32,000 bases of DNA. Origin: Candidatus Methanofrustulum fimipullorum (lineage in GTDB: Archaea > Halobacteriota > Methanosarcinia > Methanosarcinales > Methanosarcinaceae). Under the pieces are notes generated by a model, which made no database searches, was not told where the DNA came from, and saw only the letters and a list, made by a program, of their open reading frames with translations. Shown here one piece after another: positions 1 through 32,000 of this stretch. The stretch covers positions 1 through 32,000 of the forward strand of contig JAAYST010000021.1 in assembly GCA_012518265.1 (NCBI GenBank). The letters run 5' to 3'. The position numbers were made by a program, and so were the translations under genes. Within the stretch, counting starts at the first letter, position 1. Every line of letters begins with the position of its first letter.

Positions 1-256
1 AAACTTGAAAAACCTAAAAAAACAAAAAAAACGGAAAATCAGGGAAAACAATAAACTTGAAAAACCCGAAAAAACAATAAACCAGGAAAATACGGAAAAC
101 GATAAATTCGAAAAAACTAATGAAATCGATAAAACAGATAATAAATCTAATAAATCTAATAAAAACGTGTGACGGAAATATAATAAAGCTATTCTGAAAA
201 ACTGAATGACAGAAAGCAGATTAAGAAATATTTAAATATGAGATATGTATAGATTA

Positions 257-287
257 TGAAATAATTCGCTAATACGAAATTATTTCA
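257..287. repeat. Imperfect inverted repeat (12-bp stem, one bulged A, 6-nt loop) about 145-175 nt upstream of feoA
   Basis: Read directly: TGAAATAATTCG-ctaata-CGAAATTATTTCA. The arms are complementary except for one extra A in the right arm. Confidence 0.6.
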
Positions 288-360
288 ACTATCAGACCTA
301 AATATTAAAAATATGTTTCTTAAACGGTTTTTTGAGATGTTTTTTGGATTTTTATTATTT

Positions 361-412
361 ATTAGTTTTGTCTGAATTTCATTAGTTTTTTGTTTGAATT
401 TTATTAGTTTTA
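361..412 (+). repeat. About 2.5 tandem copies of a 20-22 bp unit (ATTAGTTTT..GT.TGAATTT.) immediately upstream of feoA
   Basis: attagttttgtctgaatttc (361-380), attagttttttgtttgaatttt (381-402), attagtttta (403-412). The array ends 18 nt before the feoA ATG, just ahead of the SD-like GAAAGGA. Confidence 0.8.
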
Positions 413-430
413 AAGGGGTTTGAAAGGATT

Positions 431-655
431 ATGAAGAGAACTGTAGCCGATTTAAAAATCGGGGAGTCGGGAATAATCGATGAAATATTAGGGGAATCAG
501 AATATGTAAATCGATTATTGGAGATGGGATTTACGAAAGGAACGCCTGTAAAGCTTAATAAGAAAGCGCCGTTTGGGGATCCGTTGGGACTGCAAGTTCG
601 GGACTACGTTTTAGCAATACGAAAATCATCGGCATCGCATATATACATAAAATGA
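431..655 (+). CDS. feoA: FeoA family ferrous iron transport protein
   Basis: 74-aa ORF with the small FeoA-domain pattern (LKIGESGIIDEI...LLEMGFTKGTPVKL...GDPLGLQVRDYVLAIRK). GAAAGGA lies upstream of the ATG and feoB follows directly. Confidence 0.85.
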   Translation: MKRTVADLKIGESGIIDEILGESEYVNRLLEMGFTKGTPVKLNKKAPFGDPLGLQVRDYVLAIRKSSASHIYIK

Positions 656-676
656 AGACGATGAAGATGGTTTTCT

Positions 677-2713
677 ATGGTTTGCGAAGACGAAAAAATG
701 ATAAAAACGAAAACGAATGAAAACGTAAAAAGGCGCGAAATAGCGCTTATAGGAAATCCGAATGCAGGAAAAACAACGTTGTTCAACAGATTGACCGAAT
801 CTCATCAAAGAGTCGGAAACTGGCCAGGTGTGACTGTTGAAAAAAAGACGGGGTATTGTCCGTTTACTCAAAAAGAAATAAAACTTGAGATTACGGATTT
901 GCCCGGGATTTATTCAATTGAACCCAGGTCGGTTGAAGAAAAAATCGCATACAATCACCTTGTAAACGAAACTCCCGATTTGGTAGTCAATATAGTTGAT
1001 GCGACAAATTTAGAAAGAAATCTTTATTTGACGCTTCAGCTAAAAGCACTTAATATACCGATAATCGTTGCGTTGAACATTATGGACGAGGTGGAAAAAA
1101 ACGGTGACAAAATAGACGTTCAAAAGCTTTCCGAAATGCTCGGAATGAAAGTTGTTCCGATTTCAGCTGCAACCGGAAGCGACTATTTGTCAAAAATAAA
1201 AAGGCGATTTAAAAAAGATGTAGAAGACGGCGGAATCGGAGATTTAACGAATGAAATAATAAAAGAAACATGCAACGAGAGCAGCTGTGAAAACTGTTGT
1301 GAAAACTACAATGAAAACTGTTGTGAAAACTACAGTAAAAATTCTAGTGAAAGTTGCTGTTGTCCTGCTACAGAAATTAAGAATGAGAGTGAAGAAATTA
1401 CAGTAACTACCGACATGACGCCTCATGAAATGTACGGTTTGATTGAAAAAGTTACGAAACGATGTATAATAAAAGGTGAAAACAAAAACTTAAAAAGGTC
1501 TTATAAAATTGACAAATTGCTTACAAACAAATGGCTCGGAATTCCGATATTTTTGTTGATAATGTTTTTAGTATTCCAAATTTCATTTGGAAGTTTCGGA
1601 TCCGCATTTACAGAAATTATTGAGACATTTATGGGAGAAACACTGCCCGGATACGTTGAAATATGGTTTTCAAAAGCAAATGCGCCTGAATGGATGTTAT
1701 CACTCGTAAATGACGGAATTTTAGCCGGTGTCGGTGCTGTTTTGTCGTTTTTGCCTCAAATTGTATTGCTGTTTATATTCCTAACAATAATGGAAGACAC
1801 CGGATACATGGCAAGAGCTGCATTTATAATGGACAGATTGTTTGAAGCTGTCGGTCTTTCCGGAAAAAGTTTCATCCCGATGCTAATGGGTTTTGGATGT
1901 ACGGTCCCTGCCGTGATGGCGGCAAGAACGCTTGAAGACGAAAATGACAGGAAAGTAACTATCATAATAACGCCGTTTATGTCGTGCAGTGCAAAACTTC
2001 CGATATATGTGCTTTTTGTCGGAGCGTTTTTTGCTTCGCAAAAAATCGATATATTAGGATATACGATACAAACCGGCGGAATCGTTATGACGGGAATATA
2101 TGTGCTTGGAGTAATTGTTGCAATATTATCTGCATTGTTACTCAAAAAAACGATATTGAAAGGCGAAAACACACCGTTTATAATGGAACTTCCGCCTTAC
2201 AGAATACCGAAACTTACATCAACACTTATGCATGTTTGGAAAAAAGTATCAGGATTCATTATACGTGCAGGAACCGTTATATTTGCAATGTCGATTCTTA
2301 TATGGTTTATCCAGACATACGATTTCAGCTTAACGATTGTAGAAGACAGCGCAACGAGCATACTTGGCACAATTGGACACGCAATTGCACCCGTATTTGA
2401 ACCGTTGGGATTTGGAAACTGGAGAGCTACAGTCTCACTTTTAACCGGATTCGTTGCAAAAGAAGCAGTTGTTGCAACAATAGAGATACTCTATACGCCA
2501 GCCGATTTTGAAGCAATGTTCACACCGCTTACGGCACTTTCGTTTATGGTATTTACCCTACTTTACCTTCCGTGCCTTGCGTCACTTGCAACAATGAAAC
2601 AGGAACTCAACAGTTGGAAATGGATACTGTTTTCACTCGTATATCAAACAAGTGTTGCATACATTGCAGCATTTCTTGTATACAGATTCGGATTGTTGCT
2701 CGGATATACTTGA
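677..2713 (+). CDS. feoB: Ferrous iron transporter FeoB (N-terminal GTPase plus polytopic membrane domain) with an unusual Cys-rich insertion
   Basis: G1 GNPNAGKT, G3 DLPG, G4 NIMD, followed by many hydrophobic helices typical of the FeoB core. The start may be ATG 677 or ATG 698; neither has a strong SD. Confidence 0.95.
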   Translation: MVCEDEKMIKTKTNENVKRREIALIGNPNAGKTTLFNRLTESHQRVGNWPGVTVEKKTGYCPFTQKEIKLEITDLPGIYSIEPRSVEEKIAYNHLVNETPDLVVNIVDATNLERNLYLTLQLKALNIPIIVALNIMDEVEKNGDKIDVQKLSEMLGMKVVPISAATGSDYLSKIKRRFKKDVEDGGIGDLTNEIIKETCNESSCENCCENYNENCCENYSKNSSESCCCPATEIKNESEEITVTTDMTPHEMYGLIEKVTKRCIIKGENKNLKRSYKIDKLLTNKWLGIPIFLLIMFLVFQISFGSFGSAFTEIIETFMGETLPGYVEIWFSKANAPEWMLSLVNDGILAGVGAVLSFLPQIVLLFIFLTIMEDTGYMARAAFIMDRLFEAVGLSGKSFIPMLMGFGCTVPAVMAARTLEDENDRKVTIIITPFMSCSAKLPIYVLFVGAFFASQKIDILGYTIQTGGIVMTGIYVLGVIVAILSALLLKKTILKGENTPFIMELPPYRIPKLTSTLMHVWKKVSGFIIRAGTVIFAMSILIWFIQTYDFSLTIVEDSATSILGTIGHAIAPVFEPLGFGNWRATVSLLTGFVAKEAVVATIEILYTPADFEAMFTPLTALSFMVFTLLYLPCLASLATMKQELNSWKWILFSLVYQTSVAYIAAFLVYRFGLLLGYT

Positions 2714-2778
2714 AAAAAGGCAGCGATAAAGAATATAAAAAAACAAATATAAACAAATATAAACAAATATGTGAGAAC

Positions 2779-2982
2779 ATGGAACCGATACAAATTATTA
2801 CATACATAATCGTATACGGATTAATTATATTGGCCGCTTTGTATTTTGCATCAAGATTATATAATATTTTTATAAAAAAAGAATACGGATGCAGTTCGTG
2901 TGAAAATTGTAACGGTTGCGGTCAAATGATAAATCTTGAAAACAGCGAAACGATAAATCTTGAAAAAAACGAAAAATCTTGA
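2779..2982 (+). CDS. FeoB-associated Cys-rich small membrane protein
   Basis: ATG at 2779 lies inside the longer 2572..2982 track ORF. The product is 67 aa: one N-terminal TM helix (IITYIIVYGLIILAALYFA) followed by GCSSCENCNGCG. Architecture and position right after feoB match the FeoB-associated Cys-rich membrane protein family. Confidence 0.7.
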   Translation: MEPIQIITYIIVYGLIILAALYFASRLYNIFIKKEYGCSSCENCNGCGQMINLENSETINLEKNEKS

Positions 2983-3152
2983 AAAGGATAAAAAAAATAA
3001 AATCAATCACGTTGAACGATTGTCCTTCGGGACACGCTCAAAACATATAAAAAAAGTAAAAGAAAAACGAATAAAACCAAAAAACTCCAAACAAAACGAA
3101 CAAAAACCAAAAAAAGAAAAGATATTCTCTGCAATTGCCGAGATATCATCTG

Positions 3153-3207
3153 AAAAAAAGTACCGACCGAATTTTTTCGGTCGGTACACCCCTCTATTTT
3201 CGTTTTT
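3153..3207. terminator. Bidirectional terminator-like hairpin between the feo operon (+) and the 161-aa gene (-)
   Basis: Perfect 12-bp stem GTACCGACCGAA (3160-3171) / TTCGGTCGGTAC (3176-3187) with a 4-nt loop. It is preceded by A7 and followed by T-runs, so both strands read hairpin plus oligo-T. Confidence 0.6.
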
Positions 3208-3402
3208 AAAAAATAACTGCTTTTATGACTAACGTGTTTAGTATTTAGTTTCGTTTTTGTGATTTAAATAATAAAAATCGTAATAAAACGATATTTATTT
3301 CAGCAGTATTACAAAAAATATTGTAATGAGTTATAATATTACAATGTATTATATTAATTTTATGTTGATTTTATACTAATCTATGCTGATTTCGTGATGA
3401 AT

Positions 3403-3888
3403 TTAAGCCCACGGATCTTCATCTGCCGGCTTTCTGACACCTGCAACTATTGCAGAGTAATCCCAAATGTACCAAACATCTCCTTTTTGTCGAACGGCAA
3501 TTTTACGAGGACTGTCGGCTCCTGCATTTTTTACAAAAATGTTTGCAATTCCGGGTTGTTCGTACATTTTGTTTCTTTCCAAATCAACTACATAAGGTTC
3601 GTTCGGCGTATAGTTGTTTTCCGGTTTTGCACCGAGGAAATATGAACGAATTAAATATGATTTGTCCGAAAATCGATCTCTTAAAAAAGATATTTGATGA
3701 TTGCTTACAGGCTGCTTAGGATTGTGAATTATATTAAGCATGTTGATTCCTCTTTCTTTGTCTTCAATAAAGTTTTGAAGAGCAATGAAAAGAAGAGCTG
3801 CGGCCGTTTCCGGTTTTTTATTCATTTGTTCTGCCATTTTACGAAACGTTTCTTCGTCTCTTGCAAACGGGCCGAGTGTTACTTTCAT
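3403..3888 (-). CDS. Hypothetical protein (161 aa, soluble, no motif I can name)
   Basis: Clean ORF starting at ATG, with non-low-complexity composition and AT-rich intergenic DNA on both sides. All overlapping plus-strand ORFs look like shadows. Confidence 0.7.
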   Translation of the reverse strand: MKVTLGPFARDEETFRKMAEQMNKKPETAAALLFIALQNFIEDKERGINMLNIIHNPKQPVSNHQISFLRDRFSDKSYLIRSYFLGAKPENNYTPNEPYVVDLERNKMYEQPGIANIFVKNAGADSPRKIAVRQKGDVWYIWDYSAIVAGVRKPADEDPWA

Positions 3889-4039
3889 GAAAATACCTCA
3901 ATTATTTATAAAGAGTATCAATTCGTTCAATTGTTGTAATAAAAAACAATTGTATAAAATTAATACAATATTATGATATGTAATAATATATTAAAATATT
4001 TCGAAAGATAAACGGATATTTGAGAAATATTTGTTAATT

Positions 4040-4168
4040 TTATTGTTTTTTTATTGCTTTTTTTTATTTATTGTTTTTTATTTATTGTTATTTATTTATT
4101 GTTATTTATTTATTGTTTATTATTTATTATTTTTTATTTATTGATTTTTATTTGTTGATTTTTATTTA
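4040..4168. repeat. Degenerate AT-rich tandem repeat (TTATTTATTGTT-like units) directly downstream of the alaS stop
   Basis: Read directly: ...tttatttattgttttttatttattgttatttatttattgttatttatttattgtttattatttatt... Confidence 0.75.
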
Positions 4169-6937
4169 TTATTCATTTGCCATTCTTTTAACCAGTTCGA
4201 TACCGGCTTCTTTTGCATCGTTTATTTTAGATACGTCGGGTCCGCCGCCGAGTGCCAAATCGGGCTTTCCGCCCCCTCCGCCTCCTACGATTTTGGACAT
4301 TTCCCGTACCAAATCGCCGGCTTTAATTCCTCTTTCAATTGCCAATTTTCCGCATGATGCGACTATTTTTACGCCGTTGTCTTCTCCTAAGAGAATTGAA
4401 ACGGAATTTTCATATTTCAAACATTCGACTGCCATTTTTCTCAGTTCGTCCGCAGAGTATTTACCGACATCGGTTATAATTTTTATGCCGTTTACTACTT
4501 CGCCGCTTTCTATCATTTGATCGATTTTTAATTCCGCCAAAATGTCTTTAAGATGACTGTTTTCCTTGTTGAGTTCTTTCCATTCTCTAAAAAAGCGGTC
4601 AACTGTTTCAGGAAGCTTTTCTTTTGTAACACTTAAAATATCGGAAGATTCCGCCAACAAACGTTCCGTGTGCTGAACTGCACGAATTGCAGCATCACCC
4701 GCTGCATATTCAAATCTGACAACACCGTCTTGAATTCTCTCGCAGCCGAGGATTTTTATCATTCCGACATCGCCTGTGTAGCTACAGTGAGTGCCCCCGC
4801 AAGCTTCAATATCGGTTCCCACTTTAACGATTCTCAAATCGGAATCTTTCGGAACTCCGCCTTGGTAGAGTTCAAAACCGTAAGTTTGCTCAGCCGTTGT
4901 TCTATCAAGCACTTCAAAACCCAACTTTTTGTTAGACATTACGATTTTGTTTGCAATAAGTTCGATTTCATTGAGTTCTTCTTGAGTTACGTGTTTAAAA
5001 TGAGATACGTCAAGGCGTGCTCTTTCTTCAGTTTTTTGAGCACCTGCTTGCCAAATATGGTTTCCTAAAACGCGTTTTGCGGCGTCGTTTATTATGTGAG
5101 TTGCAGTATGATGTCTCGTTAACGCATCTCTTCTTGCTTTATTTACGACTCCGGAAACCAAATCGCCTTTATTTATAGGAACACCGTATTTTTCGGAATC
5201 TACTTCGTGTACGATTACTCCGTTGTGAATTTGAACGTCAGAGACGTTATAAGTATAATTTCCTATTGTCAAGGTTCCGTGATCTGCTTCTTGTCCTCCG
5301 CTTTCCGGATAGAAAAATGTGGAATCCAAAACAACCAAATTGTCAAATACATCGAGTACGACCGCTTCAAAATCCATTCTTTCAGGCTCTGCATAATACA
5401 TTTTTTTAGTTGCGGGCAGATGGAGAATTTTATCTTCATATTTGAAACCTTCCGTTTCTTTTTCTTCGGCCTCGCTGTGCATTTCGGCAACAAGAGAATA
5501 GAAATTGTCGGGAAGATCGACAGCAACACCCGCTTTTTCCGCAATGTCTTTTGTAATTTCCGGAGTAATTCCGTGACTGTCATAAAGTTCCAACAATTCT
5601 TCTTGGGGAATCGGGCCTTTGCCTGCGTATTTTTTAGCGGACCTTTCAACAATGCGTGCGCCTTTTTCCATCGTTTTTCCGTACTTATCTTCTTCCGATG
5701 CCAATATCTCTTCAATCGTATGGAAATTTTCGGCAAATTCGGGATATTCGGGCATATTTTTAATATGAAGCGCAACCAATTCGGATAAAGGAACGTTTAC
5801 ATTCAAATCGTTTAAAAGACGAAGCGTTCTTCTTAAAACGAGTCGGGCCAAGTATCCTGCTTTTACGTTTGAAGGAATAATTCCGTCACCAAGCATAAAC
5901 GTAAGACAACGTGTGTGATCGGCAATTGCATAAATCTTTTCCATCGGCTCCATTATTTTTGTAAGCTCATCTACGTCTTTTCCTATGCTTTCTGCAACTT
6001 GTTTTCTTAGTGCGTAAATATTCGCAGATCCGCTTACATCCATTAAACCTGAAAACTTTGCATTTTGTGCAAAAATTTCACGATATTCCGGGTCTGAAAT
6101 ATGGTGGTCGATTCCTGCAATATTTGTAAGTTCTTCAATTATTGACGGAAAAATCGCATCGTATATCGTGGGAGTACCTTGGGACGCCCAAACGAATCTT
6201 TCAAGACCGTAGCCTGTGTCGACTATATACGTTTCCATTTTATCGTAGAGTTTTCCGTTTACGTTAACGGAGCCTGTTTTAGTCTCTTTTAAATTCATGA
6301 AAACGAGTGTTGCAAGTTCGAGTCCGCCGACCATAACTTCAACGGAAGCGCCGGCATTTCCGCCACCGGCCCAAGGGTTTTGAATATAAGTTACATCCTT
6401 CTCATCAACACCGAGACTTTTTAAAAGCTCGTCACACAAACGAACAGTTTCGTCTTTCCAATAGTATTCCCGTTTGGAATTATTAAACACATGGTGTGCC
6501 ATCATTTCAAAAGTCGTCAAATGGCGACCGGTTCGTCCGACGGAATCCAAATCGTTTAAACGAATACAAGGCTGCGAAATCGTAAGAGGATTTGCAGGAG
6601 GTGCTACTCTTCCGGATGTCACATAAGGCTGAAAATCAGCAATGGACGCAATTGTCAAATATATATCGTCGCGCCATCTTGCTGCAACCGGATATCTATG
6701 TACCGGGGTGTGGCCTCTTTGTTCAAAGAAATCCAAATAGTAAGAACGCATTTCCGGAACTGTGAATTCCCGGTCGAATTTGGGACTTCCGATAAATGTG
6801 TAAGGATCACACGGCGCATCGCCGCACGTAGTTCTGTCGGGGTCTTTCGTCAGAAATATATTTCCGCACTCCGAGCATGTTTTTTTAATATAGCCGTTTT
6901 CATCAAAATAAGATATATTATATTCATCTTCAAGCAT
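4169..6937 (-). CDS. alaS: Alanine--tRNA ligase (archaeal type)
   Basis: About 920 aa. Archaeal-style N-terminus with Cys pairs (CSECGN...CGDAPC), editing-domain motifs HHTATHIIN and CGGTHC, and a C-terminal GGGGGGKPD (DHHA1-like) block. I prefer ATG 6937, which has GGTG 6 nt upstream, over the track's GTG at 6946. Confidence 0.95.
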   Translation of the reverse strand: MLEDEYNISYFDENGYIKKTCSECGNIFLTKDPDRTTCGDAPCDPYTFIGSPKFDREFTVPEMRSYYLDFFEQRGHTPVHRYPVAARWRDDIYLTIASIADFQPYVTSGRVAPPANPLTISQPCIRLNDLDSVGRTGRHLTTFEMMAHHVFNNSKREYYWKDETVRLCDELLKSLGVDEKDVTYIQNPWAGGGNAGASVEVMVGGLELATLVFMNLKETKTGSVNVNGKLYDKMETYIVDTGYGLERFVWASQGTPTIYDAIFPSIIEELTNIAGIDHHISDPEYREIFAQNAKFSGLMDVSGSANIYALRKQVAESIGKDVDELTKIMEPMEKIYAIADHTRCLTFMLGDGIIPSNVKAGYLARLVLRRTLRLLNDLNVNVPLSELVALHIKNMPEYPEFAENFHTIEEILASEEDKYGKTMEKGARIVERSAKKYAGKGPIPQEELLELYDSHGITPEITKDIAEKAGVAVDLPDNFYSLVAEMHSEAEEKETEGFKYEDKILHLPATKKMYYAEPERMDFEAVVLDVFDNLVVLDSTFFYPESGGQEADHGTLTIGNYTYNVSDVQIHNGVIVHEVDSEKYGVPINKGDLVSGVVNKARRDALTRHHTATHIINDAAKRVLGNHIWQAGAQKTEERARLDVSHFKHVTQEELNEIELIANKIVMSNKKLGFEVLDRTTAEQTYGFELYQGGVPKDSDLRIVKVGTDIEACGGTHCSYTGDVGMIKILGCERIQDGVVRFEYAAGDAAIRAVQHTERLLAESSDILSVTKEKLPETVDRFFREWKELNKENSHLKDILAELKIDQMIESGEVVNGIKIITDVGKYSADELRKMAVECLKYENSVSILLGEDNGVKIVASCGKLAIERGIKAGDLVREMSKIVGGGGGGKPDLALGGGPDVSKINDAKEAGIELVKRMANE

Positions 6938-6964
6938 TACAAACACCGTAATTTTATTTTGTAT

Positions 6965-7240
6965 TTATTTTCTGTAAAAAGAAACAGTTCTGCCTCTGAT
7001 ATCTACAATAACGGAATCGGTCCGCTCAGCCAACAACGCAGCCGCTTCTTTAATGTCGTCCGATTCTTCCGCATTTTTCAAAATGCGCACCTTAACAAGT
7101 TTTTTCTCTTTAATTTGTTTTTTAAGCTCTTCAATTAAACTTTCTGTAATACCGCTTTTCCCGACATTTATAATCGGATCCAAATCGGCGGATAATTTTT
7201 TAAGTTCTATAAGCTTTTTCTTATCAGTTAACTCGGTCAT
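6965..7240 (-). CDS. YhbY/CRS1 (CRM domain) RNA-binding protein
   Basis: 91 aa with the pattern LDPIINVGKSGITESLIEELKKQIKEKKLVKVRIL...VIVDIRGRTVSFYR, typical of the YhbY family. It lies immediately upstream of alaS on the same strand. Confidence 0.85.
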   Translation of the reverse strand: MTELTDKKKLIELKKLSADLDPIINVGKSGITESLIEELKKQIKEKKLVKVRILKNAEESDDIKEAAALLAERTDSVIVDIRGRTVSFYRK

Positions 7241-7270
7241 AAATATTAACCCTTTTATATGCTGAATGAA

Positions 7271-7326
7271 AGTAATAAAGTAATAAAGTAATAAAGTAAT
7301 AAAGTAATTTAAAGTAATAAAGTAAA
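7271..7326. repeat. Octanucleotide microsatellite (AGTAATAA)n, 4 perfect plus 2-3 imperfect copies
   Basis: Read directly in the divergent yhbY / cdhC intergenic region. Confidence 0.85.
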
Positions 7327-7550
7327 AATAAAAATTATATTAAATTATATTGTATTTATATTGTATTATATTATCAGTATTTATTTGATTATATTTGTAT
7401 ATTAGATTTATATTATATGGGTTCCTTAAATAACGTACTTCAGTTTTCCGGTTTTTTAAAAATATTTTCTCATAAATTGTATACTATATGCAATACAGTT
7501 TTAAAAATGTTCGGATTGAAAAACTGAAAAATTATAAATCATTCGGAAAG

Positions 7551-7594
7551 TCAAAATATAAATTAAGAATTAAGAAACTCAAAATATAAATTAA
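7551..7594 (+). promoter_or_regulatory. Perfect 16-nt direct repeat TCAAAATATAAATTAA x2 (TATA-box-like core), candidate cdhC promoter
   Basis: Copies at 7551-7566 and 7579-7594. The AAATATAAAT core resembles an archaeal TATA box. The second copy is centred about 40 nt upstream of ATG 7627, which would fit a transcript with a short leader. Confidence 0.35.
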
Positions 7595-7626
7595 TATGAT
7601 TGTAATTTAAGCTTACGGTGATTCAT

Positions 7627-9009
7627 ATGGATTGTGATACTTCTTCAGAATATTGCGGGGAATATATACGCAACAGTGATATATTCATACGATTTGGGGA
7701 GCCGTATCCTGCATTTCAATGTGTATCGTGCAAAGGAGATTTTTTGGAATTTGATTTTTCAAATAATCGAATAAAGATTCGAGTAACCGGACCTGAAATT
7801 ACCGATTTTGTAAAATCTGAAAACGAACAATTTATTAAAGCCGGAATAGGAATTCGTATTTATTTAAAAATTCCAGGATTTTCCGATGATGTTTTGCAAA
7901 ATATCGAAAGTATTATAGAGAAAAAAATCGGGGATTTAATTTCGGAAATAAAAGGAGTATCGCATGAAAATTTGCGAGACGAAATAGTAATAAAGATTAG
8001 AAAGGCGGAAGTTGAAAACGGACTTTCTTTTGAAAAAATCGGATATTGCTTAAGTAAACTGATTTTAAGAGATTACCAATACGTCGATTTCGTATACACG
8101 GAAATAATAACCGACCAAATTTCAGTAAATAAAGAATTGGAAATTGTAAAGCGGATATATGAAAAAAGAGATAAAGCCGCAAAAATGCTTCGTGATGAAA
8201 ACGTTTCAAAATTTTATTTGTGTAAAATGTGCCAAAACGCAACGCCGGAACATGTATGTATTATTACGCCGGATCGGCCGTCCGTTTGCGGAACGATTCA
8301 TTGGCAGGAAGCACAGGCGTTTGAAACTGTTGACCCTTTCGGTTCGATTTCAGGGTTTGAAAAAGGAGAAATTCTAAATGAAAAATCGGGGGAATATAGC
8401 GGAATCAATGAAACTATGAAAACAGAAACGAAAGGCAAAATTAAAAAGCTTTCCCTTTATTCGCTTTATGAAAATCCGCACACGACAGGTGCTTCGGTAA
8501 ATATTATTGCATTTGCAATACCGGAATTAAACGGATTCGGAATAATTGACAGACAAACTGATTTTCCGACAGTAAACGGACTTACGTTTGAAAATTTAAA
8601 AGCTTCAGTTTCAGGCGGAATACAAATTCCGGGATTTATGGGAATCGGTGAGCCTTATTTGTATTCCCCGAACTTCTTTAAAAAAGAAGGAGGATGGAGA
8701 AACGTCGTTTGGATTTCATCAAAACTTAAAGAAAAAGTAATCGATAAAACGGAAAATCGGGAAATTGCGGAAATCATAAAAACAATCCCTACAGAAAACG
8801 ATGTTGCAGATATATATGAATTAAAAAAATATTACAAATTTGATGAAAGGGAAATTAAAGAAATCTATACGGAAAAACCGGAAAATATGAAAAAAATGAA
8901 AATAGAATTTTTAAGTATTCCGATTATCGAAAATTATGAAAATGAAAGCAAAAAACAAAATATTAGAAAAATAAAAATTCCGAATGTGAAAATTACAATA
9001 AAAAAATGA
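7627..9009 (+). CDS. cdhC: Acetyl-CoA decarbonylase/synthase beta-subunit (CdhC/ACS) homolog lacking the Cys-Gly-Cys Ni site
   Basis: Colinear with my memory of archaeal CdhC: FYLCKMCQNATPEHVCIITPDRPSVCGTIHW, GEYSGINE, YSPNFFKKEGGWRNVVWISSKLKEK, and a C-terminal KITIKK tail. GGTGAT SD at 7617-7622 precedes ATG 7627; the track ORF starts at GTG 7618. Confidence 0.85.
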   Translation: MDCDTSSEYCGEYIRNSDIFIRFGEPYPAFQCVSCKGDFLEFDFSNNRIKIRVTGPEITDFVKSENEQFIKAGIGIRIYLKIPGFSDDVLQNIESIIEKKIGDLISEIKGVSHENLRDEIVIKIRKAEVENGLSFEKIGYCLSKLILRDYQYVDFVYTEIITDQISVNKELEIVKRIYEKRDKAAKMLRDENVSKFYLCKMCQNATPEHVCIITPDRPSVCGTIHWQEAQAFETVDPFGSISGFEKGEILNEKSGEYSGINETMKTETKGKIKKLSLYSLYENPHTTGASVNIIAFAIPELNGFGIIDRQTDFPTVNGLTFENLKASVSGGIQIPGFMGIGEPYLYSPNFFKKEGGWRNVVWISSKLKEKVIDKTENREIAEIIKTIPTENDVADIYELKKYYKFDEREIKEIYTEKPENMKKMKIEFLSIPIIENYENESKKQNIRKIKIPNVKITIKK

Positions 9010-9158
9010 TAAAAAATAAAAAAATGATAAAAAATAAAAAAATGAGAAAAAAGAGAAAAAAAGAAAAATGAAAAAAGATGAAATGAAAATGAAAAAAAGA
9101 GATGAATTAAAAAAAATGAATGAAAAATCCATAAAGAAACGAAAAAGAGGAGCGGTAT

Positions 9159-10424
9159 ATGAAAAAACAGATTACGCTTGAATATATCGAGAAGTTGTTA
9201 TCGGAGTCGGGGTCGGAAATTACTGACGAAATTATATTTGGGGATGTCGTTTTTGATAAAAACGATATATCAAGTGACAAATATCCTAAAGCGGTTGAAT
9301 TTTTAGGAAAAGAAACGTATGAAGCCGCTCGAAAATTCGCTGAAATTGCAATTTCTTTAGGCTATGTTCCGGATTCCGATTTAATAGATTTTATTTACCC
9401 CGACAAACGTAAAAAAACATGCGGCGTTTTGAAAGTTAACGAACTTATACCGCAAGTATATAAAAGACAGGAAATAAAATATCAAAACAAAATCCAAGAA
9501 GTCGTATTGGGGGCTACGAAAGCGGATGGCGGGACAAGAAAAAATAAAATTGTGCTTGGCGGAGAAAAAAATGTTTCATATTTCCCGGGCGATGTTTCGT
9601 TTAACGGAAATTATGTATCTCTTGACGTTTTTGATATGCCGATAAGTCTTGCAAGAGCCGTTCGTGAAAGATACGAGGACGTTTTGGAAGATCCGGCGGA
9701 GTGGGCAAAAAAGGCCGTAAAAGAGTATAATGCAGATATGGTTACGCTTCATTTGATTTCAACAGATCCTTCAATAAAAGATACGTCTGCAAGAGAGGCT
9801 TCAAAAACGGTTGAAAACGTTTTGCAGGCGGTAGATGTTCCGATTATAATTGGCGGGTCTGGAAATCCAGAAAAAGACCCTGAAGTTTTGGAAAAAGCGG
9901 CGGAAGCGGCGGAAGGAGAAAGGGTTCTTTTGGCGTCTGCGAATTTGAATATGGATTTTCAAAGAATCGGAAAAGCGGCTGTCAAATACGGTCACGCCGT
10001 TCTTTCTTGGACTCAAATGGATATAAATTCACAAAAGGAATTGAACAGAAAACTGATACGTTTGTGCAATTTAAATCCTGATTCTTTAGTAATGGATCCG
10101 ACAACGGCCGCTCTTGGATACGGTCTTGACTATGCGTATTCGAATATGGAGAGAATCAGACTTTCCGGACTATCAGGCGACCTCGAACTTGCATTTCCGC
10201 TTTCTTCCGGAACCACAAACGCATGGGGCGCACGCGAAGCCTGGATGAAAGAATCCCCAAACCCACAAGATTCCGATTGGGGAATGAGAGAATACAGAGG
10301 ACCGTTATGGGAAGCGGTAACGGGATTAACACTTGCTCAAGCAGGAAACGACTTATTCATGATGATGCATCCGACTGCTGTGGCACTTTTAAAATCGATT
10401 ACGAAAGCATTAGGAGGAAAATGA
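9159..10424 (+). CDS. cdhD: Acetyl-CoA decarbonylase/synthase delta subunit (corrinoid Fe-S protein small subunit)
   Basis: Long blocks match my memory of CdhD: [94 protein letters not shown] lies 6 nt upstream. Confidence 0.9.
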
Positions 10425-10425
10425 A

Positions 10426-11961
10426 ATGAAAGCGACAAGTCCTCTCGATATTTATCCGTATCTGCCTGAAAATTCCGAAGAACTTTTCGACCATACGCGA
10501 ATGTCTCTTGCGCTTCAGCTTATTAATCGTACAATTTCGTTAAAAAGCATAAAAGATAAACTCGTAGAAATTGATCCAACCGAAAAATCGTATAAAGCAC
10601 TTGAAAAATTGTTAGCACCCGCAATCATAGAAGTTTTAATAGGGGTAGGAGAAAACCAAGTAACAATAGGCGGAGACGACGTATTGTTCAGACACAACAA
10701 AACGTTTTATAATAAAACGCCGATTGCAATTTCGATTTCCGATTTGATGTCGAAAGAAGATATGGAAAAAAAAGTTGAAGAAATCGTATCTTTTGAAAAG
10801 TTTTACATCGGAAAAACGATGAAAATAGAAATGATTTCCATATTTTGTGAATCAAACGACCCGGATACATTTGAAAAAGCAACAAAAATAGTAAACGAAA
10901 CCCTTGAAAAAAGCAAAAGAGATCTGCCTCTTGTTTTGTATTCTTACAATCCAAAAGCAATAAGAAAAGCCTTGGAAATTGTAGGCTGCAAAAAACCGCT
11001 AATTTACGGTGCAAATACAGAAAATTGGAGAGAAATGGCAGCTCTCGCACTTGAATTTGAAGTCCCTGTTACAGTTTGCGGAAACGGAGATCTTGATTTG
11101 TTGCAATCGCTTGCTGTTACTTTTGAGTTTAACGGGATTTCCGATATAGTACTTGACCCCGGATTTGAAAATACAAAAGAAGGATTTAAAAATACATTTC
11201 AAAATTACGTATCACTTAGAATTTCAGGAATTAACGGCGATACAAATATAAATTATCCGACCGTATTTTTCGGAAAAATAAATAATTCAAAACAAACAAA
11301 TAAAACAGAACAAATAAAGCAAACAAATCAAACAGAACAAAAAAACAATTTAAAACAAACAAACGATTCTGAAAAATTATTTTCGGAAATTCCTGAATTT
11401 TTGTTACCTGACGAAAACGATATTAAGAATTCTATGTTTGAAACGGTACTCTCGTCTGTCATGACTGTTCGTTATGCCGATTTATTGATTTTGAATTACT
11501 CTTATCCTCATGAGATATTGCCGCTTATTCATTTAGCCGACACTATGTATACGGACCCGAGAGTTCCGGCTTCAGTTACTCCCGGTTTGTACGAAGTAGG
11601 AAATCCTGATGACGAGTCACCCGTTTTATTTACTACGAATTTCGCACTCACATTTCACACAGTAGAAAGCGACCTTTCTTCACAAAACATCGATTGTTAC
11701 TTAATTGCGGTAAACACAGGCGGACTCGGAGTTGAAGCGGCCGCCGCCGGCGGACAACTTACGGCTGAAACTGTTAAAAAAGAATTTGAAAATGCAAACT
11801 TCGACATTTCAAAAACAAAATACAAAACAATAATTATCCCGGGGCTTGCCGCAAGAATCCAAGGAGAACTTGAAATATTGTTAAATGTAAAAGTTTTGGT
11901 CGGACCTACAGATTCAGGAAAGCTTCCGCTGTGGCTTGAAACAAATTTTAACAAAAAATGA
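10426..11961 (+). CDS. cdhE: Acetyl-CoA decarbonylase/synthase gamma-subunit (CdhE) homolog lacking the N-terminal Fe-S cysteines, with a low-complexity insertion
   Basis: SPLDIYPYLP start, VTIGGDDVLFRH, TDPRVPASV, SPVLFTTNFALTFHTVESDL, GVEAAAAGGQLTAE and IIPGLAARIQGE all resemble CdhE/AcsC. The ATG lies 1 nt after the cdhD TGA, and AGGAGG sits inside the cdhD 3' end. Confidence 0.85.
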   Translation: MKATSPLDIYPYLPENSEELFDHTRMSLALQLINRTISLKSIKDKLVEIDPTEKSYKALEKLLAPAIIEVLIGVGENQVTIGGDDVLFRHNKTFYNKTPIAISISDLMSKEDMEKKVEEIVSFEKFYIGKTMKIEMISIFCESNDPDTFEKATKIVNETLEKSKRDLPLVLYSYNPKAIRKALEIVGCKKPLIYGANTENWREMAALALEFEVPVTVCGNGDLDLLQSLAVTFEFNGISDIVLDPGFENTKEGFKNTFQNYVSLRISGINGDTNINYPTVFFGKINNSKQTNKTEQIKQTNQTEQKNNLKQTNDSEKLFSEIPEFLLPDENDIKNSMFETVLSSVMTVRYADLLILNYSYPHEILPLIHLADTMYTDPRVPASVTPGLYEVGNPDDESPVLFTTNFALTFHTVESDLSSQNIDCYLIAVNTGGLGVEAAAAGGQLTAETVKKEFENANFDISKTKYKTIIIPGLAARIQGELEILLNVKVLVGPTDSGKLPLWLETNFNKK

Positions 11962-12030
11962 TAAAAAATAAAAATATTTATGAAAAAAATACAATATGTT
12001 TATATACAACAGTGAATATCGTATTAATTG

Positions 12031-12058
12031 CAGTCATCATATCATCATAAGATGACTG
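12031..12058. repeat. Inverted repeat (8-bp stem CAGTCATC/GATGACTG, 12-nt loop) between cdhE and the secreted-protein gene
   Basis: Read directly. It lies 27 nt upstream of ATG 12085. Its function (terminator or 5'-UTR element) is unresolved. Confidence 0.5.
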
Positions 12059-12127
12059 ATATTAACTAATAAAGGAGAAAAGTAATGAAAAAAAATACCA
12101 AGTAAGTTAATTCCCATACTGGTTATT

Positions 12128-12964
12128 TTGACTCTAGTGTTTAGTTCAACTATAATGGTAAGTACTGCTGAACAAAACACAGACGAGACAGAAGGACGCT
12201 GTTTGTCAGAATTAAAATTAGATTTTGATATTATGAGCGTTAATGCAGAAAATATGTCAATATGGGAAAGAGCAAAAATTGCAGAGACTTTAAGACTTGC
12301 GATTGAAAAAGAAACGAGAAAAGATATTGAAAACAGTCATAGAATGACAGAAGAATCTTATGAAATAGCACCATGTGCCTCACAACCTGTATATCTGGGT
12401 GCAAATACTTCATTTAATGCGGCGGATTATAGAAATAGTGGAACAAGTAAGTGGGGAATCTCTAAAAAAGTAGTGAACTCTTCAGCAGCCACATATAATA
12501 ATACGGTCCAAACATTTGCTTTTACATACCCAGGTGTTGGTGGCTGTAGTGCATGGGCATATGTAGGTCAAAAATTTCATATAATTGGCCAGGGATCTCA
12601 AACAGCAAACATTAGAATGGTTGGATCATACAATGGTACTACTGAAGCTCTGGGGGGTGGAACAGGTAACACTAAAATAACCTTAGTTGTAAAAGACCTA
12701 ACTACAGGAACAGCATATACAGAAGAGATATATGATGAGACAGTAAGTGCTTTAGGTGTTAAGCAAGTAAAAAGAACATTTAATTCCGGAAAAAGTGTTA
12801 TGTTACAAGCGGGGCATGAATATGTAGCGTATATACTGTTAGAAGGTTCAGGAGCAGCTGTTACACTAGGAGAAGGTGGATCTGATTTTGGACCATGGGA
12901 TTATGGACCTTATGACCCGCCGAACGAAGGAGCAAGATATTCAAGAATTTATATAGATTTTTGA
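12128..12964 (+). CDS. Secreted protein of unknown function; the 5' end is ambiguous (likely true start ATG 12085, out of frame across an A8 tract)
   Basis: 278-aa ORF from an artefactual-looking TTG start. The frame stays open back to 12089 and encodes KKIPSKLIPILVILTLVFSSTIMVSTAEQ, a signal peptide missing its Met. GGAG plus ATG sit at 12074-12087, one nucleotide out of frame. Confidence 0.7.
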   Translation: MTLVFSSTIMVSTAEQNTDETEGRCLSELKLDFDIMSVNAENMSIWERAKIAETLRLAIEKETRKDIENSHRMTEESYEIAPCASQPVYLGANTSFNAADYRNSGTSKWGISKKVVNSSAATYNNTVQTFAFTYPGVGGCSAWAYVGQKFHIIGQGSQTANIRMVGSYNGTTEALGGGTGNTKITLVVKDLTTGTAYTEEIYDETVSALGVKQVKRTFNSGKSVMLQAGHEYVAYILLEGSGAAVTLGEGGSDFGPWDYGPYDPPNEGARYSRIYIDF

Positions 12965-12986
12965 AAATTTATGACTGAAATAAAAC

Positions 12987-13025
12987 ATTGGCAATAAAAA
13001 TTAATTCTTTTATTGACAATTTTTT
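12987..13025 (+). terminator. Hairpin plus T5 downstream of the secreted-protein gene
   Basis: ATTGGCAATAAAA (12987-12999) pairs with TTTTATTGACAAT (13008-13020) with one mismatch, followed by TTTTT. Confidence 0.5.
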
Positions 13026-13104
13026 AGACGAATAAACTTTATTACTTTTAAATTAATTTTTTAATTACTTAAATTTAATAATAAAATATCGGACAGTTGT
13101 ATTC

Positions 13105-13800
13105 ATGAAACCATTTCAAAAAAAATATAATTATTTATATCCGCCTATAATATTTGTCATTCTATCATTGTTTGCACAAATATTCGGGTATTTTAATCCG
13201 GAATTTTTGAATTCTTACATTAACTTATTTATACAAGGAACTCTTGTGTGGTTTTTAGCTCCTTTTACATTTTTGACTGTTATTTATAAATTAGACAAGT
13301 TTGAAAGCATAAAACTAAAGAAAGTTAAAAAAGACATTTTAACAGTTTTAAAATTTACATTAATTATAGTTGTTTTAACTGTTTTGATTTTTATAATTAT
13401 AAAATATATTTCAAAAGATAATTACAGTCCGGGATATTTGGAACAAATCGCATACAGCGACCCGTTGAATTTCGTACTCGGATTAATTGCTCTTTTTTGG
13501 GTTTTGGCGGGTGCGGTTGCCGTTAAATTGACCGTATTCATTTTAACATATAAAGATACAAAATATTCAGATTTGAATAAAAACAGATATTGGATTTCGT
13601 GGGGAATTTCGGCCGCCGTATTTGCGCTTCTTAATTTGCAATACTTTAATTATAATTTGATTAATTGTATTTTGTTAATCGGAATTCCTACAATAATTTA
13701 CGGCTTTTTGTGGAAAGTTGAAAATAAACCTGAATTATTGTGGGCGGTAAATCTTTTACACGATTTCATACTCGTATTTTTAATAAAATTTTTAGTCTAA
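13105..13800 (+). CDS. Hypothetical polytopic membrane protein (about 6 predicted TM helices)
   Basis: 231-aa ORF from ATG with alternating long hydrophobic stretches and K/D-rich loops. I recognise no family motif. Confidence 0.7.
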   Translation: MKPFQKKYNYLYPPIIFVILSLFAQIFGYFNPEFLNSYINLFIQGTLVWFLAPFTFLTVIYKLDKFESIKLKKVKKDILTVLKFTLIIVVLTVLIFIIIKYISKDNYSPGYLEQIAYSDPLNFVLGLIALFWVLAGAVAVKLTVFILTYKDTKYSDLNKNRYWISWGISAAVFALLNLQYFNYNLINCILLIGIPTIIYGFLWKVENKPELLWAVNLLHDFILVFLIKFLV

Positions 13801-13840
13801 AAACATCTTTTTACTAAAAACTTTTTACAGAACATTTTCC

Positions 13841-13975
13841 GTTTTTTAAGCTTTTGTTTTTTAAGCTTTTGTTTTTTAATCGTTTTTTATAAAAAATATA
13901 TTTAAAGGCGAAAATCGCCTTTAAATATTATAATTAAAAAGCTTAAAACTTAAAAAACTAAAAAGCTTTAGCTTT
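13841..13975. terminator. Bidirectional termination zone: T-run repeats, a central 13-bp hairpin, and mirrored A-run repeats
   Basis: GTTTTTTAAGCTTTT occurs x2.5 at 13841-13880. A perfect hairpin ATATTTAAAGGCG / CGCCTTTAAATAT spans 13898-13928. AAAAAGCTT-type mirror copies follow to about 13975. The zone lies between convergent genes (13105..13800 + and frhB -). Confidence 0.55.
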
Positions 13976-13989
13976 TTATTTCTTTTCGG

Positions 13990-14853
13990 TTAGAGAAGTT
14001 TCGGAACGGGAAGTCCGTTTTCTTCACGGATTCTAATTGTATCCAAGCTTTTCTCTTTTTTGCCGTTTGACAATTTTTCAAGTAACGGAATACCGCCTTT
14101 TCCTTCCAGGTCGGCCGGTTGGGTTTCAAGTTTTCCGTCGGCAATCATTTTGTCAATGAATTCTTTTCCTCTTTTGGTTCTTATAATAACTGTGCTCCAG
14201 CCGTCAGGAGATCCTACTGAACCGGTTGAGAAATCTGCCAATTCCGATGTGTAATCGGTACAAACGTGGCATGATTTTTGCTCAAATATGTGCGTTTCTT
14301 TGAGCGGAACGGTAATCGGTTCGCTTCCGTCTTTTTTATAGACCCAAAGTTTTCCTTTTCCTATATCTGTTTTTAAAACGTCGTCCATTGAAACGTTTGC
14401 GTATTCTTCAATCAAAATTTTCATTGACTGATAGTTGAAGTTTTCCATGCAGAAAATTCCGATAATAAGACCGACTTTATCGCCTACGTGACGGAATCCC
14501 AACGGGTATTTAATTGCTTTTCTAAGCGCAACCAATTGGCATGGTGTTCCGACAAATCCGACTTTTTCAAGACCGTGTTCTCTTACCGCACTTTTTAATA
14601 ATGCAACGTTCGGGCTTATGGAATATTTAGTTCCTCTTGCTTTTAAAATATCTTCTTTTGTTATTGCAACAACAGGAGAAGGGTTGTGTTTATCGGGCGC
14701 GGACGCAACAATACTTCCGTCCAAAATTCCGTTTTCAATTCCGTAAATAAAAGCGGCAGATACAATTCCTCCGTCCTGAGATCTGCTTCTTACATCTGCA
14801 TCTGTTGCTCTTGCTGTTATGATTTCCATATAATTACCAAGCGATTTTGACAT
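13990..14853 (-). CDS. frhB: F420-reducing hydrogenase beta subunit
   Basis: LGNYMEIITARATD...QDGGIVSA N-terminus, GTPCQ motif and a C-terminal CHVCTDYT cluster are typical of FrhB. I prefer ATG 14853, which has GAGGGTGG just upstream. The track start ATG 14868 overlaps the frhG stop (ATGA). Confidence 0.9.
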   Translation of the reverse strand: MSKSLGNYMEIITARATDADVRSRSQDGGIVSAAFIYGIENGILDGSIVASAPDKHNPSPVVAITKEDILKARGTKYSISPNVALLKSAVREHGLEKVGFVGTPCQLVALRKAIKYPLGFRHVGDKVGLIIGIFCMENFNYQSMKILIEEYANVSMDDVLKTDIGKGKLWVYKKDGSEPITVPLKETHIFEQKSCHVCTDYTSELADFSTGSVGSPDGWSTVIIRTKRGKEFIDKMIADGKLETQPADLEGKGGIPLLEKLSNGKKEKSLDTIRIREENGLPVPKLL

Positions 14854-14864
14854 AATTTCCACCC

Positions 14865-15593
14865 TCATTCAATATTGAAAACAGTTGATGAAACCGATAT
14901 TCTTGGACATTGGAATGTGCAAATTCCGCAGTTTATACAAAGATCCATATCGAAATTCGGTTTTCCGTCGTACATTTTAATCGCTCTTGTTTGACATGCG
15001 GCCGCACAAGTTCCGCAGCCCATGCACAAGCTTTGGCTGATTACACGTCTTGCCAAATCAAGTCCGTTTGTATCCATGAACTCTTCCGCAAATACGGCAT
15101 ACGGCAACATATAGTCTGTGTCGCCTTCGAGTGCTGCAAATATGAAATTAAGAATTCCTTCAATTGCAGGAGCACAACCGGGCAAAGCAAAGTCTACTTT
15201 TATAACTTTACCGATCGGCAAGAAAGCCGTGTGTGTCGGTTGCGGGTCTTGTCCACCGCGGCTGAAACTGTTAATTCCGCCTGTTGCGGCACAAGATCCG
15301 AAAGCAACAACGATATTTGATTTTTCACGAACTTCTTTTAAAAGAGCCATTGAATGTTCATCATCGATACATACACTTCCTTCAACAAGAGCAATATCGA
15401 CATTATCGGGATATACTCTTTCGATAGAAATTTTTTCATCCGTTTCAGTAACTACTGTTTTTTCATCAGCAAGTGTTATGCTGTATACTAAATCGATTGC
15501 CTCTAAAATTTCGGGCAATTTTTCATATGAGTCCGCAAGCGAGATTAAACATCCCGTACATGCGCTCAAATGTACATGTGCTACTCTTACCAC
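14865..15593 (-). CDS. frhG: F420-reducing hydrogenase gamma (small) subunit
   Basis: N-terminal VAHVHLSACTGCLISL, plus two C-terminal ferredoxin motifs (CMGCGTCAAAC and CINCGICTFQCP). GTG start with AGGTGAT 3 nt upstream. Confidence 0.9.
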   Translation of the reverse strand: MVRVAHVHLSACTGCLISLADSYEKLPEILEAIDLVYSITLADEKTVVTETDEKISIERVYPDNVDIALVEGSVCIDDEHSMALLKEVREKSNIVVAFGSCAATGGINSFSRGGQDPQPTHTAFLPIGKVIKVDFALPGCAPAIEGILNFIFAALEGDTDYMLPYAVFAEEFMDTNGLDLARRVISQSLCMGCGTCAAACQTRAIKMYDGKPNFDMDLCINCGICTFQCPRISVSSTVFNIE

Positions 15594-15652
15594 ATTATCA
15601 CCTAACCAAATTTTCCAAACTTACTTGTAACAGTACTAAAAATTAAACAGGT

Positions 15653-16147
15653 TTAAAGTTCATCCAATATCATTTCAATTGCAGGATTAATTGACTTTTT
15701 TACAACGTCCGACAACTCGACACAAATATCGGGAGCAGGCATATTTTCAAACTGACAGCCTATTACAACGACTTCAACACCGAAATTGTCATAAACGTCA
15801 CGAAGCATTCCGGCAAGCGGCATATCGTGTGCGTCCATGTGATATTTTGAAATATTCGGCAAGTCTTCAACTGTCAATCTTTTAAGTGTTCCCGGTTTTA
15901 ATCCGTAGTCGATAATATCGGCAATAATAATTTTTTTAACTGCGGAAGTCTCGTCAATAAGAGAAATTATAAAGTAAGATGCGGCAGTTCCTGCATCGAT
16001 TATGTCAATGCCTTCAGACCTGAGTTTCGGTTCGCTTTCTTTAATTTTATTCATTTCAGCCACAACGGCCGGACCGAACCCGTCATCTCCTAACAAAATA
16101 TTTCCGCAACCCAAAATTAATATTTCTTTATCTAAATAATCCGCCAT
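15653..16147 (-). CDS. frhD: F420-reducing hydrogenase delta subunit / hydrogenase maturation endopeptidase
   Basis: MADYLDKEILILGCGNILLGDDGFGPAV start and an internal DAHDM are typical of HycI/FrhD-type proteases. The track ORF is extended to 16234 through low-complexity codons that overlap frhA. Confidence 0.85.
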   Translation of the reverse strand: MADYLDKEILILGCGNILLGDDGFGPAVVAEMNKIKESEPKLRSEGIDIIDAGTAASYFIISLIDETSAVKKIIIADIIDYGLKPGTLKRLTVEDLPNISKYHMDAHDMPLAGMLRDVYDNFGVEVVVIGCQFENMPAPDICVELSDVVKKSINPAIEMILDEL

Positions 16148-16214
16148 AATTTCCCTACAATTTATTAAAATGCCATTTATTAAAATAATGTTTATAAAAA
16201 TGATATTATTAGAT

Positions 16215-17447
16215 TTACCTGAAGTACTTCTCACTTACAACGTTACTTTCTTCATCCTTTACAATCATGTGCGTTGCACAGGATACACAAGGATCGTATC
16301 CTCTAACTACGTGTTCCGCAAATTTGTAGTGATTTCCTACAGTTGCGTGTCCGATTACAGGTATATTCCAAGTCGTTGCAACGATTGAATTGTAATATTT
16401 TATTTTACCTTTCGGATCAATAACTACAGAGTGTGTATTGTGACCTCTTGGAGATTCGTTCATACCTACTCCGACTTTTTCTCCGTCGCCTACAATCGGT
16501 TCTTCGGAACGCGGTTTACCGTTAAGGTTCAAAATTTCCAAAAGTTCCAAAACGCGATCAATTGTTACAATGATTTCCAATGCACGTGCTTTGTGGTTTG
16601 CAATCATTCCTCTTTCATTAAATCCTGAAAAACGTGTCATTCTGGCACGCGGACCTACTTCCATTAAAGATCCTTTGACTTTCGGAATTAAAGTACAGGC
16701 TCCTTTTGCATATTCTTTGGGATATTCATCGTAAGGTGAAGTTTCAGTAACATCCGCCATATTCAACTGGGTTCTGTCACCGTAAGTCGGGTGTGTTGCA
16801 AGCAAGGGGAAGTCGTGGTATCCCAGATTTTCCGGAATAGGTGTTCCGTCTGCGAATTTCCCTTTGTCGTACAAACCGACCATATAATCTACATGTACTT
16901 CTGCCAACTTTTTATATTCAACTGCTCTGGCTGCAAGTTTGTTTCTTGCTTCTTTTGTTATGTTTTTGGCCATTCCTCCAATAACTACGTTCGGCGGGTG
17001 AATTGCTTCTCCTCCTATTGTATCTACGAAGAACTGACCGATTTTTCTCATTTCCTGAATTCTTTTAACGGCTTCACCCATATCATTTGCCGGAATATAA
17101 TCCGATGAAATTAAAAATTGATGGATAGGGTGTGAGTGCATTCTGTTTCCGAGACTTGTAAGTTCTCTTAAAATCAAACCGTCTTCTGTCGGTGTAATAT
17201 TACATGCATCTTCAATTGCTTCTACTGAAGAAACAGAGTGAGCTGTCGGACATACACCGCAAAATCTTGATACTGCAATAGGTGCGAATTCGGCTGCTTT
17301 TCCAATGAGGAAACGTTCGAATCCGCGCACAGGCGTTACACTTTGGTAATATCCTTGTTCGACAATACCATCGTCGTCAACCAAAAGATTAAGGTTTGTG
17401 TGACCTTCATGTCTTGTTGTTGGTTTTATCTCTACTATTTTACTCAT
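16215..17447 (-). CDS. frhA: F420-reducing [NiFe] hydrogenase alpha (large) subunit, cysteine type
   Basis: N-terminal Ni motif [11 protein letters not shown]-terminal DPCVSCATH followed by a 17-aa extension, the expected FrhD cleavage substrate. GGTGA SD upstream. Confidence 0.95.
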
Positions 17448-17867
17448 TCAATCACCTGAAAAATGTAGTCATATTGCAAATTAAGTAAAACTCCTTTTCC
17501 ATTACTTTTGATTTTTTTACAATATGAAAAAATCGTTTTTATTCTGTCTTTAAAATCAATAATTTGTACAGAAAACTTCAAAACGTAATTTAAAAAACTT
17601 CAATTATTAAACCATATTATTTGAAGCCGCTTTGAAGCTAGTTAACTCTCAACTTCGGGTTATAAAAAGCTTTTGGTACTAAAAAAACAGGAAAAGATGA
17701 AATTAACAAGAAAACAACCGAAAAATAACACGAACAGTAAATAAAGTAATAAGAAACCGGAAAAATCAAAAAAGTGTTAAAAAATATTGAAAAAAAGAAT
17801 AAAATTATCAAAAAAAAATACACAACATATATATAATAAGACGATATGTCGAATTTTGTTCGTTTCA

Positions 17868-17896
17868 AATTTGAAGTGTTTAAAACACTTCAAATT
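17868..17896. repeat. Perfect 12-bp inverted repeat (AATTTGAAGTGT / ACACTTCAAATT, 5-nt loop) about 90 nt downstream of the sulP stop
   Basis: Read directly. There is no adjacent oligo-T on either strand, so a terminator role is uncertain. Confidence 0.6.
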
Positions 17897-17911
17897 CTCA
17901 GGATTATAATA

Positions 17912-18018
17912 CAGTCCGTTTGTTTACAAACCGTTCCGTCCGTTTATTTATGAACGGTATGTTCGGTTACAAACCGTTCCGTCCGTTTACGAACCTGCCT
18001 GTTCGGTTACGAACCCGC
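17912..18018. repeat. Imperfect tandem array (GGTTYGTAAMC-containing units on the minus strand) spanning the last ~10 codons of sulP and its 3' flank
   Basis: A 23-nt exact repeat TTACAAACCGTTCCGTCCGTTTA occurs at 17924-17946 and 17967-17989. TGTTCGGTTAC occurs at 17960-17970 and 18000-18010. Confidence 0.75.
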
Positions 18019-19669
18019 TCTGCTCCGATATTTTAGCCAAGGCGTCTGTTGTACTCCATAAAAAGGCATCTTTGCCCATATAAGAGATTACGCCTCCTTT
18101 TTCCAAGTAATCGGATACTTGATGCTGAACTCCTGTAAAATATAATTTTATATTTTTCTTTTTGGCGTTTTTACAAAATTCCAGTAGCGTATGCGTTCCG
18201 GTAAAATCTATTGCAGATACACCTCTCATGGAAAGAATAAGAACATCGGCATCTTTTAAAGCGTAATCCAAGCGTTCTCTGACACTTCCCGCACTTCCGA
18301 AAAATAACGAACCTACAATGTATGCTACACGCACTCTTTCATATGAGTCGTGAAACTGCATATTGTCTCTTTTAAGTCTTTCTGGATCAATTTTACTAAT
18401 CGTAACTTCGGCTGTTCCGGAAACTTTTATCGTAAACATAAGCGAACAGAAGGCTATACCGACCAATATGGCAATCGTCAGGTCGAATACAATCGTAGCA
18501 ACCAAAGTAATAAGGAATTCAAGACAGGCAACCTTCATTCCGCTTTTGAATAAGTATTTTATTGTGACCCATTCGTTCATTCTCCATGCCGTAACCATAA
18601 GAACTCCCGCTAAAGCGGCCATAGGTATTTGAGACATAAAAGGGGCAAGCAGAAACATAGAAAGCAAAAGCCCTAATGAATGGAATATTGAAGTAAGTCT
18701 CGTCTGCTGACCCGCTTTTACCGCAACGCTCGTTCTTGCGATAGCGGCTGTTGCCGGAATTCCTCCGAAAAACGGAATAATAATATTTCCTATACCTTGT
18801 GCAACCAACTCTCTGTCGGCATCCATATGCTCGCCCTTCATTCTTCCTGCAGAAACCCCGCACAAAAGAGATTCAACCATACACAAAGCCGCAATTGAAA
18901 ATGCAGGAGTAATCACACCTGTAAGAGTTGAAATGTCGATATCGCCCAAAAACAATCTGTTTTCAGGCAAAAGAGTACTCGGAATAGTTCCGACCAAAGG
19001 AATATCCCATTTAAATATAAAACTGTTTAAAAGGGTAACGATTAAAATAGCAGCAAGCGAAGAAGGAAAAACCTGTTGCCACCTTTTGGGCCAAAGAATC
19101 ATTATAAAAATAACAATAAGTCCTGTCAAAATCGTTAAAACAGAAGGTGCAAAACCGATAGTAAAATATGAAAGCAATTTTTGAATGGCAGTTTCGCCAA
19201 CGGAAACAGTCCCAAAGAAATTATCTATTTGACCCAAAGCAATAATCACGGCTATACCGGAAGTAAAACCGGTTATAACAGAAGTAGGTATTACTGAAAC
19301 AACCCTTCCGACTTTAAATATACCCGCTATAACCAACAAAATTCCTGCCAGAAGAGTAGCTAAAAAAACACCCTGTAAACCAAATCTTGCAGCAATTGTA
19401 ACCAATATAACGGACATTGCCCCGGTAGGACCTGAAATTTGATAAGATGAACCGGACAACAAACCGATTACAATACCGGCAATAATTGCTGTAATAAGAC
19501 CCGCCGCCGCATCGGCGCCGGAACTGACTCCGAAAGCAAGAGCCAAAGGCAAAGCAACTGCAGCAACAGTAACGCCTGCCATAAGATCTTTCGAAAGTTT
19601 TGCCCGATCGTATTCTCTAAATTCCCGCTTCAAATCACTATAATATTTTTTAATCACAGAACCACTCAC
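17987..19669 (-). CDS. SulP family inorganic anion transporter with C-terminal STAS domain
   Basis: 560 aa with a long, glycine-rich polytopic membrane region typical of SulP, then a soluble STAS-like tail (VLILSMRGVSAIDFTGTHTLLEF). Confidence 0.9.
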   Translation of the reverse strand: MSGSVIKKYYSDLKREFREYDRAKLSKDLMAGVTVAAVALPLALAFGVSSGADAAAGLITAIIAGIVIGLLSGSSYQISGPTGAMSVILVTIAARFGLQGVFLATLLAGILLVIAGIFKVGRVVSVIPTSVITGFTSGIAVIIALGQIDNFFGTVSVGETAIQKLLSYFTIGFAPSVLTILTGLIVIFIMILWPKRWQQVFPSSLAAILIVTLLNSFIFKWDIPLVGTIPSTLLPENRLFLGDIDISTLTGVITPAFSIAALCMVESLLCGVSAGRMKGEHMDADRELVAQGIGNIIIPFFGGIPATAAIARTSVAVKAGQQTRLTSIFHSLGLLLSMFLLAPFMSQIPMAALAGVLMVTAWRMNEWVTIKYLFKSGMKVACLEFLITLVATIVFDLTIAILVGIAFCSLMFTIKVSGTAEVTISKIDPERLKRDNMQFHDSYERVRVAYIVGSLFFGSAGSVRERLDYALKDADVLILSMRGVSAIDFTGTHTLLEFCKNAKKKNIKLYFTGVQHQVSDYLEKGGVISYMGKDAFLWSTTDALAKISEQSGFVTEQAGS

Positions 19670-19947
19670 TTTTTAAAAAAAATCACGTCTTTATATAAAA
19701 TAAATAAATAAATAAACATATTTATATGCACATATATACAATAAATATATAAAAATAAATATATGAATGTAAATATATAAAATAGATATATATTATGCGA
19801 AATATACCAAACCGCTTTGGGTAGGATAAAGAGCGCAAGCATAAATATATTTTACGTTTTTCATATAAAAAACATGCCGGTTTTATATGGAAAAAAAAAC
19901 ATGCTGAACGTGAAAAGCATGTTTAATTTTAAAAATAGAATGTTTTA

Positions 19948-20014
19948 CAACAATATGTTAAACATATATAAATGTGAGTGAAATGAAAAAAAAATGTAAT
20001 TTAACATATTGTTG
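19948..20014. repeat. Perfect 15-bp inverted repeat separated by 37 nt, 55 nt downstream of the pstB stop
   Basis: CAACAATATGTTAAA (19948-19962) and TTTAACATATTGTTG (20000-20014), read directly. Confidence 0.7.
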
Positions 20015-20068
20015 AAGATAGAGATATTGTATTTATTATAGACAAGTAAAACGTATAGGGTTAGCCGA

Positions 20069-20818
20069 TTAGCCGAATCTTCCGCTAACGTAATCTAAAG
20101 TTTCTTTATTATCCGGGTTCTTAAAGATTTTTTCTGTCGGTCCGAACTCTAACATTTTCCCTAAGTAGAAAAACGCCGTCATGTCTGAAATTCTTACCGC
20201 TTGTTGCATATTGTGAGTTACAACTACGATAGTATAATCTTTTTTAAGTTCCATTATAAGTTTTTCTATTTGGTTTGTAGAAATCGGATCCAAAGCACTA
20301 CAAGGTTCATCGAACAAAATAATGTCAGGTTTTACGGCCAATGTTCTTGCTATACAAAGTCTTTGTTGCTGACCGCCGCTTAAACTCATTGCATTTGTTT
20401 TTAAACGGTCTTCTACTTCATCCCAAAGAGCACTTGCCCTTAAAGAATCTTCAACAATTCCCGGCAATTGACTTTTAGGAACACCGTGAATTTTTGGACC
20501 ATATGCAATATTGTCATATATAGACATCGGAAACGGGTTTGCCTTTTGAAAAACCATTCCGACCTTTTTCCTCAGTTGAGCAACATTTACAGATTTGTCA
20601 TAAATATCCGTATCATTGATCGTTATGGAACCTTCAACTCTACAGTTTGGAATAGTATCGTTCATTCTGTTAATGCAACGCAAAAATGTGGATTTACCGC
20701 ATCCGGAAGGACCAATTAAAGCAGTTACACTTTTATGAGGAATTAACATTTCAATATCATATAGTGCTTGGTTGGAACCGTACCACAAATTTAAGTTCTT
20801 AACATCTATATTAGTCAT
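20069..20818 (-). CDS. pstB: Phosphate ABC transporter ATP-binding protein
   Basis: Walker [10 protein letters not shown], signature LSGGQQQR, Walker B ILFDEP. Size and N-terminus are PstB-like, and the gene follows pstA. Confidence 0.95.
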
Positions 20819-20946
20819 TAAAAGACAGAGCTCCTTGAATTTAAATCGATTATAGTGATCTATATATTTTTATTTATTTATTTTTATTTTTTAATTTATT
20901 TTTAAACATTTTTATATTAATCGCATTATTTGTAATTATTTACGTA

Positions 20947-21819
20947 TTATGCTCCGATTTTCATTTTCTTTCTTTGTCTTTGTCTTATAAATATAGCTAT
21001 TAAATTAAGAGACAAAACGAGAATCAAAAGAACGAGAGCCGTTCCGTATTGTATCGGTTCCAACTTTTCCATATTGGTTCCTGATGTTGCCAAAACGTAC
21101 AAATGGTACGGAAGTGCCATAAATTGTGAAAGGGGGCTGTCCGGAAGTACGGGGTGGAAATATGCCACACCGGTTAACAATATCGGTGCGGTTTCACCTG
21201 CAACACGACCTATTCCGAGGATAATTCCCGTCATAATACCGGGAGCTGCTATCGGAAGAACAACTCTTATTATAGTTTCTACTTTTGTAACACCTAATGC
21301 AAGTGAGCCGTCTTTCAATTCTTTAGGAACAACTTCCAATGCTTCTTGAGTTGATCGAATAACAACCGGCAAAACAAGCAATCCCAAAGTTAAAGCGGAA
21401 GCAATAAGTGACGGGCCGAAATTTAAGTACTTAACGAAAAGTGCAAGACCGAAAAGACCGAAAACGACAGAAGGTGTTCCGGCAAGGTTACTTATAGCCA
21501 TTTCAATTAACCATTTCAATTTGCCGGGCCTTGAATATTCAGTCAAATAAATTGCTGTAAGAACTCCGGTAGGAATTGAAAAAAGCATTGCGCCTACTAT
21601 CAAATAAAATGAACCAATAATAGCAGGGAACACACCGCCTTCAGTCATTCTGTTTTTAGGACTTTCAAATATAAATTCAAGTGAAAGAGCACTATATCCG
21701 TTTATGAAAATATAACCGAGTATAACGACAATAAACAAAAGAACCAACAGAATAGAAACTCTCAAGAAGAAAAATGCTATTTTTTGATTCCTGTCTGCTG
21801 CTGTAGTGACATTTTTCAT
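20947..21819 (-). CDS. pstA: Phosphate ABC transporter permease PstA
   Basis: 290 aa, 6 TM, with the permease loop SLALGVTKVETIIRVVLPIAAPGIMTGIILGIGRVAGETAP. Position in the pstSCAB order supports the call. Confidence 0.9.
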   Translation of the reverse strand: MKNVTTAADRNQKIAFFFLRVSILLVLLFIVVILGYIFINGYSALSLEFIFESPKNRMTEGGVFPAIIGSFYLIVGAMLFSIPTGVLTAIYLTEYSRPGKLKWLIEMAISNLAGTPSVVFGLFGLALFVKYLNFGPSLIASALTLGLLVLPVVIRSTQEALEVVPKELKDGSLALGVTKVETIIRVVLPIAAPGIMTGIILGIGRVAGETAPILLTGVAYFHPVLPDSPLSQFMALPYHLYVLATSGTNMEKLEPIQYGTALVLLILVLSLNLIAIFIRQRQRKKMKIGA

Positions 21820-21840
21820 ATAATCATCTCAAATTTATCA

Positions 21841-22761
21841 TCATTGATCCATTAATCTGAATCTTCTTTTCACATAGTCTGCAACCATGTTTATTAAAAA
21901 AGTCAAAATAAACAATACGATACCTACTGCAAATAATGCGTGGTAGTGGTCACTTCCTTGCGGCACTTCTCCCATTTCAAGAGCAATCGTTGCCGTCATA
22001 GTTCTGACAGGCTGAATTATTCCTTCAGGAAACCCGGGGATTATTGCCATATTTCCTGTAACCATCATTACGGTCATGGTTTCGCCTATTGCACGACCCA
22101 TGCCGAGCATAATGGATGCGGTAATTCCCGAAAGTGCGGCAGGCATAACTACTTTGTATATTGTTTGCCATTTCGTGGATCCTAAAGCCAAAGCACCGTC
22201 TTTTAACGACTTCGGAACCGAGCTTATTGCATCCTCCGATATCGATATGACTGTCGGAAGAGCCATAACTCCCAAAATTATCGCTCCGGTAAGTGCGGTT
22301 TGACCTGTTGCAAGTCCGAACAAGTCCTGAATGAGCGGAACCATTACGACAAGACCGAAGAAACCGAATACTACAGACGGAATTCCTGCCAAAATCTCAA
22401 CTACCGATTTTAAAAAGAATGCAGAACCTGGTGACGCAATTTCAGAAATATATATAGCTGATGCAAGACCTATCGGAATTGCAACACACATTGAACCGAA
22501 AGTCACAAGGAGTGTTCCTAAAATTAAAGGTATTAGTCCGAAACGCGGATTTGAAGACGTCGGATACCAATATTCACCGGAAAAAAACTCTAAAAACGGG
22601 TATTTCTCAAAAAAGACAAATCCTTCTCTAAATAAAAATAAACAGAGAAGAAAAAGAGAAAATACGACTATTAAAGAAACTGCACTTAGAGTTACTCCGG
22701 TCCCTTTTTCAACTCTTTCACTTAACACATTATCAGATCCTATAATATATGTTATAGTCAA
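21841..22761 (-). CDS. pstC: Phosphate ABC transporter permease PstC
   Basis: Permease loop GALALGSTKWQTIYKVVMPAALSGITASIMLGMGRAIGETM. The start is uncertain: TTG 22761 (track) or GTG 22728. Confidence 0.9.
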   Translation of the reverse strand: MTITYIIGSDNVLSERVEKGTGVTLSAVSLIVVFSLFLLCLFLFREGFVFFEKYPFLEFFSGEYWYPTSSNPRFGLIPLILGTLLVTFGSMCVAIPIGLASAIYISEIASPGSAFFLKSVVEILAGIPSVVFGFFGLVVMVPLIQDLFGLATGQTALTGAIILGVMALPTVISISEDAISSVPKSLKDGALALGSTKWQTIYKVVMPAALSGITASIMLGMGRAIGETMTVMMVTGNMAIIPGFPEGIIQPVRTMTATIALEMGEVPQGSDHYHALFAVGIVLFILTFLINMVADYVKRRFRLMDQ

Positions 22762-22837
22762 ACAAAATTATCGTAAAACAAAAATTATTGAATCAACCGA
22801 TTAAATCGGTTGTTCAAATAATCGGTTGTTTAAATAA

Positions 22838-23728
22838 TCAGTTGTTCGGGAAATAACCTACTTCTGTAATTATTTCTTTTCCTTCAGAACTCAATACAAA
22901 GTTGATGAAGTTGTCGACTGCTTGGTTTTGTTTGTTTGAATCGGTGTAGAAGAAAAGTTCTCTTGCAAGCGGGTATTTTTGAGCCAATATGTTTGATTCT
23001 TTGGGTTCAACCGCATTACCGTTTCCTTCTTTGTCAAGTGCAAGTCCTTTTGTGGTGTCGTCAAGGTATGCAAAGCCGATGTATCCGATTGCACCTTTGT
23101 TTCTCTGAACTTCTTTGACGATTCCGCCTGTTGTAGCCTGTGCAAGTGCGTCGGGTCTGTAGTCTCCGCCTTCCAATATTTCTTCTTTGAAGTATTCGTA
23201 TGTACCGGAGCTGCTGTCTCTTGTCATTACAGCGATAGTTCTGTCTTCTCCGCCTACATCTTTCCAGTTGCTGATTTTACCGCTGTAAATTGCGTTTAAT
23301 TGTTCGTATGTGAGGGATGAAACAGGGTTTTCCTTGTTTACTATAACTACAATACCGTCCCATGCAATTATGTGTTCTTTAGTGTTTATACCTTTTGCTT
23401 TTGCATTTTCGATTTCGGATGATTTAATGCTTCTTGAGGCCATTGCAATATCGGTTGTACCGTCAATTAATGCTGTAATTCCTACACCGGAACCTCCACC
23501 TGTTACTGAAACAGTTCTGCCGCTGTATTTTTCCATGTAAGTTTCAGCTTCGGATTGTGCCAAAGGAAGAACAGTATCCGATCCTTTAACAGATACACTT
23601 TCAGGAGCGGAAGGGGTGGTAGTATTGTTTGTATTACGGTCATCATCTATACAGCCTGCCGCACCTAATAAAAGAATAGCAGTAAGCCCTATTAAAAATA
23701 ACATTTTGAATTTGTTTGCGTTAGTCAT
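22838..23728 (-). CDS. pstS: Phosphate-binding protein PstS (lipoprotein-type signal)
   Basis: Signal peptide plus lipobox-like LLLGAAGC, then GGGSGVG and TRDSSSGTYEYF phosphate-binding motifs. ATG 23728 is preferred over the track's TTG 23803 extension. Confidence 0.9.
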   Translation of the reverse strand: MTNANKFKMLFLIGLTAILLLGAAGCIDDDRNTNNTTTPSAPESVSVKGSDTVLPLAQSEAETYMEKYSGRTVSVTGGGSGVGITALIDGTTDIAMASRSIKSSEIENAKAKGINTKEHIIAWDGIVVIVNKENPVSSLTYEQLNAIYSGKISNWKDVGGEDRTIAVMTRDSSSGTYEYFKEEILEGGDYRPDALAQATTGGIVKEVQRNKGAIGYIGFAYLDDTTKGLALDKEGNGNAVEPKESNILAQKYPLARELFFYTDSNKQNQAVDNFINFVLSSEGKEIITEVGYFPNN

Positions 23729-23802
23729 AATATTTACTCTTCCAAGTATTACTATTTCTATAATTACAATGGACCACCGGGTTGGTTTTACGAAAATATT
23801 CA

Positions 23803-23872
23803 ACAGATATTCATTAAATATTTAACAGATATTTATTAGATATTCATTAAAATATTTGACATATATTTGTTA
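23803..23872. promoter_or_regulatory. Repeated AT-rich motif (ACAGATATTYATTA; two 23-24 nt copies AGATATTCATTAAA(A)TATTTRACA) upstream of pstS
   Basis: Long copies at 23805-23827 and 23838-23861, with a shorter related copy at 23825-23838. They lie 75-145 nt upstream of the pstS ATG in the divergent intergenic region. Confidence 0.35.
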
Positions 23873-24131
23873 ACCTATATTTAGCCGATAAATCCTACGG
23901 GTAATAATTGACCCGTCTAAGCTATCTAATCGTTGTTTTTTATATATACCTAATCGATATATTATATATAAATTGAAAAAATATATATAGTGGTATGTAT
24001 AATATATATTTTTAAAAAGCCTTATACTGATTGCGTTTTACTACAAACAATAAATGCTTTTCGGTTTATTTTATTTAATTTTCTATAAATATTTACTAAG
24101 ACCTATTAGAGTTTGAAGCAAAATGCTTCCG

Positions 24132-24189
24132 TTTTTAAGATTTCCTAATTAAGATTTTTTAGATTTCTTAATTTTTTTAGATTTCTTAA
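24132..24189. repeat. Three to four copies of T5-7-(A)AGATTTCYTAA upstream of the beta-helix protein gene
   Basis: Copies start at 24132, 24155 and 24172, with a partial copy at 24149. They lie 78-135 nt upstream of ATG 24267. Confidence 0.7.
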
Positions 24190-24266
24190 AAACGTAAAAA
24201 AATAAACAAAACGACAGTAAATAAACAGTAAATAAAACGTAAAAAATAAACTGGATAGGTGAACAG

Positions 24267-25895
24267 ATGTTAAAGGAATTAAATAAACACAAGAAAATCG
24301 GGTTTTTAACCGCACTGGTTTTAATATCCGTATTAGTAACGGCAATTCCTGCATATGCCGCAACATGGAATGTTGGTGCAAGCGGAAATTTTGAAAGTAT
24401 AACGGTTGCTCTTGCATCTACCGATGTAAACGATGGAGATATATTGCTTTTGTCAAGCGGAACCCACTTGTACGAAGCTAACATATCTATCGGAAAGTCG
24501 GTAAAAATTCACGGCCAAGGTGCAGAAAATACAATAGTCGATTTAGGAAATAAATCATTCCTTCCCAAAAAAGAAAATATCGAAATTAAAGACATGACTA
24601 TACATAACGGTGCCTTCGGAGTTAATTCTCAAGGAACTTCGAGCGGGCTCGTTGTTGAAAATTGTGTTTTTACCTCTTTAAACCACAAAGACGGTATTAA
24701 ACTTGCAAAAGACAACATAATTTTCAGAAACAACACGGTATCCGACATGTCCGATTTTACGACAATTTTAAACGTCACCGGAAATTTTGTAACTATTGAA
24801 GACAACACTTTTGAAAACAACTCAGGTGCCGGTACTGCGGCAAGAATTATAGCTCTTGAAAACGCATCGAACCCGAAAGTTGTCGGAAATGTTATAAAAG
24901 ACAACAACGCCGAAGGAATAAGACTTTGGAAAGCTGAAACATCGAACGGATTAATCAAAAATAACGTTGTTAACGGAAATACGAAAGGAATCCATCTTTA
25001 TGATACGGGTCCCGGAAACGAAATTTATATGAACGATATTTACGGAAATACGAACGATGTAACATCAAGAGGAACGCTGCCAACCGATATTTCATGGAAT
25101 TCCGAAGAACAATTCAATTACGTATATGAAGGAACAACATACAGTTCAAATTTCGGGAATTATTGGAGCACATCCAATGAAATCAACGATTTGAATAATG
25201 ACGGAATCGGAGATTCCCCGGTAGTTGTTATTGATACACTTCAAGACAATTATCCGTTGAAAAATATGTTTGCAACATACACAATAACGGAAGGAAGCGA
25301 ACCGGAAGTACCTGAAGAACCGGGAGTACCTGAAGAGCCCGAAGTACCTGAGGAACCCGAAGTACCTGAAGAGCCCGAAGTACCTGAGGAACCCGAAGTA
25401 CCTGAAGAGCCCGAAGTACCTGAAGAGCCCGAAGTGCCTGAAGAACCCGAAGTACCTGAAGAACCAGAAGTGCCTGAAGAACCCGAAGTGCCTGAAGAAC
25501 CCGAAGTACCTGAAGAGCCCGAAGAACCCGGAGAATACAACACGTCAGGAGAAATTTCTCTTAATGCTACAATTATGCCCGCAATCGAGGTTACCTTCTC
25601 AACATCGAATATCGACTTTGGAAGAATAAGACCCGGAAGAGAAAGTGCACCTTACGGAGTTGACATTATAAATCACGGAACAGAAGATGTTGTAATTACA
25701 GCAGAAGTTACTGAAGATTCCGATGATATTTTCAAAACCGGACTTTGGATCGATGAAAATATTTGGTCTTCTTACTCTAAAAATATAGGAGCGGAACAGA
25801 CTGAGACTTCATACTTCGTATTGAAAGTTCCGAGGGATTACTCCGGCGTTTCAAACCCGACAGGAAATATAATAATGTGGGTGGACACGGCATAA
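24267..25895 (+). CDS. Secreted right-handed parallel beta-helix (NosD/PbH1-like) surface protein with an acidic EPEVPE linker and a C-terminal domain of unknown function
   Basis: Signal peptide GFLTALVLISVLVTAIPAYAATW. Repeated N-x-I/V beta-helix rungs (IIFRNNTVSD, VTIEDNTFENN, PKVVGNVIKDNN, GLIKNNVVNGN, NEIYMNDIYGN). AGGTGA SD upstream. Confidence 0.85.
   Translation: MLKELNKHKKIGFLTALVLISVLVTAIPAYAATWNVGASGNFESITVALASTDVNDGDILLLSSGTHLYEANISIGKSVKIHGQGAENTIVDLGNKSFLPKKENIEIKDMTIHNGAFGVNSQGTSSGLVVENCVFTSLNHKDGIKLAKDNIIFRNNTVSDMSDFTTILNVTGNFVTIEDNTFENNSGAGTAARIIALENASNPKVVGNVIKDNNAEGIRLWKAETSNGLIKNNVVNGNTKGIHLYDTGPGNEIYMNDIYGNTNDVTSRGTLPTDISWNSEEQFNYVYEGTTYSSNFGNYWSTSNEINDLNNDGIGDSPVVVIDTLQDNYPLKNMFATYTITEGSEPEVPEEPGVPEEPEVPEEPEVPEEPEVPEEPEVPEEPEVPEEPEVPEEPEVPEEPEVPEEPEVPEEPEVPEEPEEPGEYNTSGEISLNATIMPAIEVTFSTSNIDFGRIRPGRESAPYGVDIINHGTEDVVITAEVTEDSDDIFKTGLWIDENIWSSYSKNIGAEQTETSYFVLKVPRDYSGVSNPTGNIIMWVDTA
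25299..25532 (+). repeat. In-frame 18-bp tandem repeat, 12 full copies plus a partial copy, encoding (EPEVPE)n
   Basis: Units GARCCNGRAGTRCCTGAR were counted directly from 25299. The variation is mostly synonymous third-position changes. Confidence 0.95.
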
Positions 25896-26036
25896 TAAGT
25901 ACGCCGATTGTGTAAAACCGGAAAAGCGTAATAAAAATAAGAAAAATAAAAAAAAGAAATAAAAATCATATGAAATTATAAAAATTATAAATATAAAAGG
26001 AGGTGATTATTAATTTACTTTTATTTTTTTTAGTTT

Positions 26037-26774
26037 TTATTTGAAATTTTCATTAGAATTGTTATTGTTAAATTTATAAAAATCACAAAGCTTTTTCAAA
26101 GTACAAATATCGCATTTGGGGGATCTTGCGGAACATATTTCTCTTCCGTGTTTTATAAACAGATAATTTATGTCTTTCCAATGTTCTTCGGAAAAAAGGT
26201 TCATTAAATCTATTTCAATCAATCCGGCATCATTTTTGTCGGTAAATCCAAAGCGTTTTGAAAGTCTTGCAACGTGCGTATCAACTGCAATTCCTTCCAC
26301 GTGTCCGAAACCTTGATTTAAAACGATATTGGCCGTTTTTCTTCCGACTCCGGAAAGAGTTAACAAGTCTTCCATTGAGCACGGCACAACACCTCCGTAA
26401 AACTCGCAAAGCATTTCTGATGTTTTAATTATGTTTTTGGATTTCGTTTTGTAAAAGCCGGTAGGTCTTATTATTTGCTCAAGTTCAGCTTGGTCGGCCA
26501 AAGCCAAATCGTAAGGTGTGGGATATGTATCAAATAAAACGTCTCTTACGGAATTTACGTTTGCGTCAGTTGTTTGAGCGGAAAGAATAGTCATAATAAG
26601 AAGTTCGAAATTATTTCTGAAAGATAAAAAGTTCATATCTTTATCGGAATGAGGATATAATTTGTTCAATTCGTTAATAATTTCCAATGCACGCTTTCGT
26701 TTAGAAGCAGGAATTTTCGCCTCGGTTTTTTGATTTTTAAGTGATTGATTTTTATTAGATGATTTTGAATTCAT
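26037..26774 (-). CDS. nth: Endonuclease III (DNA glycosylase/AP lyase)
   Basis: HhH-GPD element LSGVGRKTANIVL, VDTHVARL, and a C-terminal Cx6Cx2Cx5C cluster (CSARSPKCDICTLKKLC). ATG 26774 is preferred over the track's GTG 26783. Confidence 0.9.
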   Translation of the reverse strand: MNSKSSNKNQSLKNQKTEAKIPASKRKRALEIINELNKLYPHSDKDMNFLSFRNNFELLIMTILSAQTTDANVNSVRDVLFDTYPTPYDLALADQAELEQIIRPTGFYKTKSKNIIKTSEMLCEFYGGVVPCSMEDLLTLSGVGRKTANIVLNQGFGHVEGIAVDTHVARLSKRFGFTDKNDAGLIEIDLMNLFSEEHWKDINYLFIKHGREICSARSPKCDICTLKKLCDFYKFNNNNSNENFK

Positions 26775-26830
26775 GAACAACACGTTTTAGTTATATTTAT
26801 TTAACAATCGGAATACAATCATAAAAAAAA

Positions 26831-26896
26831 TTATGAATCATAAAACATTATGAATTATAAAAAAATATGAATCATAAAAAATTATGAATCATGAAA
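26831..26896. repeat. Four tandem 17-bp units, each containing the near-palindrome ATGAATCAT
   Basis: TTATGAATCATAAAA at 26831, TTATGAATTATAAAA at 26848, ATATGAATCATAAAA at 26865, TTATGAATCATGAAA at 26882. The period is exactly 17. The array lies between the rnhB stop and the nth start. Confidence 0.85.
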
Positions 26897-26906
26897 AATT
26901 AAAAGG

Positions 26907-27599
26907 TCACTGCATATCGATAAATAAATTATCTTCAAACGGGATAATGTTTGATGCCGTTTTCCAAGATTTGCGAACAAAATCGGGAAATTCGTTGTGT
27001 TCTTTTGCCCAGTCCGATAAAAAACTTTTTGTTTTGGGGTCTGACGGATAACCGCTCCCGAAGTCTACATTCTCTTTAACTTTGATTTCTTCTATAATTT
27101 CGTCACGTCTCACTTTGGCAATGATTGATGCTGCTGAAACTGCAATATTTAGTGAATCGGCCCTGTGCTTTGCTGAAAAATTTATTTTGGAAAAATTCTC
27201 ATTTTCAATTTTTTCGTTTAAGTTTTTTAAATATTCTTGCCGTACTTTAATTGCGAAACGGGATTCATAAACGTCTGCCGCATCCATATATACATAATTA
27301 AAATCGCTTGAGATATTTTGAAGCACTTTTGCAAAACACATAACCATTATATCATTCATAGTCATAATTTTTCTAAGTTCGTCAATTTGAGAAGCGCAGA
27401 CTTCAAGAATAGTATATTCATTTACATATTTTTTTATTTGATACGAAAGTTGTTCCCTTTTTTTCGCAGACAGTTTTTTGGAATCGTCTACTCCCAAAAT
27501 ACGTAGACGCCTTTCCGCATCGTCGTCGATACAAACGCCCGCAACACATAACGGACCTATTACCGGACCTTTGCCTGCTTCATCAATTCCCACTTGCAT
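26907..27599 (-). CDS. rnhB: Ribonuclease HII
   Basis: N-terminal GIDEAGKGPVIGPLCVAGV, DDSKKLS and SIIAKVRRD are typical of RNase HII. Confidence 0.9.
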   Translation of the reverse strand: MQVGIDEAGKGPVIGPLCVAGVCIDDDAERRLRILGVDDSKKLSAKKREQLSYQIKKYVNEYTILEVCASQIDELRKIMTMNDIMVMCFAKVLQNISSDFNYVYMDAADVYESRFAIKVRQEYLKNLNEKIENENFSKINFSAKHRADSLNIAVSAASIIAKVRRDEIIEEIKVKENVDFGSGYPSDPKTKSFLSDWAKEHNEFPDFVRKSWKTASNIIPFEDNLFIDMQ

Positions 27600-27810
27600 T
27601 AAAACACCGAGATTTATGTATTATATTAATGTTAAGTATTAACTATTAATTCTACTTAATTAAATCTATTTATTTTACAGGATAAAAATAAACAGATTAA
27701 AATAGTGCTTTAAATATTAGATTACGTCTATTTATTAAAAATGCAAAAAGCTTAATATAAATATAATTGATTTATACAATCAATGAATTATAGAAAAGGA
27801 TTGATAATTA

Positions 27811-28737
27811 ATGATTACATGCTCGGCTCCCGGTAAAATTTTTTTATTCGGTGAACACTCCGTAGTCTACGGAAAAGCGGCGATAGCATGTGCAATTGAC
27901 AAACGGGTAAGTGCAACTCTTGTGCCTTGTTCGTCTGTCAAAATAAAAATTGCGGGCCAATATAAACCTGTTAATCCTAAAAAAAATCCATATGTTGCAG
28001 GTGCAATTTACGAAATGAACAAAATTGCCGAACTGCCGGGATTTTGTATAGATATTAATTCCGAACTTCCGTCCGGGGCGGGTTTGGGTTCTTCCTCCGC
28101 TGTAACGGTAGCAACAATAAAGTCTTTAGACGTTTTGGCAGATACGAAATTGTCTTTAAAAGAAATTGCGGAAATGAGCCACAAAATAGAAACGAACGTA
28201 CAAGGAAAAGCAAGTCCGACCGATACGTTTGTATCTACGTTCGGCGGCTCGGTAAAAATTCCCGAAAAAGTTCATATCGATTTTTTCGATGCGAAAATAG
28301 TAATAGGAAACACGGGAAAATTTGCATCAACCACAAATTTAGTTTCAGACGTTTATGAACTTATGTCAAAACATCCGGACTCCGTAAACTGCATAATGGA
28401 CGCAATGGATCGCGTTTCACGCGATGGAGAAATAGAGATTCAAAAAAAGGATTATAAAAAAATCGGGGAATTAATGAATATAAACCAAGGATTATTGAAT
28501 TCAATCGGAGTTTCAACAGTTCAACTTGAAAATTTAATATGGGCGGCACGAAACAGCGGTGCATACGGCGCAAAGCTGACGGGAGCAGGCGGTGGAGGTT
28601 GCATGATTGCTTTATGTGATGAAAATAATATCCAAAAAGTGGTCAACGCAATAAAAAAAGCCGGAGGAGACCCGTTTGTTTGTAATACGACAAAAGAAGG
28701 AGTTCGTGTCGATAAAAACAATGTTAATCCGGAATAA
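27811..28737 (+). CDS. mvk: Mevalonate kinase
   Basis: APGKIFLFGEHSVVYG N-terminus, GHMP kinase motif PSGAGLGSSSA, and C-terminal KLTGAGGGGCMIAL. Confidence 0.9.
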   Translation: MITCSAPGKIFLFGEHSVVYGKAAIACAIDKRVSATLVPCSSVKIKIAGQYKPVNPKKNPYVAGAIYEMNKIAELPGFCIDINSELPSGAGLGSSSAVTVATIKSLDVLADTKLSLKEIAEMSHKIETNVQGKASPTDTFVSTFGGSVKIPEKVHIDFFDAKIVIGNTGKFASTTNLVSDVYELMSKHPDSVNCIMDAMDRVSRDGEIEIQKKDYKKIGELMNINQGLLNSIGVSTVQLENLIWAARNSGAYGAKLTGAGGGGCMIALCDENNIQKVVNAIKKAGGDPFVCNTTKEGVRVDKNNVNPE

Positions 28738-28813
28738 AATAATACGATTTAATCCGGAAAATATAAAACGATATAAATTAAAACGAGATAAATGCGGGAA
28801 ATATACAGGAAAA

Positions 28814-29605
28814 ATGATTATGTCTTTAGAAAATAATATTACTGTTTTAAAAATCGGCGGCAGTGCTGTTACAGACAAGTCGGACAAATCCGGATTTTTT
28901 AAGTCGGACGAGATGAAAAGAATTGCAAAAGAAATTGCAATGTCTGAAGATTCTCTTAAAAACGGATTAATAATCGTACACGGAGCCGGTTCTTACGGTC
29001 ATACTCATGCAAAAGAATACGGATTGGATAAAGCATTTGATGCCGAAGGAATTATGATAACTCACGACTCCGTTAGAAAATTAAATGAATTTATCGTAAG
29101 CGAGCTCAGAAATGAAGGAATAAAAGCAATCCCGCTCAATCCTTTTGCATTTTCGGTGTGTTCCGACGGAAGGCTTACAGAGATGTTTACTAACCAAATT
29201 AAATTGATGGTAAAACACGGACTGGTGCCCGTTCTTCACGGTGATGTATGTATGGATGAAAAGCGGGGAATTTGCATTTTATCAGGAGATCAGTCGCTTC
29301 CGTATATAGCCGCCGTTTCCGGTGCAAAAAATGTAGGCTTGAGTTCTGCAACCGACGGGGTTTTGGACGGTCATGGAAAAGTAATTAAAGAAATAAATTC
29401 TGAAAATTTTGAATATTACAAACAATTTATAGGCGGATCTGCAGGAACCGATGTTACGGGCGGAATGCTCGGAAAAGTTAAAGAAATGCTTATGCTTGCA
29501 GAAGATTATAAAATTGAATCGTGCATATTTAATGCAAATACTCCGGGAAATATTCAAAAATATTTAAGCGGGGAAGAATTGGGAACAAAAATATCATACA
29601 AATGA
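28814..29605 (+). CDS. ipk: Isopentenyl phosphate kinase
   Basis: Amino-acid-kinase fold motifs KIGGSAVTDK and HGAGSYGH, plus position between mvk and idi2. ATG 28814 (AGGA upstream) is preferred over the track start 28676, which overlaps mvk. Confidence 0.85.
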   Translation: MIMSLENNITVLKIGGSAVTDKSDKSGFFKSDEMKRIAKEIAMSEDSLKNGLIIVHGAGSYGHTHAKEYGLDKAFDAEGIMITHDSVRKLNEFIVSELRNEGIKAIPLNPFAFSVCSDGRLTEMFTNQIKLMVKHGLVPVLHGDVCMDEKRGICILSGDQSLPYIAAVSGAKNVGLSSATDGVLDGHGKVIKEINSENFEYYKQFIGGSAGTDVTGGMLGKVKEMLMLAEDYKIESCIFNANTPGNIQKYLSGEELGTKISYK

Positions 29606-29698
29606 TAATGTGCAAATAGCATGCATAACATGCAAATGATAAGAATATATTAAAATTACTAATTTATGTGAAAATTTATTTATAAGGAGATTGGCATT

Positions 29699-30793
29699 AT
29701 GGATGATGAAACATCTATACGAAAAATTGAACATTTAAAGCTTTGTGCAAATGAAAATGTAGAATCATTGTATGTAAGTGCTGGTTTTGACGACATAATG
29801 CTTGTCCACCGCGCACTTCCGGAAATGGATATGGATGAAATTGATATGTCGTTTCATCTTTTCAGAAAGAAATTGTCTTTTCCGTTTATGATTGCGTCAA
29901 TGACGGGAGGACATGCGGATACGACACCTATAAATGCCGCTTTGGCTGAAGCTGCCGAAGAGATGAGAATAGGAATCGGTGTTGGAAGCCAAAGAGCTGC
30001 AATTGACGATAAAAAACAAATAGAATCGTTTAGAACCGTTCGAGATAAAGCGCCGTCCACTCTTGTTTATGCAAACATAGGTGCTGCACAGTTAAGAGAG
30101 TACGGAATAGCAAAAGTGGAAGAGGCTGTCGAAATGATTGATGCCGACGCATTGGCGATTCATTTAAACTTTTTACAGGAAGCAATACAGCCGGAGGGAG
30201 ATGTGGACGCAACCGGTTGTCTTGATATGATTCGAGAGATTTCGAACAGTTTGAAAGTGCCTGTTTTTGCAAAAGAAACCGGTGCGGGAATTTCAAGAGA
30301 AGATGCTCTGGCTCTTGTAAAAGCAGGCGTTAGCGCAATCGATGTTGGTGGAGTTGGCGGAACCAGTTGGGCAGGTGTCGAAGTTTACAGAGCCGAACAA
30401 AGCGGAGACGAAATGAGAGAACATTTAGGAAAGTTGTTCTGGGATTACGGAATTCCGACCGCTGCGAGTATAGTTGAGTGTAAAGTGTCGGTTCCAGTAA
30501 TTGCAACAGGCGGAATCAGAAACGGACTCGATGTTGCAAAATCAATTGCATTGGGAGCATCTGTTGCAAGTGCTGCTCTGCCTTTTGTAAAACCTGCGTT
30601 TGAAGGAAAAGACAGCGTAATTAAAGAATTGAATATCGTAAAAAGAGAATTGCAAACAGCTATGTTTCTATCGGGCTGTGAAACGATTGAGGAGTTGGCA
30701 AACGCTCCGATCGTTATTACGGGAAAAACTATGGAATTTTTATCTCAGAGAGGATATAATTTAAAAGACTACTCTGTGAAAGATATGTTATAA
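29699..30793 (+). CDS. fni: Type 2 (FMN-dependent) isopentenyl-diphosphate delta-isomerase
   Basis: Motifs SMTGG, GVGSQR, KETGAG, GGTSWA and ATGGIRNG. AAGGAG SD upstream. Confidence 0.9.
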   Translation: MDDETSIRKIEHLKLCANENVESLYVSAGFDDIMLVHRALPEMDMDEIDMSFHLFRKKLSFPFMIASMTGGHADTTPINAALAEAAEEMRIGIGVGSQRAAIDDKKQIESFRTVRDKAPSTLVYANIGAAQLREYGIAKVEEAVEMIDADALAIHLNFLQEAIQPEGDVDATGCLDMIREISNSLKVPVFAKETGAGISREDALALVKAGVSAIDVGGVGGTSWAGVEVYRAEQSGDEMREHLGKLFWDYGIPTAASIVECKVSVPVIATGGIRNGLDVAKSIALGASVASAALPFVKPAFEGKDSVIKELNIVKRELQTAMFLSGCETIEELANAPIVITGKTMEFLSQRGYNLKDYSVKDML

Positions 30794-30883
30794 ATTTTAA
30801 CAATTATAATTAAAAATGGTTTAAAAAATCAATGTTTAGAATCAATGTTTTAAATAGAATTTTAAAAACAATGGAGAAATGAT

Positions 30884-32000
30884 ATGGAAGAGATAGGAAT
30901 TATTGCCGTTGGCGGCTATAATGAAATGGGCCGTAATATGACGGCTGTCGTATATAAAGAAGATATTGTAATATTAGATATGGGATTGCGTTTGGATCGT
31001 GTTCAAATTCACGAAGATGCCGATATTGACAGAATGCATTCACTCGAATTAATAGAAATGGGTGCAATTCCGGATGACACTATAATGAGAGACATAAACG
31101 GGACGGTTCGAGCAATAGTATGTACTCACGGGCATTTGGACCACATAGGTGCAATTCCGAAACTTGCACACAGATACAAAGCACCGATTATATCTACACC
31201 GTATACAACCGCTTTGATTCGTCAACAAATAATGGACGAAAAAAAGTTTAAAGTGGCAAATCAACTGATTTCACTTGAAGGCGGCGGAATTTTCGATATT
31301 ACGGACGAAATCCAAGTGGAATTTATACCGATTCCGCACAGCATAGTAGATTGTGTAATTGCCGTAATTCATACACCGGTCGGATCTGTAATGTACGCTT
31401 GCGACTTTAAACTCGACAGAACGCCGACACTCGGAGAGTCGCCCGACTTTGAAGATTTGAAAAGGCTTGGAAGAGAAGGGATTTTGACTTTGATTACCGA
31501 GACTACAAACTGCGAACGCTCAGGAAAAACTCCGTCTGAAACGATAGCAAAAGATTTGTTAAGAGACGTTTTGCTCGGAACGGAAGAATCGAATGCAGGT
31601 ATGATCGTAACAACTTTTGCTTCTCACATTGCGCGCTTGAATGCCATTATCGAAATTTCCGAAGAAATGGGAAGAATTCCTGTATTTATGGGTCGTTCCA
31701 TGGAAAAATACTTAAAAGCCGCAGCTGAACTAGGACATATAAACTTGCCGGATTTCGTTGAAATTTACGGAAACAGAAAAGAGATTAACAGAGCATTTAA
31801 AAAGATAATGGATGGAGGAAAAGAAAAGTATTTGCCTGTTGTAACCGGACATCAAGGAGAACCCGGGTCAACTCTTGTCAGAATTGCAAACGGCGAGACG
31901 CCGTATGTAGTAGAAAAAGGAGACCGTGTTATATTTTCGGCAAACGTAATTCCGAGTCCCATGCCGCAAGCAAACAGATACGCTCTTGAAACAAAACTGA
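30884..32000 (+). CDS. rnj: Archaeal RNase J-like beta-CASP metallo-beta-lactamase ribonuclease (3' end cut by the window edge)
   Basis: Not in the ORF track because it has no stop in the window. I translated it by hand from ATG 30884 (GGAG 7 nt upstream) and found no stop through 32000. N-terminal IIAVGGYNEMGRNMT, metal motif CTHGHLDHIG, and a later TGHQGEPGS. Confidence 0.85.
   Translation, partial: MEEIGIIAVGGYNEMGRNMTAVVYKEDIVILDMGLRLDRVQIHEDADIDRMHSLELIEMGAIPDDTIMRDINGTVRAIVCTHGHLDHIGAIPKLAHRYKAPIISTPYTTALIRQQIMDEKKFKVANQLISLEGGGIFDITDEIQVEFIPIPHSIVDCVIAVIHTPVGSVMYACDFKLDRTPTLGESPDFEDLKRLGREGILTLITETTNCERSGKTPSETIAKDLLRDVLLGTEESNAGMIVTTFASHIARLNAIIEISEEMGRIPVFMGRSMEKYLKAAAELGHINLPDFVEIYGNRKEINRAFKKIMDGGKEKYLPVVTGHQGEPGSTLVRIANGETPYVVEKGDRVIFSANVIPSPMPQANRYALETKL

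What the first reader, a model, noticed from the sequence alone, without database searches (positions are those of the whole stretch)
7618..11961. Orphan cdhC-cdhD-cdhE cluster with no CODH (cdhA/cdhB) or Ni-insertion gene beside it
Archaeal ACDS is normally encoded as cdhA-cdhB-cdhC-(cooC-like accessory)-cdhD-cdhE. Here cdhC is preceded by a 377-bp divergent intergenic region and by yhbY/alaS on the other strand. Only a 149-bp A-rich spacer separates cdhC from cdhD, and cdhE is followed by unrelated ORFans. The three ORFs are intact (about 460, 421 and 511 aa). Each has an SD, and the cdhE ATG sits 1 nt after the cdhD TGA, which looks like a maintained operon. The catalytic beta subunit and the gamma subunit have both lost metal ligands (see separate findings), while the delta subunit looks very well conserved. 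Two readings are possible. (a) It is a repurposed corrinoid/methyl-transfer module, for example moving methyl groups to or from a pterin without making acetyl-CoA. (b) It is an ACDS remnant decaying in an acetate-dependent methanogen. Either would be informative.
Basis: partly seen in the sequence, partly recalled or inferred. Interest (0 to 1): 0.8.

Follow-up and report, generated by a model that had tools for sequence, protein, structure and literature searches.

The report
Nickel-free acetyl-CoA synthase remnant kept by selection
A methanogen related to insect-gut Methanimicrococcus keeps three of the five genes of the acetyl-CoA synthase machine, but the catalytic subunit has lost exactly its nickel-binding residues and the corrinoid subunit its iron-sulfur ligands, and all three genes are still under purifying selection, so the module is probably reused for some other methyl-transfer job.

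Summary
An intact cdhC-cdhD-cdhE operon lies at 7627-11961, with no cdhA, cdhB or cooC-like gene in the 32-kb window. CdhC keeps the ACS fold and all four [4Fe-4S] cysteines, but Gly-Ala-Ser replaces the Ni-binding Cys-Gly-Cys. CdhE has lost all four cysteines of its N-terminal [4Fe-4S] motif. CdhD is close to canonical.

The host is an uncultured Methanosarcinaceae (protein identical to NLI61967.1). By AlaRS it is sister to Methanimicrococcus plus Methanolapillus. Published genomes of those genera lack cdhAB and keep cdhCDE or cdhDE. The ligand losses are shared across this clade (29/29 CdhC, 28/28 CdhE), and the CdhE clade is monophyletic.

dN/dS is 0.06-0.21 for all three genes, similar to flanking housekeeping genes. 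This argues strongly against decay and supports the "repurposed module" reading in outline.

The module cannot be a classical acetyl-CoA synthase. That contradicts the published roles proposed for the Methanimicrococcus genes (acetyl-CoA anabolism, CO detoxification).

Most likely CdhDE is still an H4MPT:corrinoid methyltransferase supplying anabolic methyl groups, and the Ni-free CdhC is an Fe-S accessory. That function is inferred, not shown.

I could not test whether this genome lacks cdhAB elsewhere.

The parts
7241..7626 (.). Divergent AT-rich intergenic region between yhbY (minus strand) and cdhC (plus strand). Presumed promoter region. Contains tandem repeats AAAGTAAT x6.9 (7269-7325) and ATTAT-type repeats (7334-7418).
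   Evidence: No Rfam match.
7627..9009 (+). cdhC-like gene: ACS beta-subunit homologue without Ni ligands, 460 aa. The ORF extends to a GTG at 7618, but ATG 7627 has the SD GGTGAT upstream and matches the public gene call.
   Evidence: PF03598 + PF19436. Below the NCBIfam cut-offs. 100% identical to NLI61967.1. AF2 pLDDT 86.7; Foldseek best hits are ACS structures with TM 0.65-0.81.
8221..8289 (+). Intact C-x2-C-x8-C-x9-C motif (Cys199, 202, 211, 221 in 460-aa numbering). These align with Moorella Cys506/509/518/528, the [4Fe-4S] ligands of the A-cluster.
   Evidence: Invariant in 29/29 clade members and 39/39 canonical ACS.
8488..8496 (+). GGT GCT TCG = Gly288-Ala289-Ser290, in place of the Cys-Gly-Cys that binds both nickels of the A-cluster. 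There is no cysteine anywhere after residue 221.
8839..9006 (+). C-terminal extension of CdhC (about residues 405-460). It is archaeal-type and aligns with the canonical tail. It is kept here and in L001, and lost in Methanimicrococcus proteins.
   Evidence: alignment. Low or moderate pLDDT in the model. The tethering role proposed for canonical CdhC 401-470 comes from PMC13370988.
9010..9158 (.). 149-bp A-rich repeat spacer. It occupies the position where canonical operons carry the cooC-like Ni-insertion ATPase gene.
   Evidence: Canonical control operon. No CooC homologue found by tblastn.
9159..10424 (+). cdhD: CoFeSP small (delta) subunit, 421 aa. The TIM barrel is close to canonical and the N-terminal archaeal region is retained.
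   Evidence: NF003375 593 bits against cut-off 488; TIGR00381 490 against 252.9. 79% identical to L001 and 59% to Methanohalophilus. dN/dS 0.06-0.10.
10426..11961 (+). cdhE: CoFeSP large (gamma) subunit, 511 aa. Its ATG lies 1 nt after the cdhD stop, with the AGGAGG SD inside the end of cdhD.
   Evidence: NF003195 453.5 bits against cut-off 306..
10468..10551 (+). Degenerate N-terminal Fe-S motif (residues 15-42, ENSEELFDHTRMSLALQLINRTISLKSI). All four cysteines of the canonical CxxCx4Cx16C motif are replaced, and there is no PF04060 hit.
11281..11376 (+). Species-specific low-complexity insertion rich in N, K, Q and T (residues 286-317), encoded by 13/27-bp DNA repeats. It sits in the linker between the TIM barrel and the corrinoid domain.
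11443..11958 (+). C-terminal corrinoid-binding domain of CdhE (residues 340-511), strongly conserved.
   Evidence: Aligned to 4djd_C and 2h9a_A. 57 of 79 canonical-invariant columns are kept at >=90% in the clade.

Best explanation
[quoted passage not shown] It was inherited vertically in a Methanosarcinaceae clade comprising this lineage, Methanimicrococcus and Methanolapillus. In that clade the module has stopped being an acetyl-CoA synthase but is still maintained by selection.

Shown:
- CdhC keeps its fold and its [4Fe-4S] ligands but has no Ni-binding Cys-Gly-Cys.
- The Ni-insertion ATPase gene and the CODH genes are absent from the locus.
- CdhE has lost its own [4Fe-4S] ligands.
- The TIM-barrel and corrinoid domains of CdhD and CdhE stay close to canonical.
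- All three genes evolve under purifying selection.

Inferred:
- CdhD-CdhE still work as a corrinoid protein that exchanges methyl groups with tetrahydromethanopterin (CH3-H4MPT + Co(I) <-> H4MPT + CH3-Co(III)).
- This serves anabolic methyl supply rather than acetyl-CoA metabolism. The most attractive acceptor is the corrinoid-dependent core-MetE methionine synthase.
- The Ni-free CdhC still docks on CdhDE as an Fe-S accessory. It could be a redox partner that keeps cobalt as Co(I) now that CdhE has no cluster of its own, or simply a scaffold.
- CdhC is dispensable in some lineages, since Methanolapillus has lost it.
For: Ligand loss.
- Alignments to solved ACS structures (9c0s_E, 1oao, 3git) show the four Cys kept and TSCGCFE replaced by TTGASVN.
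- All 29 clade members have Gly at the first Cys position. The fully replaced columns among 31 universal ACS columns are the Cys-Gly-Cys tripeptide plus one Ala and one N-terminal Pro.
- No Cys or His is gained across the clade.

Fold. The AF2 model has pLDDT 86.7, and Foldseek TM to ACS structures is 0.65-0.81.

CdhE. It has 0 of 4 Fe-S cysteines. All 28 clade members have 0-2 (27 have 0-1; one has 2), against 3-4 (92 of 93 have 4) in 93 canonical sequences. The corrinoid domain keeps 57/79 and the TIM domain 52/85 canonical-invariant columns.

CdhD. It scores above the equivalog cut-offs and its barrel is nearly invariant compared with canonical.

Selection (NG86 dN/dS).
- Between Methanimicrococcus species: cdhC 0.16-0.20, cdhD 0.07-0.10, cdhE 0.09-0.13, flanking genes 0.04-0.15.
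- Window against L001: 0.21, 0.06 and 0.11, with alaS at 0.09.

Vertical inheritance. The CdhE clade is monophyletic (100% NJ bootstrap), with window + L001 basal. The AlaRS tree gives the same sister relationship (100%).

Operon context. The three-gene order, tight spacing and SDs are conserved in the window, L001, L093 and three Methanimicrococcus genomes. A canonical control contains cdhAB and cooC, which are absent from all clade loci.

Literature.
- cdhAB is absent from the Methanimicrococcus and Methanolapillus genomes, which require acetate (PMC9723798, PMC11362671).
- Archaeal and Dehalococcoides core-MetE take methyl from corrinoids, and CoFeSP has been proposed as the donor (PMC7005905).
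- The A-cluster Fe-S potential is cited as about -540 mV (PMC4169405). That is close to the Co(II)/Co(I) couple of CoFeSP (about -504 mV, from my own knowledge).
Against: - No activity, metal content or expression data exist for any member of the clade.
- The proposed acceptor (MetE) and the proposed redox role of CdhC have no genomic linkage. No metE, ramA-like or ferredoxin gene is consistently adjacent.
- Methanolapillus manages without CdhC, so CdhC cannot be essential to CdhDE.
- These organisms keep Mtr, whose MtrA/MtrH could equally supply methyl-corrinoid.
- dS is saturated for the window-L001 pair and near 1 for the Methanimicrococcus pairs, so dN/dS values are approximate.
- The trees are neighbour-joining, each on a single protein.
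- The rest of this genome was not searched for a canonical cdh operon.
Confidence: 0.6

Rival explanations
1. The module still cleaves or makes acetyl-CoA without CODH. Two versions exist. One is Dehalococcoides-like: acetyl-CoA is split into CH3-corrinoid, CO and CoA to supply methyl groups. The other is the role proposed for M. blatticola: CO plus CH3-H4MPT gives acetyl-CoA, for CO detoxification or anabolism. Either would need an unconventional metal site.
For: - The published interpretation of the orthologous genes takes this view (PMC9723798).
- There is a Dehalococcoides precedent for AcsBCD without CODH (PMC7005905).
- The ACS fold, the [4Fe-4S] ligands and most universal residues are retained.
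- Three relatives (L001, L093, P0003) keep the second Cys of the tripeptide.
Against: - The first Cys is Gly in 29/29 clade members, and this protein has no cysteine after residue 221. Neither the N2S2 distal-Ni site nor the tri-thiolate proximal-Ni site can therefore form.
- No compensating Cys or His is gained.
- The cooC-like maturation gene is absent.
- CdhE lacks the cluster used for reductive reactivation.
- The protein scores below the CdhC equivalog cut-off.
Confidence: 0.07
2. It is a decaying, functionless remnant of ACDS in an acetate-dependent methanogen.
For: - Catalytic ligands are lost in two subunits.
- CdhC evolves about twice as fast as CdhD and CdhE.
- CdhC has been lost outright in Methanolapillus (PMC11362671).
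Against: - ORFs are intact in all of roughly 30 CdhC and 28 CdhE clade sequences, which span about 40% identity.
- dN/dS is 0.06-0.21.
- Loss is surgical, confined to the ligand residues, while the other universal residues are retained.
- Operon structure, SDs and the 1-nt coupling are preserved.
Confidence: 0.03
3. In this particular genome the cluster is a divergent paralogue sitting beside a normal cdhABC-cooC-DE operon elsewhere. The organism would then still have a working ACDS, and this copy would be a specialised side module.
For: - Only 32 kb of the genome was available, and the MAG is not in the genome collection searched.
- Methanosarcina species carry more than one cdh operon (PMC4169405 mentions cdh1 and cdh2).
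- This lineage is basal to the gut clade and keeps more ancestral architecture, namely the CdhC tail and the CdhD N-terminus.
Against: - The cluster is orthologous to the only cdh genes left in the sister genera: the gene and species trees are congruent and the derived substitutions are shared.
- Those genomes lack cdhAB (PMC9723798, PMC11362671).
- No cdhA, cdhB or cooC was found in the fetched stretches (the 32-kb window and about 21 kb of the 105.9-kb contig L088) or in the L001 and L093 contigs.
Confidence: 0.12
4. CdhDE has been recruited into the methyl-substrate network rather than into methionine synthesis. It would act as a soluble corrinoid shuttle between methanol/methylamine methyltransferases (or methyl-CoM) and H4MPT. 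This would be an energy-free 'Mtr bypass' feeding CH3-H4MPT for biosynthesis.
For: - These organisms are (or are related to) obligate H2-dependent methyl reducers that still need CH3-H4MPT and CH2=H4MPT and have lost the rest of the methyl branch (PMC9723798, PMC11362671).
- An enzymatically unidentified Mtr/Mer bypass is known genetically in Methanosarcina (cited in PMC4169405).
- The TIM barrel and corrinoid domains are conserved.
Against: - There is no genomic linkage to mta, mtm or mtb genes at any locus examined.
- Mtr is retained in the sister genera and could do this job.
- The idea is purely inferential.
Confidence: 0.15

Closest known systems
Methanimicrococcus blatticola / M. hongohii / M. 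stummii cdhCDE (cdhAB-less Methanosarcinaceae; Thomas et al. 2021, PMC9723798; Protasov et al. 2024, PMC11362671)
   Same: - Same three-gene order with no cdhAB and no cooC.
- CdhC has Gly in place of the first Ni-binding Cys.
- CdhE has 0-1 of the 4 Fe-S cysteines and the same 1-residue deletion.
- All genes are under purifying selection.
- The clade is monophyletic with the window in the CdhE tree.
   Different: - Protein identities are only 41-44% (CdhC), 46% (CdhE) and about 62% (CdhD).
- The genomic context differs: queC | cdhCDE | NMD3 there, against alaS-yhbY | cdhCDE ... frh here.
- The window protein keeps the archaeal C-terminal tail of CdhC and the longer CdhD N-terminus.
- The host is a separate, basal lineage with no genome in the species set searched.
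- The papers treat the proteins as functional CdhCDE and do not mention ligand loss.
Methanolapillus cdhDE (PMC11362671)
   Same: CdhE lacks the Fe-S cysteines, CdhD is conserved, and the two genes are translationally coupled.
   Different: CdhC is absent altogether. This shows that CdhDE has a CdhC-independent function.
Canonical archaeal ACDS (Methanosarcina thermophila CODH/ACS, PDB 9c0s/9c0t; M. acetivorans supercomplex, PMC13370988; Methanohalophilus operon L094)
   Same: The beta, gamma and delta subunits are homologous with the same folds and domain order. The CdhD N-terminal region and the CdhC C-terminal tail proposed to tether the complex are retained here.
   Different: The canonical system has cdhA, cdhB and a cooC-like ATPase, Cys-Gly-Cys in CdhC, and a four-Cys PF04060 domain in CdhE. 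All of these are missing here.
Dehalococcoides mccartyi incomplete Wood-Ljungdahl pathway (AcsB-AcsCD without CODH) feeding core-MetE (PMC7005905)
   Same: ACS plus CoFeSP are kept without CODH in an acetate-dependent organism. A corrinoid protein is proposed as the methyl donor for a core-MetE methionine synthase.
   Different: There AcsB is taken to be catalytically active, cleaving acetyl-CoA and releasing CO. Here the Ni site is gone, so the methyl group must come from elsewhere (H4MPT or methyl substrates).
HgcA (mercury-methylating corrinoid protein derived from the CoFeSP corrinoid domain)
   Same: Another example of the CdhE/AcsC corrinoid domain being reused outside acetyl-CoA synthesis. 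There is weak homology over residues 380-510.
   Different: The score is far below cut-off (60-73 bits against 275-285). There is no transmembrane domain and no HgcB-like partner. The full TIM barrel and the CdhD partner are retained. It is not a member.

Membership tests
Acetyl-CoA synthase / ACDS beta subunit (CdhC/AcsB, A-cluster enzyme) | ACS core fold (domains A2 + A3; Pfam PF03598 + PF19436) | tested here: met
   Pfam E-values 1.7e-18 and 5e-60. AF2 pLDDT 86.7; Foldseek TM 0.65-0.81 to 9c0s_E, 3git and 1ru3.
Acetyl-CoA synthase / ACDS beta subunit (CdhC/AcsB, A-cluster enzyme) | Four cysteines ligating the [4Fe-4S] part of the A-cluster (Moorella Cys506/509/518/528) | tested here: met
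   Cys199/202/211/221 align with them.
Acetyl-CoA synthase / ACDS beta subunit (CdhC/AcsB, A-cluster enzyme) | Cys-Gly-Cys tripeptide binding proximal and distal Ni (Moorella Cys595-Gly596-Cys597) | tested here: not met
   Gly288-Ala289-Ser290 instead, with no Cys after residue 221. Present in 39/39 canonical ACS and 0/29 clade members.
Acetyl-CoA synthase / ACDS beta subunit (CdhC/AcsB, A-cluster enzyme) | Score at or above the curated equivalog cut-off (TIGR00316 355.95; NF003379 372) | tested here: not met
   313.2 and 355.5 bits.
Acetyl-CoA synthase / ACDS beta subunit (CdhC/AcsB, A-cluster enzyme) | Operon association with CODH (cdhA, cdhB) and a CooC/AcsF-type Ni-insertion ATPase | tested here: not met
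   Absent from the 32-kb window and from all clade loci. Present in the Methanohalophilus control. The whole genome was not searched.
Acetyl-CoA synthase / ACDS beta subunit (CdhC/AcsB, A-cluster enzyme) | Acetyl-CoA synthesis/cleavage or CO/acetyl-CoA exchange activity; Ni content | not testable with these tools
   Needs purified protein.
Corrinoid iron-sulfur protein large subunit (CdhE/AcsC) | TIM-barrel middle domain plus C-terminal corrinoid-binding domain; equivalog score | tested here: met
   NF003195 453.5 bits against cut-off 306. Two-domain alignment to 4djd_C and 2h9a_A. 57/79 invariant columns kept in the corrinoid domain.
Corrinoid iron-sulfur protein large subunit (CdhE/AcsC) | N-terminal [4Fe-4S] domain with four Cys (PF04060) | tested here: not met
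   0 of 4 Cys and no PF04060 hit.
Corrinoid iron-sulfur protein large subunit (CdhE/AcsC) | Bound corrinoid cofactor and methyl-Co(III)/Co(I) cycling | not testable with these tools
   Inferred from domain conservation only.
Corrinoid iron-sulfur protein small subunit (CdhD/AcsD) | Equivalog score, TIM barrel, and pairing with cdhE | tested here: met
   TIGR00381 490 bits against 252.9; NF003375 593 against 488. Barrel nearly invariant compared with canonical. 1-nt gap to cdhE.
Orphan cdh(C)DE of cdhAB-less Methanosarcinaceae (Methanimicrococcus/Methanolapillus type) | Shared derived states: CdhC first Ni-Cys changed to Gly; CdhE Fe-S cysteines lost with a 1-residue deletion; no cooC between cdhC and cdhD | tested here: met
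Orphan cdh(C)DE of cdhAB-less Methanosarcinaceae (Methanimicrococcus/Methanolapillus type) | Phylogenetic membership (CdhE clade; host sister to the two genera) | tested here: met
   NJ bootstrap 100% for the CdhE clade and for the AlaRS sister relationship. These are single-gene NJ trees only.
Orphan cdh(C)DE of cdhAB-less Methanosarcinaceae (Methanimicrococcus/Methanolapillus type) | Complete absence of cdhA/cdhB from the genome | not testable with these tools
   Only the window and a 21-kb stretch of a 105.9-kb contig were readable. The MAG is not in the genome collection. Absence is published only for the sister genera.
HgcA | Equivalog score, cap-helix Cys, and C-terminal transmembrane domain with an HgcB partner | tested here: not met
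   60.1 bits against cut-off 275, and the match covers the corrinoid domain only.

The most novel reading that the evidence does not exclude
The clade has turned the ACDS methyl-transfer half into a stand-alone anabolic methyltransferase system. CdhDE would be the physiological methyl-corrinoid donor that archaeal core-MetE methionine synthase has long been presumed to need, or alternatively a soluble, energy-free bypass of Mtr between methyl substrates and H4MPT. The Ni-free CdhC would have become a dedicated [4Fe-4S] reductive activator or cap for the cobalt centre, replacing the cluster that CdhE lost. That would make it the first natural acetyl-CoA synthase homologue with a non-nickel function.
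Probability: 0.15. Interest if true: 0.8.

Novelty: new variant of a known kind. Interest (0 to 1): 0.6.

Why it matters
Genome papers on Methanimicrococcus currently treat CdhCDE as a working acetyl-CoA synthase fragment serving anabolism or CO detoxification. The sequence evidence here says it cannot be one, yet selection keeps it.

That gives a natural experiment on what the corrinoid half of the oldest carbon-fixation enzyme can do on its own. It also provides a naturally Ni-free ACS scaffold for biochemists.

It offers a concrete candidate for two open questions in methanogen physiology. One is which corrinoid protein feeds the archaeal methionine synthase. The other is how methyl-reducing methanogens obtain CH3-H4MPT cheaply.

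It also shows that the loss of ACDS function predates the gut-restricted genera, because a basal lineage shares it. From memory, the NLI accession belongs to anaerobic-digester MAGs, but I did not verify this.

For annotation, CdhC and CdhE calls should be checked for ligand motifs. About a third of the ACS-like cluster representatives I scanned lacked Cys-Gly-Cys by a crude regex scan that includes fragments and variant motifs.

Tried and rejected
Searches that found nothing.
- A genome-collection scan with CdhC peptides found no relative, so the source genome is not among the species representatives.
- Rfam found no match in the window.
- Literature searches for any description of A-cluster ligand loss in this clade returned nothing relevant.

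Scans that were uninformative.
- The bacterial-type promoter/terminator scan of the operon gave counts equal to shuffled expectation. It is also the wrong model for an archaeon.

Ideas considered and dropped.
- An adjacent DUF362 + 2x[4Fe-4S] protein might replace CdhC in Methanolapillus. It sits upstream of cdhDE only in M. ohkumae, not in M. millepedarum or strain Ag5. An orthologue also follows cdhE in canonical Methanohalophilus. It is therefore an old operon neighbour, not a replacement.
- New clade-wide Cys or His residues might rebuild a metal site. None was found. Methanimicrococcus alone has a Cys at a universally conserved Gly, but the window does not.
- HgcA membership was rejected on score and architecture.

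Method limits.
- YN00 dN/dS failed on saturated pairs, so NG86 values are reported and treated as approximate.
- I ran no further search on CdhA. A hit could not have been tied to this genome.

Full report
WHAT IS THERE

The window is low-GC (about 35%) and comes from a methanogen. It carries the following genes:
- frhADGB (13990-17447, minus strand)
- archaeal alaS (4169-6946, minus) and yhbY (6965-7240, minus)
- feoB
- pstSCAB
- the archaeal mevalonate-pathway genes

On the plus strand lie three tightly packed genes:
- a CdhC homologue (ORF from GTG 7618, probable start ATG 7627, to 9009)
- cdhD (9159-10424)
- cdhE (10426-11961)

- The divergent gap is 377 bp, or 386 bp from the ATG at 7627.
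- A 149-bp A-rich spacer made of degenerate 9/18-bp repeats separates cdhC and cdhD.
- One nucleotide separates the cdhD TGA from the cdhE ATG.
- SD-like GGTGAT, GAGGAG and AGGAGG precede the three starts.

A canonical control operon from Methanohalophilus halophilus reads cdhA-cdhB-cdhC-cooC-like ATPase-cdhD-cdhE. tblastn with its CdhA, CdhB and CooC finds nothing in the window or in any related locus I fetched. The two downstream ORFs (12128-12964 and 13105-13800) have no family match. They are not conserved in the syntenic relative.

THE LIGAND LOSSES ARE REAL AND VERY SPECIFIC

CdhC. I aligned it to solved acetyl-CoA synthases (M. thermophila 9c0s_E; Moorella 1oao and 3git).
- The protein keeps the C-x2-C-x8-C-x9-C motif that holds the [4Fe-4S] cube of the A-cluster.
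- The Cys-Gly-Cys tripeptide that binds both nickels (TSCGCFE) reads TTGASVN.
- The protein has no cysteine at all after residue 221.
- It falls below both NCBIfam CdhC cut-offs, whereas CdhD and CdhE are well above theirs.
- The fold is intact. The AlphaFold model has mean pLDDT 86.7, and its best structural matches are ACS structures with TM 0.65-0.81.

CdhE. Aligned to bacterial CoFeSP structures (4djd_C, 2h9a_A), it has lost all four cysteines of the N-terminal CxxCx4Cx16C motif. The TIM-barrel and corrinoid domains align well.

WHO IT BELONGS TO

The CdhC protein is 100% identical to NLI61967.1. That entry is annotated only as a hypothetical protein of a 'Methanosarcinaceae archaeon' MAG. 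The same locus occurs on a 105.9-kb ENA contig and on a JGI metagenome contig.

AlaRS is 66-67% identical to Methanolapillus and Methanimicrococcus and at most 63% to other Methanosarcinaceae. A neighbour-joining AlaRS tree puts the window plus a Logan contig (L001) as sister to those two genera, with 100% of 30 bootstraps.

L001 is syntenic with the window: DUF6935-alaS-yhbY | cdhCDE ... frhBGDA. A third, more distant contig (L093) also has alaS-yhbY next to cdhCDE.

No genome of this lineage is in the species-representative collection.

THE SAME DEGENERATE MODULE IS SHARED BY THE WHOLE CLADE

The closest CdhC homologues are from Methanimicrococcus, at 41-44% identity. All of them lack Cys-Gly-Cys.

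I compared 29 clade sequences with 39 diverse ACS sequences that carry Cys-Gly-Cys.
- 31 columns are at least 90% conserved in real ACS.
- 22 of these are kept at 90% or more in the clade, including the four Cys, His209, Arg309 and Trp362.
- The fully replaced columns are the three of the tripeptide, one Ala and one N-terminal Pro.
- The first Cys is Gly in 29 of 29.
- Three relatives (L001 GAC, L093 GDC, P0003 GGC) still have the second Cys. The window and Methanimicrococcus do not.
- No new Cys or His is gained clade-wide.

For CdhE, 28 clade sequences have 0-2 N-terminal cysteines (27 have 0-1) and no PF04060 domain. This includes Methanolapillus, which has no cdhC. The 93 canonical Methanosarcinales and Methanoperedens sequences have 3-4 (92 have four). 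The clade shares a one-residue deletion and a 'CE.LF' motif there. It is monophyletic in a CdhE tree (100% of 50 bootstraps), with window + L001 branching first. Gene tree and host tree agree, so the module was inherited vertically from an ancestor in which the ligands were already going.

IT IS NOT DECAYING

NG86 dN/dS values are as follows.

Between Methanimicrococcus species (dS 0.6-1.1):
- cdhC 0.16-0.20
- cdhD 0.07-0.10
- cdhE 0.09-0.13
- flanking queC, NMD3, TFIIE-alpha and HD genes 0.04-0.15

Window against L001 (dS saturated, so these are rough):
- cdhC 0.21
- cdhD 0.06
- cdhE 0.11
- alaS 0.09 and frhA 0.06 for comparison

Within CdhE, conservation of canonical-invariant columns is highest in the corrinoid domain (57/79) and TIM barrel (52/85). 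It is lowest in the former Fe-S domain (10/26). The CdhD barrel is almost invariant even against canonical Methanohalophilus.

CdhC is the fastest-evolving of the three and has been lost in Methanolapillus. It is therefore the most dispensable part, but it is clearly constrained where present.

WHAT IS ALREADY KNOWN

- Thomas et al. 2021 (PMC9723798) reported that M. blatticola lost cdhAB and kept CdhCDE. They drew the proteins as anabolic and noted a possible role in CO detoxification.
- Protasov et al. 2024 (PMC11362671) reported that all intestinal-clade strains lack CdhA and CdhB, that Methanolapillus also lacks CdhC, and that all require acetate. They called the subunit difference 'intriguing'.
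- Neither text mentions the loss of metal ligands. Full-text searches for such a description found nothing.

The orphan gene content is therefore known in sister genera. Three things appear to be new: the occurrence in a separate basal lineage, the clade-wide and surgically specific ligand loss, and the evidence of purifying selection.

HOW IT MOST LIKELY WORKS

Shown by sequence. The protein cannot build the Ni-Ni site, because both the N2S2 distal site and the thiolate-bridged proximal site need the two cysteines. This rests on established A-cluster structures (1oao, 1mjg, 1ru3). The Ni-insertion ATPase gene is absent from the locus. The published acetyl-CoA-forming and CO-scavenging roles, and a Dehalococcoides-style acetyl-CoA cleavage, are therefore very unlikely.

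Inferred. In canonical archaeal ACDS the gamma-delta pair itself catalyses methyl exchange between CH3-H4(M/S)PT and the corrinoid cobalt (established biochemistry of the Methanosarcina complex). The relevant domains are the best-conserved parts here. I therefore take CdhDE to be a working H4MPT:corrinoid methyltransferase.

These organisms, or at least their sister genera, keep Mtr, Mer and H4MPT only for biosynthesis (PMC9723798). Archaeal core-MetE uses methyl-corrinoid rather than methyl-pterin in vitro, with an unidentified corrinoid protein as the presumed physiological donor. CoFeSP has been proposed for that role in Dehalococcoides (PMC7005905). Feeding methionine synthesis is thus the most economical guess. 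A soluble shuttle between methyl-substrate methyltransferases and H4MPT (an 'Mtr bypass') is the main alternative.

For the Ni-free CdhC there are three relevant observations:
- It keeps the universal ACS residues.
- In this lineage it keeps the C-terminal tail that a recent preprint proposes tethers CdhC to the CdhD scaffold (PMC13370988).
- Its [4Fe-4S] ligands are kept in the very clade whose CdhE lost its own cluster.

Together these suggest it still docks on CdhDE. It could act as an electron-transfer partner for Co(II) to Co(I) reactivation. The A-cluster cube potential is cited as about -540 mV in PMC4169405, and the CoFeSP Co(II)/Co(I) couple is about -504 mV from my own knowledge. Alternatively it could be a structural cap. 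This last step is the weakest, because Methanolapillus does without it.

WHAT REMAINS OPEN

- I could not search the rest of this genome for a canonical cdh operon. I give that rival about 12%.
- There are no expression or activity data.
- The trees are single-gene neighbour-joining trees.
- dS is high.

VERDICT

The repurposing reading is supported in outline. This is a new variant of a known kind: a Ni-free ACS-like protein plus an Fe-S-less CoFeSP, in a gene arrangement already noted in sister genera. It is of moderate to high interest because it overturns the published functional assignment and gives a testable handle on stand-alone CoFeSP function.

Noticed in passing
Protein representatives P0164, P0168, P0182, P0205, P0206, P0210, P0243, P0262 and about 40 others: Among the 150 best ACS-like cluster representatives, about 50 keep the four-Cys [4Fe-4S] motif but have no Cys-Gly-Cys at the expected place. 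This comes from a crude regex scan that includes fragments and variant motifs such as C-R-C. Examples are a 364-aa Geoglobus sp. protein (WP_457590526.1) and a 443-aa marine (Tara) protein annotated as ACDS beta. Many bacterial-type ones read 'TSCG..EC'. Ni-ligand-less ACS homologues may be widespread and are annotated as ordinary ACS.
   Followed up: partly
L094:10497-11606 (Methanohalophilus halophilus) and L087:5452-6582 (Methanolapillus ohkumae): A DUF362 + 2x[4Fe-4S] ferredoxin-domain protein (369-376 aa, 50% identical between the two) sits directly after cdhE in the canonical operon. It sits directly before cdhD in M. ohkumae. It is not next to cdhDE in M. millepedarum or strain Ag5. This is an ACDS-associated Fe-S protein of unknown function.
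   Followed up: partly
window 7269-7325 and 7334-7418: The divergent yhbY/cdhC intergenic region holds a clean tandem array AAAGTAAT x6.9 (92% matches). Next to it lies an ATTAT / TTATATTGTAT-type repeat tract. There is no Rfam match.
   Followed up: no
window 8997-9128: The cdhC-cdhD spacer is almost pure purine and is built of degenerate AAAAAAATG / 18-bp repeats. A 37-codon ORF is called there in the public contig (L088 11424-11537). It lies exactly where canonical operons carry the cooC-like gene.
   Followed up: partly
window 11281-11376 (CdhE residues 286-317): A low-complexity N/K/Q/T-rich insertion (NNSKQTNKTEQIKQTNQTEQKNNLKQTNDSEK) is encoded by 13/27-bp repeats in the linker before the corrinoid domain. 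It is absent from the 68%-identical L001 orthologue. L093 and P0069 CdhE (550-558 aa) are also lengthened.
   Followed up: partly
window 10395-10424 (CdhD C-terminus); alignment A5: CdhD of the window and of L001 ends right after the barrel. It lacks the acidic 'D.W(L/I)TEVY' C-terminal tail that is present in canonical Methanohalophilus, Methanimicrococcus, Methanolapillus and L093.
   Followed up: no
Methanimicrococcus CdhC proteins (e.g. P0004, P0009, P0012), column equivalent to window CdhC Gly318: 15 of 29 clade members (the Methanimicrococcus group) have Cys ('VNCLTF') at a Gly that is 97% conserved in real ACS. The window has Gly there. It could be a lineage-specific new thiol near the former active site.
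   Followed up: no
window 20069-23803 (minus strand): A complete pstSCAB-type phosphate ABC transporter is present. M. blatticola is reported to have lost pstABC as part of its gut adaptation (PMC9723798). This lineage therefore looks less reduced than the gut genera.
   Followed up: no
window 12128-12964 and 13105-13800: Two ORFs lie between cdhE and frhB with no Pfam or NCBIfam match. The first (278 aa) looks soluble or secreted. The second (231 aa) is very hydrophobic and looks like a multi-pass membrane protein. They are present in same-species contigs (L088, L089). In L001 they are replaced by unrelated genes.
   Followed up: partly
window 3403-3888 (minus strand): A DUF6935 protein (161 aa) downstream of alaS is 78% identical in L001. 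It was not seen next to alaS in any of the 80 other Methanosarcinales alaS loci by tblastn.
   Followed up: no

What the first reader, a model, noticed from the sequence alone, without database searches (positions are those of the whole stretch)
8479..8502. ACS beta subunit has Gly-Ala-Ser exactly where the Cys-Gly-Cys Ni-Ni ligands belong
In acetyl-CoA synthase the A-cluster [4Fe-4S] cubane is held by Cys506/509/518/528. The two Ni ions are held by Cys509, Cys595, Gly596 and Cys597 (Moorella thermoacetica numbering). This protein keeps four Cys with identical spacing (C, +3, +9, +10) in FYLCKMCQNATPEHVCIITPDRPSVCG (8221-8289). Counting 67 residues on from the last Cys lands on G-A-S in ENPHTTGASVN. 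From memory, canonical archaeal CdhC reads HTSCGCFE at that point. The cubane site is therefore kept while the Ni-Ni half of the active site cannot form. That argues against acetyl-CoA synthesis or cleavage and points to a pseudo-enzyme or a new function.
Basis: partly seen in the sequence, partly recalled or inferred. Interest (0 to 1): 0.75.

Follow-up and report, generated by a model that had tools for sequence, protein, structure and literature searches.

The report
Nickel-less acetyl-CoA synthase relic subunit
This gut-type methanogen keeps an acetyl-CoA synthase subunit that still has its iron-sulfur cysteines but has lost the two cysteines that hold nickel, so it almost certainly cannot make or split acetyl-CoA and survives as a selected, non-catalytic partner of a remodelled vitamin-B12 methyl-carrier protein.

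Summary
ORF 7627-9009 (+) is a CdhC/ACS beta-subunit homologue. Gap-free alignments to solved ACS structures put Gly291-Ala292-Ser293 (8488-8496) on Moorella Cys595-Gly596-Cys597. The four cubane Cys are kept. The loss is shared by the whole lineage: about 40 relatives (Methanimicrococcus and two sister lineages) have Gly at the first Cys, and all have lost the Phe512-equivalent. Almost every other family-wide conserved residue is retained, the ACS fold is predicted, and dN/dS is about 0.1-0.2, so this is a selected pseudo-enzyme and not a pseudogene. The gene sits in a conserved cdhC-cdhD-cdhE unit with no cdhA/cdhB beside it. Cultured relatives lack cdhAB and need acetate. I also found that CdhE has lost all four Cys of its own [4Fe-4S] motif, while CdhD and the corrinoid domain of CdhE are well conserved. 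Most likely CdhDE persists as a methyl-H4MPT-charged corrinoid carrier for anabolism, with the Ni-free CdhC docking through its conserved A3 domain. The role of that docking is inferred. Published genome papers list CdhCDE as present but do not mention the nickel-site loss. Ni-less ACS homologues also appear widespread elsewhere.

The parts
7627..9009 (+). cdhC-like gene. It encodes an ACS/ACDS beta-subunit homologue with A2 and A3 domains and a C-terminal extension. The listed ORF starts at GTG 7618. The likely start is ATG 7627, which gives 460 aa.
   Evidence: Pfam PF03598 (1.7e-18) and PF19436 (5e-60). PDB 9c0s_E E=2.9e-72. AF2 model pLDDT 83 with Foldseek TM 0.75/0.81 to ACS 3git_A. SD GGTGA at 7618-7622. 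P0001 is identical from residue 4.
8221..8289 (+). Retained [4Fe-4S] cubane ligands Cys202, Cys205, Cys214 and Cys224, equivalent to Moorella Cys506/509/518/528.
   Evidence: Gap-free alignment. The four Cys are invariant in all 30 clade members and at least 99% conserved in the canonical representatives.
8239..8241 (+). Ala208, at the position of the second-sphere Phe512 (the F in CQSFAP).
   Evidence: This position is F or Y in 84 of 93 canonical representatives. It is S, G or A in all 30 clade members. It co-varies perfectly with loss of the Ni Cys in 43 metagenome loci.
8479..8502 (+). Degenerate Ni-Ni site H-T-T-G291-A292-S293-V-N. Nt 8488-8496 replace Cys595-Gly596-Cys597.
   Evidence: The AF2 loop 290-292 has pLDDT below 50.
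8833..9006 (+). C-terminal extension, residues 406-463, ending ...IRKIKIPNVKITIKK. It is homologous to the tether region of canonical archaeal CdhC.
   Evidence: It aligns with the C-terminal tails of canonical CdhC (P0031-36) and is absent from Methanimicrococcus copies. Its role as a tether in M. acetivorans ACDS is proposed in PMC13370988.
9159..10424 (+). cdhD, the CoFeSP small (delta) subunit with a TIM barrel. It is the best-conserved gene of the unit.
   Evidence: NF003375 593 bits against a cut-off of 488, and TIGR00381 490 against 252.9. It is 79% identical to L056 and 71-73% identical to Methanimicrococcus over the barrel. dN/dS is 0.06-0.14.
10426..11961 (+). cdhE, the corrinoid-binding gamma subunit.
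   Evidence: NF003195 453.5 bits against a cut-off of 306. The C-terminal corrinoid domain is 57-61% identical to all Methanosarcinaceae copies and 78% identical to L056.
10474..10551 (+). Degenerate [4Fe-4S] motif of CdhE. S17, L20, R25 and I42 stand in place of the canonical Cys-x2-Cys-x4-Cys-x16-Cys(Pro).
   Evidence: Alignments. Pfam PF04060 is absent from all clade members, including Methanolapillus.

Best explanation
The gene encodes a nickel-free, catalytically dead descendant of the acetyl-CoA synthase beta subunit (CdhC).

Shown: the two cysteines that bind both nickel ions are gone, and so is the Phe that shields the proximal nickel. The four cubane cysteines, the ACS A2+A3 fold and almost all other family-invariant residues are kept. 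The gene evolves under purifying selection. It is always found as cdhC-cdhD-cdhE with no CODH genes (cdhA/B) beside it. The host is an uncultured Methanosarcinaceae lineage related to the acetate-requiring, methyl-reducing gut genera Methanimicrococcus and Methanolapillus.

Inferred: the protein still holds a [4Fe-4S] cluster and still docks through its A3 domain onto the CdhD barrel and CdhE of the corrinoid protein. The function that keeps the unit alive belongs to CdhDE. Methyl-H4MPT, made from methyl-CoM by the Mtr complex that the relatives retain, methylates the cobamide on CdhE. The methyl group then goes to anabolic acceptors. The most plausible acceptor is the MesC-type methionine synthase, the only methionine synthase found in Methanosarcinales, whose predicted methyl donor is CoFeSP.

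The Ni-less CdhC would act as an accessory. It might stabilise or uncap the corrinoid domain. It might also supply its cubane as the electron relay for Co(II) to Co(I) reactivation, now that CdhE has lost its own cluster. It neither makes nor cleaves acetyl-CoA.
For: - **Ni ligands lost at exactly aligned columns**. G291 is invariant in 30 clade sequences, against Cys in the 93 representatives taken as canonical.
- **Phe512-equivalent lost in all 30**, with strict co-variation in 43 metagenome loci.
- **The loss is surgical.** Of 39 positions at least 85% conserved across the family, 30 are kept, including the four cubane Cys.
- **The fold is kept.** AF2 pLDDT is 83 and TM is 0.75-0.81 to ACS structures.
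- **Purifying selection.** dN/dS is 0.10-0.22 for cdhC, against 0.06-0.14 for cdhD and 0.09-0.17 for cdhE.
- **Domain pattern fits loss of CdhA and catalysis with retention of CoFeSP docking.** The A2 domain averages 48% identity and A3 66% within the clade. A canonical set of equal A3 divergence shows 65% and 66%. In M. acetivorans ACDS, A2 contacts CdhA, while A3 contacts the CdhD barrel and the CdhE N-terminal domain (PMC13370988).
- **The cdhCDE unit is conserved** in the window, L056 and nine Methanimicrococcus-type loci, with no cdhAB in the window.
- **Literature on relatives.** Methanimicrococcus lacks CdhAB, keeps CdhCDE, Mtr and Mer, and needs acetate (PMC11362671, PMC9723798).
- **Literature on methionine synthesis.** Methanosarcinales have only MesC, which is predicted to take methyl groups from CoFeSP (PMC7857596).
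- **CdhE has lost its own Fe-S motif** but keeps a well-conserved corrinoid domain.
Against: - No metal content, binding or activity data exist for any member.
- Methanolapillus has lost cdhC altogether, yet keeps an equally Fe-S-less CdhE. CdhC is therefore not indispensable to CdhDE, and its cubane cannot be the only route for cobalt reactivation.
- cdhC is the fastest-evolving gene of the locus: 53% identity to L056, against 78-87% for AlaRS, CdhD and Frh. This also fits a gene that is decaying.
- No mesC, ramA-like activase or other informative partner lies next to cdhCDE in the window or in Methanimicrococcus.
- Absence of cdhAB from the whole genome of this particular organism could not be checked.
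- dS values are near saturation (0.8-1.7), so the dN/dS values are approximate.
Confidence: 0.6

Rival explanations
1. The gene is a vestigial relic on its way to loss. After CODH and ACS activity were lost, cdhC has no remaining function. It persists only through weak residual constraint, for example because it is co-transcribed with cdhDE or because a misfolded Fe-S protein would be costly.
For: It is the fastest-evolving gene of the locus. Its dN/dS is 1.5 to 2 times that of cdhD. The sister genus Methanolapillus has deleted cdhC but kept cdhDE. The second Ni Cys decays in a stepwise pattern across lineages: GGC, GAC, GAS, GSV, GAV, GSS. The C-terminal tether is lost in Methanimicrococcus.
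Against: The ORFs are intact in about 40 sequences that span divergence down to 41% identity. dN/dS is well below 1. Thirty of 39 family-invariant positions and all four cubane Cys are strictly kept. About 20 new clade-specific invariant residues point to new constraints rather than drift. The A3 domain is as conserved as in working enzymes.
Confidence: 0.2
2. The protein is a neo-functionalised redox partner. The retained cubane is the point of the protein. With the nickel site removed, the [4Fe-4S] cluster sits where the corrinoid cobalt docks. It serves as the dedicated reductant that reactivates Co(II) on a CdhE that no longer has its own cluster. The HgcB ferredoxin is thought to serve the Fe-S-less corrinoid protein HgcA in the same way.
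For: The cubane Cys are invariant while the Ni Cys are lost. The CdhE Fe-S motif is lost in the same clade. In canonical ACDS, A3 docks so that the cobalt approaches the A-cluster (PMC13370988). The window's CdhE corrinoid domain matches HgcA corrinoid models.
Against: Methanolapillus has the same Fe-S-less CdhE but no CdhC. An independent lineage (P0164, site CNL) has a Ni-degenerate CdhC while its CdhE keeps the Fe-S domain, so the two losses are not tightly coupled. No electron donor to the cubane is evident in the neighbourhood. The A-cluster cubane potential and its fitness for Co(II)/Co(I) reduction are unknown here.
Confidence: 0.13
3. The protein is still a working ACS or CO-binding enzyme with an unconventional metal site. 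A metal is bound by Cys205 plus other ligands, for example His288, or the lineage-specific Cys35/Cys38. The protein then assembles acetyl-CoA from external CO or detoxifies CO, as suggested for Methanimicrococcus CdhCDE.
For: Thomas et al. proposed anabolic or CO-detoxifying roles for CdhCDE (PMC9723798). Cys205, the bridging Cys509 equivalent, and His288 are retained. Two sister sequences keep the third-position Cys, as GAC and GGC.
Against: The distal nickel needs both thiolates and the Cys-Gly-Cys backbone, and the proximal nickel loses two of its three thiolates. No replacement Cys or His is conserved across the clade. Cys35 and Cys38 occur only in the window and P0002 and lie in the A2 domain. 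Phe512 is lost. The protein scores below the curated equivalog cut-offs. Cultured carriers of the same variant need acetate. No verified ACS lacking Cys-Gly-Cys was found in the literature searched.
Confidence: 0.05
4. The feature is a sequencing or assembly artefact or a chance local variant in one MAG.
For: None beyond the fact that the window is of metagenomic origin.
Against: An identical protein occurs in an independent run. The same substitution is seen in isolate genomes of M. blatticola, M. stummii, M. hongohii and M. hacksteinii and in about ten further metagenome contigs.
Confidence: 0.01

Closest known systems
Canonical archaeal ACDS beta subunit CdhC (Methanosarcina thermophila, PDB 9c0s/9c0t; M. 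acetivorans ACDS)
   Same: It has the same two-domain A2+A3 architecture, and in the window lineage the same C-terminal extension. The cubane motif C-x2-C-x8-C-x9-C is the same. The conserved blocks PHT, IPE-x-NG-x-G, G-x-Q-x-x-GF-x-G and GGW-x-x-VVW are shared. It lies directly upstream of cdhD-cdhE.
   Different: Cys-Gly-Cys is replaced by Gly-Ala-Ser. The Phe of CQSFAP is replaced by Ala. The F after the motif is replaced by Val. No cdhA/cdhB lie upstream. The A2 domain has diverged unusually far. The protein scores below the TIGR00316 and NF003379 cut-offs.
CdhCDE of Methanimicrococcus blatticola and relatives (Thomas et al. 2021, PMC9723798; Protasov et al. 2024, PMC11362671)
   Same: These are homologous cdhC-cdhD-cdhE units without cdhAB, in gut-associated, methyl-reducing, acetate-requiring Methanosarcinaceae. 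They show the same Cys-to-Gly change at the first Ni Cys, the same loss of the Phe, and the same loss of the CdhE Fe-S motif.
   Different: Identity to the window protein is only 41-44%. The Methanimicrococcus copies read G-S/A-V/S-F and have lost the C-terminal extension. The window lineage (the window, P0002 and P0003) keeps the extension, has different flanking genes (yhbY/alaS) and reads GAS, GAC or GGC. The published papers count CdhC as present and propose anabolic or CO-detoxifying roles. A term search of those papers found no mention of nickel, the A-cluster or cysteine ligands.
Incomplete Wood-Ljungdahl pathway of Dehalococcoides mccartyi (AcsB plus CoFeSP without CODH; Zhuang et al. 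2014, as described in PMC7857596)
   Same: ACS and the corrinoid protein are retained without CODH, and the module is turned to one-carbon anabolism. [quoted passage not shown]
   Different: In Dehalococcoides the ACS is thought to be catalytically active, cleaving acetyl-CoA to provide the methyl group. Here the Ni site is destroyed, so the methyl group must come from methyl-H4MPT rather than from acetyl-CoA. I did not check the Dehalococcoides AcsB sequence here.
HgcA/HgcB mercury-methylation pair
   Same: HgcA is a corrinoid protein related to CdhE/CdhD that has no Fe-S cluster of its own and works with a separate Fe-S protein. The window's CdhE C-terminal domain matches HgcA corrinoid models. 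The evolutionary link is discussed in bioRxiv 10.1101/2022.11.21.517362, which was listed but not read.
   Different: HgcA is membrane-anchored and uses a Cys as cobalt ligand, and HgcB is a ferredoxin unrelated to ACS. This is an analogy only, and neither window protein is a member of those families.
Ni-depleted or Zn/Cu-substituted ACS (e.g. the NiZn form in PDB 1oao)
   Same: These show that the ACS fold and cubane persist without a functional Ni-Ni pair and that such forms are inactive. This rests on established biochemistry and on the 1oao title.
   Different: Those are metal-occupancy states of a protein with intact ligands. Here the ligands themselves are removed genetically and the state is fixed in a lineage.

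Membership tests
Acetyl-CoA synthase / ACDS beta subunit (CdhC, AcsB core) | Homology and fold of the A2 and A3 domains (Pfam PF03598 + PF19436) | tested here: met
   PF19436 5e-60 and PF03598 1.7e-18. The AF2 model matches ACS structures with TM 0.75-0.81.
Acetyl-CoA synthase / ACDS beta subunit (CdhC, AcsB core) | Four Cys that ligate the A-cluster [4Fe-4S] cubane (Moorella Cys506/509/518/528) | tested here: met
   C202, C205, C214 and C224 align without gaps and are invariant in the clade. Actual cluster binding was not testable.
Acetyl-CoA synthase / ACDS beta subunit (CdhC, AcsB core) | Cys-Gly-Cys motif that ligates the proximal and distal Ni (Cys595-Gly596-Cys597) | tested here: not met
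   Gly291-Ala292-Ser293 occupy these positions. There is no Cys-x-Cys elsewhere in the protein.
Acetyl-CoA synthase / ACDS beta subunit (CdhC, AcsB core) | Second-sphere aromatic residue over the proximal Ni (Phe512 of CQSFAP) | tested here: not met
   The window has Ala208. The position is F or Y in 84 of 93 canonical representatives and never aromatic in the clade.
Acetyl-CoA synthase / ACDS beta subunit (CdhC, AcsB core) | Score above the curated equivalog or family cut-offs (TIGR00316 cdhC; NF003379) | tested here: not met
   313.2 bits against a cut-off of 355.95, and 355.5 against 372.
Acetyl-CoA synthase / ACDS beta subunit (CdhC, AcsB core) | Genomic association with CODH subunits cdhA/cdhB | tested here: inconclusive
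   None is found in the 32-kb window or in the syntenic L056, and cdhC is preceded by divergent yhbY/alaS. Relatives lack cdhAB genome-wide according to PMC11362671. The rest of this organism's genome could not be searched.
Acetyl-CoA synthase / ACDS beta subunit (CdhC, AcsB core) | Acetyl-CoA synthesis or cleavage activity, Ni content and the NiFeC EPR signal | not testable with these tools
   This needs biochemistry on purified protein.
Corrinoid iron-sulfur protein (CoFeSP; CdhE/CdhD = AcsC/AcsD) | CdhD TIM-barrel subunit | tested here: met
   TIGR00381 490 bits against 252.9, and NF003375 593 against 488.
Corrinoid iron-sulfur protein (CoFeSP; CdhE/CdhD = AcsC/AcsD) | CdhE barrel plus C-terminal corrinoid-binding domain | tested here: met
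   NF003195 453.5 bits against 306. The corrinoid domain is 57-61% identical to canonical Methanosarcinaceae CdhE. Cobamide binding itself was not testable.
Corrinoid iron-sulfur protein (CoFeSP; CdhE/CdhD = AcsC/AcsD) | N-terminal [4Fe-4S] motif Cys-x2-Cys-x4-Cys-x16-Cys-Pro in CdhE (Pfam PF04060) | tested here: not met
   S17, L20, R25 and I42 replace the four Cys. PF04060 is absent from the precomputed domains of all clade members.

The most novel reading that the evidence does not exclude
Ni-free ACS beta subunits may be a functional protein class of their own. They would be Fe-S 'docking' subunits derived from acetyl-CoA synthase that service corrinoid methyl carriers, by reductive reactivation or uncapping, in organisms that have abandoned CO chemistry. 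On this reading the window protein, the Methanimicrococcus clade and the many other cubane-only ACS homologues are members or convergent examples. Those homologues make up about one third of the 50%-identity cluster representatives and occur in Chloroflexota, Omnitrophota, Geoglobus and marine archaea. If so, published metabolic reconstructions that score 'CdhC/AcsB present' as evidence of a Wood-Ljungdahl capability are systematically over-calling the pathway.
Probability: 0.25. Interest if true: 0.75.

Novelty: new variant of a known kind. Interest (0 to 1): 0.6.

Why it matters
- **It corrects how these genomes are read.** CdhC is counted as present in gut Methanosarcinaceae and has been given anabolic or CO-detoxifying roles. 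The sequence shows it cannot carry the Ni-Ni site, so those roles are not tenable as stated.
- **It isolates the corrinoid module.** CdhDE, stripped of its Fe-S cluster, is the part selection really keeps. This makes an open question testable in cultured Methanimicrococcus: what is the physiological methyl donor of the MesC methionine synthase in Methanosarcinales?
- **It offers a natural knock-out of the A-cluster nickel site.** The fold and cubane are retained, which is useful for metalloenzyme work.
- **It is a warning for annotation.** In the broader survey, 44 of 128 cubane-bearing ACS-family cluster representatives lack one or both Ni cysteines. Domain-level annotation of ACS in metagenomes may therefore overstate Wood-Ljungdahl potential.

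Tried and rejected
- **Alternative Ni ligands.** I inventoried all Cys and His. There are nine Cys and no CxC. The CxxC at 35-38 lies in the A2 domain and is shared only with P0002. Rejected as a substitute site.
- **Artefact.** Rejected, because an identical protein comes from an independent run and the change is clade-wide.
- **Pseudogene.** Rejected on intact ORFs and dN/dS of 0.1-0.2, although dS is near saturation.
- **Neighbourhood clues to function.** The window flanks carry FeoB, DUF6935, AlaRS, YhbY, two ORFs with no family match, Frh hydrogenase, SulP, Pst and mevalonate-pathway genes. The Methanimicrococcus flanks carry QueC, NMD3, TFE, proteasome and FttA genes. All are housekeeping genes. 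No mesC, ramA, cooC/acsF or cdhAB was found, so the neighbourhoods are uninformative.
- **Compensation idea** (the CdhC cubane replaces the lost CdhE cluster). Tested by looking for correlated loss. Methanolapillus lacks CdhC but has the same Fe-S-less CdhE. P0164 has a degenerate CdhC with an Fe-S-bearing CdhE. The idea is weakened and kept only as a rival.
- **Closer relatives of the window lineage.** The species is absent from GTDB representative genomes, with a best hit of 43%. A single-protein scan of JGI metagenomes found nothing. The profile scan found only Methanimicrococcus-type and canonical copies.
- **Literature.** Searches for a prior report of Ni-ligand loss in CdhC/ACS found none. 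The library covers only open-access papers.
- **Residue-level superposition.** The tools return no coordinates for the AF2 model, so I could not superpose it on an ACS crystal structure. Only global TM-scores and per-residue pLDDT were available.
Full report
**1. What is in the sequence.** The listed ORF 7618-9009 (+) encodes a 463-aa protein. A GGTGA Shine-Dalgarno motif at 7618-7622 points to ATG 7627 as the real start. That gives the 460-aa protein P0001, which was recovered 100% identical from an independent public run. Pfam assigns both ACS/CdhC domains: PF03598 at 1.7e-18 and PF19436 at 5e-60. The two genes directly downstream are cdhD (9159-10424) and cdhE (10426-11961), and both score well above NCBIfam's curated cut-offs. 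The CdhC-like protein falls below its own cut-offs, at 355.5 against 372 for NF003379 and 313.2 against 355.95 for TIGR00316.

phmmer against all PDB chains gives Methanosarcina ACDS beta (9c0s_E, E=2.9e-72) and the bacterial ACS structures (about 1e-53). The alignment is gap-free from residue 215 to 317. It sets C202/C205/C214/C224 equal to Moorella Cys506/509/518/528, and G291-A292-S293 (nt 8488-8496) equal to Cys595-Gly596-Cys597. Methanosarcina reads PHTSCGCFE where the window reads PHTTGASVN. The protein has nine Cys in all and no Cys-x-Cys. For the second, I found no verified ACS that lacks the motif in the searchable literature.

**3. It is a lineage trait, not a one-off.** The closest homologues are:
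- P0002 (53-57% identity, from a syntenic contig, L056);
- P0003 (41%, also preceded by yhbY);
- about 27 Methanimicrococcus-type CdhC sequences (41-44%), including isolates of M. blatticola, M. stummii, M. hongohii and M. hacksteinii.

All of them have Gly at the first Ni Cys. The second Ni Cys is S in the window, C in P0002 (GAC) and P0003 (GGC), and V or S in Methanimicrococcus. Canonical sequences in the same searches read SCGCF. The Phe512-equivalent of CQSFAP is F or Y in 84 of 93 canonical representatives, and it is S, G or A in all 30 clade members. In 43 further metagenome loci the two states co-vary without exception: CQSFAP with SCGCF, against CQ[IN][SG]xP with TG[SA][VS]F.

**4. 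The loss is surgical and the gene is under selection.** Of 39 positions that are at least 85% conserved across the canonical cluster representatives, the clade keeps 30. These include all four cubane Cys and the PHT, IPE-NG-G-R, G-Q-GF-G, S-F, GG and W blocks. Apart from a few positions near the termini, the changed positions are the two Ni Cys and Gly321. About 20 residues are invariant in the clade but rare in canonical proteins, which suggests new constraints. An AlphaFold2 model built on the clade alignment has mean pLDDT 83 and pTM 0.72, and it matches ACS structures with TM 0.75-0.81. Only the termini, a linker and residues 290-292, the former Ni loop, fall below pLDDT 50. Nei-Gojobori dN/dS among Methanimicrococcus loci is 0.10-0.22 for cdhC, 0.06-0.14 for cdhD and 0.09-0.17 for cdhE. 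For the window against L056 the values are 0.20, 0.06 and 0.11. dS is near saturation at 0.8-2.3, so these are rough figures, but all are far below 1. cdhC is nevertheless the fastest-evolving gene of the locus. It is 53% identical between the window and L056, against 64% for CdhE and 75-87% for AlaRS, CdhD and FrhABG.

**5. Which part of the protein is still constrained.** Within the clade the A2 domain averages 48% identity and the A3 domain 66%. A canonical set with the same A3 divergence shows 65% and 66%. A 2026 preprint on M. acetivorans ACDS (PMC13370988) reports three relevant things. A2 contacts CdhA. A3 contacts the CdhD barrel and the CdhE N-terminal domain, bringing the cobalt near the A-cluster. 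The CdhC C-terminal tail (residues 401-470) is proposed to tether ACS to a CoFeSP scaffold. The clade pattern of relaxed A2 and constrained A3 is what one would expect if the CdhA partner and catalysis are gone while docking to CdhDE persists. The window lineage also keeps the C-terminal tail, and Methanimicrococcus has lost it.

**6. Context.** The 32-kb window carries no cdhA or cdhB. Upstream of cdhC lie divergent yhbY and alaS, and downstream lie two ORFs with no family match and then the frhBGDA genes. L056 is syntenic throughout. In nine Methanimicrococcus-type loci the cdhC-cdhD-cdhE unit is conserved, but its neighbours are unrelated housekeeping genes. The window's AlaRS is 100% identical to an NCBI protein labelled 'MAG: Methanosarcinaceae archaeon'. 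It is 67% identical to Methanimicrococcus and Methanolapillus, and 60-62% identical to other Methanosarcinaceae. No species-representative genome contains this lineage. The organism is therefore an uncultured relative of the 'intestinal clade'. For that clade the literature reports the following: loss of cdhAB and of most of the methyl branch, retention of Mtr and Mer, an acetate requirement, CdhCDE in Methanimicrococcus and only CdhDE in Methanolapillus (PMC9723798, PMC11362671). Term searches of both papers found no mention of nickel, the A-cluster or cysteine ligands.

**7. A second loss in the same unit.** Canonical CdhE begins ...TNCGECGEATCMAFA...(D/Q)CPP, which is the [4Fe-4S] motif. 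The window has ...NSEELFDHTRMSLA...SIKDK, with S17, L20, R25 and I42 in place of the four Cys. L056 and Methanimicrococcus keep only the first Cys, and Methanolapillus keeps none. Pfam PF04060 is missing from every clade member. The corrinoid domain remains the best-conserved part of CdhE, at 57-61% identity to all Methanosarcinaceae. CdhD is the best-conserved gene of the unit.

**8. Most likely mechanism.**
- *Shown:* the Ni-Ni site cannot form, the rest of the protein is maintained by selection, and it travels with CdhDE and without CODH.
- *Inferred:* the retained activity is that of CdhDE, which is methyl transfer between methyl-H4MPT and the cobamide. That activity of the gamma-delta component is established biochemistry of ACDS, which I cite from knowledge.
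- *The likely acceptor:* Price et al. found that Methanosarcinales possess only the MesC-type core methionine synthase, and they predict CoFeSP as its methyl donor (PMC7857596). This gives a concrete reason to keep CdhDE after ACS and CODH are lost. It also fits the retention of Mtr and Mer for anabolism.
- *The role of CdhC:* the Ni-free protein probably still binds its cubane and docks via A3. It could stabilise or open the corrinoid protein, or relay electrons for Co(II) reactivation. This last step is speculative. Methanolapillus manages without CdhC. An independent lineage (P0164, site C-N-L, in a cdhCDE unit without cdhAB) keeps the CdhE Fe-S domain.

I put about 0.9 on 'not an acetyl-CoA synthase', about 0.7 on 'selected accessory rather than vestige', and about 0.3 on any one specific accessory role.

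**9. Wider picture.** A full scan of 1.84 billion cluster representatives found 435 ACS-family proteins at E ≤ 0.001. Of the best 148 representatives other than the window's own protein (P0001) and P0020, 128 have all four cubane Cys. Of those 128, 84 have both Ni Cys, 20 have one and 24 have none. Alignment of the most distant ones is less certain. Named examples come from Tara marine assemblies, Geoglobus, Chloroflexota and Omnitrophota, and all are annotated as ACS subunits or as hypothetical proteins. Cubane-only ACS homologues therefore seem common and uncharacterised.

**10. Verdict.** The protein is homologous to CdhC but fails three tested defining features of a working ACS: the Ni ligands, the shielding Phe and the curated score cut-off. 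It should not be filed as an acetyl-CoA synthase. It is a new, apparently unreported variant of a known family. Interest is moderate to high, at 0.6. It revises published metabolic models of gut Methanosarcinaceae. It points to an ACS-independent role for the corrinoid protein that can be tested in cultured relatives. It also warns that ACS domain hits alone over-call the Wood-Ljungdahl pathway.

Noticed in passing
window 10474-10551 (cdhE residues 17-42): The four Cys of the CdhE N-terminal [4Fe-4S] motif are replaced by S17, L20, R25 and I42. The loss is shared by Methanimicrococcus, Methanolapillus and L056, and Pfam PF04060 is absent from all of them. The 'corrinoid iron-sulfur protein' of this clade therefore has no iron-sulfur site of its own.
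   Followed up: yes
window 11281-11389 (cdhE residues 286-321): A Q/N/K/T-rich low-complexity insert (NNSKQTNKTEQIKQTNQTEQKNNLKQTNDSEK...) lies in the linker between the CdhE barrel and the corrinoid domain. It is encoded by a 13/27-nt periodic A/C-rich array. It is absent or much shorter in relatives.
   Followed up: partly
window 7269-7325 and 8997-9128: There is an 8-nt tandem repeat AAAGTAAT (6.9 copies) in the yhbY/cdhC intergenic region. A long A-rich 9/18-nt tandem array runs from the cdhC stop codon to just upstream of cdhD. Their function is unknown. They could be promoter, UTR or slippage-prone sequence.
   Followed up: no
window 7720-7731 (CdhC residues 35-38) and residue 144: A Cys-x-x-Cys pair (C35, C38) and C144 in the A2 domain are shared only by the window protein and its closest relative P0002. 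No other clade member and no canonical CdhC has them. This may be a lineage-specific metal or disulfide site.
   Followed up: partly
window 8833-9006; alignment A1: The window lineage (the window, P0002 and P0003) keeps the archaeal CdhC C-terminal extension, ending in a conserved K-I-x-x-x-x-I-x-I-K-K-like strand. All Methanimicrococcus copies have lost it.
   Followed up: partly
proteins P0159-P0306; L059; L099: About one third of ACS-family 50%-identity cluster representatives that keep all four cubane Cys lack one or both Ni cysteines. Sources include Geoglobus, Chloroflexota, Omnitrophota and marine assemblies. One of them, P0164 in L059, again sits in a cdhC-cdhD-cdhE unit without cdhAB.
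   Followed up: partly
window 12128-12964 and 13105-13800: Two ORFs of 278 and 231 aa lie directly downstream of cdhE and have no Pfam or NCBIfam match. They are not conserved at this position in the syntenic contig L056, which carries different genes there.
   Followed up: no
window 24267-25895: A 542-aa protein has right-handed beta-helix/NosD repeats. It may be a surface or adhesin-like protein. Proteins of this type are often expanded in host-associated methanogens.
   Followed up: no
window 13990-17447 (-): A complete F420-reducing hydrogenase cluster frhA-D-G-B, including the maturation protease, is present. The organism therefore still uses nickel enzymes, and the loss of the ACS nickel site is not part of a general abandonment of nickel.
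   Followed up: partly

Follow-up and report, generated by a model that had tools for sequence, protein, structure and literature searches.

The large subunit of the corrinoid iron-sulfur protein (CoFeSP), referred to as CdhE or gamma and as AcsC or CfsA, is represented by the structures 4djd_C, 2ycl_A, 2h9a_A and 9fzy_F. It is built of three parts, has CdhD as its partner through translationally coupled genes and, in canonical operons, is encoded along with cdhA, cdhB and cooC. Members of the CdhE/AcsC family carry an N-terminal [4Fe-4S] cluster motif, C-x2-C-x4-C-x16-C. This cluster functions in the reductive reactivation of cobalt in the bacterial homologs, and not in methyl transfer. Several other corrinoid proteins have no redox cluster of their own and leave the re-reduction of Co(II) to a separate Fe-S protein; these include MtaC and MtmC with RamA, the O-demethylase corrinoid proteins with their activating enzyme, and HgcA with the ferredoxin HgcB. 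A partial CODH/ACS set is kept by Dehalococcoides mccartyi, which reportedly has ACS and CoFeSP without CODH and cleaves acetyl-CoA for methyl groups. The set serves one-carbon anabolism, with no CO2 fixation by this route. It has been shown that archaeal CoFeSP carries out pterin methyl transfer alone and that the ACS-docking surface includes the CdhE N-terminal domain (PMC13370988). The electron to Co(II) can come from the cluster of an external activase (PMC4934906).

The closest described counterparts of the locus reported here are the cdhCDE and cdhDE remnants of Methanimicrococcus and Methanolapillus, which have the same gene set, belong to the same clade and encode the closest named homologs of its Cdh proteins. 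In these organisms cdhAB is absent genome-wide and all isolates are acetate auxotrophs, while H4MPT biosynthesis, Mtr and Mer are retained (PMC9723798, PMC11362671). Thomas et al. 2021 (PMC9723798) and Protasov et al. 2024 (PMC11362671) recorded the presence or absence of the cdhCDE and cdhDE genes, called the differences in subunit number intriguing and assumed a working CdhCDE with roles in anabolism and CO detoxification. The retention of the genes is therefore already published. Losses of Fe-S or nickel ligands are not reported in the searchable text and supplements of these two papers, and no published genome paper reporting them was found.

The present locus lies in a window of 32,000 nucleotides, which is the whole stretch of DNA that was analysed. 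The order of the genes is cdhC-cdhD-cdhE, and the features referred to below are as follows:

7618..9009, forward strand: cdhC-like gene, an acetyl-CoA synthase beta-subunit homolog without the Ni-Ni site (Pfam PF19436, PF03598)
8221..8289, forward strand: A-cluster [4Fe-4S] cubane cysteines C202, C205, C214 and C224 of CdhC, spaced C-x2-C-x8-C-x9-C (aligned with 9c0s_E)
8488..8496, forward strand: G291-A292-S293 of CdhC, replacing the nickel-binding Cys-Gly-Cys (aligned with C278-G279-C280 of 9c0s_E)
9159..10424, forward strand: cdhD, corrinoid protein small subunit, 421 aa (NCBIfam NF003375)
10413-10417, 10422-10424 and 10426-10428, forward strand: Shine-Dalgarno-like GGAGG, cdhD stop and cdhE ATG (read from the sequence)
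10426..10599, forward strand: Cys-less N-terminal domain of CdhE, the former [4Fe-4S] domain, residues 1-58 (alignments, AlphaFold2, dN/dS)
10474-10476, 10483-10485, 10498-10500 and 10549-10551, forward strand: replaced ligand codons S17, L20, R25 and I42 of CdhE (alignment with 4djd_C)
10600..11280, forward strand: TIM-barrel domain of CdhE, residues 59-285 (Pfam PF03599; pLDDT mostly > 90)
11281..11430, forward strand: low-complexity linker rich in N, Q, K and T, residues 286-335 (pLDDT < 50 for residues 287-312)
11431..11961, forward strand: C-terminal corrinoid-binding domain of CdhE, residues 336-511, and stop codon (aligns with the corrinoid domain of 4djd_C and 2h9a_A)

CdhE is encoded by the ORF at 10426-11961 on the forward strand and is 511 aa in length. 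Its residues 12-46, translated from 10459-10563, read YLPENSEELFDHTRMSLALQLINRTISLKSIKDKL. In the alignment with Moorella AcsC (PDB 4djd_C), the ligands Cys17, Cys20, Cys25 and Cys42 correspond to S17, L20, R25 and I42, and all four are thus replaced. A sequence-only reading of this DNA had described the region as a former Fe-S motif stripped of cysteine, set between flanks that are still recognisable (SPLDIYPYLP..., ...LLAP..IGVGE) and within an open reading frame. This description holds, and the frame is intact. The same reading put the first cysteine at about residue 141, which is exact, since the only cysteines of the whole protein are residues 141, 188, 218 and 424. The family motif is absent from the window CdhE, and a Pfam search matches PF03599 alone (1.3e-114), with no PF04060 Fe-S domain at E <= 0.1. 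The loss of the cluster ligands is confirmed as real.

The start of cdhE at 10426 is well supported. The cdhD gene terminates in TGA and a single base separates it from the cdhE ATG, with the GGAGG located 8 nt 5′ of this ATG; the arrangement suggests translational coupling. The stop-to-stop frame of cdhE begins just 4 codons upstream of the ATG, so that no upstream segment bearing the motif is present. The motif could also have been supplied by a split gene; within the window there is no support for this. Canonical Fe-S domains used as tblastn queries match only the CdhE N-terminus, and the only in-frame CxxC...C inside a real gene of the window is that of the FrhG ferredoxin.

In other respects the protein is a CoFeSP large subunit. 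It scores 453.5 bits over residues 3-510 with the NCBIfam gamma-subunit model NF003195, whose cut-off is 306; E-values to the CoFeSP large subunits of the PDB range from 1e-55 to 1e-61, and a fold search with the predicted structure ranks 4djd_C, 2ycl_A and 9fzy_F at the top. The three-part architecture and the coupled pairing with CdhD are also shared with this family. The window CdhE differs in having none of the four ligands and no PF04060 domain, in not being encoded with cdhA, cdhB and cooC, and in its long low-complexity linker insert, which is limited to the window’s lineage and aligns with a gap in the other clade members. The N-terminal domain is modelled by AlphaFold2, from an input alignment of Cys-less sequences only, as five helices with a block pLDDT of 78-91. 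The LFTTNFALT and TVESDL motifs are conserved in the corrinoid domain, of which HgcA is a homolog (NCBIfam matches 2e-16 to 3e-20).

The trait belongs to a whole clade and not to one genome. This intestinal Methanosarcinaceae clade comprises Methanimicrococcus, Methanolapillus, a rumen MAG and, probably, the digester lineage of the window with its sister L005. Cys2-4 are lost in all 28 aligned CdhE of the clade. All four cysteines are kept in the 69 other Methanosarcinales CdhE compared (69/69), and the strict motif is present in 106 of about 113 family representatives (50%-identity clusters) that possess the N-terminus; the loss is thus not due to chance. Derived residues are common to the clade, with Leu at the position of Cys2 in most members, Lys or Arg always at that of Cys3, and a one-residue deletion before Cys1. 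These shared features of the N-terminus point to a single origin of the loss. Cys1 is retained in 23 of the 28 proteins, including that of L005, and has been lost in scattered lineages. The window is among the latter and so differs from the Methanimicrococcus and Methanolapillus remnants. As Cys1 has been lost in this scattered manner and kept in the sister L005, it does not preserve a residual cluster. Two further Cys-less CdhE were found beyond the clade, likewise in orphan contexts. Orphan cdhDE genes in other lineages include an Altarchaeaceae case and the L089 pair.

The window’s genome is absent from the GTDB species representatives searched; a single-protein query against these gave no match, and relatives were retrieved only by an alignment-based scan. 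The nearest named relatives of this lineage are Methanimicrococcus and Methanolapillus. It forms a deep, AT-rich digester branch whose CdhE is 42-46% identical to theirs. The derived residues of the N-terminus and three single-gene distance comparisons, each involving long branches, point to an affiliation with the intestinal clade of Methanimicrococcus, Methanolapillus and “Methanofrustulum”: in a neighbour-joining CdhE tree that omits the N-terminal domain, the window groups with the clade; its AlaRS is 65-67% identical to Methanimicrococcus and Methanolapillus versus 60-62% to other Methanosarcinaceae; and its CdhD is 71-73% identical to the clade versus 55-65%.

The cdhC-like gene encodes 463 aa from the GTG at 7618, or 460 aa from the ATG at 7627 chosen by gene callers. 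The product matches PF19436 (5e-60) and PF03598 (1.7e-18), lies under both NCBIfam cut-offs (355.5 vs 372 and 313 vs 356), and has Methanosarcina CdhC, 9c0s_E, as its best PDB match. The four cubane cysteines correspond to C189, C192, C201 and C211 of 9c0s_E and are invariant across the CdhC proteins of the clade. The nickel site, which had been read as lost from the sequence alone, is indeed G291-A292-S293 in place of the Methanosarcina Cys-Gly-Cys. The first Cys of this motif is gone in every clade member. The second is left only in L005 and the rumen MAG, with both gone in the window and in Methanimicrococcus. A complete A-cluster of cubane and Cys-Gly-Cys Ni-Ni site is therefore absent from the window CdhC; as the cubane cysteines are kept, the loss is limited to the Ni2 part of the cofactor site. 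The Dehalococcoides ACS, in contrast, is thought to be catalytically active. As neither the nickel site of ACS nor the cluster of CoFeSP is left, acetyl-CoA cleavage is not expected in the clade.

The cdhD product reaches 593 bits with NF003375 (cut-off 488) and is the most conserved of the three. No cdhA, cdhB or cooC was detected by tblastn in the window or within 10 kb around any clade locus, and identical queries match 36-41 canonical loci. The gene of 250-270 aa found between cdhC and cdhD in canonical operons is absent here. The order of the genes is shared by the window and L005. Methanolapillus and a Methanimicrococcus-like MAG, L016, have lost cdhC altogether and keep the Cys-less CdhE. 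No activase domain is found among the window’s neighbours, which include a 278-aa ORF with no Pfam match, a membrane protein and frhBGDA.

Two neighbours of the genes in related genomes were considered and rejected. A DUF362 gene with two 4Fe-4S motifs, located directly 5′ of cdhD in Methanolapillus ohkumae, was a candidate for a substitute cluster and is not conserved in the other two Methanolapillus genomes. NMD3 and TFIIE-alpha, which follow cdhE on its 3′ side in relatives, are housekeeping genes. As they also follow cdhE in Methanosarcina, they indicate an orthologous locus and not a functional link.

The retained genes cdhC, cdhD and cdhE are not pseudogenes, and purifying selection acts on all three. 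Within the clade, dN/dS is 0.03-0.06 for CdhD, which equals that of canonical relatives, 0.10-0.14 for CdhE and 0.09-0.23 for CdhC. The values of CdhE and CdhC are two to three times those of their canonical homologs, which denotes some relaxation. Since synonymous sites between the window and L005 are saturated, the Cys-less N-terminal domain was assessed on closer Methanimicrococcus pairs; its dN/dS of 0.10-0.17 is like that of the rest of CdhE. In Methanolapillus too, where cdhC is lost, the constraint on this domain matches that on the remainder of CdhE. Columns that are invariant in canonical proteins are kept to 81% in the CdhD barrel, 80% in the CdhE corrinoid domain (86% in the window) and 66% in the CdhE barrel, with lower values for the CdhE N-terminal domain (39%) and for CdhC (24-40%, with 40% in the A-cluster domain). 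The columns kept in the corrinoid domain would fit, as indirect support, a CdhE that still binds cobamide in the base-off form and alternates between Co(I) and CH3-Co(III).

Ligands have been lost and yet all three genes are under selection, which probably reflects reuse as a simple methyl carrier and not acetyl-CoA synthesis. With moderate confidence, it is proposed that CdhDE acts as a cluster-free methyl-H4MPT:corrinoid methyltransferase or methyl carrier for anabolism, uncoupled from CO chemistry and reactivated externally. On this view the archaeal operon for acetyl-CoA decarbonylase/synthase has been remodelled, and the window carries what is left of it. In the ancestor of the clade, the loss of cdhA and cdhB and of the nickel-insertion gene resembling cooC would have ended CO chemistry and deprived the complex of its customary low-potential electron donor. 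Two cofactor sites that serve CO chemistry only may have disappeared later, the Ni-Ni site from CdhC and the [4Fe-4S] cluster from CdhE. The methyl-handling core is still maintained by selection; it consists of the barrels of CdhD and CdhE, the corrinoid domain of CdhE and the former Fe-S domain, which would now be a cluster-free helical module whose role is probably structural or in docking. Co(II) would be brought back to Co(I) by an external partner, such as an ATP-dependent activase of the RamA/RACo type. The proposed working mode is the same as that of MtaC and MtmC, the O-demethylase corrinoid proteins and HgcA. The window CdhE differs from these in ancestry and architecture, retaining both barrels of the CdhE/CdhD pair in full along with the vestige of an Fe-S domain, and has no partner activase or ferredoxin gene beside it. 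No activase gene is present in the 32-kb window, the supplementary tables that accompany Protasov et al. (PMC11362671) have no entry for RamA, and the presence of an activase is assumed from the methyltransferase-dependent metabolism of the clade. A paper on the cockroach-gut metatranscriptome makes no mention of cdh transcription. Against the methyl-carrier reading stands the retention of Mtr, the presumed source of methyl-H4MPT, which leaves no evident need for a second corrinoid carrier. Docking cannot fully explain the retention of the N-terminal domain either, as it is still constrained in Methanolapillus, where cdhC is missing.

Alternative explanations differ in how much of this pattern they account for. 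The window comes from metagenome assemblies, and a wrong start, a frameshift or a chimeric contig could mask a normal Fe-S domain. This is effectively refuted, as the identical CdhE occurs on 9 contigs from independent samples or metagenomes and assemblers, the same Cys-less pattern is present in complete genomes of cultured strains, and the start signals and the tblastn searches described above leave no place in the window for a hidden domain. It is very unlikely that the genes are slowly decaying relics, useless since the loss of cdhAB and still open for lack of time. Redox ligands gone from two subunits, CdhC scores beneath the family cut-offs, the missing cdhC of Methanolapillus and L016, and the raised dN/dS of CdhE and CdhC would all fit decay. 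However, three intact frames persist across lineages with 42-68% amino-acid identity and saturated synonymous sites, dN/dS of 0.03-0.23 is far below 1, and the constraint on CdhD equals that seen in autotrophic relatives. The residues replacing the cysteines are themselves conserved, as is the gene order of the window and L005.

It is also highly improbable that synthesis or cleavage of acetyl-CoA, or consumption of CO, persists in CdhCDE with the help of a different metal site and a cluster supplied from outside. Anabolic placement and CO detoxification were suggested by Thomas et al. 2021 (PMC9723798), the cubane cysteines are conserved with the nickel-bridging one among them, and one of the two nickel-motif cysteines is left in L005 and in the rumen MAG. 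No CdhC of the clade, however, has the Cys that coordinates the two nickel ions, and the window and Methanimicrococcus have neither cysteine of the motif. No cooC-like maturation gene occurs at the window or clade loci, just 40% of the canonical-invariant columns of the A-cluster domain are left, all cultured members need acetate (PMC11362671), and Methanolapillus has the same Cys-less cdhDE without cdhC. It is rather unlikely that the [4Fe-4S] cubane of CdhC, free of nickel, stands in for the lost CdhE cluster in trans, which would turn CdhC from a catalyst into an electron-entry subunit. The invariance of the four cubane cysteines in a CdhC without nickel ligands and under purifying selection is consistent with this. 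[quoted passage not shown] The proposal is purely inferential, down to the assembly of the cubane, and Methanolapillus and L016 possess a Cys-less CdhE without cdhC, so that CdhC is not a general requirement. A related reading, tentative and likewise rather doubtful, sees in CdhDE a stand-alone shuttle that would pass the methyl group of methyl-H4MPT by way of a protein-bound methyl-cobamide to anabolic methyltransferases, with the Ni-free cubane of CdhC, where retained, serving as the electron entry for cobalt reactivation. One candidate for the methyl acceptor is the archaeal methylcobalamin:homocysteine methyltransferase of the MetE type; to our knowledge, its physiological corrinoid donor has never been identified.

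The ligand losses argue against CO-dependent roles of CdhCDE in the methyl-reducing methanogens of guts and digesters, and against the plain scoring of Cdh subunits as present or absent. For enzymology, they provide a natural corrinoid “iron-sulfur” protein without its cluster, maintained by selection, and an acetyl-CoA synthase with a cubane and without nickel. Several members of the clade are in pure culture, so that the roles of the CoFeSP cluster and of a Ni-free ACS are directly testable. The clade and the two independent orphan cases suggest a general rule whereby CoFeSP uncoupled from CODH loses its Fe-S cluster. If CdhDE is in fact a stand-alone shuttle, the clade would represent a natural experiment in which both the cluster of CoFeSP and the nickel ions of the A-cluster prove to be modules that can be dispensed with, and a function would be available for orphan cdhDE elsewhere, such as those of the Altarchaeaceae case and the L089 pair.

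The sequence-only reading held that the window's CdhE, the large subunit of the corrinoid Fe-S protein (CoFeSP), had lost every cysteine of its N-terminal [4Fe-4S] motif; the region concerned, 10459-10563, corresponds to residues 12-46. The NCBIfam gamma-subunit model recognises the protein from end to end, with 453.5 bits where 306 is the threshold. A Pfam search matched PF03599 and gave no match to the Fe-S domain PF04060. When aligned with Moorella AcsC (structure 4djd_C), the ligands Cys17, Cys20, Cys25 and Cys42 are replaced by S17, L20, R25 and I42, so that all four are indeed lost, and the first cysteine is residue 141, where that reading had placed it. The ATG at 10426 is preceded by a GGAGG 8 nt 5′ and an in-frame stop four codons upstream, with the cdhD stop at 10422-10424, which makes a wrongly assigned start untenable. 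Nor is the motif supplied from another part of the window, where canonical Fe-S domains match nothing else by tblastn. Nine contigs encode the identical protein (deposited as NLI61969.1, “Methanosarcinaceae archaeon” MAG); they derive from independent metagenomes of biogas and digester origin. As the start is secure, no canonical Fe-S domain is encoded elsewhere in the window and the contigs are independent, the ligand loss is real, and an assembly or annotation artefact is excluded. Given an alignment made up solely of Cys-less sequences, AlphaFold2 confidently predicts a helical N-terminal domain (block pLDDT 78-91), and the whole predicted model best matches CoFeSP large subunits.

The window is AT-rich (G+C about 35%) and carries three co-oriented cdh genes:

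7618-9009, cdhC-like gene
9159-10424, cdhD
10426-11961, cdhE

Upstream, on the opposite strand, are yhbY and alaS; downstream, frhBGDA comes after two uncharacterised ORFs. The ORF just 3′ of cdhE (12128-12964, 278 aa) has no Pfam match, a start that varies among gene callers and contigs (269, 278 or 292 aa) and no conserved counterpart in the sister locus, L005. The cdhC-cdhD spacer (9010-9158), in which a 37-aa ORF overlapping the cdhD start was called, differs by 18 bp in length from that of contig L001 (8600-8733); the contigs are otherwise identical, with all three Cdh proteins 100% identical. Residues 286-335 of CdhE (11281-11430) lie in the linker that joins the TIM barrel to the corrinoid domain. 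They form a low-complexity N/Q/K/T-rich insert with predicted disorder (pLDDT below 50), which L005 lacks. In the rumen lineage, homologs P0025 and P0031 have other long inserts, located N-terminally and in the linker. The minus-strand operon at 20069-23803 encodes a pst-like phosphate ABC transporter, with a substrate-binding protein, two permeases and an ATPase. Methanimicrococcus blatticola is reported to have lost such a system (PMC9723798), suggesting that reduction has gone less far in the digester lineage than in its gut relatives.

PF04060 is missing from all the best homologs of the window's CdhE, which belong to Methanimicrococcus, Methanolapillus, MAGs from rumen and termites, and the sister lineage (identity of 64% by BLAST and 68% over the full alignment); the next-best, canonical Methanosarcinaceae proteins, contain it. 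The cysteine loss is a clade trait. The 28 aligned clade proteins have a one-residue deletion before Cys1, mostly Leu at Cys2, Lys or Arg at Cys3 (28/28) and a variable residue at Cys4. Cys1 is kept in 23, its losses being scattered among lineages; it is lost in the window and still present in L005. The C-x2-C-x4-C-x16-C motif is kept in all 69 other Methanosarcinales CdhE from species-representative genomes. In a neighbour-joining tree of CdhE without the N-terminal domain, the window and its sister fall with the Cys-less clade, and identities of AlaRS (65-67% vs 60-62%) and CdhD (71-73% vs 55-65%) agree. Membership of the window's organism in this clade is likely but not proven, since each of these distance analyses covers a single gene and the branches are long. 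The “intestinal clade” of Protasov et al. comprises Methanimicrococcus, Methanolapillus and “Methanofrustulum”, the last taking in mammalian-gut MAGs and one digester MAG (PMC11362671).

The losses extend to CdhC. All four cubane cysteines of the A-cluster are kept in clade CdhC (C202, C205, C214 and C224 in the window). The Cys-Gly-Cys motif of CdhC binds two nickel ions; C278-G279-C280 of the Methanosarcina structure 9c0s_E becomes G291-A292-S293 in the window, which bears out the proposed loss of the Ni site. Its first cysteine is absent from every clade CdhC and its second survives only in L005 and a rumen MAG. The window's CdhC scores under both NCBIfam cut-offs. The canonical order cdhA-cdhB-cdhC-cooC-like-cdhD-cdhE is reduced to cdhC-cdhD-cdhE in clade loci, and to cdhD-cdhE in Methanolapillus and the Methanimicrococcus-like MAG L016. 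No cdhA, cdhB or cooC was found by tblastn in the window or within 10 kb of any clade locus; cdhAB are missing genome-wide from published clade genomes, and all clade isolates require acetate (PMC9723798, PMC11362671).

NMD3 follows cdhE in Methanosarcina (L043, 12036-13097), Methanimicrococcus (L013, 11338-13330) and Methanolapillus (L008, 11527-13555). The Methanimicrococcus and Methanolapillus remnants thus seem to have stayed at the original cdh position, from which cdhAB and cooC were deleted; in both, TFIIE-alpha stands 3′ of NMD3. The arrangement in the window and L005 differs, with DUF6935-alaS-yhbY, then cdhCDE, and frhBGDA further downstream past non-conserved ORFs. In Methanolapillus ohkumae (L008, 7419-8573), the position expected for cdhC, directly upstream of cdhD, is taken by a DUF362 gene into which a two-[4Fe-4S] ferredoxin module has been inserted. 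As M. millepedarum and M. africanus do not share this neighbour, it is probably coincidental.

The remaining genes could be viewed as a decaying relic, and this is contradicted by dN/dS. The clade cdhC, cdhD and cdhE are under purifying selection and are not pseudogenes.

Pairwise Nei-Gojobori dN/dS, clade pairs and canonical pairs
CdhD: clade 0.03-0.06; canonical 0.02-0.05
CdhE: clade 0.10-0.14; canonical 0.03-0.08
CdhC: clade 0.09-0.23; canonical 0.04-0.06

Share of canonically invariant columns that the clade retains, in a clear descending order
CdhD barrel: 81%
CdhE corrinoid domain: 80%
CdhE barrel: 66%
CdhE N-terminal domain: 39%
CdhC A3-like part: 40%
CdhC A2-like part: 24%

In Methanimicrococcus pairs, the Cys-less CdhE domain has a dN/dS of 0.10-0.17, equal to the barrel, and in the cdhC-free Methanolapillus its dN equals that of whole CdhE. 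Residual acetyl-CoA or CO chemistry by CdhCDE is likewise contradicted, by the loss of the nickel ligands and cooC, by acetate auxotrophy and by the absence of cdhC from Methanolapillus. That the CdhC cubane would act as a substitute electron relay is an appealing idea wherever CdhC is kept, but it cannot apply throughout the clade.

Across the CdhE/AcsC family, 1.84 billion representative proteins were searched and the best 150 clusters considered. The strict motif is present in 106 of these and about 39 are N-terminally truncated fragments. Two (P0128, P0136) have C-x2-C-x3-C spacing, one residue shorter with four cysteines, and one (P0159, three members) has Tyr at Cys1 (Y-x2-C-x4-C...C); all three are otherwise ordinary. 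Most or all motif cysteines are absent from only four clusters with an N-terminus, two of which belong to the intestinal clade. The others are a lone cdhE beside RFC and PCNA genes in a Ca. Altarchaeaceae MAG (L088, 1711-3093) and a cdhD-cdhE pair that lacks an upstream cdhC (L089, 166-2387; JGI 3300009169), each with zero cysteines in the N-terminal domain. As the replacement residues differ, these look like independent repeats of the loss, both in orphan contexts.

Retention of cdhCDE or cdhDE in the clade has been published and termed “intriguing”, and the genome papers take CdhCDE as functional in anabolism and CO detoxification (PMC9723798, PMC11362671). The searchable text and supplements of the clade genome papers, within the open-access literature, make no mention of Fe-S or nickel ligand loss. 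As cultured strains exist, the consequences of these losses are readily testable.

Work on a C20A variant by Menon and Ragsdale (1998-1999) reportedly supports a reactivation role for the CoFeSP cluster. For the bacterial protein, it has been hypothesised that the cluster serves reductive reactivation of cobalt and not methyl transfer (PMC13370988), and an ATP-dependent activase can use its own cluster to supply Co(II) with an electron (PMC4934906). Archaeal CoFeSP itself performs pterin methyl transfer, and its N-terminal domain and CdhD form the surface on which ACS domain A3 docks (PMC13370988); H4MPT biosynthesis, Mtr and Mer are kept in the clade (PMC9723798, PMC11362671). Taken together, the most economical reading is that the clade CdhDE core is an anabolic methyl carrier reactivated from outside. 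CODH would have been lost first, after which the cofactor sites for CO chemistry and for CODH/ferredoxin-driven reactivation would have decayed. The methyl-H4MPT:corrinoid core, presumably still binding a cobamide and transferring methyl groups to an anabolic acceptor, would stay under selection, with its reactivating electrons coming from an external source.
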